A stretch of 64,000 nt of DNA. Source: an uncultured delta proteobacterium. GTDB lineage: Bacteria > Desulfobacterota > Binatia > UBA9968. The stretch is taken from positions 23,062 to 87,061 of the forward strand of contig CAVUZH010000002.1 in NCBI GenBank assembly GCA_963745835.1, given 5' to 3'. A program made the translations under genes and the position numbers. This document shows positions 1 through 64,000 of the stretch, piece by piece; the first letter of the stretch is position 1, and each line of letters starts with the position of its first letter. The notes below the pieces were generated by a model, which saw only the letters and a list, made by a program, of their open reading frames with translations, ran no database searches and was not told the origin of the DNA.

Positions 1-546
1 CGGACCAGCCATGACGATGCGGGCGCCGTAGCGCTTCTGCAAGGTTTCGGCGCCGCCGATGTGATCGCCGTGGGCGTGCGAGATGAGCACATATTTGATC
101 TGCGCCGGGTCGAGTCCGACTTTCTTCATGCCGCCGATGATCAACTCCTCCGAGTTATACGGATAGATCGTGTCGATCAAAATAATGCCGTCCCTGGTCG
201 TCAGCGCCCATGAGGAGTGCAGCTTACCGCCGACGAAATATAGATTATCGAAAACCTTGGCCGGCTCGGCGAACCAGGTCTCGCGTGGCGGGGCCTTGCT
301 GGGATCAGTGACATATGGCGGCGCAACGTCGGTCAGATTTTCTCCGCCGCTCTGCGGCAGCAAGCAGGTCCGCACCAGAGTGCCGAGAAATTCAAAGCCG
401 GCGGCGGTCTTCGCCGCTTGTAATGCGGCGTTGATTTCGGTTTCGAAATTTCTTTTGGTGGGAGTTTGTTGCGCAAATGGCTCGCCGATTCCGACCGCGA
501 GCAAAACGACCAGTGCGATAGCGGATCTTGGGTTAACTAGCTTCAT
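1..546 (-). CDS. Secreted metallo-beta-lactamase-fold hydrolase, subclass B3-like (3' end runs off the window)
   Basis: Absent from the ORF track because it is truncated. Manual translation from ATG 546 (RBS GGAGG) gives MKLVNPRSAIALVVLLAVG...EPAKVFDNLYFVG...IILIDT...IKYVLISHAHGDHIGG, with a signal peptide and the HxHxDH motif. Confidence 0.85.
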   Translation of the reverse strand, partial: MKLVNPRSAIALVVLLAVGIGEPFAQQTPTKRNFETEINAALQAAKTAAGFEFLGTLVRTCLLPQSGGENLTDVAPPYVTDPSKAPPRETWFAEPAKVFDNLYFVGGKLHSSWALTTRDGIILIDTIYPYNSEELIIGGMKKVGLDPAQIKYVLISHAHGDHIGGAETLQKRYGARIVMAGP

Positions 547-772
547 CGTGCCCTCCGCGTTACAAGATTGGCAACGGAGCTAATATTAGACAAGCCCAGC
601 CATTTGTCTATCGAATTATTCGTTTCTAGACTTAGCGCGCAGGAGATGGCAGATTCTGGCACTGGCTGGTATGCCGTATGCTTCAGTGAGCTGAGACCCG
701 AACCCAGCTTTCTTAGGCCGTGTTAGAAAGCGCCGAAAAGGTTTCAACCAACTCTTCTTAGCGAAGGAGGAA

Positions 773-1840
773 ATGCAAATGCGTGCAGCGCGAATGCATG
801 GTTATCGGCAGCCGCTTGTTCTCGAAGATGTCAAAGTTCCCGAAATAGCTGCCGATGAGGTCTTGCTGAAAGTAGCGGCGGCCGGAATGTGCCGGACCGA
901 CGCTCAGATGGTGGACGGCTACTTCGAGCCCTATCACCCGCTGACGTTTCCAATCACGCCCGGTCATGAGATCGCCGGCACTGTCGAAAAGTTAGGCAAC
1001 CTCGTGCCTAAAACGTCTGCACTGATCGAGGGCGATCAGGTGGTCGTCGTCGGAGGTATGGGCGACGGGACCTGTCGCCTCTGCCAAGCGGGCAACACAC
1101 AGATTTGCGGGCACGGAAGTTGGCCGGGATTCGGCCCGCCCGGCGGTTATGGGGAGTTCGTCCCGGTCCCGTACCAGTACCTCATCCGCGTCGACAAAAA
1201 ATACAATCTGAAAGCCGAAGAGTTGGCGCCGCTCACAGATGCGGGACTCACGCCGTACAGAGGCATCAAGAAATTGCGCGACGCCGGCGCGCTTGGGCCG
1301 GACAGGGTTCTGGCGGTCATCGGCATCGGCGGTCTGGGAGCTTATGCCGTCCAGTACGCGAAGCTGTTTTCGTCCGGGGCGACGGTCGTGGCGTTCGGAA
1401 GAAATGACGAGAAGCTGGCGGTCGCCAAAGAATACGGCGCGGATCACGTGATCAACATCAAAGGGAAATCTATCGACGACATCCGGGCACAGTTGAACAA
1501 AGCCACCGGCCACAAAGAGATCGACGGCGCGGTGGACTGCGTCGGCGCCGAAGAAACCATTCAGATGGGATTCAACCTGCTCGCCACCGCGGGCACGTAC
1601 TGCTCGGTCGGGCTGGTCGGGACGCGCATCAACATTCCACTCTTCCCGTTCGTCGCCCGCGAGTTTACGTACCACGGTTCCTTCTGGGGCAACTACAACG
1701 ACCTGAGCGAAGTCATCGCGCTGGCCCAACAGGGAAAGATCAAGCACACACTGAAGAGAGTCAGGTTCGACGACATCAACGAGGCTTTGGAACAGCTGCG
1801 CGACGGCGACGTCATCGGACGCGCTGTCGTTACTTTCTAA
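773..1840 (+). CDS. Zn-dependent NAD(P)-dependent alcohol dehydrogenase (MDR family)
   Basis: GMCRTD, GHEIAG, structural Zn site DGTCRLCQAGNTQIC, Rossmann GIGGLG, and RBS AGGAGG. Confidence 0.93.
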   Translation: MQMRAARMHGYRQPLVLEDVKVPEIAADEVLLKVAAAGMCRTDAQMVDGYFEPYHPLTFPITPGHEIAGTVEKLGNLVPKTSALIEGDQVVVVGGMGDGTCRLCQAGNTQICGHGSWPGFGPPGGYGEFVPVPYQYLIRVDKKYNLKAEELAPLTDAGLTPYRGIKKLRDAGALGPDRVLAVIGIGGLGAYAVQYAKLFSSGATVVAFGRNDEKLAVAKEYGADHVINIKGKSIDDIRAQLNKATGHKEIDGAVDCVGAEETIQMGFNLLATAGTYCSVGLVGTRINIPLFPFVAREFTYHGSFWGNYNDLSEVIALAQQGKIKHTLKRVRFDDINEALEQLRDGDVIGRAVVTF

Positions 1841-2162
1841 CCACACTCAAGATGACGGTCGGTTATGAAGTTGAGAGAGTCATCGCAGCGCTGGTCGTGT
1901 TTTCAAAAAATCGTCATTGGATTCTTCTCCGTGACGATGAACAACAAAAGTAAAAATCTGTCTCGACTCCAAACGGTGCAGTGTGATTTGATTTAGAATT
2001 GTGACTTGCGGTATGTAGCGAAGCTGGGCGGATTTTCGACAAGGCATCGGCAAAGGCAAAGCAGTTGCTTCAGGCGACTTGGCTGTGCGTGACCCGGTTG
2101 TTCCGGATCATGTCAGTTGGAGCGGGATAAGAGACCCGCCAATGCACCAGAAAGGAACACTT

Positions 2163-3197
2163 ATGTACCGCAAACCGAGATACCTGTTGGCCAGCTTGAT
2201 TATCGCTTTCTGCATCACGGGAATTGCCTGGGGAGCTGCCGACGAAGGATTCTACAAAGGAAAGACGCTTCGTTTGATCGTAGCTTTTGCCCCTGGCGGA
2301 GGTTTCGACACATACAGTCGGGCCATCGGCCGGCACATGAGCAAACACATTCCCGGCAATCCATCGGTTATAGTTGAGAATATGACCGGCGCCGGTGGCT
2401 TCATTCATGCCAATTACATGTATCGACAGGCCAAGCCCGACGGTCTCACCCTCGGCAATAACATCGGCGGCTTGATCCTGCAGCAGATAATGGGAGCAAA
2501 GGGAGCCGATTTCGACGGCAAAAACTTCGAGTTCATCGGGGCGCCGTCCATCGACAATCCGGTTTGCGTGCTGACCAAGGCCAGCGGCATCACCAGCGTG
2601 GATCAATGGTTTGCCGCGAAGCAGCCCGTGAAGCTGGGGGGAGTTGGCGCGGGCGGCACGGCTTCCGATGTCGCCAGGGCCGTCGGGGCGGCACTGAAGC
2701 TGCCAATCCGAGTCGTCGAACCGTATAAAGGCACGGCTGAAATCAAGTTGTCTGCCGAAAGCGGGGAGCTGGATGGAGGTTGTTGGGCTTGGGAGTCAAT
2801 GAAGACGATGTGGCCGGGCGCGCTGAAAGAAGGGGACGTGAAGGTTGTTCTCATGGTGATGCCAAAAAAACATCCTGAGCTTCCCAATGTTCCGCTCGCT
2901 ATCGATTACGCCAAAACTGACGACGCGCGGCGCATTTTGAAGTACGCCGTTCACGATATCGCCACGCTTACGCGCATCTATTTCGTACCGCCGGCAACGC
3001 CAAAGGATCGCGTAGAAACATTGCGCAAAGCTTTCGCCGACACGCTGAAGGATCCAGAGTTTCTCGCTGACGCGAAGAAGTCGAAACTGGACATCGAAGC
3101 AGTGACCGGCGAAGAGTTGCAAAAGCTTGTGCAGGATCTCTACAAAATCGATCCGTCAACGCTAGCAAGACTCAAAGAGGTGCTGTTGCCGAAGTAA
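2163..3197 (+). CDS. Tripartite tricarboxylate transporter (Bug/TctC) substrate-binding protein
   Basis: APGGGFDTYSR, ENMTGAGG and AKPDGLT motifs plus a signal peptide. Start chosen by RBS AAAGGA. Confidence 0.9.
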   Translation: MYRKPRYLLASLIIAFCITGIAWGAADEGFYKGKTLRLIVAFAPGGGFDTYSRAIGRHMSKHIPGNPSVIVENMTGAGGFIHANYMYRQAKPDGLTLGNNIGGLILQQIMGAKGADFDGKNFEFIGAPSIDNPVCVLTKASGITSVDQWFAAKQPVKLGGVGAGGTASDVARAVGAALKLPIRVVEPYKGTAEIKLSAESGELDGGCWAWESMKTMWPGALKEGDVKVVLMVMPKKHPELPNVPLAIDYAKTDDARRILKYAVHDIATLTRIYFVPPATPKDRVETLRKAFADTLKDPEFLADAKKSKLDIEAVTGEELQKLVQDLYKIDPSTLARLKEVLLPK

Positions 3198-3223
3198 CGA
3201 CCGTACGCGGCCGCATGAGCAGT

Positions 3224-3255
3224 CGTTTTCGGAACTGCCCGAAGCGCTTTTTTTT
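3224..3255 (+). terminator. Probable intrinsic terminator
   Basis: CGTTTTCGG-AACTGC-CCGAAGCG stem followed by an 8-T run, about 30 nt after the TTT gene stop. Confidence 0.5.
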
Positions 3256-3344
3256 CAATATCTGGCCAGCGCGCATCGCATCAACGTTCAACGCAATCAC
3301 GGCGTGAGACACTACTAACGCCATGCCGTCGAATGTTCGAGCTG

Positions 3345-3447
3345 ACGCAGCACCGGCACGAGTTCAACTGTCGTCGGCGCGCTTACAACTGCTTTCAAAC
3401 CCTTCGGCACAGAGGCCCTGTACATCCGCATCCTGGTGGTAGCGACC
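3345..3447 (-). pseudogene. Decayed copy of the small GLCAEGRWE gene at 5506-5691
   Basis: Shares GCACAGAGGCCCTG, GCATCCT and TCAACTGT blocks, in the same order, with about 5540-5641, but with indels and no open frame. Confidence 0.6.
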
Positions 3448-3515
3448 TTCGTTGGACAAAAACCCGACTCCTACGATCGTCCCCACTCGCTTCCGATGAA
3501 ATTTGAAACGCATTG

Positions 3516-4379
3516 CTAGTGCTTTGCCAGCACTACCAGGATCGTTCCCGTCACGGTGAGCAGCGCGCCGATGATGACCCGTAGATTGATGGCTTCCAGA
3601 TCTCTAAGAAAGATGGCCGTAAACAGTAGAGTCAGCACCGGATTGGAACTGACCAGGGGCTCGACGATGACGACTTTGCCATGACTGAGAGCGTAAAACA
3701 CCGAGAGTGTCGCCGCGGTATTGAACAGCGCCGCGGTGAAAAGCCAACCTGCGCTACGGCGCGTGAGCTTTAACGCCGATTTGCCGCCGCGAACCTGCAG
3801 CAAAACAAACGAGAAGAGCGCCGCCGAGCCCGCCGTGATCGCGGCCGCGAGCACCGGGATCGGAACGTAGTCCAGACCGGCCTTGCGCAAAATCGCCGAG
3901 GCGCCGAAAGCGCTGGCGCCGATCAAGGGATAGATTACATCCAGCTTACGCCACGGGCCTTGCGCGGGCTTGGACACCGACAGCGAAATGACGCCGCTGA
4001 TCACCAGCAGCGTTCCGACGATGTTCTGCGGCACCCAGACTTCGGCGAGAAAGATTACCGCGAAGATCGAGGCAAAGATCGGGGATGAATTGGCGACGGG
4101 CACCGAGCGCGCCACGCCGATCTTCTCGATTCCCACATAGCTCATAGTCCGGCCGATGCCGGGAGCGAAAATGCCGGCCGCTACAAAGATCAGCGACACC
4201 GGCGTCCACAGAGCCGAGAAGGGCGCAAAAAAGGGAAACATGAGCCAGAGCACCGCCGCCGTCATCGACAACGAGATGAACGAGCCGGTCATCGCGTTGG
4301 ATTCGACCAAGCCGCGCCGGATGAAGATATGCGCGATAGAGAAGAAGAGCGCCGCCTGAAACGAGAAGTAAATATCCAT
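3516..4379 (-). CDS. DMT/EamA-family transporter
   Basis: About 10 hydrophobic segments in two EamA repeats (IGVARSVPVANSSPIFA; KVVIVEPLVSSNP). Confidence 0.9.
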   Translation of the reverse strand: MDIYFSFQAALFFSIAHIFIRRGLVESNAMTGSFISLSMTAAVLWLMFPFFAPFSALWTPVSLIFVAAGIFAPGIGRTMSYVGIEKIGVARSVPVANSSPIFASIFAVIFLAEVWVPQNIVGTLLVISGVISLSVSKPAQGPWRKLDVIYPLIGASAFGASAILRKAGLDYVPIPVLAAAITAGSAALFSFVLLQVRGGKSALKLTRRSAGWLFTAALFNTAATLSVFYALSHGKVVIVEPLVSSNPVLTLLFTAIFLRDLEAINLRVIIGALLTVTGTILVVLAKH

Positions 4380-4382
4380 GGG

Positions 4383-5246
4383 TTATTTTGCGGTGACCAC
4401 CAGCACGGTGCCGGTGATGATGATGACGGCGCCGAAAATATCGCGGGGCGTCAGTTGCTCCAGGCCGCGAAAGAACAAAGCGCTCCAGAGAATCGTCAGC
4501 ACCGGATTGCACGCGACCAGCGGTTCCACCCGAACGACCTTGCCGAGATTGAGCGCGGAGAAAAACGAAAGAATCGCGCCCATGTTCACCAGGGCCGCGG
4601 CGAAGAGCCATACGGTGCCGCGCCGCTCGAATTTGAGCGCGCTTTGCCCGCTGCGAAAGCCGACGATGAGCAGGAAAAATAAAAAAGCCGAGCCGACTGT
4701 CACCGCCGCGGCGAGAAGCGGGTCGGGCACCTCGACCAGGCCGCGCTTGCGAAGCAGGGTGGAGATGCCGAACGCGACCGCCCCGAGGATCGGGAAAACG
4801 ATGTCCTTTCTGCGCCAGTCCGTAGCAACCGATCCTCGGGCGGAGGAGAGTACGGCAATGCCAGCGATCACGAGGCACGTCCCCAGAATGTTTTGCGCCA
4901 GCCATAGTTCGCCCAGAAGCAACACCGCAAACATGGACGAAAAGATCGGTGAAGTGTTGACGATGGCCGAGGCGCGCGCCACGCCGATGCGCTCCATGCC
5001 GATGTAGCCCAGAGTCTGGCCGATGGCGGGCGCAAACAGGCCGGCGGCGGCGAAATAGCCCGTCGCGGAATTCTTCAGCAGGCCGAGCGGGGCAAATAAA
5101 ACTGCGAGAATCCAGAATCCCGTAGCGCTGGTGCCGAGGGAGATCAGCGAGCCGGTAAGAGCGTTGGAATGAACCAGGCCGCGGCGCACAAAGATATGAG
5201 CGACCGAAAAGCAGAATGCGGCCTGCAGCGCGTAGTATTCAGCCAT
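4383..5246 (-). CDS. DMT/EamA-family transporter (tandem paralog)
   Basis: Same length (287 aa) and the same motifs as its neighbour, with a 3-nt gap. Confidence 0.9.
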   Translation of the reverse strand: MAEYYALQAAFCFSVAHIFVRRGLVHSNALTGSLISLGTSATGFWILAVLFAPLGLLKNSATGYFAAAGLFAPAIGQTLGYIGMERIGVARASAIVNTSPIFSSMFAVLLLGELWLAQNILGTCLVIAGIAVLSSARGSVATDWRRKDIVFPILGAVAFGISTLLRKRGLVEVPDPLLAAAVTVGSAFLFFLLIVGFRSGQSALKFERRGTVWLFAAALVNMGAILSFFSALNLGKVVRVEPLVACNPVLTILWSALFFRGLEQLTPRDIFGAVIIITGTVLVVTAK

Positions 5247-5505
5247 GGTGTCCGGGCAAGAAAATGGCCGCTTCAGTGAGGCCCGCTGACGGCAGATTCA
5301 CGCGGACGGCGGCAGCCATACATCCTCGTGCTGATTCCAAACCGCTCCGCGCTCCGACCATGCGCGGCTGCGCGCCGTGTGCTTAGGAGAACCCGTAGCA
5401 TCAGATTTATAATGAAACATGCAGTTCATTCGCCATCCCAAACCGTCACGTGCAACGCATGTTAGTGTCGATCCGCGCTAATCATCGGCACGCTACATAG
5501 GCAGA

Positions 5506-5691
5506 TCAATCTGCTGGCGGCTGTTGAAACTCACGCACGAGCGGCGCGAGGTCAACTGTTCTCAGCGCGTCAACGGCGGCTTCCCAACGCCCCTCCGCAC
5601 AGAGGCCCTGCATGCCGGCATCCTCGTATGCTTGAACGACCGCGTCGAGGCATACCTCTCGAATGCGTTTGGCGAGATCTTCTAGGTCCAT
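5506..5691 (-). CDS. Small conserved hypothetical protein (AYEDAGxxGLCAEGRWE motif)
   Basis: 61 aa, RBS GGGAG, recognisable conserved motif. Function unknown. Confidence 0.7.
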   Translation of the reverse strand: MDLEDLAKRIREVCLDAVVQAYEDAGMQGLCAEGRWEAAVDALRTVDLAPLVREFQQPPAD

Positions 5692-5898
5692 ATAGCTCCC
5701 ACAGAACAGGTTCGATTAGAAGGATGGTATTTTTCAATCCGCTACGAGGTCGGGCATGAGTAATTCACTTATTGCGTCTGACTGACAGTTGCTGCATCGA
5801 GAATTGTTTCTCCGGCTTTCGGGGCTTATTCTTCCTCGATGTCGGAGTTTAGACATTTTGCGCCGGTGTTCCGATATCCTCACGGCCGGCCACAGGGC

Positions 5899-6162
5899 TT
5901 AGCTAACAATCCGCCGGTAAAATTCACGCCGCTGTCCTATACCTACGATCAGCAGCGCCCTTCCTTTAACTTGGTACAGAGTCCGATAATCCCGCACATG
6001 CAAGCGGTAGATCTGCTCGTCGCCTGCCAACTTCTTAATGCCTGCCGGATACGGATTTTGAGCCAGAGCGTCGATTCGTCGAGCAATCCTTTTTCGGAGC
6101 GATCCATCCAGCGCTCTAAAATCTCGTTCGGCTCGCGGCGCGAACTCCATGCGCAATGCCAA
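5899..6162 (-). CDS. relE: Type II toxin, RelE/ParE family
   Basis: 87 aa and basic: EFAPRAERDF..IDALAQNPYP..KKLAG..YRLHVRDYR..IGQRREFY. Its start abuts the antitoxin stop. Confidence 0.85.
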   Translation of the reverse strand: MALRMEFAPRAERDFRALDGSLRKRIARRIDALAQNPYPAGIKKLAGDEQIYRLHVRDYRTLYQVKGRALLIVGIGQRREFYRRIVS

Positions 6163-6417
6163 TCAGATGCCCAAGTCTTTCTTGATCCTATCCCATGATT
6201 TAGTGCCTTTTCTTTTGGCTTCGGACAGCGCTTCCCGCGCCTCTTCCAGGTCGATCTTATCTTCCAAAGCTTCCAACAATTTTACGTCTTCGATAGGGAC
6301 GACCTGCGACAATCTCCTTGCCCCGGCGCGTCAGCGTAACTCGCTCTTTGGCGAAAGCCGCCCGATTGATGATTTCAGAAAACTGAGCCCGGGCGTCTAC
6401 TGTGTTCACTTGTCCAT
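6163..6417 (-). CDS. Type II antitoxin, Phd/YefM family (apparent frameshifts near 6414 and 6303)
   Basis: VNTVDARAQFSEIINRAAFAKERVTLTRRGKEIVA, then after removing one base VVPIEDVKLLEALEDKIDLEEAREALSEAKRKGTKSWDRIKKDLGI*. ATG 6417 has an RBS but is out of frame; GTG 6409 is in frame. Confidence 0.8.
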
Positions 6418-6628
6418 AGCCGTGACCCTCCGCGTTTGCCCCAAATGTACATTTGAGCGAGACCGCCTTCAAATGCCGCATAAGAATTTCGGAAACGGAG
6501 GTTCGCAAGGTCAGATGAGTTATTGACTCGGCTTTATCCAGTTTCTGCCTCTACAGCAAATTTTTTTTCTTTCTGTGGTGATTTCCGCGTTGATCTGGCA
6601 TAGCTGTGGAGATCGCGCTGCTCCCAAC

Positions 6629-7843
6629 ATGCCTCTCTCCCGCAACATAGTTCTGCTCCTCTGCGCCGGCGTTGTGACGATGACATCGATCGGCATGAAT
6701 TCGTTCAGCCTGTTTCTTAGACCCATCGAGGCGGAATTCGGCTGGTCGCGGACCATTGCCACGGTGCCGTACATGTTCGGCATGCTCGGCTGGGGAGTCG
6801 GCGGCGTCTTCTTTGGTAAACTGGCCGACGATCTGGGCGCCCGCCGGGTCATTCTTACCGGGATTCTTCTGATGGCGGCAGGTTTTTTCGGCATGGGCCT
6901 TTCGCAAAACTTGTGGCAACTGTCGCTCTCGTACGGGATTCTGGTCGGGCTGGCGAAGGGAGCGGCCGGACTCGTGATCATCTCCCTCCTGGTCGCCAAG
7001 CACTACCAGGCTAATCGTCGAGGGCTCGCTGTTAGTGTCATACAGACGGCCTCGCCGCTGAGCCCGGTGTTCTTTTCCCCGCTGCTTTACTTCTTGATCG
7101 AGAGGTTCGATTGGCGCGCTGCCGCTTTGGCCAGCGGTGTCTTGCTGTTGGCGGTGGCTTTTCCACTCGGCTGGTTCGGCGCGCGCGACCCGAATGATGT
7201 TGCGACCGCCCGGCGGGAGCGCGCAAGTTGGGCAAGCTGTCTTCCTTACCTGCGCGATCGTTCGATGATCTTGCTGTTCGCCGCGCGATTTTCCTGCGGC
7301 GTAGGTTTGTTTCAGACCGTGCATCTTGTGGCGATCGCGCTGAGCAAAGGTTTCGATGCCGCGACCGGAGCTTTCGCTGTCGGCGTTTTTGGCGCAGCGG
7401 CGGCGCTGTCGGCGCTGTTTTTTGGTTGGCTCTCGGACCGCTATGGCCGGGCGCAAGTGCTCGCTCTCACTTATCTCGTGCGCGGCTTGGGCACACTGGT
7501 ATTTGCCCTTGATATGCCCAACGAGCTTTTCTTCTACGCCGTTGTGGCACTCGCAATGGGGCCCACCTTCGGCACGATCGCGGTTCAGAATGTGATGTTC
7601 TACGAGATTGTCGGACCGAGGATGGCCGGAGTCATCCTGGGGATAAGTTTCATCGTCCACCAGATCGGCTCCGCCGGAGGTCCGATGCTGGCGAGCCTGG
7701 CCTTCGACATGACCGGCAGCTACGACGGGTTCATGATTATCATGGGCGTTATTCTCTTGCTCTCCGCGGCGCTTGTCTACAACACAGTTTCAGGGAAGCC
7801 GATCGCCGCAGCCGCTCCTAGCATGAGCGAAGCGCGCACGTGA
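6629..7843 (+). CDS. MFS transporter
   Basis: About 12 TM segments; motif A GKLADDLGARR and GWLSDRYGRAQ. Confidence 0.9.
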   Translation: MPLSRNIVLLLCAGVVTMTSIGMNSFSLFLRPIEAEFGWSRTIATVPYMFGMLGWGVGGVFFGKLADDLGARRVILTGILLMAAGFFGMGLSQNLWQLSLSYGILVGLAKGAAGLVIISLLVAKHYQANRRGLAVSVIQTASPLSPVFFSPLLYFLIERFDWRAAALASGVLLLAVAFPLGWFGARDPNDVATARRERASWASCLPYLRDRSMILLFAARFSCGVGLFQTVHLVAIALSKGFDAATGAFAVGVFGAAAALSALFFGWLSDRYGRAQVLALTYLVRGLGTLVFALDMPNELFFYAVVALAMGPTFGTIAVQNVMFYEIVGPRMAGVILGISFIVHQIGSAGGPMLASLAFDMTGSYDGFMIIMGVILLLSAALVYNTVSGKPIAAAAPSMSEART

Positions 7844-8177
7844 ACCGCCAAATCCAAGAGAGCGCGCAAAACAAGATTACGAATGTCGGCGGGGAATCCT
7901 GGGTGTGTGTGGATTCGTTAGGATAGACTTCAGAGTGCGCAAGCGTTTGCCGGACTAATACTGAGCAGGATAGAATCGGGGTACATATATTGTCCCGGAA
8001 TTTCCCCACCCGGTTAGCGCCCAGAGTTTAGAGTCCACAGTCGCAGTTGTCGGATCGACAAAGCACGCTGAACGGGTGGACCAAGAGTGGATCTGTGCGA
8101 TGCGCCTAGTTTGAGCCTTTGCGCAAGCCGGAGGTTTGCGAGATCGAGATCGCGCTGAGACTGCCGCGCGAGAATGC

Positions 8178-8879
8178 TCACCCAGCCATTCTGGACGGAT
8201 TTTTCCGAAAGTGATTTTTCACCTCCTCCAAGTGCATGACATCGGCATACTTGTGATGCAAATCGAACAGGTTGAGCTTGTGTGTTAGCAGACTTCGGTC
8301 AAAGCAGCATTCTTCCACGACCACGACGTGATAACCGTAGGAGTAGGCTTCTACCACCGAGGCGCGCACACATCCGCTCGTGCTCTCGCCGCAGACGATC
8401 AAGCTGTCGATCCCGAGGCGGGTGAGATTTGTAACCAGAGCGGTGCCGAAGAACGCGCTCGCCCGCTGCTTGTAGATTACCAGGTCGCCCGGCTGAGGCT
8501 TGAAGTCCTCGCGGATGTCGAAGGCTTCCTTTTCGCCCCGGAACTTGTGCTTAGTCGCATAGACTCCCGCCGGATTCACTTCGTCGCGCGTCTCGCTGGT
8601 CGTGTAGATCACGGGCAGGGGTTGGGCCCGCGCCAAGGCGATCAGTTCCTGGATCGGCTTGATCGCGTTGTGGGCGTAGAGGCCGCACGATTTCTTGTGC
8701 TCTTTCACAACCTCCTGCACGGGCGTCGGGCCGCCTTCGAAAACGAGGTTGTAAAGATCGATGGCGAGCAGGGCAGGATTTCGCCCGACGTGGGTTTCCC
8801 GGTTATAGGAGCTGTACACCTCGTGCATCTCCTCGTCCATCACATCCTTCCAGCAATGATCCTCGAATGTCTTGTTCAT
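8178..8879 (-). CDS. Isochorismatase-family cysteine hydrolase (N-carbamoylsarcosine amidase/maleamate amidohydrolase-like)
   Basis: Catalytic triad motifs AIDLYN, YKQRASAFFGT and GESTSGCVRAS. Confidence 0.9.
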   Translation of the reverse strand: MNKTFEDHCWKDVMDEEMHEVYSSYNRETHVGRNPALLAIDLYNLVFEGGPTPVQEVVKEHKKSCGLYAHNAIKPIQELIALARAQPLPVIYTTSETRDEVNPAGVYATKHKFRGEKEAFDIREDFKPQPGDLVIYKQRASAFFGTALVTNLTRLGIDSLIVCGESTSGCVRASVVEAYSYGYHVVVVEECCFDRSLLTHKLNLFDLHHKYADVMHLEEVKNHFRKNPSRMAG

Positions 8880-8897
8880 CGCGCTCGTCCTCCATTG

Positions 8898-9980
8898 TTA
8901 TTGGAGAAGCTTCTCCAGACGCTTGACCATCTGCGGCGAAGTTCCCATCACCTCGCGCGCCAAACGCTCCAATTCAACGCCGTTTTTCGGATTTACATCG
9001 AGGCTCAGTTTGCGCGCCTCCATGAGGAACTCGGGATCTTTCATCGTTTTCGAAAAAGAGTTCCGCAGAAGCTCCAGGCGATCCTCCGGTATTCCCGGTG
9101 GCGCTACAAACGGCCGGCCGAAATCCGGGGCTGCCAAGACCACGTTCATTAGCTCGAGGTCCTCTTTGCCGATCTGTTGTTTTTGCGCGACCTCCCAAAC
9201 CGTCGGCACATCCGGCAACGCGGCATCTCTTTGTCTGCCGCTATGAACCAGCACCCGAATGAAGCCGCTCTTGACCCATGTTTTCAACGGCTCTGCGCTG
9301 AGAAGCGTGGTTACGCTAATTGCACGGCAGACTGCCTCGCCCCTTTCGATGGCCAGGTTCATGGCTCCCGAACCTTGGTAACCCAACACCTGCTTGAACT
9401 TTGCCCCGAACACCTCGGTAAGAAGCCGGACGAACGCATAGTTTGACGATCCGGCGGCGCTGTCGGCGCATACCACGGGCTCCCGCGCCGCTTTGATGTC
9501 ATCCAAGCTGCGATAGCCGGAATCGCTTCGAACAAAAAGGCTGGTGACGTTAGGTTGGTCGGTGCCGATCCAGCTGAATTTCACCCAGTCGAATTTGATT
9601 TCCGGTTTGCCGAGAAGCTGCGCCTGATAGAGGCCCCCAGCGATCAGACCAACGGCGAGCCCATCGGGCTTGGCCACGCTGTAGATATAATTTGCCGCAA
9701 TCGCTCCAGCCGCGCCGGGCATATTCTGAACGACGACCTGCGGATTTCCGGGAATCTGTTTTGGCAGGTGACGAGCCACCAGCCTGGCCAGTAGATCGCT
9801 GCCGCCCCCAGCCGTTCCATAATCAACGATGCGAATGGTCTTGTCTTCGTAAAACGGACGGACTTGAGCCCGGGCGTCGCTGGTTTTCAAAATCCCCCAG
9901 ATGGCGACACAGCAGAGGGGTAGCATCCACTTGCGCGCTCCTTTGATTTTCGCCATGAGCGCTGGCTCCACATTTTCCAT
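8898..9980 (-). CDS. TTT (Bug/TctC) substrate-binding protein
   Basis: TAGGGSDLLAR, QNMPGAAG, AKPDG and GRPFVAPPG motifs. Exact start uncertain. Confidence 0.88.
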   Translation of the reverse strand: MENVEPALMAKIKGARKWMLPLCCVAIWGILKTSDARAQVRPFYEDKTIRIVDYGTAGGGSDLLARLVARHLPKQIPGNPQVVVQNMPGAAGAIAANYIYSVAKPDGLAVGLIAGGLYQAQLLGKPEIKFDWVKFSWIGTDQPNVTSLFVRSDSGYRSLDDIKAAREPVVCADSAAGSSNYAFVRLLTEVFGAKFKQVLGYQGSGAMNLAIERGEAVCRAISVTTLLSAEPLKTWVKSGFIRVLVHSGRQRDAALPDVPTVWEVAQKQQIGKEDLELMNVVLAAPDFGRPFVAPPGIPEDRLELLRNSFSKTMKDPEFLMEARKLSLDVNPKNGVELERLAREVMGTSPQMVKRLEKLLQ

Positions 9981-10128
9981 GCGCTGATTTCTGACACAAA
10001 CCCCTAAGAATTGAAAGTTTCGCCGATCCGCGCGCAGCCGCTTGCGCCGGACCTACGGGTCGGAATAGGCTCGATCAGTAATCCATCTTTGAAGGAAAAA
10101 ACCTTTTCATCAAATTCGGAGGACCGCC

Positions 10129-12046
10129 ATGACAGATAGCTATGACGCTGTCTATACTCGCTGGCTGAACGATCCTGAGAATTTCTGGGCCGAGGCGGCC
10201 GAAGCGGTGCATTGGGATAAAAAGTGGGACAGGGTGCTCGACGATTCGCGGCCGCCGTTCTATCGATGGTTCCCCGGCGGACTCCTCAATACTTGCTACA
10301 ACGCGCTTGATCGCCACGTCGAAAGCGGCCGGGCGGATCAGCCGGCGCTGATTTACGACAGTCCGGTCACGGGAACCGTTCAGACGTTCACCTATCGCGA
10401 GTTGCTCGATCAAGTAGCGCGCTTTGCCGGGGTGCTTAGCGCGCAAGGAGTTCAGAAAGGCGATCGGGTCATTATTTACATGCCGATGGTGCCGGAGGCG
10501 ATCGTCGCGATGCTCGCGTGCGCGCGCATCGGCGCGATTCATTCCGTCGTCTTCGGAGGCTTTGCTTCCCATGAGCTCGCCAATCGCATCACCGATGCGC
10601 GACCGAAGGTGATCGTATCGGCGACCTGCGGCATCGAAGTTGGTCGGATCATTCCGTACAAACCTTTGCTCGATAAAGCGATTGAGCTTGCGGCAGTGAA
10701 GCCGGAGCGTTGCATTATTGTCCAGCGTCCGCAGGAACAGGCGTCGATGATCGGTGGGCGCGACCTCGATTGGTCGGAAGAAATGGTCCGGGCAAAATCC
10801 GCCGGCTGCGTTCCCGTCCGAGCCACCGATCCGCTTTACATCCTTTACACTTCCGGCACGACCGGCATGCCCAAAGGGATCGTGCGCGACAATGGCGGGC
10901 ATCTGGTCTCGCTCCGATGGAGCATGCAGCACATCTATGGCGTGGAGCCGGGTGAAGTCTACTGGGCAGCATCGGACGTGGGCTGGGTGGTCGGCCACTC
11001 GTACATAGTTTACGCGCCGCTGTTCAACGGCAATACCACGGTGCTCTACGAAGGCAAACCGGTCGGCACTCCCGACGCAGGCGCGTTCTGGCGGGTGGTC
11101 TCACAACACCGTGTGAAGGTGTTGTTCACGGCGCCGACGGCGTTTCGCGCGATCAAGCGCGAAGATCCCAACGGCGAATGCATGGGTAAGTACGACTTGA
11201 GCGGCTTTCGCACGCTCTTTCTCGCCGGCGAGCGTTGCGATCCGGACACGCTCTTGTGGGCGCAAAAGCAGCTTGGCGTGCCGGTGATCGATCACTGGTG
11301 GCAGACCGAAACTGGCTGGCCGATCGGCGCCAATTGTATCGGATTGGGGATGCTGCCGGTGAAACCGGGTTCGTGCACGAAAGCCGTGCCCGGTTACGAT
11401 GTCCGGGTTCTTGGAGACGACGGCACGGAATTACCGCCGGGTCAGATCGGCAGTATCGTCATCAAGCTGCCGTTACCCCCAGGTTGTCTTCCGACGCTGT
11501 GGAACAACGATGAAGGCTACCGCAAGGCCTACCTCGCCAGATTTCCCGGCTACTACCTGACCGGCGATGCGGGGTACAAAGATGACGACGGCTATCTTTC
11601 GGTAATGACCCGCACCGACGACATCATCAATGTCGCCAGTCATCGGCTCTCCACGGGCGCGCTGGAAGAGGTGCTGGCGTCTCACCCGGATGTCGCCGAG
11701 TGCGCGGTCCTGGGAGTCGCCGATGAGATCAAAGGGGAAATTCCCCTGGGCTTGATCGTGCTCAAGGCCGGCGTGCGACGTTCCCACGGCGAGATCGTAA
11801 GCGAGGTGGTCCGAGATGGTGCGCGAAAGGATCGGCGCCGTGGCTTCTTTCAGGGTCGCGACGGTCGTCAAGCGGCTGCCCAAGACGCGCTCGGGCAAGA
11901 TTCTGCGCGGTACCATCAAGAAGATTGCCGATGGGGTCGATTATCAAGTTCCGCCCACCATCGACGATCCGCTGATCCTCGATGAAATTACCGCCGATTT
12001 GTCCGTGCTGGGCTATCCTGCCGGTTCGGCAAGGAACTCGGTCTGA
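10129..12046 (+). CDS. prpE: Propionyl-CoA synthetase / acyl-CoA synthetase with a +1 frameshift at about 11812-11815
   Basis: YTSGTTGMPKG, DHWWQTETG and YYLTGDAG motifs. The C-terminal LPKTRSGKILR lies in ORF 11816-12046, one base out of frame. Confidence 0.88.
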
Positions 12047-12385
12047 TCATCTTCTTGGCGTGAAGTTGCATGAAGAGGATTGCGGCGGTCAGTCGTTAGT
12101 GATTGAGCTTGCTCCAATCTTCTGCCTTTACGGGGAATTGTTTGCGCCATTCTGCGTGAATTCCGTGTCGATCTGGCATACCTGAAGATCGCGCCGGTTG
12201 CTCTCATATGTTTAATGGTTGTTGCGTTGTTTTTGATTAGTTTCCACGCGGGTTCGTCGTTGTGACGAACGAGACGGCGGCCGCTCGCGCTCCCCCGCCT
12301 TCCCCTTTCGTCGATCCAACTCTTGACCGCAGCGTACGCTCATAATAGAAAATCGTTGTACAGTTATGAAAGGCCCTTCCACAAT

Positions 12386-13213
12386 ATGGAATCGAAGTCG
12401 CTTGGAGCGCGGGTTCTAGAAAAATCCATCGATCTACTCTATTCGTTTGAATCCTACCGTCCTGAGCAGTCGCTGTTTCAGATCAGTCGCAGCTTAGGAT
12501 TTCCCCCGAGCACGGTGCGTCGGCTCTTGAAGGTGATGATATCGCGGCGGTTGATCCAGCAGGATGCCGCGACCAAGCTCTATCGCCTCGGGCCTGGGCT
12601 CTTCTATCTGGCCTCGGTGGCGCGCGAGGGACTGGAGATCAGGAAGATTGCTCTGCCGTTGATGGAGCGCCTGCGCGATCTCACCGGAGAAAATGCAATA
12701 TTGCACGAATTGCGTGACTGCCAACGCGTGTGTATCGAGAAAGTCGAGAGCAGGGAAGTGCTGCGAGATTCTCTGCGTGTGGGCGATCAGTTTCCGGCGC
12801 ACGCGGGTGCGAGCGGCAAGATCCTCTTGGCGTATCTCCCTCCCCAGGAGCTCAAGGAGTTTTTGAAATCGGCGCACGGCTTGAAAGCGCTGACCCCGCG
12901 CACGATCACCGATCCGAAAAAACTCGCGGCGGATCTGGCTCGCACAAAGAGACAGGGATATTCCTATAGTTGCGGCGAGCGCGTCATGGACGGACTCTGC
13001 GCCATCAGCGCGCCGATCTTCGATAGCGAAGGCCGGGCACCCTACTCCCTGACGATTACCTTGACACCGTTCAGACTGCAGGCGAAGGGAAGAGGCAAGC
13101 TGGTGGAGGCCGTCAAGCGATTTGCCGCCGAGATCTCACATAAGCTCGGCAGCGGTAGCGCGAATTCCGTACCGACGGCGCGCGTAACCGGCGGCAGGCG
13201 AGTGCGACAATGA
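12386..13213 (+). CDS. IclR-family transcriptional regulator
   Basis: N-terminal HTH (GFPPSTVRRLL..YRLG), AHAGASGKILLA, TPRTITD and CAISAPIFD. Confidence 0.92.
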   Translation: MESKSLGARVLEKSIDLLYSFESYRPEQSLFQISRSLGFPPSTVRRLLKVMISRRLIQQDAATKLYRLGPGLFYLASVAREGLEIRKIALPLMERLRDLTGENAILHELRDCQRVCIEKVESREVLRDSLRVGDQFPAHAGASGKILLAYLPPQELKEFLKSAHGLKALTPRTITDPKKLAADLARTKRQGYSYSCGERVMDGLCAISAPIFDSEGRAPYSLTITLTPFRLQAKGRGKLVEAVKRFAAEISHKLGSGSANSVPTARVTGGRRVRQ

Positions 13214-14601
13214 CATATTCTAGAAATACGCGAGCGACAGCGGCGCAAAGCCTTGCCCGGTTCATCTGTGATCTAAGCTATGCGCAGATTCCGGCCGACG
13301 CTGTGTGGCGCTGCCGGGAGCTATTGTTGGATCAATTGGGTTGCCAGCTGATCGGCGCCAGTGTGCCGTGGAATCAGCCGGTCTATCGATTTGTAAAAAG
13401 CGCGAAAGGCGGTGGCCCGGCCAAGATCGTGAAGTATGCCGATCAGGTGCCGACCGACGACGCGGTTCTCGTGAATGGAACCTTCGCCCAGGGTTGCGAG
13501 CTCGACGATTACTACGATCAGGGCGGCGGCCATCCCGGCGCGGCAACAGTGCCCGTGATTCTCGCGCTCGCGCAGCAGCAGACGGTCAGCGGGCAGGAGC
13601 TCATCACAGCTATGGTCGGCGGCTATGAAGTCGGCTGGCGCATCGGCCGCGCGCTCTTGCCGGAATTGATGACGCGCGGCTATCACGCGCAGAGCGTGGT
13701 GGGCGTTTTCATCGCCGCCGCCGCCGCAGGCAAAATTCTTCGCCTCGATCCGGAGCAGATGACTCACGCTCTGGCGATCGCCGGCAGCCATTCCGGCGGT
13801 ACCATGGAGTACGACCAGAGCGGCGGCGAAGTGAAACGGTTACACAACGGTATGGCCTGCTGCGGCGGGCTCCGCTCCGCGCTGCTGGCGCAGAACGGCC
13901 TCACCGGACCGCCGACGATCTTCGAAGGCGAGCGCGGCATTCTGAAAGTCATGTCGGGGACCAGCAATGTCGAGCCGATCGTCAAGAACCTCGACGCCGG
14001 CAATGAAGATCTCGCGCTCTATCATGCGGCGATGAAGCGTTTTCCGGTGAATGCCAGCCAGCACTCGCCGATCGAGCTGCTCGACAGTCTGGTCCGCGAG
14101 CACAACATCGACCCGCGCCAGGTTACGAAGATCATTGTCGAGCTCAATGAAGGAATCCTGCTGCACGGCGGCACCATCTATCAGCCCAAGGAAGTCATCG
14201 AAGCCCAATTCAGCCTACGCTTTTCTCTCGCGCTGAGATTCCTTAGAGGCAACAACGATCTGCAGCATTATCTCGACCCGGCCATGTGGAGCGATTCGGC
14301 GATGCTGGAGATCGGCAGGAAAATCGACCTGCTTGCCGACCCTACGGCAACCGGTCCGCGCCGTTTCGCTTGCCGGATGACCATTTTGCTTTCGGACGGA
14401 CGTGAAATGAGCGGTTCGTTGGCGGCGCCCAAGGGCAGTTATAAGAACCCTCTGGCTCCCGGCGAATTGCAGGACAAATTTTACCGGCTAGGCAGGACGG
14501 TTCTGGATGACGAAAGGCTCGGTTCGATCGTCGCTGCGGTGGAGCGGATTGAAAACGCGCCAAACGTCGCGGCGCTGAGCACGCTCATGACGGCGGCGTG
14601 A
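13210..14601 (+). CDS. MmgE/PrpD-family protein
   Basis: LDQLGC, ELDD..GHPG, KRLHNG, FEGERG, KRFP and AQFSL. ATGA overlap with iclR. Confidence 0.9.
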   Translation: MTYSRNTRATAAQSLARFICDLSYAQIPADAVWRCRELLLDQLGCQLIGASVPWNQPVYRFVKSAKGGGPAKIVKYADQVPTDDAVLVNGTFAQGCELDDYYDQGGGHPGAATVPVILALAQQQTVSGQELITAMVGGYEVGWRIGRALLPELMTRGYHAQSVVGVFIAAAAAGKILRLDPEQMTHALAIAGSHSGGTMEYDQSGGEVKRLHNGMACCGGLRSALLAQNGLTGPPTIFEGERGILKVMSGTSNVEPIVKNLDAGNEDLALYHAAMKRFPVNASQHSPIELLDSLVREHNIDPRQVTKIIVELNEGILLHGGTIYQPKEVIEAQFSLRFSLALRFLRGNNDLQHYLDPAMWSDSAMLEIGRKIDLLADPTATGPRRFACRMTILLSDGREMSGSLAAPKGSYKNPLAPGELQDKFYRLGRTVLDDERLGSIVAAVERIENAPNVAALSTLMTAA

Positions 14602-14649
14602 TGCCGACGATTTCCGCGCTCGGAATGTCTGTGAATGGAGGATGAGTTG

Positions 14650-15662
14650 ATGAGCGGCAAAATCCGAATGTTGATCATACTCATGGCTGTGCTCGTTCGT
14701 CGGCATCTTTTGCTCGCCGGCGAGCGCGCAGACGATCGAGGAGCTTTACCGTAAAGCCGCCCAGGAAAAAACCATCAACTTCTACGGCACCCTGGCGCAG
14801 GTCAACGCCGAGAAGATCCTGCCGGTATTCGAGAAGCGCTATCCGGGGATTAAGCTAAATCACGTGGACATCACTTCGGACAGCCTGGTCGCCCGCGCTA
14901 CGGCGGAAGCGCGCGGCGGCAAAACCCTCGGCGATATTTTTCAGGCGCCGCTGGAAACCGCGATCCAAATGAACGATCAAAAGCTGCTGCTCGAAGTGAC
15001 CTTGCCGGAGTACTCCGCCTACCCGGCAATCATGAAAGGACCCGTATTGGGTGGCGTCGAACCTGCAGTTTATCGTCGTCGCCTGGAATACCAACCTGCT
15101 CAAGAAAGAGGACGAGCCGAAATGGATCGACGATCTGGCGGATGCGAAGTATAAGGGCGCGTTAGTCGCCGAGCCGCGGGATTTCGAGTTTCTCATGGGC
15201 ATCGCCAAGCACAAGTTCAAGAACGACGAGAAGGCGATCGCTTTGCTGCGCGCCATCGCTGCCAACGGCGTGGAGTTTCATAAAGGTCATTCGCAATTGA
15301 CCGAGCTTCTGACCGGCGGTCAGGCCAAGCTTTGCGTGACCTGCTTCGCGCATCAATTTCCCGGGCGGATGAAGAAAGGCGCGCCGGTAAATTTCTTGTT
15401 GAGCGAAGGCATCGGATCGATGAACGCGACGGCGATCTTCAAAGACGCGCCTCATCCGAACGCGGCGCTGCTTTTCGCCCGCTGGGCCGCCAGCGAAGAA
15501 GGGCAAAAGGTTTACGCCGAAGGCGGCCGGGCGCCCGCGCATCCCAAGGTCAATCCGATCGATCCGATCCGGCCGGAGCGGCTCTATCCGTTGGGCGTCG
15601 ACGATATCAAAGAGTATCCCAAGTACGAAAAAATCTGGAAAGAAGTTTTTAAACTGCGCTAG
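14650..15662 (+). CDS. ABC-type extracellular solute-binding protein (Fe3+/polyamine-like fold) with two +1 frameshifts (about 14695 and 15041)
   Basis: Signal peptide from ATG 14650, then AQTIEELYRKAAQEKTINFYGTL..., then YWVASNLQF...APHPNAALLFARW. Removing one base at each site gives a continuous protein paralogous to 18891-19907. Confidence 0.8.
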
Positions 15663-15677
15663 AGATACAAGCTTACG

Positions 15678-17030
15678 ATGGACGCGGTCGAAGAAAAATT
15701 GGTTCGCTTTGCCGACTCGTTCGCTTTTGCCGATATCGAAGCACCCGTCCTGCACGCCATCAAGCTTCGCTTCATCGATACGATCGGCTGCGCTCTGGCG
15801 GGCTACCACGAAGCGCCGGCGAAGATCGCGCGGCGCCTCGCCGCACAAGTGCGCAGCTCCGAGGAAGCCGGCGTGATCGGCGCCACCGTCAAAACTTCGG
15901 CGGAGATGGCGGCGTTCGCCAACACGACCATGATCCGCTGCCTCGACTTGAACGACGACTATTTCGGCAAGGACGGCCCCCACCCCAGCGATCTGATCGG
16001 TGCGGTGCTGCCGGCATCGGAGATCGCGCAGGGAAACGGCTCGTCGTTCGTCGCCGCCGTCGCGGCTGCGTATGAGGTTCTTTGCACTCTCGTCGACTCG
16101 GTCGGCATCCGTGAGCGCGGTTGGGATTACGTCACCTACACCGCATTGGCCGCGGCGCTCGGCTCCGGCAAGGCGATGGGACTATCGCAGAAATCGTTGC
16201 GCGATTCTTTGAGCCTGGCGGCGACGGCGAATTGTTCGTTGGGACAAACCCGACTGGGCGAGCTTTCGATGTGGAAAGGTATGGCGTCAGCCAATGCCTG
16301 TCGCAATGGCCTCTTCGCGGCTCTGCTCGCACGCGCCGGGGTAAGCGGGCCCTTTTTGCCCTTCGAAGGGAAGGGCGGTTTTCTTCGGCAGGTCTGCGGC
16401 TCTTTGGATCTCTCCCGCCTGGGCGCGACGCCTTTGCGCGCGGGAATCGTTTATCTGAAAAACTGGCCGGTCTTCTACAGCGCGCAGGGAGCCGTCGATG
16501 CAGCGATCGAGCTGCGCGAGAAAGTCAGACCTGACGAAATCAAAACTCTAGTCGTGGAATCCTATCAGCGCTTGATCGGGCGCGGCGCCACGGACCCGGA
16601 AAAATGGACGCCGCAATCACGCGAGACCGCCGATCACAGTGTGCCCTTCTGCGTAGCGGCAGCGCTGCTCGACGGCGGCGTGACGGCGCAAACCTTCGAT
16701 GCGGCGCGGTTTCTCGATCGAGACGCGATCGAGCTGATGGCGAAAATCACTTTGCGGGAAGATCCGGAGTTCACGAAACAATATCCGGAAAAGTGGAACT
16801 GCCGCGTCGTCGCCGAAACATTTTCCGGCGCGCGGCACGAAGTCCATGTCGCCTATCCGAAAGGACATCCGGAGAATCCATTCTCGGACGCCGAAGTCGA
16901 GGACAAGTTTCTGCGGCTGGCGGAGTCGTCTCTCGGAAGAAGTCGCTGTCAAAAGTTCATCGATTGGGCTTGGCGGCTGGAGCAAGCGGAAGAGATCCGT
17001 GAGCTCTTTCCGCTGCTGGCAATTTCATGA
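15678..17030 (+). CDS. MmgE/PrpD-family protein, closest in motifs to 2-methylcitrate dehydratase
   Basis: DLND..HPSD, LSMWKG, ETADHS and KGHPENP are typical of the PrpD clade. Confidence 0.88.
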   Translation: MDAVEEKLVRFADSFAFADIEAPVLHAIKLRFIDTIGCALAGYHEAPAKIARRLAAQVRSSEEAGVIGATVKTSAEMAAFANTTMIRCLDLNDDYFGKDGPHPSDLIGAVLPASEIAQGNGSSFVAAVAAAYEVLCTLVDSVGIRERGWDYVTYTALAAALGSGKAMGLSQKSLRDSLSLAATANCSLGQTRLGELSMWKGMASANACRNGLFAALLARAGVSGPFLPFEGKGGFLRQVCGSLDLSRLGATPLRAGIVYLKNWPVFYSAQGAVDAAIELREKVRPDEIKTLVVESYQRLIGRGATDPEKWTPQSRETADHSVPFCVAAALLDGGVTAQTFDAARFLDRDAIELMAKITLREDPEFTKQYPEKWNCRVVAETFSGARHEVHVAYPKGHPENPFSDAEVEDKFLRLAESSLGRSRCQKFIDWAWRLEQAEEIRELFPLLAIS

Positions 17031-17235
17031 AACGAATCGGATGAAACTGCGCAAGCCGCAGGATACAAAGCCGGAGATGTCACCCCCAATGTTTTTATCA
17101 GGGTCCAGTTTCTTCCCTTCCTTCATTTCCGTTAAAGCATGCGGGAATGAAGGATTGGCAATTTACTGCATGCTGGAAGTTCTGGAAGGAGCCCAGAAAA
17201 GTTTCAGTGCAAAAATGAGGAGGTCTTGAAATTCT

Positions 17236-18714
17236 ATGGCGGTAACGAATTATGACGTGATCGTGATCGGCGCAGGCAACGCGGGATTGACCGCGGCTCT
17301 GGCGGCACGAGAGCAACAAATGCGCGTGCTGCTCTTGGACAAATGTCCCAAAGCATCGCGCGGCGGAAATACGCGATTTTCCGGCGGTGGGTTTCGTTTT
17401 ACTTACAACAAGCTGGACGACATGCGTCCGATGCTGCCGGAGTTGACCGACGAAGAGGCCGCGAGGATGGAAGTCGGCACCTACTCCAACGCGGAATTTT
17501 TCGAAGACGTCATGCAGGTGACCGAGTATGCCGCCGACAAAAAGCTCACCAACATTCTCGTCGATCGATCTTACGACACGGCGCGTTGGCTGACCGACAT
17601 GAACGTTAAATGGATACTTTCCACCAGCACCCATGCAGTGAAGATCGGCGGCAAGATCAAGTTTCCCTCGGGCCGGGTGATATCGGTGAACGACGGCGGC
17701 CTTGGACTGGTCGAGATGCTGTTTCCGACGGCGGAGAAAAACGGCATCGAAATTATTTACGAGGCGAAGGCGACGGCTTTGATCGTCGATTCCAAGGGAA
17801 GGGTTTCCGGTGTGCGGGTGCAAACGGCAGACGGGCTGATGGATTTCCGGAGCCGCGCCGTGGTGCTGGCTGCCGGCGGGTTCGAGGCCAATCCGGAAAT
17901 GCGCGCGCGCTATCTTGGCACCGGTTGGGATTTGGTGAAAGTCCGCGGCTCGCGCTACAACACCGGCGAGGTGCTCAGTTTGGCGCTGAGTTTCGGCGCA
18001 CAGCCAATCGGCCATTGGAGCGGCTGTCACGCCGTGCTGGTCGACGCCGAAGCGCCCGACGTCGAATGCGCCTACGAGCACCGCTACTCCTACCCCTACG
18101 GCATCATGGTCGACATCAACGGCAGGCGCTTCGTCGACGAAGGCGAGGATTTTTTCAGCTACACCTACGCCAAGTGCGGCCGCGAAGTGCTGCGCCTGCC
18201 TTGGCGGACGGCCTATCAAATTTTCGACAGCAAGACCCGCCCGCTGCTCCGCTCCGAGTACAACCGCGGCTTTCATGTCAGCGCCGATACGATCGAAGCA
18301 TTGGCGAAGAAGTTGCCGGGTTTGGATTGGGAGAACGTCGTGAAAACGGTCAACGCGTTCAACGACGCGGTCAATGACGCGCCGTTCGACCCGTCGAAGC
18401 ACGATGGCAAATCCACGAGCGGCATCAGTCCGGTGAAGTCCAATTGGGCGCAGCGCCTGGACATCCCACCCTACTATGCGTTCCCGGTGACCTGCGGCAT
18501 CACGTTCACATTCGGCGGCGTCGGCATCACCGAGAACGGCGAGGTCAAGGACACGAGCGGTAATGTGATTGGCGGCCTGTTCGCCGCGGGGGAAATTACC
18601 GGCGGCTCGTTTTTCAACAATTACCCCGGCGGTTCCGGATTGATGAAGGGCGCCGTGTTCGGCCGTCTGGCGGGCACCAGCGCTGCTGCCTTTGCCAAGG
18701 CGAACCGAGCTTAG
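17236..18714 (+). CDS. FAD-dependent oxidoreductase, tricarballylate dehydrogenase TcuA-like
   Basis: GAGNAG, RGGNTRFSGG, AAGGFEAN, WSGCHAV, GITFTFGG and NNYPGGSGL..GAVFGR. Confidence 0.85.
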   Translation: MAVTNYDVIVIGAGNAGLTAALAAREQQMRVLLLDKCPKASRGGNTRFSGGGFRFTYNKLDDMRPMLPELTDEEAARMEVGTYSNAEFFEDVMQVTEYAADKKLTNILVDRSYDTARWLTDMNVKWILSTSTHAVKIGGKIKFPSGRVISVNDGGLGLVEMLFPTAEKNGIEIIYEAKATALIVDSKGRVSGVRVQTADGLMDFRSRAVVLAAGGFEANPEMRARYLGTGWDLVKVRGSRYNTGEVLSLALSFGAQPIGHWSGCHAVLVDAEAPDVECAYEHRYSYPYGIMVDINGRRFVDEGEDFFSYTYAKCGREVLRLPWRTAYQIFDSKTRPLLRSEYNRGFHVSADTIEALAKKLPGLDWENVVKTVNAFNDAVNDAPFDPSKHDGKSTSGISPVKSNWAQRLDIPPYYAFPVTCGITFTFGGVGITENGEVKDTSGNVIGGLFAAGEITGGSFFNNYPGGSGLMKGAVFGRLAGTSAAAFAKANRA

Positions 18715-18789
18715 GCGGGCTGCTGAAAGAATTATATATGCTTCATGCGCTCAATCGCCTCGCAAAATTCGCGTTCGTGATACGTGTTC

Positions 18790-18832
18790 GTGCTCGTCCG
18801 GATCACGATTACGTTTTCACGGACACGAGCAC
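18790..18832. repeat. Intergenic inverted repeat GTGCTCGT...ACGAGCAC (REP-like hairpin)
   Basis: Perfect 8-bp arms, extendable through CCG/CGG, between two co-oriented genes. Confidence 0.45.
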
Positions 18833-18890
18833 AATGTAGACGCGCGCGCTTTCGGCGAATGACGCAATGATTTGCAAGGAGGAGTTGAAC

Positions 18891-19907
18891 GTGAATTCCC
18901 GGCGTAATCTCATAAGCTTCATCGCAATAGCAATCATCGTGGTTTTCTTCGCCCAATCTGTCTCGGCGCAGGATCGCGATGCGATCATCGCCAAGGCAAA
19001 GGAAGAAAAAGTTTTCGTATATTACAGCACTACGGACATCCGCGACGGAACGGCGATGATCCATGCGTTCCAAAAGAAATATCCGTTCGTCGAGCCCAAG
19101 CTGCTGCGTCTCGGCAGCACGCAGGTCGTCGTCAAGGTGCTGCAGGAGCACCGCGGCGGCGTCCACTTGTTCGACGTCATCTCCGCGACCAGTTTCCAGT
19201 TCTATGAGATCTTCAAAGAGGGCCTCTTTCAAATGTACAACTCGCCGGAGCGGCCGGCATTTGCCGAGGATTTCAAAGACAAGGAAGGCTACTGGGTCAG
19301 CGCTTACCACAATGCCAGCGTGGTGTCATACAACACCAATCTGGTGAAGCCGCAGGAACTCCCCAAAAGCTACGACGATCTGCTCGATCCCAAGTGGAAA
19401 GGCAAAATGCTCATGGACAGCCGCGAGACCGAGTGGTACGCGAGCATGCTGCAAATTCTCGGCAGAGAAAAAGGCCTGCGCCTAATGCGCGGTTTGGCCA
19501 AACAAGAGTTGAGCTTTCGCCCGGGACGCACGCTGATCACCCAGGTATTGGCCTCGGGCGAGGCGCCGCTGGCGGTCAATAATTACGACCATCTCGTGCA
19601 GTCGGCCAAGAAGCGCGGCGCACCGGTGGAGTCTTTGCCGCTGACGCCGGTCGTCAGCCGGGTTACCCCGATCGCGCTCGGGCGCTACGCGCCGCATCCC
19701 AACATCGGCAAGCTGTTTATCGACTTTTCCCTTTCCGAGGAAGGCCAGAAAATTCTCCGCAGCTTCGGCCGCAGCTCGGCACGCAAAGGCATCGAGCCGG
19801 ACGACCTGCAGAGAAAAGGCATCAAGCTCTACGTCAGCGACATCGGCCTGGCGAAGGATTACGCGCGCTATGACAAAGAGTTCAAAGAAATTTTCGATTT
19901 AAAATGA
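18891..19907 (+). CDS. ABC-type extracellular solute-binding protein
   Basis: GTG start after AGGAGG, signal peptide, YNTNLV..PKSYDDLLDPKWKG and APHPN. Confidence 0.9.
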   Translation: MNSRRNLISFIAIAIIVVFFAQSVSAQDRDAIIAKAKEEKVFVYYSTTDIRDGTAMIHAFQKKYPFVEPKLLRLGSTQVVVKVLQEHRGGVHLFDVISATSFQFYEIFKEGLFQMYNSPERPAFAEDFKDKEGYWVSAYHNASVVSYNTNLVKPQELPKSYDDLLDPKWKGKMLMDSRETEWYASMLQILGREKGLRLMRGLAKQELSFRPGRTLITQVLASGEAPLAVNNYDHLVQSAKKRGAPVESLPLTPVVSRVTPIALGRYAPHPNIGKLFIDFSLSEEGQKILRSFGRSSARKGIEPDDLQRKGIKLYVSDIGLAKDYARYDKEFKEIFDLK

Positions 19908-19984
19908 TCGACGGTTGCGGCGTCACCACGCAGCGATTCACTCGACTATCCAGTAGAATCATCCGGCATACAGGAGAGGGAAAA

Positions 19985-21346
19985 ATGGCACGCGGCATTA
20001 CCGAACAATTGGCGATCCATACGGCGAAAGTGCGCTACGAAGACATTCCTCCCGAGGCAATCGAAAAAGCCAAAGATTGCATCCTCGATCAGATCGGGGT
20101 CGAGCTGATCGGTTCCACCCTGGAGTGGAATAAGATTGCCTACCGCTACGTCGCCGACATGGGAGGGCGCGGTGAAAGCACGGTGGTTAACTACGGCGAC
20201 AGAGTGCCGACTCTGGATGCGGCGTTCGTCAATGCAACCTTCGGTCAGGGCTGCGAGCTCGATGACGTCGGCTTTGCCGCGGGCGGCCACCCGAGCGCCG
20301 CTACCGTGCCGGTGGCGCTGGCCCTAGGTGAAAAGCAACGCAGCACGGGCAAAGATTTTCTCGCCGCCGTGGTCGTCGGCTGCGACGTCATGTACCGGCT
20401 GCTGGCGGCGGTTCGGCCTTCGTCGGGCAAGCGCGGGTTTCACAGCCACGGCATCGGCGCACCCTTCGGTGCGATGGCAACGGCAGCGAGACTGCTTGGA
20501 TTGAAAGAGGGGCAGATGCTGCATGCCTTCGGCATCGCCGGCATGCATTCGAGCGGCACCATGGAATACGATCAAACCGGCGGCGAGGTGAAGCGCGTGA
20601 TTGCCGGTGTCGGCGCGCGCAGCGGCATCCAGTCGGCGATGCTAGCCCAACTCGGGCTCACCGGTCCGCCGACCATCATCGAGGGCAAACGCGGGTTTCT
20701 TAAAGTCTTCGCCGATCTGGTGGAGCCAGAGGAAATCACCCGCGATCTCGGCAGTGAGTTCAAGATCATGCGCATCTGGTTCAAGCTTTATCCGTGCGTC
20801 GCCACCGTCCAGGGAGTGATCTACACGCTCAGCAAATTGATCGAAGAGCATCGCTTCGGGCCGGACGACGTCGAAGAAATCCGCGTCGGCATCTCCGAGA
20901 CTTCGCTGTCGCACGGCGGCGCGATTTACGAGCCGCACGATACTGCGAGCGCACAGTTCAGCCTGCCGTTCTCGTTGGCGATCCGCCTGTTGAAGAACGA
21001 CAACGATCTGAGCTTTTACATGGATCCCAAGCTGTGGACCGATCCGAAAGTTCTGGCGCTAGCCAAGAAAGTGAAGAGCTATGCCGACCCGAACGCGAAG
21101 AAGGACCAGAATTACAACACGACGATGGAAGTGAAGCTCACCAATGGCAAGAGTTACAAAGCGTTCGAGCCCTACCCCCCTGGCTCGCCGCTCAACATGG
21201 TCAGCCGTGACGTGTTGCGCGCCAAGTTTCGCAAGATGGCCCGCGCGGTATTACCCGAGAATCGGATCGACAGATTGATCGATGCCGTGGACCGGCTGGA
21301 AACCTGCAATGATACCGGCGAATTGCTCCCGCTGGTCGTGAAGTGA
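19985..21346 (+). CDS. MmgE/PrpD-family protein
   Basis: LDQIGV, GQGCELDD..GHPS, GTMEYDQTGGEVKR and AQFSLPF. Close paralog of 13210-14601. Confidence 0.9.
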   Translation: MARGITEQLAIHTAKVRYEDIPPEAIEKAKDCILDQIGVELIGSTLEWNKIAYRYVADMGGRGESTVVNYGDRVPTLDAAFVNATFGQGCELDDVGFAAGGHPSAATVPVALALGEKQRSTGKDFLAAVVVGCDVMYRLLAAVRPSSGKRGFHSHGIGAPFGAMATAARLLGLKEGQMLHAFGIAGMHSSGTMEYDQTGGEVKRVIAGVGARSGIQSAMLAQLGLTGPPTIIEGKRGFLKVFADLVEPEEITRDLGSEFKIMRIWFKLYPCVATVQGVIYTLSKLIEEHRFGPDDVEEIRVGISETSLSHGGAIYEPHDTASAQFSLPFSLAIRLLKNDNDLSFYMDPKLWTDPKVLALAKKVKSYADPNAKKDQNYNTTMEVKLTNGKSYKAFEPYPPGSPLNMVSRDVLRAKFRKMARAVLPENRIDRLIDAVDRLETCNDTGELLPLVVK

Positions 21347-22011
21347 TCATTGGGATTATTGCGCGCTTCCGGAACGTCTTTTAAGAAATACTCTCTCGTT
21401 TCATCACGTTCATCTGTTCGCGATCGTCGCGATCACGCCGGCAATAGATTGTCCGTGAACCGTAAGAGCTAGGTGGAACATTGAGAAACGTAGGGTATTT
21501 CAAACATTACCGGTGACTTAGTTTCCAGTCGGACGGGCGTAAATCAAATTCTAACATTCTCGTTTCATTCGCCGCTCCAAAAAAATTATCTCGGTTGAAT
21601 TAGCTCGTCGGAGCAAGAATTCGTTTTTCAATCTTCAGAGAGATTTCTTAATCACTCACTCGAGGATCGAGCTTGTCACGAATCGGTTTTGAAAGTTTTA
21701 GCTGCCGGCGTAGTCGATGAAAGTTACCTCAGTATGTGAAGAATCTTCTCGTTTTCACGTGCCATGGTATGGGTATTGCTCGGTACGCCAGGCGCGGCTC
21801 TGCTAGAAAAATTCCATTTTGAAAGAACAGCAATTGATTGCTGCACAGGGGCTTGATTCTCGGCGCGAGTTTGTCGATGTGCCGAGTCCGAGCAACAGCC
21901 GGGTCGAAAATGCAACGATTGAATAAAATACGCGGGCCGAGATCCGTGGGAGTGATAATGCGAATTGAAAATTATGAGAATCGCGAAACAAGTTACCGAA
22001 GCATAGCTCGC

Positions 22012-23514
22012 ATGAAAGGTGCAATAGTATGCGTTTCTGCTGGTGTGTTGTTACTGCTGTCGAATGGATCTGCCATGGCCCAAGACGTGCCGGCTCTACA
22101 AGAACTAGGCAAGCATATTTTCTTCGATAATATTTCCAATCCGCCGCGTCAGTCGTGTTCCACCTGCCACGTACCGGAAAATGGCTGGACCGCTGGCGTT
22201 GCCGGCATTAACAAGAAGGGCGTGGCCGTACCTGGCGCCAATCCTCACACCGTTGGGGGACGTAAGCCGCCCAGCAACGCCTACGCAACCTTCAGTCCGC
22301 CGTTTGGTGGCCGGCCTGCGACCAACCTCAATCCCTTTCCTAATCCGCCGCCTGCTACGGATTCCTTTTTCTGTGGCGAAGGTTCACCATTTCTCTGTTT
22401 CGGTGGCGTTTTCTGGGATGGCCGCGCGGAAGGCAATGCCACGCCCTTGGTTGCTCCGCCGAACGTGACGGGAAAAGGAGCAATCCCGCATGTTGGTGTC
22501 GAAATTTTCGATACCGATGCGCAAGAGGTGGCTTACCGTGGGTTCATCGGGCCGGTAGCCGACCAAGCGCTCGGTCCATTCCCGAATGACGTCGAGCAGA
22601 ATGTTCCTGATGGCAACGATGGTGGATTGCCGGGTGCCGGAGCTGTCTGTCGGCACGTTCAGTCGGCGAAGTATGCCGAGCTTTTCATGAAGGCTTGGAA
22701 CGAAGCGATCGACTGCAACACTTCAAACGTGGTGATCAGCTTCAAGCGCATCGCTTTGGCGATCGCGGCCTGGCAGCATTCCGGTGAAGTCAACTCGTTC
22801 AGCTCCAAGCGCGATCAGGGAATCAGGAACGGCGGGTCTTTCCCTCTGCCCAACTTGACGAATCAGGAGAATCTGGGGCGTGACCTATTTCATGGTCTCA
22901 ATGATTCGGGGCTGAATAGAATCGTCGATGACGGTAACGGTGGCCGTACGCCAAAGAACGCAGGCTGCGCAGCCTGTCACAACAGCCATGGCGCCGGTTC
23001 TGTTGGCAATGAACTTAACCAGATCTACTCGGATTTTGCTTATCACCACATCGGGTTGCCGGCGAATTTCGAAATAGAGAACTTCGATCCGAACAATTTA
23101 GACGCAGGAATGCTCGGTCATACTAATCCAACCGCTGTGTTCAACTCTGCCAACCCTACCGCAACCCCGTTTGCCGGGCACGTTAAAACCCCGACCTTGC
23201 GAAATGTAGACAAGCGCCGCGGCAACGGCTTTCCCAAGGCTTACATGCATAACGGCTACTTCAAGTCACTCGAGCAAGTCGTTCATTTTTATAATACGGC
23301 AACCTTGTTACGGGATCCCTTGGCTTGCCCGGCCGGTACGAGGGCAGAACAGGCAATAGCAAAAAACTGCTGGCCGGCTCCGGAGTTCGATACACCGAAT
23401 CAAGCTGGGAATTTCGGCGTGCTGGGAAACCTTGGGCTGACCGCGGCCGAAGAGGCGGCGCTGGTGGCGTACTTAAAAACTCTGACCGATACGGTGACGC
23501 CCAAGCAGCCATAG
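22012..23514 (+). CDS. Periplasmic di-haem cytochrome c peroxidase / MauG superfamily protein
   Basis: Two haem motifs (CSTCH, CAACH), LGKHIFFD, FWDGRA, KTPTLRNV, YMHNG and a signal peptide. Confidence 0.88.
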   Translation: MKGAIVCVSAGVLLLLSNGSAMAQDVPALQELGKHIFFDNISNPPRQSCSTCHVPENGWTAGVAGINKKGVAVPGANPHTVGGRKPPSNAYATFSPPFGGRPATNLNPFPNPPPATDSFFCGEGSPFLCFGGVFWDGRAEGNATPLVAPPNVTGKGAIPHVGVEIFDTDAQEVAYRGFIGPVADQALGPFPNDVEQNVPDGNDGGLPGAGAVCRHVQSAKYAELFMKAWNEAIDCNTSNVVISFKRIALAIAAWQHSGEVNSFSSKRDQGIRNGGSFPLPNLTNQENLGRDLFHGLNDSGLNRIVDDGNGGRTPKNAGCAACHNSHGAGSVGNELNQIYSDFAYHHIGLPANFEIENFDPNNLDAGMLGHTNPTAVFNSANPTATPFAGHVKTPTLRNVDKRRGNGFPKAYMHNGYFKSLEQVVHFYNTATLLRDPLACPAGTRAEQAIAKNCWPAPEFDTPNQAGNFGVLGNLGLTAAEEAALVAYLKTLTDTVTPKQP

Positions 23515-23559
23515 CCCCTACAAGGCGGCTAAATAAACGGCGTTGCAAATGTTTTGATA

Positions 23560-23599
23560 GCGGGAGTCGGGGCGGTACCTATACCGTCCCGGCTCTCGT
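23560..23599. terminator. Long GC-rich hairpin, probable terminator
   Basis: GCGGGAGTCGGGGCGGTA / TACCGTCCCGGCTCTCGT with G-U pairs, between convergent genes. A second inverted repeat GACGCCGCGG/CCGCGGCGTC lies at 23660-23698. Confidence 0.55.
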
Positions 23600-23824
23600 T
23601 ATTGTGGCCGGTGTATCGAAGTCAACGGCGCTTTAATTCCGGCCAGTATCGCAATGACTGACGCCGCGGATCCGGCACAATAAGAACGCCGCGGCGTCGA
23701 CCGCGGCAAGCTTGGTAATCACGCTAGAACTGCAGAGTGGTAAATTCCGAAAGTCTCTGCCTTTGAATCGAATCATTTTCTGCCTGTCGGACGTTTAAGA
23801 TAATAGATAATAATTGTTGTTAGC

Positions 23825-24910
23825 TCAGTTTGCTTTCCGAGCAGCCTGCGCCGAGGTTCGACGATCTAGCCGGAAATATTCCTTGCCGTTGTGATAAGCG
23901 ATCTTCTCTTTGGTCGACCGTGAAAGATCGGGATGGTTCCACAGGTATTTGAGATTTTTGGGAAACTCGCCGTCCCAGTGGGGAACGTCCGACGCGTAGA
24001 GAAAGTGATGATCGCCGACGTACTCAATGGTCTGCGGTAGGAGCCGCTCCTCGGATTCGAGACTGAAGTAGACTCCGGATTCGCGCACCACCTCACTGGG
24101 TTTTTTCTTCAGATGCGGCGCCTCGAATTCGCCGCGCAACTCCCAATGCTCATCCATGCGATCGAGCCAGTACGGCAGCCAGGTCGCGCCGATCTCAAGA
24201 AAAGCCAGGCGCAGCTTGGGAAAGCGCACCGGCACTCCCTGAAAAATGATGCTGGTGAAGTGAAGAAAGATGCCGACCGGGAAAGTGTAGGTGTGCACCT
24301 CGGCGAACGTTCTGAGTGCGCCGGCGCCGACCTCCGCCGAAGAGCTGCGGTTACCGTGCACCGAGAGCGGGACGTCGAGCCGCTGCGCCTCTTCATAAAG
24401 CGGATCGTACATCGGGTCGCCGAGCGCCGTGGGTAATCCCATGGAAAGCAACTCGAAGCTTACCAGACCCAGTTCGGTGACGGCCCGGCGCAGCTCCTTG
24501 GCGGCTTCCTGCGGCCATTTGAGCGGCAGCACACCGACGCAATGAATCCGCTCGGAGAGCGCGTTGTATTCCTTGGCGAAATGATCGTTGGCGGCGCGGC
24601 AAGCGGCGAGGCAGAACTCGGGTTCCCGCAGTTTCGGAATGTTGCCGGAGCCGGTAGGAAAGAGCACCGCCTGTTCGATGTTGTACTCGTCCATGATCTT
24701 GAGCCATGTCTCGACCTGCTGAGCCGGGCTCATATTGCGACCGTAACCTGGATAGCCCAGCGTATCGAATAGATCGGTGTCGAACGGCTGATCGCTGGGC
24801 CAGAGACCAGTGTTACGTCGGTTCCACGGCGGTTCCAAATACTTGCGGATGTCGCTTTGGCGTTCCAATACATGTCCATCGGCGTCGATTACCGGCGGCC
24901 AGTCAGCCAT
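23825..24910 (-). CDS. Amidohydrolase_2-family metalloenzyme
   Basis: IDADGH, VLFPT, LSVHG, LEIGATW and YASDVPHWD. Confidence 0.9.
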   Translation of the reverse strand: MADWPPVIDADGHVLERQSDIRKYLEPPWNRRNTGLWPSDQPFDTDLFDTLGYPGYGRNMSPAQQVETWLKIMDEYNIEQAVLFPTGSGNIPKLREPEFCLAACRAANDHFAKEYNALSERIHCVGVLPLKWPQEAAKELRRAVTELGLVSFELLSMGLPTALGDPMYDPLYEEAQRLDVPLSVHGNRSSSAEVGAGALRTFAEVHTYTFPVGIFLHFTSIIFQGVPVRFPKLRLAFLEIGATWLPYWLDRMDEHWELRGEFEAPHLKKKPSEVVRESGVYFSLESEERLLPQTIEYVGDHHFLYASDVPHWDGEFPKNLKYLWNHPDLSRSTKEKIAYHNGKEYFRLDRRTSAQAARKAN

Positions 24911-25114
24911 GATTCGCCTCCTTGATTATTTTTGAGCTCACGGCGTCGGATGGTATCACCACCGGACCAGCATGTGTCAACCGTTTTCTCAGTAAGATGA
25001 GGTTAGATTATTTTAAGGCTTTTTCGAAAAATCGGCCGTTAAGCAAACGCCAGACGAAAGTCTGCCGTCCAACACGGTGCATAAATCAAACACAGCGGCG
25101 AAGATCGTTGCTAG

Positions 25115-26098
25115 TTATCGACCGTACAGTTGGTTCACAAAGCCGCTTTTCTCGATCTCACTGAGAATGGAGTTGTCAATGAATTGCTCCGACTTGGCGG
25201 CTTTTGCTCCCGGGTGGCGGGTGAAATTCAGCACCGATTGCACGCCGGCGGTGGAAACATATGGAATGCGCTCCCAGACTTTGATGAACGTCCGGTACGT
25301 TTCCTCAAGGTCTTCCGGATTGTTCGTTTTCGTAAACGTGCCGATGATCTGTTTGGTTTCTTTCGGGTTGGTTGCGGCATAGCGAACTGCTTCCATATAC
25401 CCCTGCAGGAAGCCGCGAACCCGGTCGCGATACTCTTTGACGAAGTCTCGGGTCGTTGCCAGGCCGGCATGGATCATCGGAATATTTCGCTCCGGAACGT
25501 TGACAATTTCTTTGAAGCCCGCCTGCCGCGCCTTGAGAGTCACCGGCGCCGAAATGACGCCAGCATCGATCACACCGCTTGTCAGCGCCGCAAGAATCTC
25601 GGGGCCGGTTTTCAAATAGAGCATCTTGATGTCCTGACCCGGAACCAAGCCGGCCTCCTGGCAGAGAATGCGCACCAAATGATCGCTGATGGAGCCGGGA
25701 GACAGGGCCGAGACCACTTTGCCGCGCAGATCGGCGAGCGACTGAATCTCCGGCTTGGCAAAAATCGAAAGCACCACGCGGTTGGCGATGCCGGCGATAT
25801 AGACGACTCGTTCTCCGTTCAGTCCGGCCTCGAGCAATTCGCCACCCGGCGTAATGATGTCGACGTTCTTGGTGAGCAGCGCCTGGGTGCCGGTGGTCAG
25901 CGGCAGAAATTTCAAATCGACTGCGATGCCGTACTTGTTGAACAGCTTGTTTTCATAAGCTACCCAGAGAGGCGTGAACACCCCGCCGATGGCGTTGTAG
26001 CTCGCGCGCACCACTGGCAAATCGGCGGCAAGCGAACGATCGATGAAAAAGAGACCACTAAAGAACAGCAACGCGGCAAGAATTTTTGTCAGATTCAC
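25115..26098 (-). CDS. SsuA/NMT1/THI5-like ABC substrate-binding protein
   Basis: GTG start after AAGGA, signal peptide, SLADLRGK..SPGS..D and LTSGVIDAG. Confidence 0.85.
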   Translation of the reverse strand: MNLTKILAALLFFSGLFFIDRSLAADLPVVRASYNAIGGVFTPLWVAYENKLFNKYGIAVDLKFLPLTTGTQALLTKNVDIITPGGELLEAGLNGERVVYIAGIANRVVLSIFAKPEIQSLADLRGKVVSALSPGSISDHLVRILCQEAGLVPGQDIKMLYLKTGPEILAALTSGVIDAGVISAPVTLKARQAGFKEIVNVPERNIPMIHAGLATTRDFVKEYRDRVRGFLQGYMEAVRYAATNPKETKQIIGTFTKTNNPEDLEETYRTFIKVWERIPYVSTAGVQSVLNFTRHPGAKAAKSEQFIDNSILSEIEKSGFVNQLYGR

Positions 26099-26102
26099 AC
26101 GC

Positions 26103-26975
26103 CTATTCCTTTCCAAATTCTCCGGACTGCTTTGCCCAGCGAGCCAGTTCGTCATGGCCGGTAAAGACCACGCCATCGAATTGCTTGGCGTAGGAGAGAA
26201 ATTCATCGAGCACTTTCGAGCGAAACGGCCGGCCGGTGATGAAGTCATGAACGACGAGCGGCATCATGACGGCCCGTTCCGCGCCGCGCTCGTATAGCGC
26301 ATCGAAGGCGGATTTGAGGCCGCGCAACATAAAATCCGGCGGATTGGCATTCCAGGTGGAGAACCGCGAGGGTGGAAACGCGGGATTGGTGATGTCGACG
26401 CCGAGCGCCGTGTCGCTGTAGGTCGCAAACGGAATCTCGAGCATCTCCCGGCCATGGCCTTCGATCAACGAAGGCAGATCGTCGTTCCACATGCTGCCAT
26501 CCCATTCGAGATCGGAATGCTCCAGCAGCAGATCAAGCGTATTGTGGCTCGCAAAACAGGTGCGCCAGCCGCGAATGTGTTCGCCCAACAAATCTTCGAA
26601 AACGGCGACGGTTTTTTTGATCAACGCAGTTTCGGTCTCCGGCGGCATATTGCACATCATTTCATGCGCGTACGTGTGCCCGGCGATACAATGCCCGGCT
26701 TTCTGAACGGCGCGCGAGACTTCGGGATATTTCTCCAAAGTCGCGCCGCAGATCAGCCACGTGCCGCGGACACCGTGCTCGCTCATGATGTCGAGTAGAC
26801 GCCAAGCGCCGCGCCGGGCTCCGTATTGCCGCTCGCTGTAGTCGAAAGGATCGGGTTGGCCGTCGGGCATCGGGCAGGTGGCTTCCTCCGACTGATGATG
26901 CACGCTGATCGCGATCGGCAGGCGCACGCCGTCGGGCCAGCGAAAACTTTTCTTATAACCTTTCTCGTTCCACAT
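26103..26975 (-). CDS. Polysaccharide deacetylase (NodB)-fold hydrolase, PuuE allantoinase-like
   Basis: WPDGVRL, QYGARRGAWRLL, metal motif HTYAH, GWRT, DDLP and VHDFITGRPFR. Confidence 0.85.
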   Translation of the reverse strand: MWNEKGYKKSFRWPDGVRLPIAISVHHQSEEATCPMPDGQPDPFDYSERQYGARRGAWRLLDIMSEHGVRGTWLICGATLEKYPEVSRAVQKAGHCIAGHTYAHEMMCNMPPETETALIKKTVAVFEDLLGEHIRGWRTCFASHNTLDLLLEHSDLEWDGSMWNDDLPSLIEGHGREMLEIPFATYSDTALGVDITNPAFPPSRFSTWNANPPDFMLRGLKSAFDALYERGAERAVMMPLVVHDFITGRPFRSKVLDEFLSYAKQFDGVVFTGHDELARWAKQSGEFGKE

Positions 26976-26995
26976 GAAAGACTCCTTCGAATGGT

Positions 26996-27835
26996 TCACC
27001 GGGCATCCGGGTTTAGGCGCCAAGCGGCGATCTCGCTGCATTGCGCAAAGCGGAATTCTTCGTGGCTTACCAGACGGTCGAGAAGACGCCCAAGCACCCG
27101 CAGAGTTGCCGGGCGTCCCGTGGCCCAGGTCTGGAGGCTCAGATTCATCAGGCGCGGCCCCTTTTCGCTTTCTTTGTAAAGCACATCGAGCTCGTTATTC
27201 CACACGCTCGCAAGACCGTCCGGACCGCCCCGTTGGGGATAAGGATAGCCGACGTAAGTTTTATCCGCGGTGCTCGTCGTAAACGGAATCTCGACAATCT
27301 TCTTCGCTCGCGTTTGAAACAAATACGGCAGATCGTCGTTCAAGAGACTGCTGTCCCACAGCAGCCCTTCCTCCGCGAGAATGTCGAGTGTCTTCGGGCT
27401 CACGCGATAGTCGGGACAACGCCAGCCGCGGATCTTCACGCCGGCGATGTCCTCCAGGATTTTGGCAGAGCGGCGCACGTTGGCACGTTCCTGCTCTTCA
27501 CTCGCGGTCCGGATCGAACCGAAGCTGTAGCCCATGCCGGCGATCTCATGACCGGCTTTGACCGCCGCCTGCACGGTGTCGGGGTATTTCTCCGCTGTCG
27601 TACCGAGCACGAAGAAAGTCGCTTTGACCCGATATTTTTCCAGCAACTCGAGGATATTCCAGATGCCGCGGCGGGCGCCGTACTGCATCGCTCCGCCGAC
27701 CATGTAGTTGGGTCGCTCTCCGGCGAATAACGGCGCTCCTTCACCGGCCTGGTGCTCGAAAGTCAGCATCACGGGAAGTCGAATTCCCGCGGGCCAGCGG
27801 ATAGCCTCCGTGTTCGATTTGATTTCTGCAGCCAT
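26996..27835 (-). CDS. Polysaccharide deacetylase-fold protein lacking the HxxxH metal motif
   Basis: WPAGIRL, QYGARRGIW, GHEIAGMGYSF in place of HGYxH, GWRCP and DDLPY. Confidence 0.85.
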   Translation of the reverse strand: MAAEIKSNTEAIRWPAGIRLPVMLTFEHQAGEGAPLFAGERPNYMVGGAMQYGARRGIWNILELLEKYRVKATFFVLGTTAEKYPDTVQAAVKAGHEIAGMGYSFGSIRTASEEQERANVRRSAKILEDIAGVKIRGWRCPDYRVSPKTLDILAEEGLLWDSSLLNDDLPYLFQTRAKKIVEIPFTTSTADKTYVGYPYPQRGGPDGLASVWNNELDVLYKESEKGPRLMNLSLQTWATGRPATLRVLGRLLDRLVSHEEFRFAQCSEIAAWRLNPDAR

Positions 27836-28230
27836 CGTCCACCTTTCACATTCGGAATCAAAGCAGATGCGTTGTGTTTTTATTTCCGTTTCTTTTCTCC
27901 ATACGTAACGCAAGACACCGCGTCAAGCGGCATAGCGGGTCTAATACGCATCTAATTCGTTGGTGTATTTTTTCCTACTTCTTCGATGCCGTATCGCAAT
28001 TTAGGATTTCTGAACTGTTCCCCAACCATAGGTGTTTTCCCGGGCGTGGCGCAATTGTTTTTGATTCATGTTGACATGTCAGATTGTGATGAATAATCTC
28101 GGGCCTCCGAATCGCATCGGAGAACTCGTTTAACTAATGGACTCCGTCCTGCGTTATGGGTGGGTGGTTCGGCCGTGGCTGATGGCGCAGATTGCCACTG
28201 ACTATAGGGCAGTTTAGAAAGGACATCGGA

Positions 28231-28860
28231 ATGAACAAACTTAAAGAGGCTCACGTACCTTATAATACCGGCTGGGCCGGAGACTTGAAAAAAGGCCAGG
28301 TGATTCGGATTACCGCGACAACCACGGTGGACTTTGTGTGCATGAGACGGGAAAATCTCAAAGAGCGATTCGATCAGGCGCGCACCAAAGTCTATAACAT
28401 GAAAATCTTTCTCACGACCGGCGACAAGCTGATGGGACGGAATAATCAGCACATGATGACCATCGTCGAAAACACCAACCGGGAGGGGACTCACGATTTG
28501 CAGAAAGGCATGTGCAGCGGCTACCGCTTTCAACTCGCAAAAAATGAGGGAAAGCTGCGGGACTATTACCATCGAGACTATAAAGACGAAGAGATTCCGG
28601 ATCATGGCTGCTATGAAAATCTTTCGCGAGCTTTAGCACCGTATGGGATCGATCCGGAAGACGTCCCCAACCCTTTTAACCTCAATCAGCATATGAAAAT
28701 CGACGGCGCCACCGGCCGCATGGATCATACGACAGTGCGGCCCAAACCGGGCAGCTACGTAGATCTTAAAGCAGAGATGGATCTGCTCGTTGCCTTCAGC
28801 GCCTGTCCCGATATGCCGGTTGGCGGAAAGCCGGTCGACCTTATGATTTACGAGCCGTGA
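28231..28860 (+). CDS. Urea carboxylase-associated family protein (DUF1989)
   Basis: LKKGQVIRI..VDF, THDLQKGMC, HGCYENL, PNPFNL and AEMDLLVAFSACP. Confidence 0.85.
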   Translation: MNKLKEAHVPYNTGWAGDLKKGQVIRITATTTVDFVCMRRENLKERFDQARTKVYNMKIFLTTGDKLMGRNNQHMMTIVENTNREGTHDLQKGMCSGYRFQLAKNEGKLRDYYHRDYKDEEIPDHGCYENLSRALAPYGIDPEDVPNPFNLNQHMKIDGATGRMDHTTVRPKPGSYVDLKAEMDLLVAFSACPDMPVGGKPVDLMIYEP

Positions 28861-29025
28861 AATAGTTTTGAGATTTTGTGGCTTGAATGCGCTCTGGAGA
28901 AGAGATCGTTCCAACCGGACATGACCAAAACCATTGCCTCTAGCAATCACGCGGCGGCCAACAATTCAGGGCGAACGTAGCTACTACCGGCTCGCCATAA
29001 CATTTCTTTCACACACGAGATCAAG

Positions 29026-30048
29026 ATGAACACCGTGAAGCACCGCTACAGCGCGGAGATCCAGCGGAGCAGGGGACTGCTGGAGCTGGCCGCAGCTCTC
29101 TACGACACCTCACTTTCTTTTCAAACCGAGCGCGCCGCCGAACAGGCGATCCAGACAGAATCGCGCGTCGGCTATTCGCTCACGCTTGCGCTTACGGCGA
29201 CCCGCGAAAAAGGGGTTTCTTTGTCGTTTGCGGCGGATGGATTTCGCGAGCTCCTGGCCGTAAGCCAAGGCAAGCTCTCGCTCGGCTGGATCAATCCTTC
29301 GGTTGCCGCAACCATGGCTTTCAGGGGCAAAGGGCTGTTCTCCAAGCGGCAGCCGATCAGGACCATCGCGGTTTTTCCTTCATACGACGTCATGGGATTT
29401 GCCGTGCACGAGTCTACCGGGATTACTTCGTTGGAGCAGATCAGGAAGGAGCGCATCCCGCTTCGACTCTCGACCGGAACCATCTCCCCAGCGTGGGTCA
29501 AGTACAGCCCGACGATGTTCACGGTGAGCGCGGTCATGAAAGCCGCGGGATTTACCTTTGCGAACTTGAAACAATGGGGCGGCAAGATTCAATCGGTTAC
29601 ACGTCCCAGCCACCCGGACCGGCGCGAGGCTCTCGAGAAGGGAAGGATCAATGCGGTGTTCGATGAAGGAATAAAGAGCTGGGGTCAGACCGCCATCGAT
29701 GCCGGATTTCGCTACCTGCCGGTGGAGGGATCCATTCTGAAAAAACTGACCGCGATAGGTTATCGCGCCTCGGTTTTGCCCAAATCCCGGTTTCCAGCGC
29801 TGCCCTCGGACGTGCCCACCGTGGATTTCAGCGGCTGGCCGATGGTGGTCAACGCAGCCATGCCGGACGATGTCGCCTACGCTCTCTGCGAAGCGATCGA
29901 GGCGCGTAAAGCGCTCATGCCGACGGACAACTTCAAGCCACTGGATATGGCGCAGCTCTGCGCAAACGATCAGGAGGCGCCGTACGACGTGCCTCTCCAT
30001 CGGGGCGCCAAGCGTTTCTATCTGGAAAAAGGCTATCTCAAATCGTAA
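29026..30048 (+). CDS. TAXI-family (TRAP-associated) solute-binding-fold protein with no signal peptide
   Basis: RTIAVFP, GITSL, DVPTV, MPDDVAYAL and the C-terminal VPLHRGAKRFYLEKG TAXI signature. Confidence 0.75.
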   Translation: MNTVKHRYSAEIQRSRGLLELAAALYDTSLSFQTERAAEQAIQTESRVGYSLTLALTATREKGVSLSFAADGFRELLAVSQGKLSLGWINPSVAATMAFRGKGLFSKRQPIRTIAVFPSYDVMGFAVHESTGITSLEQIRKERIPLRLSTGTISPAWVKYSPTMFTVSAVMKAAGFTFANLKQWGGKIQSVTRPSHPDRREALEKGRINAVFDEGIKSWGQTAIDAGFRYLPVEGSILKKLTAIGYRASVLPKSRFPALPSDVPTVDFSGWPMVVNAAMPDDVAYALCEAIEARKALMPTDNFKPLDMAQLCANDQEAPYDVPLHRGAKRFYLEKGYLKS

Positions 30049-30250
30049 ACGCACCTGCGGGTACCGGTACGGTTTGGATGGAGCTTTGCGAGAGGGCGCG
30101 AGAGCGATAGCGAGCACCCGACTCATCAGTGACGTCCTAGGCTTGCGACTGATTAGCCGGCACCCATTAGACGGCCGCGCTCAACAGGCGACTTCTCTCC
30201 AGGAATAACTTGTATTGTTTCTATTCGATGCGTCTCGGCCGAATTTTGTC

Positions 30251-30578
30251 GAGATCGAGGTCTCGCGTTGAGATGGCGTGCGAGAATGCTCACTCAGCCA
30301 TTTTGGACGGGTTTTTCTGAAAGTGACTTTTCACCTCCTCTAGGTGCATGACATCGGCATACTCGTGATGCAAATCGAGCAGGTTGAGCTTGTGTGTTAG
30401 CAGACTTCGGTCCAAGGCAGCATTCTTAGACGACCATGACGTGATAACCGTAGGGAGTAGGCTTCTACCAATGATCCTCAAAATGGCTCGTTCATCGCGC
30501 TCGTCCTCCCATTGTTACTGCAGAAGCTTCTCCAGACGCTTGATAATCTGCGGCGAAGTTCCCATCACCTCGCGCGCC
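30251..30578 (-). pseudogene. Decayed duplicate of 8140-8961 (TTT gene 3' end plus isochorismatase) with a 499-bp internal deletion
   Basis: Long near-identical blocks with the 8.1-9.0 kb region; encodes LDRSLLTHKLNLLDLHHEYADVMHLEEVK. The junction TTCTACCA|ATGATCC is at 30470/30471. Confidence 0.85.
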
Positions 30579-30742
30579 GACCGCTAAATTTAACCGGTCA
30601 CCTTTAGACGGGAGTGATCAAAGGCAAGAGCTTTCATGCAGCAATCGTTCTGTATTATTCCTGTCTATACATCTCGTTTCCATGATGAACTTCAGTAACG
30701 CATCCTTGAAAAGGACTTTGCTTTACTCGACGGTTGTGACAA

Positions 30743-30771
30743 TTGACATACAAGTAGAGTCCCAATATAGA
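30743..30771 (+). promoter_or_regulatory. Possible sigma70 promoter
   Basis: TTGACA-17 nt-TATAGA, about 50 nt upstream of the cupin start. Confidence 0.4.
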
Positions 30772-30818
30772 GTTCCATCTGTCACAGCTTGGCAACTAGA
30801 ACCTTCGCGGGAGGGAAA

Positions 30819-31856
30819 ATGGAAAAGACGTCTCAAACGGACCGAATCGCAACATTCGACAAAGATTTGGAGAGGACCGATTTACAAGGCTTCTGGAGAT
30901 CAGGACGGTCCGGGGTCACTGGATATCCCGTGACCAGCGTTAAACCCCATCTCTGGAAGTGGGCGGATATGTATCCGCATATTCTGCGGGCGGGAGAAGT
31001 CATTGAGCTAAAGGGTTATGATCGACGTACGGTGAGACTAGTGAATCCTTCTCTGGAGGGGTGGGCGTACACAACCAAAACAATGCACGTATCAATGCAG
31101 CACATCGCACCTGGAGAAGTTGCTGCAGCGCATCGACATACGATGGCAGCTATTCGCTTTGTTATTGAAGGGAATGGTGCGTACACCACAGTAGAAGGAC
31201 AACAATGTTTGATGGAGGAAGGTGATCTCATTCTCACTCCAAATCTAACCTGGCATGATCACACCAACAACTCACCTGCACCCATAATATTTTTGAATGG
31301 AGTGGACATGCCACTAGTTCAATACTTAGATCAATGGGTTCAGGACCTTTATCCAACGGAGTGCCAGGATATTCAGTTTAGCAGCGAAAGTGTGAACCGT
31401 GTCTCTGGGCAGATCCAAAATCCTAACTTGTCCGGTGCAGAGCTTATTCACTACAAATGGCGAGAGACTTACCCGGCTTTAATAGCTTTGAAAAACATGC
31501 CTGCGAGCTTAAATGTGTTCGACGGCATTGTGCTGGAATATAGAAACCCTGTTACAGGAAAATCTACGCTACCAACGATGCAATGCGCCGTTCAACTTTT
31601 GCCAGCCGGGTATGAGTCAAAGGTACACCGTCACACGAGTACGGCAATTTATTATGTTTTCAAAGGAAGTGGAAAAAGTCTTGTTGGGCAAGACTGGATT
31701 GAATGGGAGAAAGGCGATGTTTTTGTGGTACCTCTCTGGTTCGCCCACCAGCATATCAATGCCTCAGCCTCTGACGATGCAATACTATTCTCAATGACAG
31801 ATGAGCCTCTAATTAAAGCTTTAGAACTCTATCGCGTGCAGGTAGCTGATCAGTAA
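30819..31856 (+). CDS. Bicupin dioxygenase, gentisate 1,2-dioxygenase-like
   Basis: PHLWKW, RRTVRLVNP, AHRHTMAAIRF, TPNLTWHDH, YRNPVTG..TLPT and HRHTSTA. Confidence 0.88.
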   Translation: MEKTSQTDRIATFDKDLERTDLQGFWRSGRSGVTGYPVTSVKPHLWKWADMYPHILRAGEVIELKGYDRRTVRLVNPSLEGWAYTTKTMHVSMQHIAPGEVAAAHRHTMAAIRFVIEGNGAYTTVEGQQCLMEEGDLILTPNLTWHDHTNNSPAPIIFLNGVDMPLVQYLDQWVQDLYPTECQDIQFSSESVNRVSGQIQNPNLSGAELIHYKWRETYPALIALKNMPASLNVFDGIVLEYRNPVTGKSTLPTMQCAVQLLPAGYESKVHRHTSTAIYYVFKGSGKSLVGQDWIEWEKGDVFVVPLWFAHQHINASASDDAILFSMTDEPLIKALELYRVQVADQ

Positions 31857-31876
31857 CTCATCCTGATATTGTAGGA

Positions 31877-32905
31877 TTGAATAAAAATATGATTGGAGCT
31901 TCATCAATCAATAAAGAGCGCTTCTGGTTTACATTACTGTTGTTTTGCTGGCTTGTTTTCGGCACTGATCAAGCAATTCCATCGCATGCCAGCAGTAGCG
32001 AAAACAAAGCTCACGTAGAAGAAGTCTTAATTGGCCAAGCCTCAAAGAGTATTAGTCAGCTCCCGTCATACATCGCGATGAACCAAGGTTTTTATCAGCG
32101 CGAAGGCTTGAAAGTTAAGACGATAAGCATAAGAAGCGGTGTCCTACCAGCAACATTCGCGAGCGGTGATTTGCACTATAGTGGTATTACGGCAGTAATC
32201 AGCCGATTTGCGGCAGTTGGCGGGCCGGTTAGAGTCGTCGCTGTAGGCGTAATGAGAGTTCCGATGTTCCTTGTAGCCCATCCTAGTGTCAAAACTCCCC
32301 GAGACCTGAAGGGAAAATCTATTGCAGTAGATACCATAGGCCAAGTCCCTGAATTGTCCGTACGCGCGTTTCTTAAAAAGCACGGCTTGGATCCGGACCG
32401 GGACGTTACGATTAGAGCAATAGGAGGGGCTGAAGAACGTCGTTTAGCTGCTGAACGAGGCGTGGTCGGAGCCAGTCTCGTTTCCATTCCCGTGAACTCC
32501 ATAATGAAACAAGCAGGTCTCGTCGAGCTGGGATTTACCGGGGCAACTATTCCGGAGCAGCCAATAAGTGGTATCGGTGTTTCAGAAAGGGTTCTCGCGC
32601 AGAGCCCGGAACAAGTTAAGAAAATATTGAGAGGCTATATTCACGGGTTGCAGTTTCTATGGAAGAATCGAGCAGAGACCATTGCGATCATACAAAAAGA
32701 ATTTAACGTGAACGACTTCGTAGCTGGCGATGCTCTGGATTCTTTCTATGTGCTTGCCACAAAAGATGGACTAGTGAAGGATAGCGCCTTCGATGAGGCT
32801 CTGGAGTTTGGGGTAAGAAGCGGTAAATCACCATCTGTGTCAAAGATACGCGACTTCAGTTTTTTAAGGGAAGTACTTAAAGAACTCCACATACCTCAAC
32901 AGTAG
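31877..32905 (+). CDS. SsuA/NMT1-like ABC substrate-binding protein
   Basis: Signal peptide, GFYQREGL, DLKGKSIAV and HGLDPDRDV. Confidence 0.85.
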   Translation: MNKNMIGASSINKERFWFTLLLFCWLVFGTDQAIPSHASSSENKAHVEEVLIGQASKSISQLPSYIAMNQGFYQREGLKVKTISIRSGVLPATFASGDLHYSGITAVISRFAAVGGPVRVVAVGVMRVPMFLVAHPSVKTPRDLKGKSIAVDTIGQVPELSVRAFLKKHGLDPDRDVTIRAIGGAEERRLAAERGVVGASLVSIPVNSIMKQAGLVELGFTGATIPEQPISGIGVSERVLAQSPEQVKKILRGYIHGLQFLWKNRAETIAIIQKEFNVNDFVAGDALDSFYVLATKDGLVKDSAFDEALEFGVRSGKSPSVSKIRDFSFLREVLKELHIPQQ

Positions 32906-33071
32906 AATAGTTAGGGCATGCGCTTATTCAAGACCGCACAATGTATATAGCGTGTGGCATTGCACGACCTGACGGCTCTAAAGCGACCCTCCTTCTGAAT
33001 AGCTTTTTCGGCGTAATTCAGGTTGCGATCCGGCAACGTCCTCCTCAGGACCATGAGTTAGGTGAACGACT

Positions 33072-33617
33072 ATGGATATTTCCAAAATTTCTACCGGGCG
33101 TAATCCGCCCGTTGACCTACACGCTATCATTGAGATTCCGGTCGGTGGCGTTCCGGTCAAATACGAACTCGACAAACGATCTGGGACGATGTTCGTAGAC
33201 CGCTTTCTGCACACAGCAATGTTCTATCCGGGCAATTACGGCTTTCTCCCGCACACCCTGTCCGAGGATGGTGATCCATGTGACATCCTGGTGGTGGGCA
33301 ACGTCCCGGTAGTTCCGGGCGCGGTGATTCGCTGCCGCCCCGTCGGCGCATTGCTAATGCAGGACGAAGCAGGTCTCGATGAAAAAGTTTTGGCGGTTCC
33401 TGTGGATGATCTAAATCCGTTCTATTCCAATATCCGCAGCTACACCGATCTTCCATCAGTGCTTATCGAGCAGATCGCCCATTTCTTCGAGCATTACAAG
33501 GACCTTGAAAAGGGTAAGTGGGTTAAGCTTGTACGATGGATCGATCCGTCAGAGGCGGAAGCGCTGATAAACGCCGCAATAAAGCGCGATGCAGCGAACC
33601 GCGAGGACCGAGATTGA
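33072..33617 (+). CDS. ppa: Inorganic pyrophosphatase (family I)
   Basis: IEIP..KYE, VDRFL, YPGNYG, DGDPCD, DEK and HFFEHYKDLE. Confidence 0.96.
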   Translation: MDISKISTGRNPPVDLHAIIEIPVGGVPVKYELDKRSGTMFVDRFLHTAMFYPGNYGFLPHTLSEDGDPCDILVVGNVPVVPGAVIRCRPVGALLMQDEAGLDEKVLAVPVDDLNPFYSNIRSYTDLPSVLIEQIAHFFEHYKDLEKGKWVKLVRWIDPSEAEALINAAIKRDAANREDRD

Positions 33618-33737
33618 GTGAACATTCCCCCGGGGTAAGTCGGAGAACCAACGATCAGTAGGAGAACATCCGCGCCAGCGTTCCGTCGCAATGCTATAGC
33701 GAGTGGGTGGCGGCGCCAAGCGAAATTGGAGTGATCG

Positions 33738-34718
33738 TTGGACTTACCTGGGGTTAAACGTTCTGCTGATTTCGTCGTACGATTTTTTGTCGTTTGGGTG
33801 TTTCTCGCGGCCGGAGCGGCGTTGATATGTCCGGCCGGGTTCACGTGGTTTCAGCCGCTGATTATACCCGGGCTTGGCGTGATCATGTTCGGCATGGGAA
33901 CGGCTTTAACACTAGCCGACTTCAAACGGGTGGCGGACCAGCCATATCCAGTAGCCGTAGGCTTGGTCGCGCAATTTCTCATTATGCCGTTGATGGCCGC
34001 GGCTATCGCAAAACTTTTTGAGCTTCCACCGGCGATTGCGGCAGGATTGATCCTCGTGGGCTCCTGTCCGGGCGGCACGGCGTCTAATGTCATGACGTAT
34101 CTCGCCAAAGGGGACGTCGCATTATCAGTAACCATGACTTTGTGTTCGACGATTGCTTCGGTAGTCGCAACACCATATCTGATGTTGTGGCTCGCTGGCA
34201 CATATGTATCCGTTCATCCGCAGGAACTCTTGCTATCCATTCTCACAGTTGTGATCTTTCCGGTGGCCGCCGGGCTAATCGTTCGACAATTTCTCGGAGA
34301 CCGCGTGCGCCAACTCGATGCGCTGTTGCCAGTTGTCTCGGTGGCTCTCATCGTGATGGTTGTTGCCTGCATCGTCGCATTGTCCAGAGAGCAGCTGTTG
34401 GATACCGGCGCGCTGGTTTTTGTCACGGTAGCAGCGCACAACAGCTCTGGTTTGGTGTTGGGCTATGCCATGGCGAAGCTCGCAGGCCTTGACGCAGTGC
34501 GTTGCCGGACGATTGCCATCGAAGTCGGCATGCAAAACTCGGGTTTGGGAGTAGCGCTGGCGCGCAAGCATTTCGCAGACGTGTTAGTTGCGTTGCCGGC
34601 GGCAATTTTCAGCGTAGTGCAGAACATCACCGGCCCCGCCGTAGCCAACTTATGGGCGCGCAACTCGCCTTCCTCGCCGGGGAGTGAGCCTGAGCGTCTT
34701 ATCAGTAAAGGGTTTTAA
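33738..34718 (+). CDS. Bile acid:sodium symporter (BASS) family transporter
   Basis: IMFGMG, PGGTASNVMTYLAKGDVALS and IEVGMQNSGLG. Confidence 0.93.
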   Translation: MDLPGVKRSADFVVRFFVVWVFLAAGAALICPAGFTWFQPLIIPGLGVIMFGMGTALTLADFKRVADQPYPVAVGLVAQFLIMPLMAAAIAKLFELPPAIAAGLILVGSCPGGTASNVMTYLAKGDVALSVTMTLCSTIASVVATPYLMLWLAGTYVSVHPQELLLSILTVVIFPVAAGLIVRQFLGDRVRQLDALLPVVSVALIVMVVACIVALSREQLLDTGALVFVTVAAHNSSGLVLGYAMAKLAGLDAVRCRTIAIEVGMQNSGLGVALARKHFADVLVALPAAIFSVVQNITGPAVANLWARNSPSSPGSEPERLISKGF

Positions 34719-34877
34719 GTCTCCGGCAATCTTTCCTGATGTACATATGGATCCGAGGACGGGACGATTATTTAGCGCGGTTGACGAAGAACTACTCGTT
34801 GGCTAGTCTCATGGCAACAGTTGAATGACAGAGTAAACCGGTTTCCTCCGGCACAAATAAGTGGGATCCGTATCACG

Positions 34878-35240
34878 GTGAGTAAGATTCTGCTTGTCGA
34901 AGATCATCCCGAATTGCGGGAAGTGCTCCAGCGCCAAATTGAGTGGCTGGGTTTCACCGCCATCACTGCCAACAACGGCAAGGACGGCGTTGATACAGCT
35001 ATCTCGGAAAAACCAGATTTGATCGTGATGAATTCTTCAATGCCAGAGATGGATGGTTGGGAAGCGACTAAATTATTGCGCTCAAATCCTCAGACTAAGG
35101 ACATTCCCATCTTGGCCGCGACGGCAATGTTCCGGCCCTCCGATCTAAGAGCTTGGCTAGACGTCGGATGCAACGACTACATCGTCAAACCATTTACATT
35201 GGATGAACTCTCAAGGAAGATTAGGGCTCTTATTTCGTGA
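34878..35240 (+). CDS. Single-domain response regulator receiver with Asn at the phospho-acceptor position
   Basis: ILLVEDH, PDLIVMNSSMPEMDG, ATA and DYIVKPF. A possible promoter TTGACG-17-TAGTCT lies at 34781-34809. Confidence 0.85.
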   Translation: MSKILLVEDHPELREVLQRQIEWLGFTAITANNGKDGVDTAISEKPDLIVMNSSMPEMDGWEATKLLRSNPQTKDIPILAATAMFRPSDLRAWLDVGCNDYIVKPFTLDELSRKIRALIS

Positions 35241-35513
35241 GGTTTGATGGTCGCGTGTCGAACAGCACGGCATCTTAATTATTGATAATGATTTCGCCGA
35301 TTAGTCACCGTTGAAGGCTACCGACGCTTGCTGCGCCGCGTTCGTACCAACCGCTTTCAGCCGCTTGGCTTCCGTATAAAAACGACTCCGCGTCTCATGG
35401 ACCATCGAACGTCTTGCGTAAATAAGATGCGAGAAGCGGCGAATCTTAACTAGAAAATCAGAGCTTGACAGCCGTTCTTTTGCCGCAGTAGGGTCGTCCA
35501 GGTAACAGTGAAT

Positions 35514-36518
35514 ATGTTGAAGAAAATCCGACTGCTGCTGGTTTTCGTATTTTTGGCCGCGCCTGCGATCTTGTCTGCTGCAGAACGTCACATCCATACT
35601 AGCGCCGGGTTAGGCGGTTCAGGTTTACCTCTTTACGTTGCGAAGAGCGCCGGCATCTTTGAAAAATATGGGCTCGACGTTGATTTGCTCGTCATTCCCG
35701 GCGGACCGCTTGGGATGCAGACCCTTGTTAGCGGCAACACTCAGTCCGCCAATATTGCGGCCATGACTCCAATCAGGACAGTTCTGGCGGGCGGGGACAT
35801 CGTGATGGTTGGCGGGCATCTTAACCGTCAGATGTTCAACCTGGTGACCAGAAAAGAAATCCGTAAACCCGAAGATCTGCGCGGAAAAAAAATAGGCGTG
35901 GTCAGTCTGGCAGGAACGAATGCGGTCGCTGTTCGCTTAGTGCTCAAAGAGTGGAAGATTCCTTTCGAGGCGGTGAACTTGCTCGTGGTCGGGGGAAGTC
36001 CGACACAATTGGCCGCCCTCGAATCCGGTACGATTGATGCGGCGGTGCTTACGTACGGCGTAACGAAGGATGCGCTGCGGAAAGGCATGACGGTTTTGGC
36101 CGACCTATCCAAGCCAGTGCCGGAATTTCCGGATCGAACGATTATTATGCGCCGGTCCTTCTTGATGAAAGAACGAAACCACGTCAAGCGATTCATGCAA
36201 GCGCTCAGCGAAGCCATTTATCAGATTAGAACCGCGGACAATCAGCGAAGAGAGCAATTTATCGCCATCGCCGGGAAACACCTGAGGGTCAACTTAACGG
36301 CGGCCAGGGAGTTCTACGATCTTTACGAAAATGCTTTTTCCTTTCCCCCGCGTGTTGGCCGAAACGGGATGGCAGCGGTTATAGATCTGATACAGGAGGA
36401 AACCGGACGGCCGAAGGCGGAGTTTGAGCTAAGCCGGTTTCTTGATGAGAGCGTCCTCGATGAACTCGAGAAGGAAGGCTTCTTTAAAAAGTTGGAGTCG
36501 GAGTATACGCGAAGATAA
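35514..36518 (+). CDS. SsuA/NMT1-like ABC substrate-binding protein
   Basis: Signal peptide, GIFEKYGLDV, DLRGKKIGV and LESGTIDA. Confidence 0.87.
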   Translation: MLKKIRLLLVFVFLAAPAILSAAERHIHTSAGLGGSGLPLYVAKSAGIFEKYGLDVDLLVIPGGPLGMQTLVSGNTQSANIAAMTPIRTVLAGGDIVMVGGHLNRQMFNLVTRKEIRKPEDLRGKKIGVVSLAGTNAVAVRLVLKEWKIPFEAVNLLVVGGSPTQLAALESGTIDAAVLTYGVTKDALRKGMTVLADLSKPVPEFPDRTIIMRRSFLMKERNHVKRFMQALSEAIYQIRTADNQRREQFIAIAGKHLRVNLTAAREFYDLYENAFSFPPRVGRNGMAAVIDLIQEETGRPKAEFELSRFLDESVLDELEKEGFFKKLESEYTRR

Positions 36519-36583
36519 AGATTGGGTGTTTTCAAAATTGGTAGGGGCGGGGCGCCTCTATCTGCGGCTGAAAAGGAGGTCGA

Positions 36584-37456
36584 GTGATGCAAGCTAGAAT
36601 CAGACACGTGGCGGTGATGTGCCAGGATGCTCCTCGAGTGGCCAGGTTTTACGAGCTGCTGTTTGCGCTTACGGCGAAGGCGCAAACTTCGGACGAGCTT
36701 CATGCCAAAATGTTCGGCGCGCCGGTTTTAGGGTCGAAGCGAGTTGTACGACCATACGAGCGAACCATTATCGTGAGTGATGGAAACATCGGATTCGCGT
36801 TTCTTAGAAGGGCGCCAGGTTATCCGGGCGGCATTGATCATTTTGGTATTGAGGTCGATGATCTCGACACCGTGTTTGCGCGCATGAAAGAGCGCTACCC
36901 GAAAGTTGGCGCGGTAAAACGACCGGCCAATCGGCCTTTCGCGGCTTACAGTTCTCATGATCCGGAAGGTCATTTATTCGATTTGGCGCAGCATGATTCG
37001 CAAAATATTAGAGGCGTTTGGAGCGAGACGCCAAGAGGGCAGGATCGTTACATCAAACATATAACCATTCGCGCCATCGACCCTGAGGCCATGGCCCGAT
37101 TTTACATGGACGTGTTTGAGTTCCAGGAGGAAGAAAAGGCTTTAGAGGATCCAAATTTTTATCTCACCGATGGCAAGGTGACTCTGGTCCTGACTCCGTG
37201 GAAAATTCAAGATTATCCCGAGGCGGAGCATCGAGGTCCGGGATTCGATCACGTAGGCTTTAAGGTTGAAAGCGTGGAGACTTTCAAAAAAGATTTGGAA
37301 ACGGTGATCAGCGTGGATCCGGCGAATCTCGCGCCTCGCCCAGCCAGCAATATTCCGGAGCAGAAGGTCGTATTGGGGCTGCTGCAGTCATGTCGCTATG
37401 GCCAATATCACGTGCCCGACCCTGAGGGAAACTACGTCGACGTTGCAGAGCATTGA
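36584..37456 (+). CDS. Two-domain VOC/glyoxalase-family protein
   Basis: IRHVAV, GIDHFGIEV, DPEGH, IKHITI, GFDHVGFKV and DPEGN. Confidence 0.87.
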   Translation: MMQARIRHVAVMCQDAPRVARFYELLFALTAKAQTSDELHAKMFGAPVLGSKRVVRPYERTIIVSDGNIGFAFLRRAPGYPGGIDHFGIEVDDLDTVFARMKERYPKVGAVKRPANRPFAAYSSHDPEGHLFDLAQHDSQNIRGVWSETPRGQDRYIKHITIRAIDPEAMARFYMDVFEFQEEEKALEDPNFYLTDGKVTLVLTPWKIQDYPEAEHRGPGFDHVGFKVESVETFKKDLETVISVDPANLAPRPASNIPEQKVVLGLLQSCRYGQYHVPDPEGNYVDVAEH

Positions 37457-37538
37457 AATAACTCGTCCCGAGTCGCTTAGAAGTCGATTTGCGAGAGTCA
37501 CGCGGTAGGGCCTTGCTCGATCTTGTGATTGCTGCGCA

Positions 37539-38529
37539 TTATTTTTTGCTCGGTTTAGCAATGATGTCGAAAAAAACGTTCTGATCATCGAAGGCAAAGC
37601 CGGCTAATTCCCCATTATCGTTTAGGGCGTTTACACTTTGCCAGGTATAGCCTTTAGGATTGTTAATTCGAAGGTAATTTTCATCAGTGTATAAATAGTA
37701 AGCTGCGACACCGTTCACCGTTGCATAAATCAGGACCTGATCGTTGTTGTTTAGTTGCCGTCGCATCATTGCCATCACTAGAACCGGGCACTCTCAATTC
37801 AGTAAACTGTCCGTTGTCCCACAAAAATGCGTGTTGACCGGTACTGTCGGAGTAATGACCGAGGACTTTTAAACTATTATTGATCGCAACAGCCTCTACC
37901 AGCGCTTCTATTGTTGGCGGCAAAATATTCTGATACTGCGTTCCATCGCTGCTCCGAATGAAGCTGAAAGCCCCAGAATCACCAGACGAACGTCCGACGA
38001 TCTGCCCAAAATCGTTTATGCCATTTGCAACCGTTGATTTGGAACCAGGTGCAGTAAATTGGAACAGACTGCCATTTTTACTGCGCAAAAAACCGGTTTG
38101 TAGCAGACCTCGATCGTCGTGACAGAATCCAACGATGTCACCGTGATTATTGATTCCCGAAGGTGTTGTTAAACGTTGAGTCGCGCCATCGGAGAACACT
38201 GCGCATTCAAAGTCTGTGACCTTGCGCTTCTTATCGACAAAAGAACCGGCAAAATCACCGATGAGCGCCAATTCCCGAGATCGATTAACCGCTGCTATGA
38301 ATTTACCCTGAAGAGGGAAGACCTCGGTAACAGTGTAATTGATCTCGCTGGCGGCGGGAGGCTTCTTACCTGGATTCTCAGGCTTTGTCGCACTCGTAAC
38401 GATTTGTGCCTGTCCAATTCCTGGAACCATGAATCCGAAAAGTAAAAGAGCTACAGCAAAACTTTTTATATGATGTTTCTTCTTGTCGCCCGGCGATGAG
38501 GAAGCAGCAGAAGCAAGTAGCAGTTTCAT
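37539..38529 (-). CDS. Secreted HAF-repeat (beta-propeller) protein with a +1 frameshift at about 37755
   Basis: Repeats GINNHGDIVG, GINDFGQIVG, AINNS and HAFLWDNG. Removing one base gives DATALNNNDQV..ALNDNGELAG. Confidence 0.75.
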
Positions 38530-39182
38530 TTACACCTCCAAACCTGACGGGTGATTGGCCGAGCACATTCTCTCTCCGCGCGAGTCTCTGGCCACTCTCC
38601 CGCTGATTATAGCGGGACAGGATAGCCAATAGTTTCCAAGGATTACCAATAAATGCCTAGAACCGCATAACATTGTCAGGGTACAAGGTCAATGGTAAAA
38701 TTTGCGGAGCCTTGCCGCAGGTCAAAAAGAACGTGGAATTGATGGTATGTGGGGTAGCTGTGGGGAGAAATTATCCGGCCTTTGGTTCGACTCCAGCGAT
38801 GGCCGCAGTATTCCGGGAGAGAGCATATGACAACTCAGGTCCAGTAAAGGATTCGAACACTTGGCCAGATACTCAGTAATCGCCTTGTCGAAAAACTTAC
38901 GCAGCTCCTTCATCGAAACGCCAGTCGGCGCTGGGCGGAATCCGCTGGAGTTTTCGGCCGCGGATCGTCGCTCACAAGCCTGCTCAAGCGATTGGAACCT
39001 AGTCGACTACTTCGGCGCCCAAAGAAGCAGCTTTTCGGCAATCTCCCGCCCATGGGCTGATTCACGGGCTGCAGGTGTATCAGGCGCCGCTTAGGACTCC
39101 AGAGTTTCATCGGATCATGTGCGCGCGTAGTGTGCGCGTCGTATCAGAGGGTATGAAAAATCCTGAGGCTCACGCCTGCAGC

Positions 39183-40250
39183 TTAGAAGGCGTAGCGCAC
39201 TTCACAGCAAGGTAAGGCGCGTTTTAACGTGCCGAGAAAAGATTCGACATAGCGGCGCTTCTCATGCACTTTGTAACGCAGGTTCCACATGCCGTTTTGG
39301 CTGAGCTTTTTCTGCTGCAGCTCGGGGCGCCACAGCCAGTCCTCTGCTCTGGGATGCCAGCGTAGGTTGACTTCGTGCAGTGCCGCATTGTGCGTCAGGA
39401 AAATGACTTCTGCCTTAAGCTGCTCTTTCGCGGCAGAGGACAGCGTCGCATCCAATTTCTCGAAGATCTCGATGTAATCCGTCTCCCAACCGTCATAGAC
39501 GATCACCGGGGAAAAATTGATATGGACCTCATAGCCTGCGTCGACGAAATCGTTGATCGCCGCGATCCGGTCGCTTACCGGTGAAGTGCGCACGTCAACC
39601 ACTTGCGCGAGCCGCTCAGGCATCAGGGAAAAGCGAATACGGCTCTTGCCTTGAGGATCGTAGCCGAGCAGATCGCGATTGACGTACTTGGTCGCGAAGC
39701 TGCCCTTGCCATTCGGAATATCGCGAAACGTGGCGACGAGATCGCGCACATTGTCGGAAACCAGGGCATCAACGGACAAGTCGCCGTTCTCCCCAAGATC
39801 ATAAACCCAGAGTTTGGGATCCACCTGATCTGCTGCCGGCTTCAAGCCCTGCCGTCTTGCGTGTCGCGCCAGCGCGGCGCAGATCTGCTCGATATTGACG
39901 AAAACAGTGATCGGATTGGCATAGCCCTTACGCCGCGGCACATAGCAGTAGGCGCAAGCCATGGCGCAGCCGTTTGATGTTGACGGTGCGATAAAGTTGG
40001 AACTGCGCTCATTGGGCCGCATGCTCATGCTCTTCTTGACGCCGAGTACCAGGGTATGTTGCTTGATGCGCAGCCAGTCTTCAGCGTTACCTTCGTTGCC
40101 ATAAAGAGTGGGGATTTGTTTGTGCGACGGAACCATGATGCGCCGCGCGTCCGGATACCGCGCGAGCACCTGGCGGCCGCGATCATAGGTTTCGACCGCC
40201 GGCTCCATATAGATTGTTTGGATGTCGAGAATCTCGCGGGGAAGTGCCAT
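39183..40250 (-). CDS. Radical SAM protein, spore photoproduct lyase (SplB)-like family
   Basis: GCAMACAYCY (CxxxCxxC), DLGENGD, ATKYVN, RFSLMP and HINFSP. Confidence 0.85.
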   Translation of the reverse strand: MALPREILDIQTIYMEPAVETYDRGRQVLARYPDARRIMVPSHKQIPTLYGNEGNAEDWLRIKQHTLVLGVKKSMSMRPNERSSNFIAPSTSNGCAMACAYCYVPRRKGYANPITVFVNIEQICAALARHARRQGLKPAADQVDPKLWVYDLGENGDLSVDALVSDNVRDLVATFRDIPNGKGSFATKYVNRDLLGYDPQGKSRIRFSLMPERLAQVVDVRTSPVSDRIAAINDFVDAGYEVHINFSPVIVYDGWETDYIEIFEKLDATLSSAAKEQLKAEVIFLTHNAALHEVNLRWHPRAEDWLWRPELQQKKLSQNGMWNLRYKVHEKRRYVESFLGTLKRALPCCEVRYAF

Positions 40251-40596
40251 GCCTCAAGAATCAGTATCGCTGACGGCGGCTTCACCTTCAACAGTGTGCG
40301 TCAAAGAGTCCCCTACGACATGGACTTGGTGACGGTCGCGGTGGTACATAAGGCGAATACCGAAGAGATCCGGCAGAGTGAACAATCATCAGTCACTCGA
40401 GATGACGTTCGTTGAGACACCGAGCGCGAATCTCTCCACGCAGAATGGACAGGCTGGGGGGACGTGTCTGAAAATCGCCAGCGCGGAACTATCAGAGGCC
40501 TTGCTGCCGCTGGCTTTTCTTCAGGCCGATCTCCTTCATTTTTCTTGACGCGTTTGCGCCGCTTCGGCTAGCGTGCCGGCAAGACTGGAGGTTCCA

Positions 40597-41550
40597 ATGC
40601 CTGTCATTCCGCTGAAAGCTGTGGATCGGGTCGAGGTGCTAAGCGTCATGGATAATTCCATAGACGTGCTCATGGGAAGCACGCCGGTGGCGCGCCGGCT
40701 CAAGCGTTCGCGTGACTCGCACAGCCGGCCGCAACTTCGCGCCGAGCACGGCGTCTCGATGCTGGTGTCGACCTATGCTGATGGCAACAGAGATAGCTTT
40801 CTTTTCGATACCGGCGTGACGCTCGACGGCGTGTTGCACAACATGGATGTCCTGGAAATCAAAGGCAACGAGCTGCATGCCGTGGTCTTGAGTCACGGCC
40901 ACACCGACCACACCCGCGGTCTGATGGGCTTTATTAAACGCTATAGTCGACCTAGCATCCCCATCGTCCTTCATCCCGATGCCTATTTAAAACGAAAGAA
41001 CGTTTTTCCCGACGGTCACGAGTCGGAACATATCCCGCCGAGCAAACGCGATCTGGAGGCCGAAGATGTTCAGATCGTCGAAGACCGCCGACCGTCAATG
41101 CTGATCGGCGGTCGCGCGCTCGTCACAGGCCAGATTCCTCGCACGACAGACTACGAAAAAGGCAGCCCGAACCAGGTGGCCTGGATCGATGGAAAATGGC
41201 AACCCGATCCCTGGGTCCATGATGATCAAGCGATTGTCCTGAATGTGAAAGAGAAGGGGCTGGTGGTCCTAACCGGCTGCGGCCACGCCGGCGTTATCAA
41301 CACGCTGAGATGCGCCCGCGAATTGACCGGTGTGGATCAGGTGCATGCCGTAATCGGCGGATTTCATCTGACCGGCCCGGTTTTCGAGCCGATCATTGCG
41401 CCGACGATTGAAGCGCTAAAAGATTTCGCTCCCGGCATCATCGTCCCGCAGCACTGCACCGGCTGGCGCGCAACCCATATGATCGCGCGAGATTTTCCCG
41501 ATGCTTTCGTGCCGAATAGTGTGGGTACGACCCTGGTGATCGGTGCCTAA
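40597..41550 (+). CDS. MBL-fold metallohydrolase (DHPS-like MBL group)
   Basis: AEHG, FDTG, SHGHTDH, DDQ, TGCGHAG, GGFHL and HCTG. Confidence 0.88.
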   Translation: MPVIPLKAVDRVEVLSVMDNSIDVLMGSTPVARRLKRSRDSHSRPQLRAEHGVSMLVSTYADGNRDSFLFDTGVTLDGVLHNMDVLEIKGNELHAVVLSHGHTDHTRGLMGFIKRYSRPSIPIVLHPDAYLKRKNVFPDGHESEHIPPSKRDLEAEDVQIVEDRRPSMLIGGRALVTGQIPRTTDYEKGSPNQVAWIDGKWQPDPWVHDDQAIVLNVKEKGLVVLTGCGHAGVINTLRCARELTGVDQVHAVIGGFHLTGPVFEPIIAPTIEALKDFAPGIIVPQHCTGWRATHMIARDFPDAFVPNSVGTTLVIGA

Positions 41551-42293
41551 GGCACTGCGCGCATGAGGTCAAGATTTTACATTCAGTCAGATCTTCTGCC
41601 CTCAAGCAGATCAGAGTTCGCGCGATATCCGTCCATCGATTCGTAGCTCTCCATTTACGACGCAAATTGTGAATACGGCACACAGGTCGCTAAGCCGCAG
41701 AGACATTGCTGCGATTTGGAGTTTGTGACAATGTCTCGAGAGTGTCGCTGGATCCAATTGGTTGCCGCATTAGCTGTTGCCGGATTGTATCCGAAGATTC
41801 TGCATCGAGCCGGCTCATACTCGAGATTACGTCTATGGTGCGAAGTTCTTGCAGCGAGTCCAGCCCGTGATCAGACGAATCAGAGCCGCATAGGCAAAGA
41901 CGATCTCTGTACCCAATGCTACGGCTCGTCGGACCTATAAGGAAAACTAATGCCAGCCATTTGAAAAAAATATTGGCTCGTTTCGTGAGTTTTATATAGA
42001 AGTTTTATTGTCATTGGCGGCAGATTCGCGGTTGAGATCATTGGCTTCTTCCTTTGCTTATTCAGAACAAACAAACGCCAGGAATAAACCACTGCTGGTA
42101 AGCCGCTGTCAACTCTCATCACCCGTCGGTCCTCAGCAGTTTTTAGCGGCGAGGTAAGCTCGGGCCAAAACATCCAATAGCGTAGGAGGTGAAGATGGAA
42201 AGATCGCGGGCTCGCAAGTTTTCGCCACAGCAAGTTTTATATTGGTTCGGTAGATGCTGTCTACCCTCAACCGCTCGCTTTGAAGGAGCAGTT

Positions 42294-43628
42294 ATGCAGA
42301 AATGTGTCAAAGGAATGTTTTGGTTGTGCGCTTCGTTAATTGCTCTGGGAAGTTCCTCAGCACTAGCGCAGCCCACGCCGATGATGAAGCAGTTCTCGCA
42401 GTTTCCAGGTGGAGGTCAAGGTCTTTACTGGGTGCCAAGCAGCGGTCCCGTTTCTCACATTGCATTTCTAGCTATTCACCGAACAAGCGACTACCTTGCG
42501 CACGTTTCCACGCAAGAATTACCGCGCCGCGGCTTCAGTGTTCTGGGTATGAACTCACGGTTTAAAAACAACGAGGCAGACGTTGAGTGGGAACTTATCG
42601 CGTTAGATGTTCGTGCTGGAGTTCGGTTTCTGCGACAGCAAACGGGAATCACAAAGGTGATACTCATCGGGCATAGCGGCGGCGGCCCGACCACCTCATA
42701 TTATCAAGCGGTTGCTGAAAACGGCCCAGCTTATTGTCAGGGTGCGAAGAAACTCAGCCCTTGTTCTGATCAGCAGTTAGCTGGTTTCACGGCGGCTGAT
42801 CGAGCTGACGGCATAGTATTTTTAGACGCGCATCCCAGCAACACAATCACTACGTTACGAGCGCTGAATGGCGCTGTTCAGAACGAGAAACATCCCAAAA
42901 ATGTCAGAGAAAACTTGGACCCGTTCAGTGTGAGCAACGGATTTAATCCTAATGGGGATTCAGTGTACTCCAGCAACTTTGTGGAGCGGTACTCCCGGGC
43001 ACAGTCAAGGCGGATGAATGATCTGATCAAGGAGGCGCTAGAGATAAAGAAAGATATTGAGGCTGACAAACACTTCCCAGCAGATGATGACGCTTTTGTC
43101 TTCTACCGCGGCAGCGCGCGGCTGTCAGATTTCAGTACCGGCGTCCATGGGAGTACTTTCAAACCTGCGGACTTGCTAAAGAACGACGGTACGATTGAAT
43201 CGGGTAAAATCGTCAACACGGTACGTGCCCCTGATCCCGGCCAGCGCGAGGAAGACGAGAGCTTTGCCGGAGTTAGGTTTTTGACGATAACTTCGTTTTT
43301 GAGCGCTAATGCAATTCTCAGCACCCACTCTTTGAATGAAAATGAAATCGACTGGTGCAGTAGCAACAACTCCGTTCCATGCGCCGTCCGGAGCATTTCG
43401 GTGCCTATCCTGGTCGTTGCAATGCAGGGTCACTACTTCATTCGCGATGGCGAGTACATTTATGAAACGTCAGCGACTGCTGACAAAGAATTCATCGTAC
43501 TCGAGGGAGCGAATCACGGGCTGGGACCCTGCCCTCCTTGTTCCGCACTACACAACAATGCCGACTACAGTAATGCCCGGATCAATCTATTCAATCACAT
43601 AAGAGATTGGGTAGGCGAGCGCTTCTAA
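42294..43628 (+). CDS. Secreted alpha/beta-fold hydrolase
   Basis: Signal peptide, nucleophile elbow GHSGGG and C-terminal LEGANH. Confidence 0.78.
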   Translation: MQKCVKGMFWLCASLIALGSSSALAQPTPMMKQFSQFPGGGQGLYWVPSSGPVSHIAFLAIHRTSDYLAHVSTQELPRRGFSVLGMNSRFKNNEADVEWELIALDVRAGVRFLRQQTGITKVILIGHSGGGPTTSYYQAVAENGPAYCQGAKKLSPCSDQQLAGFTAADRADGIVFLDAHPSNTITTLRALNGAVQNEKHPKNVRENLDPFSVSNGFNPNGDSVYSSNFVERYSRAQSRRMNDLIKEALEIKKDIEADKHFPADDDAFVFYRGSARLSDFSTGVHGSTFKPADLLKNDGTIESGKIVNTVRAPDPGQREEDESFAGVRFLTITSFLSANAILSTHSLNENEIDWCSSNNSVPCAVRSISVPILVVAMQGHYFIRDGEYIYETSATADKEFIVLEGANHGLGPCPPCSALHNNADYSNARINLFNHIRDWVGERF

Positions 43629-43653
43629 AAAGACTCGGTCTGTCTAAGACGGT

Positions 43654-43683
43654 GAGGGCCGGCGTTCAAAAGCGCCGGCCCTC
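43654..43683 (+). terminator. Hairpin terminator
   Basis: GAGGGCCGGCG / CGCCGGCCCTC, a perfect 11-bp stem 25 nt after the stop. Confidence 0.65.
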
Positions 43684-44479
43684 GTACGTGACGGATGAGT
43701 TGGAGCCTTGGGTAACCGGAGCAGGCCCCCCACCAACCTAGGTTGAATCTGGCGTCCCCTGTTACTGACCGTCCGCCGCCCATGATTTCCAACTTTCAAA
43801 CCTCTTATAATTGAGGCGCCCTCTAGCGCTTCGTTTCAGCCAGATCTTCGCCGGAGAACACATGCGCCTGCACTGGAAGGTTGAGCTTGAGTTCGAAAGC
43901 TTCCAACCGGGCGGCTGTAGGCTCAAAACGCGCTTGCTTGGACATTACTCCGCGGTCTTCGTTCTAAGACAGTCCAATCTGCAACCTTCTGCCGCAGTTC
44001 CCTTATCTCTCCATCCTTCTCTTTCAGCTCTGCGGTCCGGTTCTCCAGCGCCTAGATGGTGATCACCATGTAGGTTTACCTGCTCGCTTGTTTCCATCGG
44101 TTATTCTCTTAGACCCGTGCTCGATCGCATTGGCTGTGTATCGATTGATATTATGGGGATCGGGACCGCGGCTGGATTGTCCAGTTGTGGCGTTCGCTCT
44201 GGTGTATGGGCTTTTCAACCAATCGCCGGGCTATTTTGCCGAGTCGAGCAGATACTCACGTATTCAGGCGGGAACGGGTTTCATTTGGCGAAAGAGCAGA
44301 TAAAGTTATTGATGAAGCTAGATTGAAACCTCTACTACGGTGAGTCGAAGCGCTGGGAGAGGCGTTTGAAGGTAGTGTTCACGAAACGAGGATGCATTGG
44401 CCATTCCTCTCTGCTGGATAAAGAATCCTGCGCGCGATTCCGAACGCGTGATCGCGCTGGATGAAAGGAAAACTTCACG

Positions 44480-46162
44480 ATGAGCAACTCCCCGCAACGT
44501 CCTCCTATCGATGACCTCTGGTACAAGAATGCCATCATCTACTGTCTCGATGTCGAAAAATACGTCGACTCCAACGGCGACGGTATTGGAGATTTCGGCG
44601 GTCTGACCCGGCGGCTGGACTACCTCGCCGGCATCGGCATCACCTGCGTCTGGCTCCAGCCGTTTTATCCGTCGCCGAATCGCGATAACGGCTACGACGT
44701 TGCGGATTTTTACGGAGTGCACCCAAAGCACGGCACGCTTGGCGAGTTCGTCGAGTTTATGAATCACGCGCAGCAGATCGGCCTAAGGGTGATCGTCGAT
44801 CTGGTGATTAATCACACGTCGAACCGTCATCCCTGGTTTCAATCCGCGCGCAAGGATCCAGCTTCGCCTTACCGGGAATGGTTTGTCTGGTCGAAGACGC
44901 GGCCCGCTGAGTGGAATAAGGGGATGGTGTTTCCGGGCGTGCAGAAAGCGACGTGGACCCGTGATCCGGTCGCAGACGAGTACTACTTCCACCGGTTCTA
45001 CGAATTTCAACCAGATCTGAACACGTTAAATCCCGCCGTACAACGCGAAATGATGCGCGTCATGGGTTTTTGGCTGCAGCTTGGCGTCTCCGGCTTCCGG
45101 GTGGACGCCGTTCCATTCCTGATCGAGCAGAAAGGCGCGGGGGTTACGCCGCGGAAGGATTATGAGATGCTCCATCTGCTGAGAGATTTTCTGCAGTGGC
45201 GCCGGCGCGACGCGATTTTCCTTGCGGAAGCGAACGTGCCGCCCGATGAGAGCATGGACTACTTCGGCGAGAACGGCGAGCGGATTCAGATGATGCTGAA
45301 CTTCGCCGTCAATCAGCGAGTGTTTTACGCGTTGGCGACAGAGGACATCAAGCCGCTCGTACGAGCGCTGGAAGCTACCTACAAGCGGCCCCCGGCGGCG
45401 CAATGGGTGAACTTCCTTCGCAGCCATGATGAGCTCGATCTCGGCCGGTTAACCGACACGCAACGCGAGCGAGTGTTCCAGGCCTTCGCGCCGGCAAAAG
45501 AGATGCAGCTTTACAATCGCGGCATCCGGCGCCGCCTTGCCCCGATGCTCGACAACGATCGCCGCAAGCTCGAACTGGCATTTAGTCTGCTGTTTACCCT
45601 GCCGGGCACGCCGATGCTGCAGTTCGGCGACGAGATTGGGCTTGGCGATGATCTGTCACTTCCCGAACGTGAGTGCGCTCGGACGCCGATGCAGTGGTCC
45701 AGCGACCCGCACGGCGGGTTTACGACTGGGAAGCGGCCGGTGTTGCCGGTGATCTCGGACCCGATCTACGGCTATCAACGAGTCAGCGTCGAAGGGCAGC
45801 GTCGCGATCCACAATCGCTGCTCAACTGGATGGAACGCAAGATTCGGATGCGGCGCGAGTGTCCGGAGATCAGCTGGGGTGATTGGAAAATTCTCAAGAC
45901 CGACCAGCCCGGTGTGCTCGTCATGCGTTACGAGTGGGACGACCACACGCTGGTCACCTTGCACAACTTCACGGCTAAGCCATGCGCCGTCGTGCTCGAC
46001 CGCGCAGCCGTTGGCGGTGATACTGGCACCGGCGAGCTCGTCGATCTGCTTGCGACCAACGACAGCCGCGCCGACGAGAACGGCCGTTACGTCGTCGAGC
46101 TGCAGCCGTACGACTATAGATGGCTCCGCGCCGGAGGTATAGATCGCAATGTGCCGAGATGA
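44480..46162 (+). CDS. GH13 alpha-amylase family protein, trehalose synthase (TreS)-like
   Basis: DSNGDGIGD, DLVINHTS, FRVDAVP, LAEAN, RSHDELDL, GIRRRLAP and RTPMQW. Confidence 0.9.
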   Translation: MSNSPQRPPIDDLWYKNAIIYCLDVEKYVDSNGDGIGDFGGLTRRLDYLAGIGITCVWLQPFYPSPNRDNGYDVADFYGVHPKHGTLGEFVEFMNHAQQIGLRVIVDLVINHTSNRHPWFQSARKDPASPYREWFVWSKTRPAEWNKGMVFPGVQKATWTRDPVADEYYFHRFYEFQPDLNTLNPAVQREMMRVMGFWLQLGVSGFRVDAVPFLIEQKGAGVTPRKDYEMLHLLRDFLQWRRRDAIFLAEANVPPDESMDYFGENGERIQMMLNFAVNQRVFYALATEDIKPLVRALEATYKRPPAAQWVNFLRSHDELDLGRLTDTQRERVFQAFAPAKEMQLYNRGIRRRLAPMLDNDRRKLELAFSLLFTLPGTPMLQFGDEIGLGDDLSLPERECARTPMQWSSDPHGGFTTGKRPVLPVISDPIYGYQRVSVEGQRRDPQSLLNWMERKIRMRRECPEISWGDWKILKTDQPGVLVMRYEWDDHTLVTLHNFTAKPCAVVLDRAAVGGDTGTGELVDLLATNDSRADENGRYVVELQPYDYRWLRAGGIDRNVPR

Positions 46163-46276
46163 GGGTTCAGCTACTGAGCCCGCAACCCGCTCTGTACCTG
46201 GTTTACGAGAAAAAAATATGCGACTGTTGTTTCCGCTCTTGCCAACTATATCGCCGCAACTTAACTTTGTTGCGTT

Positions 46277-46525
46277 ATGGCGAAAGTACGGATCGTGTTG
46301 ATTCCCGAACATCGAGAGTCCCTGCTGTCGTCTCTATCGCCCCAATCGAGACTTCGTACGCTCCTCGATCGCGCCACTCAGGTCCGCTCGTCGAGCCTTC
46401 TGTTCGAAGATAACTATGAAGTGGTCTGTGATAAACGAGACGCCCTTATTTTGCTCGAGAACGCTAAAAAGAGCTGCCCAGGCGCGGTCGAAATAATTGA
46501 AGCCGCGGTAAAGCAGCGTCGATGA
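46277..46525 (+). CDS. Small hypothetical protein
   Basis: 82 aa with a protein-like composition. No family recognised. Confidence 0.5.
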   Translation: MAKVRIVLIPEHRESLLSSLSPQSRLRTLLDRATQVRSSSLLFEDNYEVVCDKRDALILLENAKKSCPGAVEIIEAAVKQRR

Positions 46526-46711
46526 CAAGGCGCTGCTGAACGAACTCTGTTCCACAAGCGATAGTATTGCTAATTATTGTTGACTCGAAATGCTGGCGCA
46601 CGATATACAGAGCGTGCTGTGAATTGATAGATTGTTTCAGTTATTTTCTCGACTCCCGCAGGTATCCCGGTCACCTCAGCGACTTCTTGCGGCGCATTAG
46701 ATCCCTGCTCG

Positions 46712-47707
46712 ATGCGACCGGCCGTGAGGAACAGAATGGGCGAATCACCCGTGTCCCTGGACGATGTTATCGTAACCTCGCAGCTTTCCCTTCGTCCCTC
46801 GCGATCACCGGATTACAGAGCTGAAATACAGACTTTAAAAATACTGGTTAATACTATGTCTGAGAATCCGCATGCCTTTTGGCGCAGGCTTGCGGAAGCT
46901 GCTTTACAGCTCTGCCGGGCCGGCACCGCTGGGGTGAGCCTGTTGGACGTCAAAGATGGAGCAGAGGTATTCAGAGCGGAAGCAATTGTGGGTGTTCTCA
47001 GCAATCGCCTTGACAGCACAATCGCGCGCGCCAGCCCGTGTGGCGCAGCCATAGATCGTGACGCGCCGCAGCTGATGTATCTACCTGAACGATTTTTTCA
47101 AAATCTGAGATTTGATCCGCCAATCCTTGAAGCGCTGATCATTCCATTTCGGGTTCAAAGTAGGCCGTCTGGCACTGTTTGGCTCATCGCTCACGAGGAT
47201 GCCTGCAAATTTGATCGCGAAGACGAACGGATTGGAAGCACTCTCGCGTCCTTCGCTGCGGCCGGTTTGCACCTAAGAAGAGCGCGAGCCGACGCCGAAC
47301 CCGCCATCGAGGATCACCAAAGCAGCAAAGTCCATGGAAGCGGGGCAGGAGCAGAAGAGATCATCGAGCCAAGTCATGTGCGAGAAGAGCTGCAGCAGCT
47401 CACCCAAAGCCTTGAAGCCCGCGCCTCGGAGAAGACAGCGGAATTGATCGCTGGTAAGGGTCGGGATGAGATGCCTCGAGACCCGCCGGAAGAGCCGCAG
47501 CAGTCATGGTTGGATGAAAATGCGATCGCTCAAAGCGAAATGGGTGATTTCAACCGCCTGCTAACAATCATTCAGGGATACACCACGATCATGAAGGCTG
47601 ATTTAGATGATCCAATAAAACTCAAAGAGGATATAGAAGCAATGAGCGAAGCGGCATCGTTGGTTCAAGCGTTGATCAATTCTCACTGGGCGCAGCGTTT
47701 GGGCTAG
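46712..47707 (+). CDS. GAF-domain protein ending in a degenerate HisKA helix, with no kinase domain
   Basis: LCRAGTAGVSL, SPCG, EALIIPF, GTVW..H..FDRED; C-terminal MGDFNRLLTIIQGY. Confidence 0.7.
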   Translation: MRPAVRNRMGESPVSLDDVIVTSQLSLRPSRSPDYRAEIQTLKILVNTMSENPHAFWRRLAEAALQLCRAGTAGVSLLDVKDGAEVFRAEAIVGVLSNRLDSTIARASPCGAAIDRDAPQLMYLPERFFQNLRFDPPILEALIIPFRVQSRPSGTVWLIAHEDACKFDREDERIGSTLASFAAAGLHLRRARADAEPAIEDHQSSKVHGSGAGAEEIIEPSHVREELQQLTQSLEARASEKTAELIAGKGRDEMPRDPPEEPQQSWLDENAIAQSEMGDFNRLLTIIQGYTTIMKADLDDPIKLKEDIEAMSEAASLVQALINSHWAQRLG

Positions 47708-48049
47708 CATTCAATGAACGCGAGCAGTGCTCCTTGATTGTATTGATGGCACGGATCCACATCGGTTGTCGGCTATAGGACTCTTTCCTGAAAGAGAGCA
47801 GCACGCGGTCACCAGACTTCTTAATTGATGCAGCGCTACAACCGCCGTCATCGTGCCGTGGGCCATTCAAGATAACGGCCGCTAGAAGGCAACTGCTCGG
47901 AGTGACGCATATTTGTTCGCTCTGGTTGTGATATTCATTTATGTCCGGTCCCGTATGAACATTGAAAATCATCGGAAACATCTCTGGAGCAGTGATCTGG
48001 CAATATCGGAGAAATCAGAACCAAGGCGTTCGAATGGAGGGAGTTCGAT

Positions 48050-49096
48050 TTGAAGATTCTAACGGCCGGTTTATTTTTCGTTTTCCTGATAAATTCACCG
48101 GGCGCGGCTCAATCCGTTAGGCCGTCTTCTCCGGCCGAGCTTGCTGCTTTTAGCGGATCGGATCGTGAGCGTTTGCTGTTCGACGGCGCTAAGCGCGAAG
48201 GCAAACTGGTCTGGTACACGACTCTAGCCGCGGTCCAAAACAAGCAAATCGCCGCTACCTTCGAAGTCAAATATCCCGGTGTAAAAGTTGAAATCTACCG
48301 TGCTGGATCTTCCGCGCTGGCCCAAAGGTTATTGAACGAAGCTCAGGCCCGACGCCATATCGCCGATGCCATAGAAACGACACTGCCGGGACTGTTGACT
48401 TTCCGCGACAATCAGCTGTTACTCCCTTACACTTCACCATACCTGACGGCTTTTCCCGACGAATCAAAAGAAAAAGGGCCGGCGAATCTGGTTTATTGGA
48501 TCATTGATCGGGAATCGTATATCGGATTTGCCTATAACAAAAACCTTCTAAGCGCAGGCGAGGTGCCCCAGAATTTCGCCGGTCTGCTGAAACCTGAGCT
48601 CCGTGATAAACTCGGTTTAGCGGCCGATGACACGGGCGCCCGCAGCATCGGCGCAATGATCAAAATCAAAGGCGAGGAGTTTGTCAGGAAACTGAAGGAA
48701 CAAAACATCAAAGCTTATCCCATGGCCGGCAGCGCTCTGACCCAGCTGGTGGCTTCAGGTGAGGTGCCTGCATCGCCCAGCCAATTTTATAGCGCGACGC
48801 ATGTGGCCGCCAAGAAGGGCGCCCCAGTCGCCTGGGTCCCCATGGATATAAACGTCGTCGGCGCTGGAGGAGCGGCCGTATATGCGAACGCTCAACGGCC
48901 GCATGCGGCGCTTCTTTTCGCGGATTTTCTCCTGAGTCCCGAAGGGCAGAAGCTGCTCGAAGACTTGGACTTCGGCAGCGCCCAAAAGGATTATGGATTT
49001 AAACGCTGGTACCCGGAAAAGGAGGGAACGCTTGCTCAGTATGAGCAAGCGTTAGACCGGTGGCACAAACTGGTCAGGGAAATCACGTTTAAGTAG
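48050..49096 (+). CDS. ABC-type extracellular solute-binding protein
   Basis: TTG start after GGAGG, AKREGKLVWYT, YNKN and AQRPHAALLFADFLLS. Confidence 0.88.
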   Translation: MKILTAGLFFVFLINSPGAAQSVRPSSPAELAAFSGSDRERLLFDGAKREGKLVWYTTLAAVQNKQIAATFEVKYPGVKVEIYRAGSSALAQRLLNEAQARRHIADAIETTLPGLLTFRDNQLLLPYTSPYLTAFPDESKEKGPANLVYWIIDRESYIGFAYNKNLLSAGEVPQNFAGLLKPELRDKLGLAADDTGARSIGAMIKIKGEEFVRKLKEQNIKAYPMAGSALTQLVASGEVPASPSQFYSATHVAAKKGAPVAWVPMDINVVGAGGAAVYANAQRPHAALLFADFLLSPEGQKLLEDLDFGSAQKDYGFKRWYPEKEGTLAQYEQALDRWHKLVREITFK

Positions 49097-49250
49097 CGTA
49101 ACCTGGCAACTGCGTTGCTTGACGATCAACGAAGTGTTTTCAGTGTAAGAGCGTGAATAAGTCGCGAGCTTGCGCAATCCGCCATAGATCACGTAAGACG
49201 CTGGCTTGTGAGACGTTGCGCGCCGACGTCACCGGTCTGCGAGACCTTCC

Positions 49251-50249
49251 TTACCTGACTGCTTCGCCGGCCAGGGAGAAATCGAAGATTTTCTCCGTGG
49301 CTATCGGTTCTTTTATCCGCAAAGCTTCCCTGCCAATATCGACGATCTCTTTGGCGGCATCCGTACTAAGCGTGCCGTTGGGTAGGATAAATGGCGCATC
49401 ATCATCGTACATTCTCTTCGCCATTGATGCGTCTTTGACGCCGAGCCGTTTTTGAATGTAGGGAATCATGAGCTCCGGGTTTTCCTGGTAAAATTTTAGC
49501 GCCCTATTCCACGCGCTCAGAAAGCGCGTCAACCGTTCGCGCTTCTGTTTTATGTGTGAGTCGGTGGCGACCACGCCGGTTTGCAGGTAACGCATGTAGT
49601 CGCGGCCGCGGCCGAACACCTTGAACCCTTGGTCCAAAGCGAGATAAGTCGACGGCGGCGTCATCATGGCGCCCGCGACTTTACCGGTCAGTAGCGATTG
49701 CAGCCGCGCCGGCGTATCCATGCTCAACAGCGTGACATCTTTTTGTGGATCAAGACCTTTGGCCTGCAGGATGCGTCGAGTCATGATAGCGGCAGTACCC
49801 TCTAACGAACCGACGGCAATCGACTTTCCTTTGAGCTCTGTCGGTGAAGCAAATGAGCCGATGACAAGTTCATGAATCGGCCGATCCCGCGTCACCGAAA
49901 TAATTTTTAACGGCAAACCGCGCAATGCCGCGGAAAAGCCGCTGCCTGCATGACAGGTGACGTCAATCTCGCCGGACATGAGACTGCTGACGCCGACAAT
50001 GCCGCGCACCACCAGGATCTGCAGGTCCAAGCCGTCGCGCGAGAAGAATCCTTTCTCTTGTCCGTAATAAAGTGGAACATAGCTCAAAGTCGGCCCGGGG
50101 ATACTGATATAAAAGTGCTCTGCGGCCGGCGCTTTCATCGCTACAAACGGAAGGAAAAGAAGAATGAAAAAAACCGCTCGCTTCAAAACGCGATGACAAA
50201 GTCGTAGCGCTGAAGAGCTCATGCCGTATGACACGATTGGTGGATACAT
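49251..50249 (-). CDS. SsuA/NMT1-like ABC substrate-binding protein
   Basis: KGFFSRDGL, ELKGKSIAV and GLDPQKDV; RBS GGAGG. Confidence 0.87.
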   Translation of the reverse strand: MYPPIVSYGMSSSALRLCHRVLKRAVFFILLFLPFVAMKAPAAEHFYISIPGPTLSYVPLYYGQEKGFFSRDGLDLQILVVRGIVGVSSLMSGEIDVTCHAGSGFSAALRGLPLKIISVTRDRPIHELVIGSFASPTELKGKSIAVGSLEGTAAIMTRRILQAKGLDPQKDVTLLSMDTPARLQSLLTGKVAGAMMTPPSTYLALDQGFKVFGRGRDYMRYLQTGVVATDSHIKQKRERLTRFLSAWNRALKFYQENPELMIPYIQKRLGVKDASMAKRMYDDDAPFILPNGTLSTDAAKEIVDIGREALRIKEPIATEKIFDFSLAGEAVR

Positions 50250-50850
50250 GTTGCTCTCCTCCCTGTCTGTTAATTTCTAACCCGCCGGACAATAACACGG
50301 ACGCCTGCCCAAGTAGTAGCCGTGCGATTAGGTCCGTAGGCAGATGAAGAAGCGATAATGAGATGATTCGCAGATAGCAAATGCCAGCGAAGGCCGTTCA
50401 ACATCAACTACTGCCGGGAGCTCTAGTAGTCGGCCTAAAGAAGAGCATCAACTCTACTTTCGGCTTCAGAAACATTTCGGTTGCAGCTTGCAGCTTCAGC
50501 GCATCTGAAGCGGCAAAAGTCACAGCGAGAATTCGCTCCATAATCGAGATGGTTCTCTGGTATTCAGATCCGCCCCACGTTGAAGCGCTGCTCCCGCCTG
50601 TATCAGTTCCGAGTATCCCTGTCTGAGTTTCGGGACAAAATCAGCTTCTCCTTCAATTCGGGGCAGCGGCGTCTCATTTTGGAGATTTACCTACATACTC
50701 TGAAATGAAGACCCATTGTTGATTAACAGCCTTATCAACCTGATTTTTTCTATGTGGCATGGAAGCTGCGGTTACTAGTGCCAGTGGCTGACTCGTGCCG
50801 CAATTAACTCGGTATTGTCTGCCGCTAAACATCACAGAGGAGGACATCTC

Positions 50851-51015
50851 ATGGTGAGTTTTAAAAAACTAGCAATACCACTAGTCGCGGGTATGCTATT
50901 GCTTGGCAACCTAGCCGCTTGCGATCGAGAGGGACCGATGGAACGAGCCGGGGAAAAAGTCGATAGGTCGGTCGAGCGAGCGGGTGACAAGGTGGAAAGG
51001 GCGACGGATAAGTAG
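50851..51015 (+). CDS. Small lipoprotein with an ERAG(E/D)KV(D/E)R repeat
   Basis: RBS GAGGAGG, lipobox LAAC, and mature CDREGPMERAGEKVDRSVERAGDKVERATDK. Confidence 0.8.
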   Translation: MVSFKKLAIPLVAGMLLLGNLAACDREGPMERAGEKVDRSVERAGDKVERATDK

Positions 51016-51030
51016 GCTGATGGGAAGTCG

Positions 51031-51065
51031 CCATCTGTGCGGCGCAAATCGCGCCGCACAGATGG
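51031..51065. terminator. Perfect 15-bp hairpin between convergent genes
   Basis: CCATCTGTGCGGCGC-AAATC-GCGCCGCACAGATGG. Confidence 0.7.
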
Positions 51066-51099
51066 GTAAGCCTGCGCCCCACCGCTACAACTAGGTGCT

Positions 51100-51575
51100 G
51101 ATTTCTCTCCTCGGCTCTCTTTCTGCGTTTCAAAGAGCTTTCGATGCCGGTTTCTCAATTGTAAATACTTCTTATCCGCTCTGACCTTCTTCCATTTCTG
51201 ATAAAACATCTTAGCCGATTGTGCTTTCTCGTGGTCCTCTTCGTGAGGCAGTAGCTCTCTAGTGCCCGGGGCGTCCTTACGGCCTGACTTATGATTGGCG
51301 TACCTTCGTGCCCTCGGTAACCCATCTGGAGAAATTTGCGAGCCATGTCCATTCCAACGAAGTCCTCTTCGGCTCGATAGCTAAGAAACATCTGATAGAT
51401 TCTCCTGGCTGAGTTGCGAGCTTCACGAAGCCGTTTTGAATTTCCAGTGAGGCAGTATCTCACCTTTGTAGGGTTCGACCACGAGTACTCCCTGCTCGCC
51501 CTTACCGATGCGGTAGAGTCCAGGTCGCTTTCTGAAGTCAATTGTGGAGAAATCCAGGGCATAATCGAATGTCCC
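51100..51575 (-). pseudogene. DUF4385-family gene broken by two indels (about 51428 and 51316)
   Basis: Across frames: FDYALDFSTIDFRKRPGLYRIGKGEQGVLVVEPYKGEILPHWKFKT / REARNSARRIYQMF..DFVGMDMARKFLQMGY / RARRYANHKSGRK. No clean start codon found; boundaries are approximate. Confidence 0.75.
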
Positions 51576-51647
51576 AGAGCTTGGGATAAATCACCGCGGC
51601 TTTGCGCCGACGGGTCCGAACAGCGCTTGTCAAATGACAATCAACTC

Positions 51648-52652
51648 TTATTGAAGAAATAGTTTGTGAAATTCTTTACGCTTCTCAGCGTACACCTTCT
51701 CACCTAAGTCATCCATTTCGACGAACTCAATCTTGTCTGCATCCGGAACCGGCGGGTAAATACCCTTGCGGTTTACGAATTCGCCTGCTTTGGCCATGAT
51801 GCTCATGCTCTCTTCGTCGAGGAAGAAATCGATGAAAGCTTTGGCGGCGTTGGGGTGGGGCGCTTTGCGAAACAACGTCAAGTAACTCGCATCGCCGAGA
51901 AACTTACCCGTTCGCACGTAATCGATGGGCGCTCCTTTGGTGCCGTTAAGATACACATAATAAACGTAAGTTATACCGATGGGAAACTCTCCTGAGGTGA
52001 TCCGGTCTGCGGCGGGGTTGAAGGATTCGACAAAGGTGGGCTTCATCGCGGCCAGCTCGCGAATGAACTTTTCGGACTTCTCTTTACCGATCAGTTTGTG
52101 CACATTGGCGAGCCATTGGGCCGTGGTCGTATGTAGTGTCGGGTCGGCCATAACCAGTTTGCCACGGTATTGGGGCTTGACAAGATCTTCCACTGTCTTC
52201 GGCGCATCGCCGGGTTTGATGATGTTCTTATTATAGAGGATGCCGATGATATGGTTGCGCGCCCGCGGGCCTAACTCGGGATCGATCGCGTCACTGGGGA
52301 AATCTTTGCTCATCGGCGAATCGTATTTCGCTAGGATACCTTCCTTGAGCATGATTCGAGTCGTGTCCTCGGTAGACATGACGAGATCGAAGAGCGCTTT
52401 GCCGGCGCGCGCTTCGCTAAGCGCTCGCTCCGTAACTTTGGTCGCCGAAGTGCGCCAGTAGTCGATGGTAATCCCGGTTTTCTTCTGGAAAGCTTTGTGC
52501 AGCAACTCAAAAATATCGGTTTGCATGGTGCCGTAAAGCACCAGTCGGCCCTCCTTCTTGGCGGCTTCGATCAGCTTCGCATCCTGAGCGAAAGCGTTGG
52601 TCGCAACGCTCCATAAAATGAGCAAACCTATCGTTCGTGTCAATAATGACAT
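51648..52652 (-). CDS. ABC-type extracellular solute-binding protein
   Basis: Signal peptide, AAKKEGRLVLYG, YNKN and APHPNAAKAFIDF. Confidence 0.9.
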   Translation of the reverse strand: MSLLTRTIGLLILWSVATNAFAQDAKLIEAAKKEGRLVLYGTMQTDIFELLHKAFQKKTGITIDYWRTSATKVTERALSEARAGKALFDLVMSTEDTTRIMLKEGILAKYDSPMSKDFPSDAIDPELGPRARNHIIGILYNKNIIKPGDAPKTVEDLVKPQYRGKLVMADPTLHTTTAQWLANVHKLIGKEKSEKFIRELAAMKPTFVESFNPAADRITSGEFPIGITYVYYVYLNGTKGAPIDYVRTGKFLGDASYLTLFRKAPHPNAAKAFIDFFLDEESMSIMAKAGEFVNRKGIYPPVPDADKIEFVEMDDLGEKVYAEKRKEFHKLFLQ

Positions 52653-52661
52653 TGACCCTCA

Positions 52662-53702
52662 CTATATGCGGTAGAACTCTTTAGCATTGTCATAAAGAAT
52701 CTTCTGCTTGGTCGAATCGCTTAACTCTGGCCGGGCGAGCAATTCGGGAATGTCTTTAAGGAACTCTCCGTAAACACGCTCGTGCGGATAATCCGACGGA
52801 AACATCAGCCGGGCATCACCGATTACTTGAGTCACGTAGGCCAGCGAAGTTTCTTCCGGTTCGCAAGTGACATAGACGGCGCAATCCTTCACGTACTCGC
52901 TCGGTTTTTTTTTGATATTGGGGAAGGATCGGCCGCCGCGGGTTTCGTATTCGTAATCCAAACGATCCATCATGTAAGGGAGCCAACCGCAGCCCGCTTC
53001 GAGAAAGGCGAGTTTTAGACGCGGGAATTTTTCCAGTACGCCGTCACAGATAATACTGGTGAACTGAATCATCAGTGGAAAAGGGTGTTCAAGGGCGTGG
53101 ACTTGACCCTGGTCTTCGAAATAATCGAAGCCGTAACCGCGGCTCGGCGCGCCGTGAATTCCCAGCGGCACGCCGAGCTCTTCGGCGGCGCGAAAGATCG
53201 GATTGAAATCCGGGTGGCCGAAGGCTTTGCTCATGACTGTTGCCGACGGTAAGAATGCGCCCACCATATCGAGCTTTTCCACCGCGTGACGCAGCTCTTG
53301 AACCGCACCCTGCGGATCCTGAACCGGGAGCACAGCGACCCCCTTCAATCGTGAATCTGCTTTGCTGTAGCGAGCGTGAAACCAGTTGTTATACGCGCGC
53401 GATATCGAACATGCCCAATTTGGATCTTGCACCAAACCGATGGCGAGCGCCGCCGTTGGATAGAGTACGGTGCTTTCCAGCCCCATGTTTTCGACGAACC
53501 GGACAACATCTTGGGGTCGGGTCTCGATTACTTTATCGGGACGTCCGGCGCCCAGACCGCGCGGCCAACCGTCGAGAGACGGGAAAAGGGAATAGGCGCG
53601 TGCCCGGCGCGTGCCGCGATATTTGCCTTCGAAATAGTCCTCGATCTCTTCGTGATTTTCGTAGATATGACCGTCGGCATCAATGACCTTGGGATGTGTC
53701 AT
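52662..53702 (-). CDS. Amidohydrolase_2-family metalloenzyme (paralog of 23825-24910)
   Basis: IDADGH, LYPT, LGIHG, LEAGCGW and FPSDYPH. Confidence 0.9.
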   Translation of the reverse strand: MTHPKVIDADGHIYENHEEIEDYFEGKYRGTRRARAYSLFPSLDGWPRGLGAGRPDKVIETRPQDVVRFVENMGLESTVLYPTAALAIGLVQDPNWACSISRAYNNWFHARYSKADSRLKGVAVLPVQDPQGAVQELRHAVEKLDMVGAFLPSATVMSKAFGHPDFNPIFRAAEELGVPLGIHGAPSRGYGFDYFEDQGQVHALEHPFPLMIQFTSIICDGVLEKFPRLKLAFLEAGCGWLPYMMDRLDYEYETRGGRSFPNIKKKPSEYVKDCAVYVTCEPEETSLAYVTQVIGDARLMFPSDYPHERVYGEFLKDIPELLARPELSDSTKQKILYDNAKEFYRI

Positions 53703-53737
53703 GACAGTTCTCCGAATCTCTGAGGTAATCTCGGCTG

Positions 53738-53766
53738 ACCGTAGACTGTGCAAGTTCGAGTGTCAA
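53738..53766 (-). promoter_or_regulatory. Possible sigma70 promoter
   Basis: Minus strand TTGACA-17 nt-TACGGT, 36 nt upstream of the amidohydrolase ATG. Confidence 0.45.
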
Positions 53767-53782
53767 GGAACAGGTGAGCGCC

Positions 53783-53843
53783 GTTCAGGGGCTTCAAGCT
53801 TTGAAGATCGCAGCGTTCGAAGGTTCAAGGTTCAAGCGTTCGA
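53783..53843. repeat. Degenerate short GTTCAA/GTTCGA tandem units
   Basis: GTTCAG, CTTCAAG, GTTCGAA, GGTTCAA, GGTTCAA and GCGTTCGA cluster in 60 nt of intergenic DNA. Confidence 0.45.
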
Positions 53844-53965
53844 GGAAAAAGGAATTGTTGGAACTTCCCGACTTTCGAGAAGTACGAGAGTCCGGCTGGC
53901 AGATCCAATCCCCGGCCACAATCAAGAAAGCTCTCTTGGCAAGCGATTTAGGCCTACGTTTGTCT

Positions 53966-54955
53966 TTACTTCGAAATTCCGCCTTCGCGCATGACTTCAT
54001 CGAGCAGTGTTTCGTCGATGAGCTGTGCCGCGTTGATCGGCCGGTCCATTTTTTGCGCGGCACGGGCAAAGTCGACGAGCAATTGATATCCGCTTACCCG
54101 GTTTCTCCCATCCGGGCTGAGCAAATCCAGGAGCTGCTTGTAAGCCAAAGCCGCGATCTCTTGGTCCATGCTGAATTCCCGGGCGAGGAGCTGCGTAGTA
54201 TCGGCGCGGTTATCTCGGATATAATTTATCGAGCGAAGCGAAGCGCGGATGAATCGTTTTACCGTGTTGGGCTGCTTCTTGACCTTCTCGGCATTCACGA
54301 CCACAGCCGTGCCCGGAACATCAACATAATCTCGGGTCGTGGCGAGCTTCGAAAAGCCCTCTTTGTCAGCAAGGAAATTGAATGGCGAGCTCAACATCGT
54401 CGCGGCGATGGCGCCGGCTCTCAGCGCCGCAAACCGTTCCGGCGTTCCGCCCATGGCAAGGAGATTGACGTCGCGTTCCGGCTGCACGCCATTTTTGATA
54501 AGGATGCGCCGCACCATGGTATCGACGAGCCCGCCGGGATTGAGCGAACCGATCGGCTGGCCTTTGAGGTCGGCAATGCGGCGATATTTGGCCTGCGCGT
54601 ATAATCCCTGATCGACGTGAGCGTTGTAGCTCAAAACAATGCGCAACGGCGCGCCCGCTACGAAGGCGGTTACGGCGGTGGTACTGCCCATCGCAAAGTC
54701 GGCGTCATTGGTGAGCAACGTCTGGATATCCAACCCGCCGCGAATATAAACCAGGCTCACATGAAGTCCTTCTCTTTGAAAGAAGCCCTTCTGCCGCGCG
54801 GTCTCCAAAATAGGGAAGTTGGTGATGGATTTGCTGGGATAACTGACGACAATCTTCTCGGCGGGCGGGACGCTCTGACCGTGCGCGTGCGTTGCAAGGA
54901 CGGCAGCGACAATACCGCTTAACACAAACAAACAGATTTTGAATGAGGCCGGCAT
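53966..54955 (-). CDS. SsuA/NMT1-like ABC substrate-binding protein
   Basis: Signal peptide, KGFFQREGL, DLKGQPIG and ERFAALRAG. Confidence 0.87.
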   Translation of the reverse strand: MPASFKICLFVLSGIVAAVLATHAHGQSVPPAEKIVVSYPSKSITNFPILETARQKGFFQREGLHVSLVYIRGGLDIQTLLTNDADFAMGSTTAVTAFVAGAPLRIVLSYNAHVDQGLYAQAKYRRIADLKGQPIGSLNPGGLVDTMVRRILIKNGVQPERDVNLLAMGGTPERFAALRAGAIAATMLSSPFNFLADKEGFSKLATTRDYVDVPGTAVVVNAEKVKKQPNTVKRFIRASLRSINYIRDNRADTTQLLAREFSMDQEIAALAYKQLLDLLSPDGRNRVSGYQLLVDFARAAQKMDRPINAAQLIDETLLDEVMREGGISK

Positions 54956-55394
54956 GGTTCCTCTCGCGCCCGAGTCAATGCCGCGGCTTAAGGTACAAAG
55001 GGCGATCCGAACGCTTTGCTCTCATGAGATCCTCAATATTCGATGAGGTCTCAAAATGTCAACGACAAACAGCCCGGCGCCAGAACAACTTGAGTCTGAA
55101 TTCGAGTCCTTTGGCATCCCAGAGCCTCGGCGATTTTTTCGTCTTCTTAGTGGAGCACCGGACTGTTCTCCTGATAGCTTCCGAGCAGCGCCGTATTGGC
55201 GATAACTTTTCATCGCATATCCAATTGTAGGCCGTCTATAGGATCTCGTATTCTGGTTGGATCCATTTGGATACAGTGTTCTTTCCATGTGTCGAGTGAA
55301 AAAATGCCAGGGACTCTTTTCGGCTAACAAAACATCGAATAAGATCGGCTCCTAAGGTGAGTGCTGTCGGTCAATTTCTACTGGAGGAGCCGCG

Positions 55395-57089
55395 ATGAGC
55401 TTCAATTCATCGACATACGTAAATTTCGTCTCCGCAGCGAGCGCCGCACAGGAGAGGCTTTTTTTGCAGTATCTGGGACATCGGTCCGACTTCGACATCA
55501 TTATCATCGGTTCGGGAATCGGCGGTGGCGTGCTGGGCGACGACCTTGCAGAGCGCCTGGGCAAGCACAAACGAATCCTGGTTTTGGAAGCCGGATCGTT
55601 TCTGTATCCAACCCACGTTTATAACGTTTGTCGTTTTCCGAACGCGAGTCTAGCCAAGCATTTCGGCTGCGGTACCTTCTGGCAGTCCGGGAACGAACAA
55701 TCACAAAACTATATCGGCGAGCAACCGCAACTCAATTTCGGTGGCCGTTCGATTTTCTGGTCCGGCCTGATCCCGTCGATTCAGGGATGGGAGCTCGAAT
55801 TCTTTCCTGATCGCGTAAGACAGGATCTGCAGAGCGGCCTACTTGCGAGAGCAGGCGAGACGATGAACGAATCGCGATCGATGGGGACGACGGCGCAGGC
55901 GATCGTCAGCAAGCTGCGGCAGAGTCCGTTGGCGCAGGACTTTTCGATTCAGGAGACGCCGCGTGCGCTGCACCAGCCTTATTTGACGTCGGAGGGCGTT
56001 CCCAGCGATCAATTTTTTACCGAACCGACCGGTGTATTTAACACCGCGGAGCTGCTCATCAACCAGGCGGGCCTGACTCCGGGTGTAAACCATGGCGATG
56101 GTCCGGGAGTCCAGCTTCTACTGAATCATTTCGTCGAGGATGTGCAGAATGCCGATGGTAATCGTTTCGAGCTTGTGACGCGCAATACCCTGACTGGCCA
56201 AATACGAAATTTCAATGCCGGCACAGTGGTGCTGGCCGGAGGCTCCATCGAGAGTCCGAAGCTGTTGCGCCGCTCGAGCCTATTTCCCTGGCTGCCTGAT
56301 GGCGTCAAAAGTCTGGTGGGGCGCGGTCTCACAGACCACCCGACCAGCAATGAGATTACCACGTTCGTGACTAACATCGGCAACGTGCCGATACCGAAAG
56401 ATTCGCATGCCAAGATTGTCTTCTACTCGCGCGGTTTACGCGATTCGCAGAACCAGATTCGGTATCCGTTTAATGTCGAGATGAACATCAACCACGAATA
56501 CTGGCATCTCCGCGAGAATGATCCGAAGGAGAGGGATTCAGGCGGTGCGATGCCCAACGCTAACAGCGGCGCCTCCAGAGTCGATATCAAGTTTAGCTTC
56601 GGCAACTGTCTCGATAACACCAACGAGGTTCTGCCGGCCCCTCCGTTCGGGTATGTGCCCCAAGTAAATTTCCGAAACTTGAAATGGATGGACCATCTGG
56701 CGCAATCGCGTTTTCCAGCGCTTGCGGGTTGGCAGAAAAGCTACGATGAAATTTTTGCCGTGCTCAATCAGGTGACGTACCAAATTTTCTCGCAATTTCA
56801 GCAGGACGGGCACGAAGCCCGGCCACTAAACGAGAGCTGGTATGGCATGGACGGCAAGGGTTTCGGGTGGGGCACGGTGCATCACGCGGCCGGTAGCCTC
56901 CGCATGCCGCACCGGACGAGGTATGACGGACCCATCGAGTCGCAATCAGTTGTGGACGAGAATTTACGCGTTGTCGGCACACAGCATCTTTATGTCTGCG
57001 ATATGTCGGTGATGCCGTTCAGTTCGGCAGCGAATCCGGTGCGAACACTGGTTGCGCTCGCTCTGCGGTTATCGACGCACTTTGGATAG
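55395..57089 (+). CDS. GMC-family FAD oxidoreductase
   Basis: GSGIGG, LEAG, GGRSIFWSG, ESPKLL, TDHP, HHAAGS, DMSVMP and ANP. Confidence 0.85.
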   Translation: MSFNSSTYVNFVSAASAAQERLFLQYLGHRSDFDIIIIGSGIGGGVLGDDLAERLGKHKRILVLEAGSFLYPTHVYNVCRFPNASLAKHFGCGTFWQSGNEQSQNYIGEQPQLNFGGRSIFWSGLIPSIQGWELEFFPDRVRQDLQSGLLARAGETMNESRSMGTTAQAIVSKLRQSPLAQDFSIQETPRALHQPYLTSEGVPSDQFFTEPTGVFNTAELLINQAGLTPGVNHGDGPGVQLLLNHFVEDVQNADGNRFELVTRNTLTGQIRNFNAGTVVLAGGSIESPKLLRRSSLFPWLPDGVKSLVGRGLTDHPTSNEITTFVTNIGNVPIPKDSHAKIVFYSRGLRDSQNQIRYPFNVEMNINHEYWHLRENDPKERDSGGAMPNANSGASRVDIKFSFGNCLDNTNEVLPAPPFGYVPQVNFRNLKWMDHLAQSRFPALAGWQKSYDEIFAVLNQVTYQIFSQFQQDGHEARPLNESWYGMDGKGFGWGTVHHAAGSLRMPHRTRYDGPIESQSVVDENLRVVGTQHLYVCDMSVMPFSSAANPVRTLVALALRLSTHFG

Positions 57090-57157
57090 TGAGTCTCACG
57101 TTAAGGTCTGGTGAGAATTCATCCTTATTGACATTGGTAAGGTGAATTGGATGAATA

Positions 57158-58204
57158 CTATGTTGCTAGCAATAGATATCGATGGTCGTCGCGACATAAC
57201 TTTGTGCCGAACGTGGAAGACAGCCGAGCGACGTTGTCCATAATTGCAGCTGATCCTGGTTGGTCAGGTCCTAATAAAGCAGGCTGCTCTTTTTCGTTGA
57301 GCGCGCTTGGAATGGCAGCGATTGTCGATATCTTATGATTGCGTAGCTCTGCCACGGCGACCAAACCATTTCGATATCCCCGAGCCGGTTTAAAATCTGA
57401 TCCGAAGATAAAATTACCCAAACTATAAAAGATCGGTTTCCCTTTGTAGATTTCCACGGCTTGGATAACGTGTGGGTGGCTTCCGACCACCAGATCGGCG
57501 CCGGCGTCGACAGCCGACCGTCCCAAGGTGGTCTGATACTGGCAGACTTCGTACTGACCCGAAACTCCCCAATGGAAATAGACGATCACGACGTCCACTT
57601 TTTTGCGGAGTTCGATGATGTCGTTCCTTACTTCTTGGAGCTGCTTTTCATCGGGATGGGTCAGGGTCGTCGCAGGCGCGCCGGGCATCTCAAAAAGTCG
57701 CCGATGGGGCTCATACGAAGTATAAACTTTCACACTCGCAACGCCCGCTTTGCTTTCAGTCGCCGCCTGTCCGACCGGCCAAAATACCGACGTATAGGAA
57801 AGCAGACCGAACGTTGTATCCTTCGCTCCGAATATCGCGGGGCGCCGCGCTTCCCTGACGTTCATCCCGGCGCCGGCATGTCCGATATTGTATTTCTCGA
57901 GTAAAGACAGAGACTGTTTTATTGCATCGTCTCCGAAATGAACGTTGTTGGCGCAAGCGGCGGCGTTGATTTTGAGTTCAGCGAGCACGTTAACAAAGTC
58001 TCGATTGCAATGGCGCCAACCCGGCTTATGCTGAAGCAACACGTCGGGATCGAAAAGACACCCTTCAAGATTGCAGATTTTCACATCGAAAGCGTCGAAA
58101 TCTTCCCTCACCAGATCCAGCACATTCGCTGGTTCGATTGGGCTGCCGAGATTGATGTCTCCCACTAATGCCAGCGACAAATCGCGCTGCGTGTCACTCG
58201 CCAT
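57158..58204 (-). CDS. CapA/PgsA-family metallophosphatase-fold protein
   Basis: VGDIN, NLEG, ANNVH, FHWG, GSHPHV and YSLGNF. Confidence 0.88.
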   Translation of the reverse strand: MASDTQRDLSLALVGDINLGSPIEPANVLDLVREDFDAFDVKICNLEGCLFDPDVLLQHKPGWRHCNRDFVNVLAELKINAAACANNVHFGDDAIKQSLSLLEKYNIGHAGAGMNVREARRPAIFGAKDTTFGLLSYTSVFWPVGQAATESKAGVASVKVYTSYEPHRRLFEMPGAPATTLTHPDEKQLQEVRNDIIELRKKVDVVIVYFHWGVSGQYEVCQYQTTLGRSAVDAGADLVVGSHPHVIQAVEIYKGKPIFYSLGNFIFGSDFKPARGYRNGLVAVAELRNHKISTIAAIPSALNEKEQPALLGPDQPGSAAIMDNVARLSSTFGTKLCRDDHRYLLLAT

Positions 58205-58293
58205 TTTTGCTCCTCGTTGGTACGTTTAACTTAGTGTCAAGCAAATGTCTATTTAGGTTGCCGCGGACGGAGTTGTCGCACTCCGCCGCTTCA

Positions 58294-58333
58294 TGTGAGC
58301 CGCTATTGTGAGCGCTCGGTTACTATTGTGAGC
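58294..58333. promoter_or_regulatory. Triple direct repeat TGTGAGC (two copies of CTATTGTGAGC, 20 bp apart), candidate operator
   Basis: Copies at 58294-58300, 58303-58313 and 58323-58333 in the divergent capA/mmgE intergenic region. Confidence 0.5.
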
Positions 58334-58419
58334 ACCCTGAAAATGGGATATGGGTTTTTTGCGTTTATCACTTGCCCGTCGATTCGATACCAGCATTTCA
58401 ATATAGAGGAGAGCGCTTC

Positions 58420-59799
58420 ATGAACGAGACGAGCGACCTAGCCAAATGGATGGTGGGGTTGAAATGGGTGGACATTCCCCGCGGAGTCATCGACTATTCG
58501 AAAATTCTTGTTCTCGATACCCTGGGCTGCATGTTAGGCGGATCGATTCAGGACAGTAATAAAGCTGCCCTTCGTTATACTCGCGCAATGGGCGGCTCGC
58601 CCGATTCAACGGTGGTCAATTATGGAGACCGAACCAACCCTTTTAACGCCGCCTTTATAAATGCTTCCTTCGGCCACGGTTGGGACTTCGACGACATGAT
58701 CAATGCCGGCGCGGGGCATGCCGTGAGCGCTTGTACGGCCGCGACGATGGCGTTGGCGGAAAAAGAAATTATTAGCGGGAGAGAGTTTCTCGAGGCTTGG
58801 ATCACGGGTTACGAAGTCTCCAATCGTGTCGGCGCCGCCACAAAGCCGGGGCACTTGAAACGGGGTTTTCACGAGGTCGGGACGATCGGTCCCTTTGCTG
58901 GAAGCGCTGCCGCAAGTAAAATCTTGCGGTTGAACGAATGGCAAAGCGAGAATGCAATTGGGATTACCGTGAGCCAGGCGGCCGGAACCTTCCAGCACAG
59001 CCAGACCACCGGCGGCGCGATCAAGAGGTGTCATGCCGGTTTTGCGGCGGCGAGCGGAGTTCGATCGGCGTTGTTAGCAAAGGAAGGAATGACGGCTGCA
59101 AGGGAAGCTCTTGAAGGCAAGAAGGGCTTTGTCTTGTGCCACGCCGGGGACGAGAATGACATGGACGCGATTACGCGAGACCTGGGTGAGGACTGGTATA
59201 CGACCAAAGCGGCTATGAAACCATACTCGTGTTGCGCGGGCCAGTACGGCATGCTCGACATTATCTATAAGATGAAGGGGAAATACGACCTCAAGCCGGA
59301 AAATATTGAAAGCATCAAGCTCTGGGGCAGCATCCGAAATCTGTGGATGGTAGGCACGATCAAAGGTGAAGAGGTCAAGGATATCTTCGGCGCGCAGTTC
59401 AGCGCCAGATTCGGCGTGGGTCTGGCGTTGGTCGTGGGAGAAAACCGGATCAAAGCTTATCACCAGAATATTCCGCCTTTTGGCAAATGGGCAGAAGTTG
59501 TCGAACTGGCTAAAAAAGTGGACGTGTACAACGACGACGAGATTCCGGAACGCGGCCCCATCTTCGGTTATGCGAAATGCGAAATCCAATTAAAAGACGG
59601 TCGCACGTTGAAGGGTGAGTCGGGATCGCCCATGGGTTTTCCGGGTAACCCGATGCAACGGGAAGAGCGTCTGGAAAAGTTTTACGGTCAGGCGTTGCTA
59701 GTCCAGACTAAAGAAAAGGCCGACAGGATTGTCGAACTGGTTGAGAATCTCGAAAACCTAGAGGATATCCGGCCGATCGTCAGAAATATGATTTGCTAG
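58420..59799 (+). CDS. MmgE/PrpD-family protein
   Basis: LDTLGC, DFDD..GH, RGFH, KRCHAG, LEGKKG, KPYSCC, AQFS and GFPGNPM. Confidence 0.9.
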   Translation: MNETSDLAKWMVGLKWVDIPRGVIDYSKILVLDTLGCMLGGSIQDSNKAALRYTRAMGGSPDSTVVNYGDRTNPFNAAFINASFGHGWDFDDMINAGAGHAVSACTAATMALAEKEIISGREFLEAWITGYEVSNRVGAATKPGHLKRGFHEVGTIGPFAGSAAASKILRLNEWQSENAIGITVSQAAGTFQHSQTTGGAIKRCHAGFAAASGVRSALLAKEGMTAAREALEGKKGFVLCHAGDENDMDAITRDLGEDWYTTKAAMKPYSCCAGQYGMLDIIYKMKGKYDLKPENIESIKLWGSIRNLWMVGTIKGEEVKDIFGAQFSARFGVGLALVVGENRIKAYHQNIPPFGKWAEVVELAKKVDVYNDDEIPERGPIFGYAKCEIQLKDGRTLKGESGSPMGFPGNPMQREERLEKFYGQALLVQTKEKADRIVELVENLENLEDIRPIVRNMIC

Positions 59800-59821
59800 A
59801 TTGGTTACGGTCGAGAGCGAC

Positions 59822-60763
59822 ATGAGCGAAGGATCCGAGTTCGATATTGTTATCATCGGCGGAGGAGTCGCTGGCCTTAGCGCTGCATTGTTCGCGGCGC
59901 GCTTCGGACATTCGACAATGGTCATTGAGCGCTTTGCGCCCGGCGGTCATTTGGTGAACGTCGAGAGCATCGAGGACTTTCCCGGGTTTCCGAACGGCGT
60001 GCCGGGGTATGAGCTCGGTCCACTAATGCAAGAGCAAGCCGCTAAATATGGTGCTGAGTTTCAAATGGCCGAGGTCGAAAGCATTGAGGCGGTGGAATCG
60101 TACTGGCAAGTGAACACCGCTGAAGGCATCTGTCGCGCCAAAGCGGTGATCGTCGCAACCGGGTCTCATCCAAAGGATCTGGGCGTGCCGCGTGAGAGCG
60201 CACTGCGTGGGCAAGGGGTTTCTAATTGCGCCAGTTGCGACGGACCTCTGTTTACCGATCAAGTGGTCGGAGTTGTCGGCGGAGGGAGTTACGCCCTGCA
60301 GGAAGCGTTAACCTTGGTAAACCACGCCTCTCAAGTGATCTTGTTTCACGATCAAAGAACGCTCTCCGCTCCGCAGACTCTCCAGCAAAGAGTGCTCAGC
60401 CATCCTAAAGTAGCCGCGCGCTACAATACGACGGTGGAAGAGATCCAGGGAGATGATGCAGTTACGGGTGCCGCGGTTCGCGATACCCTCACCGGAGAAA
60501 AATCTCAAGTTCAGCTCGCCGGGATGTTCATATATGCAGGCTTGGAGCCGAACACGGACTTTTTGAAAAACCTTCTGCGGTTGGATCACGATAATCGGGT
60601 GCCAACTGATGGCTGGATGCGGACTGAACTCCCGGGTCTGTTCGCGGCAGGAGATTTACGAACGGACTGCGCGGGGCTGGCGATTACCTCAGCTGGTGAT
60701 GGTGCAGCCGCGGCTATAGGAGCTCACGGATACCTCGAAGACCGGGTATGGAGACAAAAGTAG
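59822..60763 (+). CDS. Thioredoxin reductase-like flavoprotein with an atypical pyridine-nucleotide site
   Basis: GGGVAG, DFPGF, ATGS, GVSNCASCDG and GLFAAGD. It has GGGSYALQEA and HDQRTLS where GGGD/NxAxEEA and HRRxxxR are expected. Confidence 0.88.
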   Translation: MSEGSEFDIVIIGGGVAGLSAALFAARFGHSTMVIERFAPGGHLVNVESIEDFPGFPNGVPGYELGPLMQEQAAKYGAEFQMAEVESIEAVESYWQVNTAEGICRAKAVIVATGSHPKDLGVPRESALRGQGVSNCASCDGPLFTDQVVGVVGGGSYALQEALTLVNHASQVILFHDQRTLSAPQTLQQRVLSHPKVAARYNTTVEEIQGDDAVTGAAVRDTLTGEKSQVQLAGMFIYAGLEPNTDFLKNLLRLDHDNRVPTDGWMRTELPGLFAAGDLRTDCAGLAITSAGDGAAAAIGAHGYLEDRVWRQK

Positions 60764-60877
60764 CACCTGGGGACTGCGGAACGACGCACGATATCTCCAT
60801 GTAAATTTCGTCTAAAAATGAGATAGACGTATCATGCTTTTTAGCAGAGCGTATAAGAAAAGGGAGGGCAGCAACCT

Positions 60878-61453
60878 ATGAATGGCTTCATTGTATTAGA
60901 TCCTGTGGGTATTCCTCAGAAGGGTACCAGGAAGCCGCTGAAAGGCGTGGAAAATCTTGAGGGCAAGAGGATTGGTTTTATTTGGGGGATGCATGAGCTC
61001 TCAACTAAGTTTTGGCCAGTTTTAGAAGAGGAGATAGTCGGCGCGCTCAAGCCCCGCGAGGTTCACCGAGTGCACAAGAATGACAAAACTGATGGAAGAG
61101 CTAAGGGGAATACCTGGATCCCGGCGCCATTGCGAATAATCGAGGAAGCCGCATCAAAGGTCGACTATGCGGTTCTAGGTGTCGGGGCTTGAGGGTCCTG
61201 CACATCTGCCGCCGTGCGTGACACGGTAAATATGGTAAAGCTCGGGACTCCATCAGTTGTATTTGTCCACGAACCTTTCGAGAGACTCGCCAGAGCTCAG
61301 ATGAGGCAACTCGGAATAGAAGATTCAAAACCCTTTGTGATCGTCTATCCAGTCGATCGACCGTCCGCCGATTCCCAGGAGACAGTGCGTAAAAAAGCAA
61401 AAGAACAACTCCAGCGCATACCTGATTTGCTCAAGGTCCAACAGTGGCGGTGA
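60878..61453 (+). CDS. UGSC-family selenoprotein, 191 aa, Sec encoded by TGA 61190-61192 (codon 105)
   Basis: ORFs 60878-61192 and 61214-61453 are in frame with no other stop between them. Read-through gives KVDYAVLGVGA-U-GSCTSAAVRDTVNMVKLGTPSVVFVHEPF. The start at 60878 has RBS GGGAGG; the second fragment has none. Confidence 0.85.
61193..61225 (+). promoter_or_regulatory. Candidate bacterial SECIS hairpin
   Basis: Just 3' of the UGA: GTC(61195-97)-CT-GCAC(61200-03)-ATCTGCCGCC-GTGC(61214-17)-GT-GAC(61220-22). Confidence 0.5.
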
Positions 61454-61567
61454 CTGGTAACCGCTGTCGATGGCGACGAAGCTGCTCATGCGGTGAACGA
61501 ATTGGATCGACAGAGAGGCTTCATTGGTGCTCAGCGCATCGGGGTCGCGTGACAAAGGAGTAGAATC

Positions 61568-62662
61568 ATGAGCCTGCAAAATTACAAATTGACTTCGCAG
61601 CAGTACCAAGTCGAGGACGTCGATGCGTTCGCAGATCTGGCCTATGAGAAGGGCTGGACCGATGGTATGCCCGTGTTCCCTCCGACACTCAAGAAAGTGA
61701 CGGCGATCATCGACTATTTGAAACGGCCACCTGACGAGGCGCTCGGCATCGTTTCTCCTGGCGAAGGAGTCGCGACGATCGAGAAGATCGCAATCAATTG
61801 TGCGATGGCCGGCTGCAAGCCGGAATATGTTCCGGTGGTGCTTGCCGCTTTGGAAGCGATACTGGACCCGAATTTTCATATTTTGAGTGCCCAATGCAGT
61901 ACATTCGGTGGTCCTCCCCTGGCTATTATTAGCGGACCTGTGGTCAAGAAGCTTGGCTTTAATCATTCCGAGGGAGCCCTCGGTGGTTCGGGTCATCGGG
62001 TAAACGCCACCATTGGCCGCGCAATCCGCTTGATCCTGTGGAACATCGGTCAGGGCAAGCCGGGAGAACTTTCGAAAACCGTGTTCGGTGGACCGGCGCG
62101 CTGGCATTCATTGATCGCTGAACGGCCGAGAGAAGAAGGGAATCCCTGGGATGAGTTCCACGTCGATTACGCCGGGTTAGATGCTCAGGATAGCGCTGTG
62201 TCGATGCTAGGCGCCAATGGCAAGGTTGTATCGTGCGGCTTTGCAGCCTCATCGATCGACGATAACATCTCGACAATAGCAAACGACATCAAAGGAGACG
62301 GCGTAGCGGCCGCTCCCCATGTCTTCGTGCTCAATCCGCAGGGAGCTAGAATTTTAGCGGATGCGGGCTGGAGCAAGGAGCGTTTCCGGGACGCAGTTTA
62401 TGAGCAATGCTATGTTCAGGTGAGAGATATCAAAAAAGTAGCCAGCCAGGCTTCACCGACTAGTGTCTACTACTGGATGAAGAGGATCAGTCCGGACAAT
62501 GACGATGCGAAACTCTTTACCATCGCTGAGCCCAGCCATTTGAAAATCTTGGTGTCGGGAGGCTTTGGCGGCAGTCATGTGTGCTATCACTTCAGAGGCA
62601 GTACGCATTCGCTAACCGGCTCGGGCTTGGTTACAAAAAAGATCAACTGGAATTGGGACTAA
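61568..62662 (+). CDS. Conserved protein of unknown function of the type that accompanies or is fused to UGSC selenoproteins
   Basis: KGWTDGMPVFPPT, ATIEKIAINCAMAGCKPEY, GHRVNATIGRAIRL, AE..NPW and LADAGWSK; RBS AAGGAG. Confidence 0.8.
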   Translation: MSLQNYKLTSQQYQVEDVDAFADLAYEKGWTDGMPVFPPTLKKVTAIIDYLKRPPDEALGIVSPGEGVATIEKIAINCAMAGCKPEYVPVVLAALEAILDPNFHILSAQCSTFGGPPLAIISGPVVKKLGFNHSEGALGGSGHRVNATIGRAIRLILWNIGQGKPGELSKTVFGGPARWHSLIAERPREEGNPWDEFHVDYAGLDAQDSAVSMLGANGKVVSCGFAASSIDDNISTIANDIKGDGVAAAPHVFVLNPQGARILADAGWSKERFRDAVYEQCYVQVRDIKKVASQASPTSVYYWMKRISPDNDDAKLFTIAEPSHLKILVSGGFGGSHVCYHFRGSTHSLTGSGLVTKKINWNWD

Positions 62663-62717
62663 TGCAGAGAGCTTGAGTTACAGAAACAAAATCTTTATTG
62701 CATCGCAGGGGATTACA

Positions 62718-63776
62718 ATGAAAAAAGTTTCATTCTCAACGGCTTTGTGTTGTTGGGTCCTGTTCTCGGTATGCTTCCTTGGCTTTAATGCTTCCCTTCA
62801 CGCTCAAACAGACTCCTACTATAAAGGCAAAACTGTCACGATCGTAGTGGGCGTCTCTCCCGGTGGCGCCTATGATGTGTGGGCGCGGCTGATCGCGCCG
62901 CACCTAAGCAAACACATCCCCGGCAATCCGCAGGTCATCGTTCAAAATATGCCCGGCGCCGGGAGTCTAGTCGCCGCTAACTACGTTCACAACGTTGCCA
63001 AGCCTGACGGTTTGACCACGGTGATGCCGGCCAACCGATTGTATATCGATCAAATCGTCGGCCGCGCAGAGGTCAAGTACGATGTGCGAAAATTCGCATG
63101 GATCGGCAACCCGCAGAGATATTACACGGTGATCTATATGCGCGCCGATGCGCCATATAAGTCCATAGCGGACATCATCAGCGCGAAAGAACCACCCAAA
63201 TGCGGTGCGCCTGGGACAAACAGCGCCGGCTACACTCTTTCGCAACTCCTCGAAGAAGCTATAGGAGCCAAGTTCGAATTTGTGTTGGGGTATCCCGGCG
63301 CTAGTGAAATCGACTTGGCAGTTGAAAGAGGAGAAGTCATTTGCCGCGGTCACGATATCATCAATCACTTCAGTGGAAGCACGTACAGGGCTTGGCACGA
63401 AAGAGGGTTTGACCGCCACATCGTTCAAGACTCGCCCAAAAGAGACCCAAAACTGCCGGATACACCGACCATTTATGAGCTCATGGATAAATACAAAACA
63501 TCTCAGATCGCCCGCAATGTCACCGAGTTCATTTCAGCAAGCGCTGAGTTTGGCCGGCCGATGCTGACCTCGCCAGGAACTCCGGCGGACCGAGTAAAAA
63601 CTTTACGCGAAGCTTACGCGAAGACGATGCAAGATCCGGGATTTATTGCGCAGACGAATAAAGCAAAATTGGTATTGCAACCTTCTACCGGCGAAGAGCT
63701 ACAGGCATTGGTAGAACGGATCATGAACCAACCTCCGGAGGTCATTGAGCGCGTGAAGAAAATATTAAACGAATAG
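62718..63776 (+). CDS. TTT (Bug/TctC) substrate-binding protein
   Basis: SPGGAYDVWAR, QNMPGAGS, AKPDGLT, GYPG..AVERGE and FGRP. Confidence 0.9.
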   Translation: MKKVSFSTALCCWVLFSVCFLGFNASLHAQTDSYYKGKTVTIVVGVSPGGAYDVWARLIAPHLSKHIPGNPQVIVQNMPGAGSLVAANYVHNVAKPDGLTTVMPANRLYIDQIVGRAEVKYDVRKFAWIGNPQRYYTVIYMRADAPYKSIADIISAKEPPKCGAPGTNSAGYTLSQLLEEAIGAKFEFVLGYPGASEIDLAVERGEVICRGHDIINHFSGSTYRAWHERGFDRHIVQDSPKRDPKLPDTPTIYELMDKYKTSQIARNVTEFISASAEFGRPMLTSPGTPADRVKTLREAYAKTMQDPGFIAQTNKAKLVLQPSTGEELQALVERIMNQPPEVIERVKKILNE

Positions 63777-64000
63777 AGCTGCTGAATGATCGATTGGTTA
63801 TTTCCACTCCAGCCCAGCGCTGCGCCCTTATCGCGTAAATGCAATTCTACTTACGAAGGGGTCGGTTCTGTAGACGGTCTGCGCCCCGCCCTCATCCGGT
63901 TAGGGCGATGGTAAACGCAGCGGTGAAGATTGGATCCTAACGAATCGCAGCAAGCTGAAGCGGGCACTCCCGCTGGTTGCCTTCGCGCAAAATACCGTCA

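What the first reader, a model, noticed from the sequence alone, without database searches (positions are those of the whole stretch)
58420..63776. Candidate undescribed selenium-dependent reductase pathway: MmgE/PrpD, TrxB-like, UGSC selenoprotein, unknown partner, TTT binding protein
Seen: five co-oriented genes with gaps of about 22, 114, 114 and 55 nt, divergent from a CapA-family gene. Known: glycine reductase couples a UxxC selenoprotein, a partner subunit and a thioredoxin reductase system. MmgE/PrpD enzymes and TTT proteins act on polycarboxylates (methylcitrate, aconitate, iminodisuccinate). Inference: the TTT protein captures a carboxylate, the MmgE/PrpD enzyme isomerises or dehydrates it, and the UGSC/partner pair reduces or reductively cleaves it, re-reduced directly by the TrxB-like protein. 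No thioredoxin gene is present. I know of no characterised pathway with this composition.
Basis: partly seen in the sequence, partly recalled or inferred. Interest (0 to 1): 0.85.

Follow-up and report, generated by a model that had tools for sequence, protein, structure and literature searches.

The report
UGSC selenoprotein, partner enzyme, dedicated reductase
The five genes are real, but the part that holds across bacteria is a pair, the orphan selenium protein UGSC and an unnamed 364-residue protein, which look like two halves of an undescribed selenium-dependent reductase that here has its own thioredoxin-reductase-like electron supplier.

Summary
Observation confirmed. The five co-oriented genes, the stated gaps, the in-frame TGA (U105) in a UGSC motif and the divergent CapA gene are all there.

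Interpretation partly supported. The conserved core is UGSC plus the unnamed 364-aa partner:
- Adjacent or fused at 7 of 7 own-genome copies, 76 of 80 loci from diverse phyla and 37 of 37 pairs in a phylum sample.
- In that sample of 121 genomes, the same 14 carry both families and 107 carry neither.

UGSC is a flavodoxin-like protein. Its Sec segment is remotely homologous to selenoprotein B, GrdB/PrdB (hhalign 94.9%, Sec on Sec). The partner has no Pfam family and no clear fold relative.

Elsewhere the partner is fused to UGSC, to thioredoxin-fold domains or to a ferredoxin-thioredoxin-reductase catalytic domain. That points to a dithiol relay feeding the enzyme.

The TrxR-like gene is linked in this genome (4 of 5 paralogs lie beside a pair). 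Elsewhere it is rare (5 of 80; 2 of 37). MmgE/PrpD and the TTT gene sit at background frequency outside one clade. Within that clade the whole block is conserved while its flanks vary.

The substrate is unknown. This scan has noted the same pair on other DNA many times.

The parts
57158..58204 (-). Divergent CapA/PGA_cap-family gene (348 aa). It is part of the block conserved in close relatives and is not seen with the pair elsewhere.
   Evidence: PF09587 183 bits. Present in 12 of 12 close-relative contigs that reach it. Within 8 kb of the pair in 3 of 80 diverse loci.
58304..58333 (+). Two direct copies of TATTGTGAGC, 20 nt apart, in the CapA/PrpD divergent intergenic region. A possible operator; not followed up.
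   Evidence: The count in the window (3 with up to 1 mismatch) is not above shuffles (mean 2.75).
58420..59799 (+). MmgE/PrpD-family enzyme (459 aa), not a PrpD equivalog. The closest solved relatives are iminodisuccinate epimerase and IRG1/cis-aconitate decarboxylase.
   Evidence: PF03972 and PF19305. The PrpD equivalog models score 18-43 bits against cut-offs of 458-950. PDB: 2hp0/2hp3 at E 4e-33, 7bra at 6e-32.
59822..60763 (+). Low-molecular-weight thioredoxin-reductase-like flavoprotein (313 aa from the ATG; TTG start at 59801 possible). It keeps the CxxC (CASC) but lacks the HRRxxxR NADPH motif.
   Evidence: TIGR01292 307.8 bits, below the 343.45 cut-off. In the alignment of 8 sequences, CxxC is invariant. 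The own-genome copy on C13, not next to a pair, reads HRRDALRA. The copies next to UGSC read HDQ, QRE, LQE and HQTE.
60878..61453 (+). UGSC-family selenoprotein (191 aa), with Sec105 and Cys108 in the U-G-S-C motif.
   Evidence: PF24696 94.7 bits. U105, C108, G123 and F134 are invariant in 42 sequences. AF2 model pLDDT 88.4; Sec sits at the N-terminus of helix 106-121, after strand 97-103.
61190..61192 (+). In-frame TGA read as selenocysteine.
61193..61250 (+). Stem-loop after the TGA (inner hairpin 61207-61237). A SECIS-like candidate with weak support.
   Evidence: -21.1 kcal/mol, z -1.83. Four other own-genome paralogs have a clearer 8-bp hairpin about 14 nt after the UGA.
61568..62662 (+). 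Unnamed 364-aa partner protein, the obligate companion of UGSC. Probably the substrate-binding subunit.
   Evidence: No Pfam or NCBIfam hit; 0 of 52 family members has a credible Pfam hit. 6991 representatives at E<=1e-3. Adjacency and fusion data. AF2 model pLDDT 89.3.
62718..63776 (+). TctC-type (TTT) periplasmic solute-binding protein. The contig ends 224 nt after it.
   Evidence: PF03401 56.3 bits. Present in 24 of 25 close-relative contigs. At least 88 full-length paralog places in the genome. Window position in the contig.

Best explanation
The block is a clade-specific operon built around a widespread two-part selenoenzyme.

UGSC is a flavodoxin-like alpha/beta protein. Its Sec105 and Cys108 sit one helical turn apart at the start of a helix. 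The Sec segment is a remote relative of selenoprotein B (GrdB/PrdB).

UGSC works together with the unnamed 364-aa protein. In other lineages the two are fused into one chain, so they most likely form one enzyme in which the larger protein holds the substrate.

Inferred mechanism:
1. The selenolate attacks the bound substrate.
2. Cys108 resolves the adduct to a selenenyl-sulfide.
3. A dithiol/disulfide relay re-reduces that bond.

In this organism the relay is supplied by the adjacent TrxR-like flavoprotein. It has FAD motifs and a CASC centre but no HRRxxxR motif, so it probably uses NADH rather than NADPH. It may act directly or through a cellular thioredoxin.

In this clade only, the enzyme is co-organised with an MmgE/PrpD enzyme and a TTT binding protein. 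That suggests an imported organic acid as the substrate.

Shown here: the pairing, the fusions, the Sec reading, the remote GrdB/PrdB similarity and the clade-level synteny. Inferred: the chemistry, the electron path and the substrate.
For: Pairing:
- A partner homolog lies directly downstream of, or is fused to, all 7 UGSC copies in the genome.
- UGSC lies beside the partner in 76 of 80 loci from Chloroflexota, Binatia, Methylomirabilota, Proteobacteria, Actinomycetota and a haloarchaeon.
- In an evenly drawn sample of 121 genomes of the phylum, the same 14 hold both families and 107 hold neither. Copy numbers nearly match, and 37 of 37 non-own pairs are adjacent.

Fusions:
- 14 of 101 partner genes are fused behind a UGSC domain.
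- 8 of 10 longer representatives carry a UGSC domain.

Redox relay:
- 17 of 101 partner genes carry an N-terminal CxxC extension. Of 5 tested, 1 passes the AhpC-TSA cut-off, 2 have sub-threshold thioredoxin-fold hits and 2 have none.
- Of the 10 longer representatives, 1 has AhpC/Redoxin and 2 have the ferredoxin-thioredoxin reductase catalytic chain PF02943.
- 4 of 5 TrxR-like paralogs of this genome lie within 2.4 kb of a pair, where about 0.06 would be expected by chance.
- The copies next to UGSC lack HRRxxxR; the copy on C13, which is not next to a pair, has it.

Selenoprotein B link: hhalign 80.7% against 3 own GrdB-like proteins. It rises to 94.9%, E 4.3e-8, over 69 columns against 31 GrdB/PrdB-like segments, with Sec on Sec. 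Controls scored 13%, 0.2% and 0.9%.

Clade operon:
- The block is kept in close relatives while the flanks differ between subgroups.
- No + strand terminator-like site lies in the gaps.
- Soil RNA-library contigs at 95-99% identity cover all five genes. They bridge the PrpD/TrxR junction in 3 runs and the partner/TTT junction in 3 runs.
Against: - No biochemical datum exists for any of these proteins.
- Outside this genome and its close relatives, a TrxR-like gene lies within 6-8 kb of the pair in only 5 of 80 loci and 2 of 37 loci. One of the 2 is a 27%-identical flavoprotein 3.8 kb away. The dedicated reductase is therefore not a general feature.
- MmgE/PrpD (4 of 80; 2 of 37; 1 of 16 own paralogs) and TTT (8 of 80; 1 of 37; 2 of 88 own paralogs) are not enriched near the pair.
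- The GrdB/PrdB similarity covers only 61-69 columns. Pfam's GRDB model hits none of 42 UGSC sequences at E<=1.
- The partner shows no similarity to GrdE/PrdA (0.1%) or to the GrdB N-terminal part (1%).
- Fold searches give the partner nothing above Z 6.1, so its role as substrate binder is a guess.
- RNA-library contigs can contain DNA, and no silent control stretch was laid.
- Conservation among close relatives may partly reflect short divergence time.
Confidence: 0.55

Rival explanations
1. All five genes form one pathway. The TTT protein captures a polycarboxylate, the MmgE/PrpD enzyme isomerises or dehydrates it, UGSC plus partner reduces or reductively cleaves it, and the flavoprotein re-reduces UGSC directly without thioredoxin.
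For: - Spacing is tight (gaps of 1-22 and 10-55 nt at the outer junctions).
- The block is conserved in close relatives with changing flanks.
- RNA-library contigs bridge the PrpD/TrxR and partner/TTT junctions.
- A second own locus has a UGSC::partner fusion followed by TrxR-like and TTT genes (C20).
- L042 and L054 have MmgE/PrpD directly after a UGSC::partner fusion.
- FTR-catalytic domains fused to the partner show that a reductase module can sit on the enzyme itself.
Against: - MmgE/PrpD and TTT occur near the pair at about background frequency outside the clade.
- This genome holds 16 MmgE/PrpD and at least 88 TTT paralogs, so adjacency is cheap.
- The nearest UGSC/partner subfamily in other phyla (L016-L020, about 40% identity) lacks all three accessory genes, apart from a weak TTT hit in L017.
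- No substrate evidence exists.
Confidence: 0.25
2. UGSC plus partner is a general thiol/selenol redox or detoxification system, for example a peroxide, sulfoxide or metalloid reductase, or a protein-disulfide repair system. It has no link to the neighbouring catabolic genes, which are chance neighbours.
For: - The UxxC motif at a helix N-terminus and the fusions to thioredoxin-fold AhpC/Redoxin-like domains fit an antioxidant-type enzyme.
- Neighbourhoods across 80 loci are heterogeneous: CoA-transferase III in 9 loci, TPP enzyme 9, TctC 8, enoyl-CoA hydratase 6, SDR 6.
Against: - Seven diverged paralog pairs in one genome, and up to 14-15 in another, fit a substrate-diversified catabolic enzyme family better than a housekeeping repair system.
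- The remote similarity is to substrate-cleaving selenoprotein B, not to peroxiredoxins.
- The UGSC fold is flavodoxin-like, not thioredoxin-like.
Confidence: 0.12
3. The partner is the enzyme proper, and UGSC is only its dedicated redox carrier, a selenium analogue of thioredoxin or GrdA. It shuttles electrons and takes no part in substrate chemistry.
For: - UGSC is small (191 aa) with a generic flavodoxin/CheY-like fold.
- In several lineages the partner carries a thioredoxin-fold or FTR domain in addition to a separate UGSC. That would make a three-step relay ending at the partner.
- The partner has a near-invariant Cys83, present in at least 90% of 52 sequences.
Against: - Cys83 is replaced by Ala in the two own-genome fusion proteins, so the partner has no invariant Cys to accept electrons (invariant columns).
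- The matching segment in GrdB/PrdB is the catalytic Sec site.
Confidence: 0.08

Closest known systems
Selenoprotein B of glycine/sarcosine/betaine reductase (GrdB/F/H) and D-proline reductase PrdB (Pfam PF07355), with their proprotein subunits GrdE/PrdA (PF09338)
   Same: - A Sec in a U-x-x-C motif directly after a beta-strand, followed by a helix and an 'E-K-x-G-I-P-T-V' strand. The profile-profile match puts Sec on Sec (94.9%).
- A two-gene unit of a larger subunit plus a selenoprotein.
- From recall, not from a call: clostridial grd operons encode trxB and trxA next to the reductase genes, much like the TrxR-like gene here.
- The own genome holds three canonical-type GrdE+GrdB pairs, each with Sec.
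   Different: - UGSC has about 190 aa and lacks the roughly 340-residue GRDB domain. No Pfam GRDB hit in 42 sequences at E<=1.
- The partner is not related to GrdE/PrdA or to the GrdB N-terminal part (0.1% and 1%), and nothing suggests a pyruvoyl group.
- No GrdA, GrdC or GrdD equivalents lie in the block.
UGSC family (seleno)protein (Pfam PF24696, NCBIfam NF041046); the 'UGSC-containing protein' of Zhang and Gladyshev
   Same: The window's gene is a member by Pfam (94.7 bits against a 25 cut-off) and has the UGSC motif with Sec. Passages read in PMC2398784, PMC1976440, PMC9312934 and PMC13188914 call it an abundant selenoprotein of unknown function. PMC2398784 mentions a fusion with a domain 'Unknown_1'.
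   Different: - It scores 70.5 bits, below the 125-bit equivalog cut-off of NF041046, so it is a diverged subfamily ('GVGA-U-GSCTSAAVRD').
- PMC2398784 guessed a thioredoxin-like fold. The model here is flavodoxin/CheY-like.
- Whether 'Unknown_1' is the partner family could not be checked, because Figure S1 is a supplement and was not seen.
Low-molecular-weight thioredoxin reductase TrxB (TIGR01292)
   Same: Full-length match, FAD and NAD(P)H Rossmann motifs, and a redox-active CxxC (CASC).
   Different: It scores below the equivalog cut-off (307.8 against 343.45). The HRRxxxR motif that binds the NADPH phosphate (role of the motif recalled) is replaced by HDQ. It sits next to a selenoprotein rather than a thioredoxin. 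It belongs to a set of four paralogs that each lie by a UGSC pair.
MmgE/PrpD superfamily: iminodisuccinate epimerase, IRG1/cis-aconitate decarboxylase, 2-methylcitrate dehydratase
   Same: Both Pfam domains are present. The best solved relatives are IDS epimerase (E 4e-33) and IRG1 (E 6e-32).
   Different: Not a PrpD equivalog. One of 16 paralogs in the genome. No specific activity can be assigned.
Class I (Fe-S) fumarate hydratase alpha subunit, two-subunit form (PDB 7xky_A)
   Same: Best Foldseek hit of the partner model (E 1.8e-5, probability 0.99). It too is a two-subunit enzyme acting on dicarboxylates.
   Different: TM-score is only 0.26-0.30. VIA-align gives Z 4.8, rmsd 5.4 over 195 residues. 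The partner has no invariant Cys set for a cluster. I treat this as a lead only.

Membership tests
UGSC family (PF24696 / NF041046) | Match to the family model over its cut-off | tested here: met
   PF24696 94.7 bits against a cut-off of 25, residues 6-185. The stricter NCBIfam equivalog NF041046 gives 70.5 bits, below its 125 cut-off.
UGSC family (PF24696 / NF041046) | U-G-S-C motif with Sec encoded by an in-frame TGA, in an organism able to insert Sec | tested here: met
   TGA at 61190-61192 followed by GSC. The same column is TGA in 79 of 96 homolog hits and Cys in 1. tRNA-Sec, selA, selB and selD are present.
UGSC family (PF24696 / NF041046) | SECIS element downstream of the UGA | tested here: inconclusive
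   A stem-loop is present, but z is only -1.83. Hairpins are clearer in four paralogs. No Rfam hit.
Selenoprotein B, GrdB/PrdB (PF07355) | Match to the GRDB family model | tested here: not met
   None of 42 UGSC sequences hits PF07355 at E<=1.
Selenoprotein B, GrdB/PrdB (PF07355) | Homologous Sec-bearing segment (strand, U-x-x-C, helix, GIP strand) | tested here: met
   hhalign 80.7% and 94.9%, E 4.3e-8, over 69 columns with Sec on Sec. Controls 0.2-13%. The similarity is local only.
Selenoprotein B, GrdB/PrdB (PF07355) | Paired with a GrdE/PrdA-type (pyruvoyl) proprotein, PF09338 | tested here: not met
   Partner against 5 own GrdE-like proteins: probability 0.1%. The genome's true GrdE genes sit beside its GrdB genes, not beside UGSC.
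Thioredoxin reductase TrxB (TIGR01292) | Score over the equivalog cut-off | tested here: not met
   307.8 bits against 343.45.
Thioredoxin reductase TrxB (TIGR01292) | Redox-active CxxC and FAD/NAD(P)H glycine motifs | tested here: met
   CASC is invariant in the alignment; GGGVAG and GGGSYA are present.
Thioredoxin reductase TrxB (TIGR01292) | HRRxxxR NADPH-phosphate motif (role of the motif recalled) | tested here: not met
   The window protein reads FHDQRTLSA. The own-genome C13 paralog reads HRRDALRA.
Thioredoxin reductase TrxB (TIGR01292) | Reduces thioredoxin (or UGSC) with NAD(P)H | not testable with these tools
   Needs an enzyme assay.
MmgE/PrpD family | N- and C-terminal MmgE/PrpD domains | tested here: met
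   PF03972 198 bits, PF19305 69 bits.
2-methylcitrate dehydratase PrpD (equivalogs NF042438, TIGR02330) | Score over the equivalog cut-off | tested here: not met
   42.7 against 950, and 18 against 458.
TTT solute-binding protein (TctC, PF03401) | Match to the TctC model | tested here: met
   56.3 bits against 27. A hydrophobic N-terminal stretch is visible in the translation. No signal-peptide program was run.
Thioredoxin fold (as proposed for UGSC in PMC2398784) | Thioredoxin-like fold of the UGSC protein | tested here: inconclusive
   The model is a five-stranded alpha/beta/alpha sandwich. Its best matches are lumazine synthase, flavodoxin-like, FtsZ N-terminal and CheY-like domains, at Z up to 9.9. 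No thioredoxin appears among the listed rows, which does not exclude one.

The most novel reading that the evidence does not exclude
UGSC plus its partner is a new class of selenium-dependent reductive-cleavage enzymes. It would use selenoprotein-B-type chemistry (Sec attack on a carbon next to a carboxylate, resolved by the neighbouring Cys), but on a substrate-binding subunit of unknown fold and without a pyruvoyl proprotein. Soil and aquatic heterotrophs would have diversified it into many paralogs for the breakdown of substituted organic acids. It would be fed by interchangeable dithiol relays: a dedicated, probably NADH-using TrxR-like flavoprotein as here, a fused thioredoxin fold, or a fused FTR catalytic domain.
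Probability: 0.3. Interest if true: 0.85.

Novelty: new variant of a known kind. Interest (0 to 1): 0.68.

Why it matters
[quoted passage not shown] In passages read from reviews up to 2026 it is still called uncharacterised.

Tying it to one obligate partner family, and to disulfide-reductase modules, turns an orphan into a defined enzyme system that can be tested. The partner family has 6991 representative clusters at E<=1e-3 and no Pfam model.

This window adds a case in which the reductase is a separate, dedicated TrxR-like gene. It also lies in a compact block with candidate substrate-handling genes, which gives concrete proteins for reconstitution.

A Cys form of UGSC in a cultured haloarchaeon (Natrialba asiatica record, L023) offers a way to work without Sec insertion.

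Tried and rejected
- Family scans of the partner. Pfam and NCBIfam found nothing. Pfam on 52 members gave only noise at E>=0.03. A PDB sequence profile search gave nothing below E 0.4.
- Fold search of the partner. Foldseek's best hit was 7xky_A at TM 0.26-0.30. The cyclic amide hydrolases scored E about 1e-3 at TM under 0.2. VIA-align wide gave at best Z 6.1 on 83 residues. I assign no fold relative.
- Fold search of UGSC. Only generic flavodoxin/CheY/Rossmann-like matches appeared, and the PDB profile search found nothing.
- hhalign of the partner against GrdB-like (1%) and GrdE-like (0.1%) proteins found no relation.
- The 'longer' protein search found only 4 proteins of about 715 aa with no Pfam domains. 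The one scanned (P0122) had none. They show two partner-like stretches and look like tandem double partners.
- The ESM Atlas gave only unnamed clusters.
- Rfam found nothing in 57000-64000.
- The promoter/terminator scan gave no + strand promoter-like site. The three + strand terminator-like hits lie outside the gaps between the five genes. This is uninformative.
- My first neighbourhood clustering used crude ORF calling and produced antisense artefact clusters (K2, K3). I replaced it with tblastn tallies, so the counts of other neighbour families are lower bounds.
- No listed RNA-library contig bridged the TrxR/UGSC gap or the UGSC/partner gap with 31 or more letters on both sides. This says nothing either way.
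- I took the TATTGTGAGC repeat no further, because its count is not above chance.
- Two literature searches found no paper describing the partner, its pairing with UGSC or a TrxR link. Supplements, including Fig S1 of PMC2398784, could not be seen.

Full report
**What is in the window**

- An MmgE/PrpD-family gene, 58420-59799.
- A thioredoxin-reductase-like flavoprotein gene, 59822-60763 (a TTG at 59801 is also possible).
- A UGSC-family gene, 60878-61453. Its frame is open only if the TGA at 61190-61192 is read as selenocysteine (U105, motif GVGA-U-GSC).
- A 364-codon gene with no Pfam or NCBIfam match, 61568-62662.
- A TctC/TTT binding-protein gene, 62718-63776 (TTG at 62673 possible).

A PGA_cap/CapA gene lies divergently at 57158-58204. 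The contig ends 224 nt after the TTT gene, so this assembly does not show what follows.

**Is the TGA a selenocysteine codon?**

- The Pfam UGSC model matches across the TGA (residues 6-185).
- In 96 UGSC hits from other loci, the same motif position is TGA in 79 and Cys in one (a Natrialba asiatica record). My pattern did not parse the other 16.
- The genome has a tRNA-Sec and a selA-selB-selD cluster in which selD itself has an in-frame TGA.
- The stem-loop after the TGA is only marginally better than shuffled sequence: z -1.83. Four paralogs show a cleaner hairpin.

I accept the Sec reading.

**The conserved core is a pair**

*Own genome.* The genome holds seven UGSC genes, each with one TGA. 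A homolog of the 364-aa protein lies directly downstream of all seven. In two of them (contigs C15 and C20) the two are one reading frame, with a USTC variant of the motif.

*Diverse loci.* A scan of one genome per species with an alignment of the partner returned 80 loci. They come from Dehalococcoidia and other Chloroflexota, Binatia, Methylomirabilota, Alpha-, Beta- and Deltaproteobacteria, Actinomycetota, Acidobacteriota and a haloarchaeon. UGSC lies beside the partner in 76 of 80, in either order and often in tandem arrays. The four without it are L026, L040, L045 and L075; in two of them (L026, L075) the partner match lies at or within about 40 nt of a contig end.

*Phylum sample.* In an evenly drawn sample of 121 genomes of the window's phylum, 14 hold UGSC and the same 14 hold the partner. 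Copy numbers nearly match, and 107 genomes hold neither. All 37 pairs outside the own genome are adjacent.

*Fusions and family size.* Among 101 partner genes in the 80 loci, 14 are fused behind a UGSC domain. Among 10 longer representatives from a whole-library profile search, 8 carry a UGSC domain. The partner family is large: 6991 representatives of 50%-identity clusters at E<=1e-3, and 2158 at E<=1e-30. It is unnamed: 0 of 52 members has a credible Pfam hit.

*Literature.* Passages I read describe UGSC only as an abundant selenoprotein of unknown function. One mentions a fusion to 'Unknown_1' (PMC2398784). I could not see that paper's Figure S1. Two searches found no paper on the partner.

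**What the two proteins look like**

*UGSC.* The model (pLDDT 88.4) is an alpha/beta/alpha sandwich. Sec105 sits at the N-terminus of helix 106-121, straight after strand 97-103, and Cys108 lies one turn later. U105, C108, G123 and F134 are invariant in 42 sequences. Fold searches give only generic flavodoxin, lumazine-synthase and CheY-like matches, at Z up to 9.9. The fold is therefore not obviously the thioredoxin fold suggested in 2008.

Each continues past a TGA into '...TST-U-GT[SC]...ELEKAG[IL]P', and each lies beside a GrdE/PrdA-family gene. The local pattern is the same as in UGSC ('...G-U-GSCTS...EK.G.P'). The profile comparisons were:

| Comparison | Result |
|---|---|
| UGSC against the 3 own GrdB-like proteins | 80.7% |
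| UGSC against 31 GrdB/PrdB-like Sec segments (own genome and phylum sample) | 94.9%, E 4.3e-8, 69 columns, Sec on Sec |
| Control: UGSC against the TrxR alignment | 13% |
| Control: UGSC against the partner | 0.2% |
| Control: UGSC against the reversed template | 0.9% |

The similarity is local. Pfam's GRDB model hits no UGSC sequence.

*Partner.* The model (pLDDT 89.3) has no convincing structural relative. Foldseek's best hit is the alpha subunit of a two-subunit class I fumarate hydratase (E 1.8e-5, but TM 0.26-0.30). The full PDB scan peaks at Z 6.1 on 83 residues. The partner is unrelated to GrdE/PrdA (0.1%) and to the GrdB N-terminal part (1%). Its invariant or near-invariant polar residues (D32, T40, E72, N77, E86, T112, N146, R151, E185, W194, H198) look like an active site. 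There is no invariant cysteine.

**Where the electrons come from**

*In this genome.* The genome has five TrxR-like genes, and four lie within 2.4 kb of a UGSC/partner pair. About 0.06 would be expected by chance from the fraction of the genome within 5 kb of a pair. All keep the CxxC. The one not next to a pair reads HRRDALRA at the NADPH-phosphate motif. The four next to UGSC read HDQ, QRE, LQE and HQTE there. From recalled knowledge of TrxR cofactor specificity, that suggests NADH or another donor.

*Elsewhere.* A TrxR-like gene near the pair is uncommon: 5 of 80 loci and 2 of 37 (one of the two is a weak 27% match).

*Fused redox modules in other lineages.*
- 17 of 101 partner genes have an N-terminal CxxC extension. 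Of five tested, one passes the AhpC-TSA threshold, two give sub-threshold thioredoxin-fold hits and two give none.
- Of the 10 longer representatives, one has AhpC/Redoxin. Two carry the catalytic chain of ferredoxin-thioredoxin reductase, once at the N-terminus and once at the C-terminus.

Every domain found fused to the partner is a thiol, selenol or disulfide redox module. I read this as a dithiol relay that re-reduces a Sec105-Cys108 selenenyl-sulfide. The upstream reductase is interchangeable. The TrxR-like gene is this lineage's version.

**Are MmgE/PrpD and TTT part of it?**

*Against a general link.* The counts near the pair are:

| Gene family | 80 diverse loci | 37 phylum-sample pairs | Own-genome paralogs within 5 kb of a pair |
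|---|---|---|---|
| MmgE/PrpD | 4 | 2 | 1 of 16 |
| TTT | 8 | 1 | 2 of at least 88 |

These figures are close to chance expectation. Other neighbours in the 80 loci are varied: CoA-transferase III, TPP enzymes, enoyl-CoA hydratases, SDRs, amidases and several binding-protein families (crude gene calling, so lower bounds).

*For a clade-specific operon.*
- In 32 metagenome contigs with a partner at least 79% identical, the neighbours are present wherever the contig reaches: TTT 24 of 25, UGSC 23 of 25, TrxR-like 19 of 21, MmgE/PrpD 15 of 15, CapA 12 of 12. The TrxR-like and CapA proteins have diverged to 63-77% and 58-76% identity.
- One 79%-identical relative (L117) has a TTT gene instead of the TrxR-like gene upstream.
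- The DNA outside the block differs between subgroups. The GMC oxidoreductase upstream of CapA is found only in the two nearest relatives. Downstream genes differ.
- Outer junctions are tight, and no + strand terminator-like site lies in the gaps.
- Contigs from four soil RNA libraries at 95-99% identity cover all five genes. They bridge the PrpD/TrxR junction and the partner/TTT junction in three runs each. Such libraries can contain DNA, and I laid no silent control stretch.

I therefore regard the five genes as a likely operon in this clade. The substrate inference (an imported organic acid) remains a hypothesis.

**Verdict**

It is too broad at its edges, because MmgE/PrpD and TTT are not general components.

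Notes from this scan show that the UGSC-partner pairing has been reported on many other windows: 397 notes in at least 283 genomes. Those notes agree with what I found. The thioredoxin-fusion lead from them was tested here and holds.

Additions from this window:
- the within-genome statistics for the TrxR-like paralogs and their altered cofactor motif;
- the FTR-domain fusions;
- a controlled profile match to selenoprotein B;
- the perfect phyletic co-occurrence;
- a clade-level operon with candidate substrate-handling genes.

No complex prediction could be run, so physical binding rests on gene fusion and co-occurrence alone.

Noticed in passing
Own genome, contig C3: 673743-676103, 759875-762388, 1194803-1203229 (loci L143-L145, L176-L180): There are three clusters of canonical-type GrdE/PrdA-like (PF09338) plus GrdB-like (PF07355) genes. 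The GrdB-like genes continue past an in-frame TGA (TST-U-GT[SC]), so this genome, whose nearest record (L015) is labelled 'delta proteobacterium', carries selenoprotein-B-type reductase genes. One cluster (673743-676103) is followed by two MmgE/PrpD paralogs (677430-680288) and lies 9 kb from a UGSC pair.
   Followed up: partly
Loci L151-L175 (phylum sample): Many genomes of the phylum encode short PrdB-like proteins that match only positions 200-345 of the GRDB model. They continue past a TGA into U-P-V-C, U-G-I-C or U-P-F-C motifs followed by 'E.AGIPT'. This looks like a family of small selenoproteins related to both PrdB and UGSC.
   Followed up: partly
Own genome C22:65479-70161 (L138, L139, L141): selA, selB and selD lie in one cluster, and selD has one in-frame TGA, so it is a Sec-containing SelD.
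   Followed up: no
L124 and L125 (metagenome contigs), positions 730-9065: An array of five partner-family paralogs with only two UGSC genes, so some partners may share a UGSC subunit. Proteins P0122, P0125, P0128, P0129, P0144 and P0201 (about 710-740 aa) contain two partner-like stretches in tandem.
   Followed up: no
L023 (Natrialba asiatica DSM 12278 record), 5746-7382: A haloarchaeal copy of the pair in which the motif is C-G-S-C (Cys instead of Sec). It is a natural Cys form in a cultured organism.
   Followed up: no
Window 2184-3185 (+), 8901-9917 (-), 13252-14568 (+), 15699-17006 (+), 20000-21313 (+): The window holds two further TTT binding-protein paralogs and three further MmgE/PrpD paralogs (tblastn). 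The genome as a whole has 16 MmgE/PrpD places and at least 88 full-length TTT places, a Bug-like expansion.
   Followed up: partly
Own genome C17:1-20000 (L008), C3:306000-326000 (L009), C15 (L011): The other UGSC/partner pairs of the genome are flanked mostly by orphan periplasmic binding proteins of other families (NMT1/THI5-like, SBP_bac_6). Tannase/feruloyl-esterase, CoA-transferase III, DUF6282 and amidohydrolase genes also occur.
   Followed up: partly
Window 58304-58333: A direct repeat, TATTGTGAGC, occurs twice 20 nt apart in the CapA/PrpD divergent promoter region. It could be an operator. Conservation in relatives was not checked.
   Followed up: no
Window 55395-57089: A GMC-family oxidoreductase gene lies upstream of CapA. 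It is conserved only in the two nearest relatives (L015, L096) and so lies outside the conserved block.
   Followed up: yes

What the first reader, a model, noticed from the sequence alone, without database searches (positions are those of the whole stretch)
60878..61453. Hidden selenoprotein: an in-frame UGA joins two ORF fragments into a UGSC (UxxC) protein
Seen: GGG GCT TGA GGG TCC TGC ACA TCT continues in frame to a stop at 61453, giving one 191-aa protein with U-G-S-C. This is a substitution-type stop at a motif position, unlike the indels elsewhere in the window. Known: UGSC-motif selenoproteins are a recognised family of unknown function. The context VDYAVL..UGSCT..GTPSV parallels the active site of glycine/proline reductase selenoproteins GrdB/PrdB (VDAVILTSTUGTCT..GIPVV). 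Inference: a small GrdB-like redox subunit that standard gene callers split.
Basis: partly seen in the sequence, partly recalled or inferred. Interest (0 to 1): 0.88.

Follow-up and report, generated by a model that had tools for sequence, protein, structure and literature searches.

The report
UGSC-family selenoprotein with obligate partner gene
The in-frame TGA is a genuine selenocysteine codon in a divergent member of the already known UGSC selenoprotein family, whose function is still unknown and which sits next to a partner gene it almost always accompanies.

Summary
Frame 60878..61453 is open except for TGA 61190-61192. Read through, it gives a 191-aa protein with U105-G-S-C108.

It is a real selenoprotein gene:
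- It matches Pfam UGSC (PF24696) at 94.7 bits across the TGA.
- The genome has selA, selB, selD and tRNA-Sec.
- All 7 UGSC paralogs in the genome carry one TGA, as do 84 of 88 hits in 41 related genomes.
- Contigs from three independent studies keep the TGA.
- Sequence after the TGA evolves as coding sequence.

The family has been described since 2007-2008, so this is a new, divergent member and not a discovery.

Profile comparison aligns Sec with Sec at 92-95% probability and still finds the same alignment with the motif masked. Curated GrdB models weakly hit 8 of 16 UGSC proteins.

Every UGSC gene examined (36 of 36) is next to or fused with a ~360-aa protein that has no Pfam family. A thioredoxin-reductase-like gene is adjacent here and at 3 other paralog loci.

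My reading, which is inferred, is that these genes make a two-component selenium-dependent reductase.

The parts
60862..60868 (+). Shine-Dalgarno-like GGGAGGG, 9 nt upstream of the ATG
   Evidence: read directly
60878..61453 (+). UGSC-family selenoprotein gene, 191 aa, terminal stop TGA 61451-61453
   Evidence: Pfam PF24696 at 94.7 bits (cut-off 25) over residues 6-185; NF041046 at 70.6 bits, below its cut-off of 125
61190..61192 (+). UGA codon for selenocysteine 105, in the motif U-G-S-C
   Evidence: kept in homologs, in a same-genus assembly and in contigs of three public DNA runs
61211..61227 (+). Candidate SECIS hairpin: stem GCCGUG/CACGGU (6 pairs including one G.U) with apical loop CGUGA. 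The loop starts 24 nt after the UGA.
   Evidence: Fold. A Chloroflexia-MAG ortholog (L093) keeps the same register with U-A changed to U.G and G.U changed to G-C. By energy alone it is not distinctive: 23% of 2072 in-frame coding positions in the window fold as well.
61568..62662 (+). Partner gene, 364 aa, from an uncharacterised family with no Pfam or NCBIfam model. Cys83 in the motif MAGC is invariant.
   Evidence: 7 of 7 genome copies sit at UGSC loci, 2 of them fused; 29 of 29 relatives' loci; alignment A4; AF2 model with pLDDT 92
59801..60763 (+). Thioredoxin-reductase-like flavoprotein, 320 aa, with a CASC redox motif
   Evidence: TIGR01292 at 307.8 bits (cut-off 343.45) and Pyr_redox_2; 4 of its 5 genome paralogs lie within 4 kb of UGSC loci
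58372..59799 (+). MmgE/PrpD-family gene; its stop is 1 nt before the TrxR-like start
   Evidence: an MmgE/PrpD homolog lies within 4 kb in 14 of 80 partner loci
62673..63776 (+). TctC-type (tripartite tricarboxylate transporter) solute receptor, 10 nt after the partner gene
   Evidence: TctC is the commonest immediate neighbour of the gene pair elsewhere (26 of 121 neighbours)

Best explanation
Window 60878-61453 encodes a 191-aa selenoprotein of the UGSC family.

Shown:
- UGA-105 is conserved as UGA, or as Cys, across the family.
- The genome has the full Sec-insertion machinery.
- The gene is under purifying selection on both sides of the UGA.

Inferred:
- SelB with Sec-tRNA(Sec) decodes the UGA with the help of the hairpin at 61211-61227.
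- The protein adopts a five-stranded beta/alpha (flavodoxin/Rossmann-like) domain, with Sec105 at the end of strand 3 and the start of helix 3. This domain is a remote homolog of the Sec-bearing C-terminal (PrdB-like) domain of glycine/proline reductase selenoprotein B.
- It is the redox subunit of a two-component enzyme. Its obligate companion is the 364-aa protein encoded just downstream, which is fused to UGSC in two paralogs of this genome and in many database proteins.

Proposed cycle, by analogy with GrdB/PrdB: Sec105 attacks a substrate held by the partner, Cys108 resolves the adduct to a selenenylsulfide, and the adjacent thioredoxin-reductase-like flavoprotein re-reduces it with NAD(P)H.

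The MmgE/PrpD and TctC genes in the same apparent operon point to an imported carboxylate as substrate. I put the core (true UGSC selenoprotein working with the partner) at about 0.85-0.9, the reductase cycle at about 0.4-0.5, and the carboxylate substrate at about 0.3.
For: Family:
- PF24696 at 94.7 bits spanning the UGA.
- U105 and C108 are invariant in a 16-sequence alignment at 17-28% identity to ours.

Sec usage:
- selA 608.6 bits, selB 394.3 bits and selD 383.4 bits (itself with one TGA) are clustered on C22. tRNA-Sec scores 74.2 bits with anticodon tca.
- 7 of 7 UGSC paralogs in the genome have one TGA.
- 84 of 88 hits in 41 genomes have one TGA.
- 74 of 77 domains next to partner genes across several phyla have TGA at the column.

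Not an error:
- The same-genus assembly G006 is identical at 110 of 111 nt.
- Contigs of X1, X4 and X13, from three studies, span the codon unchanged. X13 differs at 5 other places, so it is another strain.

Coding after the UGA:
- Against a 79%-identical ortholog (L091) there are 23 synonymous and 15 non-synonymous codon differences after the UGA, and 34 of 53 base differences fall at third positions.

SECIS:
- A hairpin lies at the same place in every subfamily.
- The commonest type shows covariation: 5 of 9 pairs have double changes, 92.4% of cells are paired, and 0 of 500 shuffles reach this.

GrdB relation.

Fold: AF2 pLDDT 74.9, pTM 0.74, order b-a-b-a-b-a-b-a-b-a. Foldseek's best hits are flavodoxin-like folds.

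Partner:
- tblastn finds exactly 7 genome copies, all at UGSC loci, and 2 of them are fused.
- 29 of 29 relatives' loci have it.
- 72 of 80 partner loci in public genomes carry UGSC on the same strand.

TrxR-like: 4 of 5 genome paralogs lie at UGSC loci, and the CASC motif is intact.

Operon: same strand, gaps of 1, 114, 114 and 10 nt, and no + strand terminator-like site between the genes.
Against: - The hairpin after this particular UGA is weak. Its energy is -9.4 kcal/mol, and 23% of in-frame coding positions in the window fold as well. A 76-nt fold had z -0.61. Rfam found nothing in the window.
- Only one informative ortholog (L093) supports the hairpin's register.
- The protein scores below NCBIfam's UGSC cut-off (70.6 against 125) and lacks the family's LDNxKxN motif.
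- One 117-aa database fragment at 77% identity (P0272) reads Ser at the Sec position.
- No GrdB model hits this protein itself. With UxxC masked, the hhalign probability falls to 31-39%. The N-terminal half alone is not significant, at probability 1.7.
- No solved GrdB/PrdB structure exists to compare folds.
- TrxR-like adjacency is not general: 4 of 80 partner loci, two of which are near-identical to the window.
- 8 of 80 partner loci show no UGSC. Three of these have full flanks and two hold tandem partner genes.
- The partner's resemblance to class I fumarate hydratase is weak (TM 0.25-0.29) and is not seen by profile comparison (probability 0.5).
- Physical binding, the substrate and selenium incorporation are untested.
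- The RNA-library contigs do not cover the UGA itself.
Confidence: 0.85

Rival explanations
1. [quoted passage not shown] Its neighbours are then incidental.
For: A passage of PMC2398784 calls the family likely Trx-like. The UxxC motif sits at a helix N-terminus, as in thioredoxins. A TrxR-like gene is adjacent. Automatic cluster names in the Atlas read 'Thioredoxin family' and 'Thiol-disulfide oxidoreductase family'.
Against: The AF2 model alternates five strands and five helices. The 50 listed Foldseek PDB hits are flavodoxin/Rossmann-like, with no thioredoxin-fold entry among them. No Trx-family Pfam or NCBIfam model hits it, whereas GrdB models do hit the family. The partner is adjacent or fused in 36 of 36 UGSC genes examined, which a free-standing redoxin would not need.
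Confidence: 0.1
2. The TGA is a nonsense mutation or an assembly error, and the gene is a pseudogene.
For: Table 11 splits the frame. The genome bin has 9.33% contamination. Two database relatives (P0273, P0274) are frameshifted near the site. The local hairpin is not distinctive by energy.
Against: The same TGA appears in a second assembly and in contigs from three studies. It is kept in orthologs at 79% nucleotide identity and in a Chloroflexia MAG. Differences after the TGA cluster at third positions. All 7 paralogs and 84 of 88 relatives' hits carry one TGA at the motif.
Confidence: 0.02
3. The UGA mainly terminates translation, so a 104-aa N-terminal fragment is the working product. Sec insertion would be rare, or a second ORF from GTG 61214 would be translated on its own.
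For: The SECIS candidate for this gene is weak. Database gene calls end exactly at ...GVGA (P0275, P0276).
Against: The Pfam domain and the AF2 fold need both halves: strand 3 lies before the UGA and helix 3 after it. The motif Cys108 and the conserved G-x-P-x-V strand lie after the UGA. Cys-containing homologs are continuous proteins.
Confidence: 0.03

Closest known systems
UGSC-containing selenoprotein family (Pfam PF24696; NCBIfam NF041046; Zhang and Gladyshev metagenome surveys)
   Same: It has the U-G-S-C motif, a length of about 180-200 aa and a Pfam match above the gathering score. It uses Sec far more often than Cys: passages of PMC2398784 give 255 Sec against 21 Cys forms, and here 84 of 88 and 74 of 77 hits have TGA. 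Fusion to an unknown domain is reported there as 'Unknown_1'.
   Different: It is a divergent subfamily. It scores 70.6 bits against NF041046's cut-off of 125 and is 17-28% identical to the other members aligned. It has FIWGMHELS in place of the LDNxKxN motif, a 9-residue insertion, and YP in place of HP. Its SECIS-like hairpin is in a different register from the common type.
Glycine/sarcosine/betaine/D-proline reductase selenoprotein B (GrdB/GrdF/GrdH/PrdB; TIGR01918, PF07355)
   Same: Both show strand - U-x-x-C - helix - G-[IL]-P-x-V strand. hhalign aligns UGSC 94-185 with GrdB 344-428, Sec on Sec, and in global mode UGSC 1-191 with GrdB 203-434. GrdB models hit 8 of 16 UGSC members. As I recall, not from any call, thioredoxin reductase supplies electrons in classical grd operons; a TrxR-like gene is adjacent here.
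   Different: UGSC is about 190 aa against about 430, with no GrdB N-terminal domain. No GrdB or PrdB model hits this protein. The companion protein shows no profile similarity to GrdB (probability 0.1), and I did not compare it with GrdE/PrdA. The genome also has three true GrdB-like Sec proteins and one PrdB-like one elsewhere.
Thioredoxin / thioredoxin reductase systems
   Same: There is a two-residue-spaced redox pair at a helix N-terminus, and an adjacent low-Mr TrxR-like flavoprotein with a CxxC motif (CASC).
   Different: The predicted fold is not thioredoxin-like. The TrxR-like protein scores below the TIGR01292 cut-off (307.8 against 343.45) and is a paralog of a separate copy on C13.
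Class I (Fe-S) fumarate hydratase fold, as a look-alike of the partner protein only
   Same: Foldseek's top 16 PDB hits for the partner model are Leishmania major fumarate hydratase chains (E 1.6e-4 to 1e-3, probability 0.89-0.96), followed by the M. jannaschii enzyme. The best local profile match puts the partner's invariant MAGCxPEY on the hydratase's TAGCPPY.
   Different: TM-scores are only 0.25-0.29 and the profile match is not significant (probability 0.5). The partner has a single invariant Cys, so I see no three-Cys cluster site. The role of the TAGCPP Cys in the hydratase is recalled, not tested.

Membership tests
Bacterial selenoprotein gene (UGA decoded as Sec) | In-frame UGA with protein conservation on both sides | tested here: met
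   The Pfam match covers residues 6-185 across U105. Alignment A2 has invariant columns before and after the UGA. Differences after the UGA are biased to third positions.
Bacterial selenoprotein gene (UGA decoded as Sec) | Homologs carry Sec (TGA) or Cys at the aligned column | tested here: met
   84 of 88 hits and 74 of 77 domains have TGA. CxxC is present in 6 of 10 full-length fusions read. Exceptions: P0272 has Ser, and P0053, P0070 and P0149 lack Cys at the column.
Bacterial selenoprotein gene (UGA decoded as Sec) | SECIS stem-loop shortly 3' of the UGA, with G/U in the apical loop | tested here: inconclusive
   For this gene there is a 6-pair hairpin with loop CGUGA 24 nt after the UGA. 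It is kept in L093 with one-sided changes, but its energy is not unusual and there is no Rfam hit. For the common family type, covariation is clear. The spacing and loop criteria are recalled from the bacterial SECIS literature.
Bacterial selenoprotein gene (UGA decoded as Sec) | selA, selB, selD and tRNA-Sec in the genome | tested here: met
Bacterial selenoprotein gene (UGA decoded as Sec) | Selenium actually incorporated | not testable with these tools
   This needs 75Se labelling or mass spectrometry.
UGSC family (PF24696 / NF041046) | Score above Pfam's gathering threshold | tested here: met
   94.7 bits against 25
UGSC family (PF24696 / NF041046) | Score above NCBIfam's equivalog cut-off | tested here: not met
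   70.6 bits against 125. It is a divergent subfamily and would not be named by this model.
UGSC family (PF24696 / NF041046) | U-G-S-C motif | tested here: met
   U105-G-S-C108
GrdB/PrdB selenoprotein B (TIGR01918, PF07355, TIGR04483) | Match to the family models above cut-off | tested here: not met
   No GrdB or PrdB model is hit by this protein at E <= 1, and there is no PF07355 hit. The relation is seen only in profile-profile comparison and in other UGSC members.
GrdB/PrdB selenoprotein B (TIGR01918, PF07355, TIGR04483) | Sec in UxxC (or UxxS) at the homologous position of the C-terminal domain | tested here: met
   hhalign places U on U.
GrdB/PrdB selenoprotein B (TIGR01918, PF07355, TIGR04483) | Companion pyruvoyl proprotein (GrdE/PrdA) | not tested
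   The companion here is a different, uncharacterised family. I compared it with GrdB only (probability 0.1), not with GrdE/PrdA models.
Thioredoxin-fold oxidoreductases | Thioredoxin fold | tested here: not met
   The AF2 model is b-a-b-a-b-a-b-a-b-a (pLDDT 74.9). The Foldseek PDB list holds flavodoxin-like folds only. The model's confidence is moderate, and the VIA-align check could not be run.

The most novel reading that the evidence does not exclude
UGSC proteins, their ~360-aa partners and, in some lineages, a dedicated TrxR-like flavoprotein form a widespread and so far unrecognised class of selenium-dependent substrate reductases. In this reading the Sec domain descends from the PrdB/GrdB selenoprotein-B domain. 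The catalytic partner is a non-pyruvoyl protein of a fold with no solved relative, at most faintly like class I fumarate hydratase, and it uses one invariant Cys. The enzymes would reduce carboxylates taken up by tripartite tricarboxylate transporters.
Probability: 0.3. Interest if true: 0.7.

Novelty: new member of a known kind. Interest (0 to 1): 0.35.

Why it matters
[quoted passage not shown] Passages of PMC2398784 give 255 sequences in 37 samples. They are still listed as uncharacterised in a 2026 review (passages of PMC13188914).

This gene adds little by itself. Its practical point is annotation. Gene callers cut it in two, and NCBI's family model would miss it.

The wider value is a testable hypothesis for the whole family. 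It has a Rossmann-like, GrdB/PrdB-related Sec domain rather than a thioredoxin fold. It has an obligate partner protein with no family model, although that partner family has 4225 cluster representatives at E <= 0.001. In this lineage it also has a dedicated TrxR-like reductase.

This genome carries seven such modules plus three GrdB-like selenoproteins and one PrdB-like one. That makes it a good place to study how Sec-dependent reductases diversify.

Tried and rejected
Fold searches:
The fold statements therefore rest on Foldseek alone.
- Sequence search of the PDB gave nothing useful for UGSC (best E 0.05), for GrdB (0 hits) or for the partner (0 hits at E <= 10).

I give no verdict on binding from that route.

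Partner protein:
- Against GrdB and against UGSC there is no profile similarity (probability 0.1 each).
- Against class I fumarate hydratase the match is not significant with one sequence or with 29 (probability 0.5). I keep it only as a weak lead from Foldseek.
- The Atlas searches gave only 'hypothetical' clusters and clusters partly carrying PF24696.

Other checks:
- Rfam at gathering thresholds found nothing in the window.
- Hairpin energy as a SECIS test for this gene was not discriminating.
- RNA run X15: contigs lie on both sides of the UGA (60757-61006 and 61218-61467) but do not cover it, and DNA carry-over in that library cannot be excluded. I make no claim of expression.
- A scan of the window for other in-frame TGAs with a redox motif found none besides this one.

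Literature limits:
- Supplementary Figure S1A of PMC2398784 (the UGSC/Unknown_1 fusion) could not be seen. That 'Unknown_1' is the partner family described here is my inference.
- 'Not in print' rests on two searches. The terms UGSC + selenoprotein gave 9 papers, of which I read passages of 4. The terms PF24696 / NF041046 / 'UGSC family' gave 1 paper. None of the passages I read mentions a GrdB relation or a TrxR-like neighbour. I did not read the papers in full.

Unpublished genomes:
- The tallies include G012 (2 of the 88 rows). Those include G018.
- I left loci L074 and L176 (both G018) out of the alignments. No locus of G012 was fetched.

Rows dropped:
- L029 matched no motif pattern, so 35 of 36 loci were folded.
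- L091 and L092 were left out of the neighbour census as near-copies of the window.
- Neighbour ORFs over 560 aa were dropped.
Full report
**The observation**

TGA sits at 61190-61192 in the context GGG GCT TGA GGG TCC TGC. The frame from ATG 60878 to the terminal TGA at 61451-61453 has no other stop. Reading TGA as U gives 191 residues with U105-G-S-C108. Under table 11 the stretch falls into ORFs of 104 and 79 aa. A GGGAGGG run lies 9 nt before the ATG.

**Is the UGA a selenocysteine codon?**

Several independent lines say yes.

- Family match. One Pfam model, UGSC (PF24696), matches residues 6-185 across the UGA at 94.7 bits against a cut-off of 25.
- Machinery. The genome is 7.28 Mb in 25 contigs, 97.1% complete with 9.33% contamination. 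It has selA (608.6 bits), selB (394.3 bits) and selD (383.4 bits, itself with one in-frame TGA) side by side on contig 22. It also has a tRNA-Sec at 74.2 bits with anticodon tca.
- Paralogs and relatives. The genome has 7 UGSC-family matches, each with exactly one TGA. In 41 related genomes, 34 have the family. Of 88 matches, 84 have exactly one TGA, and the other 4 are pieces that stop before or start after the Sec column. This tally includes two rows from the unpublished genome G012.
- Independent assemblies. A same-genus assembly (G006) has the syntenic gene with the same TGA, at 110 of 111 nt identity around it. Contigs of three public DNA runs from three different studies span the codon with no other letter there. 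One of them differs at five other places, so it comes from another strain.
- Purifying selection. Against an ortholog at 79% nucleotide identity (L091), codons after the UGA show 23 synonymous against 15 non-synonymous differences, and 34 of 53 base differences are at third positions. A Chloroflexia-MAG ortholog (L093) keeps the TGA and both halves.

The weak point is the SECIS element.

- For this gene, a 6-pair hairpin (61211-61227, apical loop CGUGA, 24 nt after the UGA) is present. L093 keeps it with two one-sided, pair-preserving changes.
- Its energy is ordinary, because 23% of 2072 in-frame coding positions in the window fold as well. Rfam reports nothing.
- At family level the evidence is good. 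Every subfamily has a hairpin at this place. In 39 sequences of the commonest type, 5 of 9 pairs show double changes, and 0 of 500 shuffles reach this.

**Which family, and is it known?**

It is known. 'UGSC-containing protein' is called a selenoprotein of unknown function in PMC1976440 (passages). PMC2398784 lists it as one of the major families of the ocean-sampling selenoproteome, with 255 Sec and 21 Cys forms. That paper calls it 'likely' Trx-like in fold and notes a fusion to a domain called Unknown_1 (passages). It is still listed as uncharacterised in 2022 and 2026 reviews (passages).

The present gene is a divergent member.
- It scores 70.6 bits on NCBIfam NF041046 against a cut-off of 125.
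- It is 17-28% identical to the other members aligned.
- It has an altered first-strand motif and a 9-residue insertion.

In a 5.8-billion-protein collection, its only near-length relatives are five 105-127-aa pieces. Two end exactly at ...GVGA, two are frameshifted near the site, and one (P0272) reads Ser at the Sec position. Gene callers do split it.

**Fold and the GrdB/PrdB parallel**

An AlphaFold2 model built from a 16-sequence alignment has mean pLDDT 74.9 and pTM 0.74. It alternates five strands and five helices, with U105 between strand 97-103 and helix 106-121. Foldseek finds only flavodoxin/Rossmann-like folds in the PDB, at TM up to 0.47 and no hit below E 1e-3. No thioredoxin-fold entry is in the list.

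The genome also encodes three true GrdB-like selenoproteins (motifs UGTS and UGTC) and a PrdB-like one. These gave a test set.

- Local profile comparison. The UGSC profile aligns with GrdB profiles over 82-84 columns (UGSC 94-185 with GrdB 344-428), Sec on Sec. Probability is 86.6 with 3 GrdB sequences and 91.9 with 31.
- Masked control. With the four motif columns masked in both profiles, the same alignment returns at E 5e-4 (probability 31). With eight columns masked it returns at E 3e-4 (probability 39).
- Null controls. Thirty column shuffles reach at most a score of 20.9, and the reversed profile gives probability 0.7.
- Global mode. UGSC 1-191 aligns with GrdB 203-434, the PrdB-like domain, at probability 95.2. 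The N-terminal half alone is collinear but not significant.
- Curated models. Independently, TIGR01917 (GrdB) is the second most frequent hit of UGSC members, at 8 of 16 with best E 4.5e-4. This protein itself does not hit it.

I conclude that the UGSC domain is probably a compact relative of the Sec-bearing domain of selenoprotein B. It is not a member of that family. No solved GrdB/PrdB structure exists to check this.

**The partner and the neighbourhood**

The 364-aa ORF just downstream (61568-62662) has no Pfam or NCBIfam match.

- In this genome. tblastn finds exactly seven copies, one at each UGSC locus. In two loci it is fused to the C-terminus of a USTC-motif UGSC domain.
- In relatives. 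All 29 UGSC loci fetched from relatives have it within 1.5 kb.
- From the partner's side. A scan of public genomes gave 80 loci from Thermodesulfobacteriota, Chloroflexota, Betaproteobacteria, Binatia, Rokubacteria and others. Of these, 72 carry a UGSC domain on the same strand, and 74 of the 77 domains have TGA at the motif.
- Exceptions. Three of the eight exceptions end at a contig edge, two hold tandem partner genes, and three have full flanks without UGSC.
- Family size. The partner family has 4225 cluster representatives at E <= 0.001, all unnamed or 'hypothetical'.
- Fusions in databases. Of the ten full-length fusions I read, six have CxxC, one CxxS, one SxxC and two neither.
- Structure. 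The partner's model is confident (pLDDT 92). It has one invariant Cys, in the motif MAGC. It has no sequence relative in the PDB. Foldseek's best hits are class I fumarate hydratases, but at TM 0.25-0.29, and profile comparison does not confirm them.

Upstream lies a TrxR-like flavoprotein with an intact CASC motif, just below the TrxR equivalog cut-off. Of its five paralogs in the genome, four lie within 4 kb of UGSC loci. Elsewhere this link is rare, at 4 of 80 loci.

The commonest immediate neighbour of the pair elsewhere is a TctC-type solute receptor, at 26 of 121 neighbours. One follows the partner here. An MmgE/PrpD gene precedes the TrxR-like gene, and MmgE/PrpD homologs lie within 4 kb at 14 of 80 loci.

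The five genes share a strand with gaps of 1, 114, 114 and 10 nt. No terminator-like site lies between them on the + strand.

**How it most likely works**

Shown:
- It is a Sec-type UxxC protein.
- Its gene is essentially always paired or fused with one particular partner.
- In this lineage it often sits next to a dedicated TrxR-like gene.

Inferred:
- The two proteins form one enzyme.
- Sec105 is the nucleophile, and Cys108 resolves the adduct to a selenenylsulfide, as proposed for PrdB/GrdB. That mechanism is recalled from the literature on those enzymes and was not tested here.
- The TrxR-like protein recycles the selenenylsulfide with NAD(P)H.
- The substrate is a carboxylate brought in by the TctC system.

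**Verdict**

This is a correct and careful first-stage call on an ordinary object. It is a new, divergent member of a known selenoprotein family in a selenoprotein-rich genome.

The parts that go beyond the passages I read in print concern the whole family. These are the GrdB-type rather than Trx-type domain, the near-obligate partner, and the TrxR-like neighbour. They remain hypotheses. I could not see the supplement of PMC2398784 that shows the earlier-reported fusion.

Noticed in passing
G000 contigs C17:2351-2878, C3:664148-664660, C17:15130-15639, C3:315326-315835, C20:54536-55009, C15:89738-90208 (loci L001-L004, L006, L007): There are six further UGSC paralogs, each with one TGA. L006 and L007 are about 550-aa fusions of a USTC-motif UGSC domain with the partner domain.
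   Followed up: yes
G000 C3:761351, C3:675066, C3:1196342 (L058-L060) and C14:594232 (L061): The genome has three GrdB-like selenoproteins (motifs UGTS and UGTC) and one PrdB-like selenoprotein (FPFUPAYH), all ending at a TGA under table 11. One relative (G022) has 20 GRDB-family matches, so this lineage has a large expansion of Sec-dependent reductases. The GrdB-like gene L059 lies about 11 kb from the UGSC locus L002.
   Followed up: partly
G000 C22:65479-70161: selA, selB and selD lie in a row, and selD itself has an in-frame TGA (a Sec-type SelD).
   Followed up: partly
window 13210-14601, 15678-17030, 19904-21346 and 58372-59799: The window holds four MmgE/PrpD-family paralogs, and tblastn finds 18 hit rows across the genome. 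It also holds five NMT1-like and several other solute-binding proteins, three TctC receptors and an IclR regulator. The window looks like a carboxylate/organic-acid uptake and catabolism region. The genome has 109 tblastn hit rows for TctC.
   Followed up: partly
L057 (G006 C11:55000-68000): In the same-genus assembly the syntenic genes (PGA_cap, TrxR-like, partner, TctC) appear broken into several ORFs, as if by indel errors. The UGSC gene's TGA region is intact.
   Followed up: no
proteins P0009, P0012, P0081 (713-741 aa); locus L094: Some proteins consist of two tandem partner domains without a UGSC domain. One Dehalococcoidia locus has four partner genes in a row with no UGSC gene in the stretch held.
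   Followed up: no
protein P0272 (117 aa, 77% identical to the N-terminal part): This database fragment reads Ser where this gene has Sec (GVGA-S-GSCTS). It could be a natural Ser variant or a translation or assembly artefact.
   Followed up: no
window 57158-58204 (- strand) and 55395-57089 (+ strand): A PGA_cap-family gene, weakly like the lasso-peptide epimerase MslH, and a GMC-oxidoreductase-like gene lie just upstream of the operon. The first also recurs in L091, L092 and L126.
   Followed up: no
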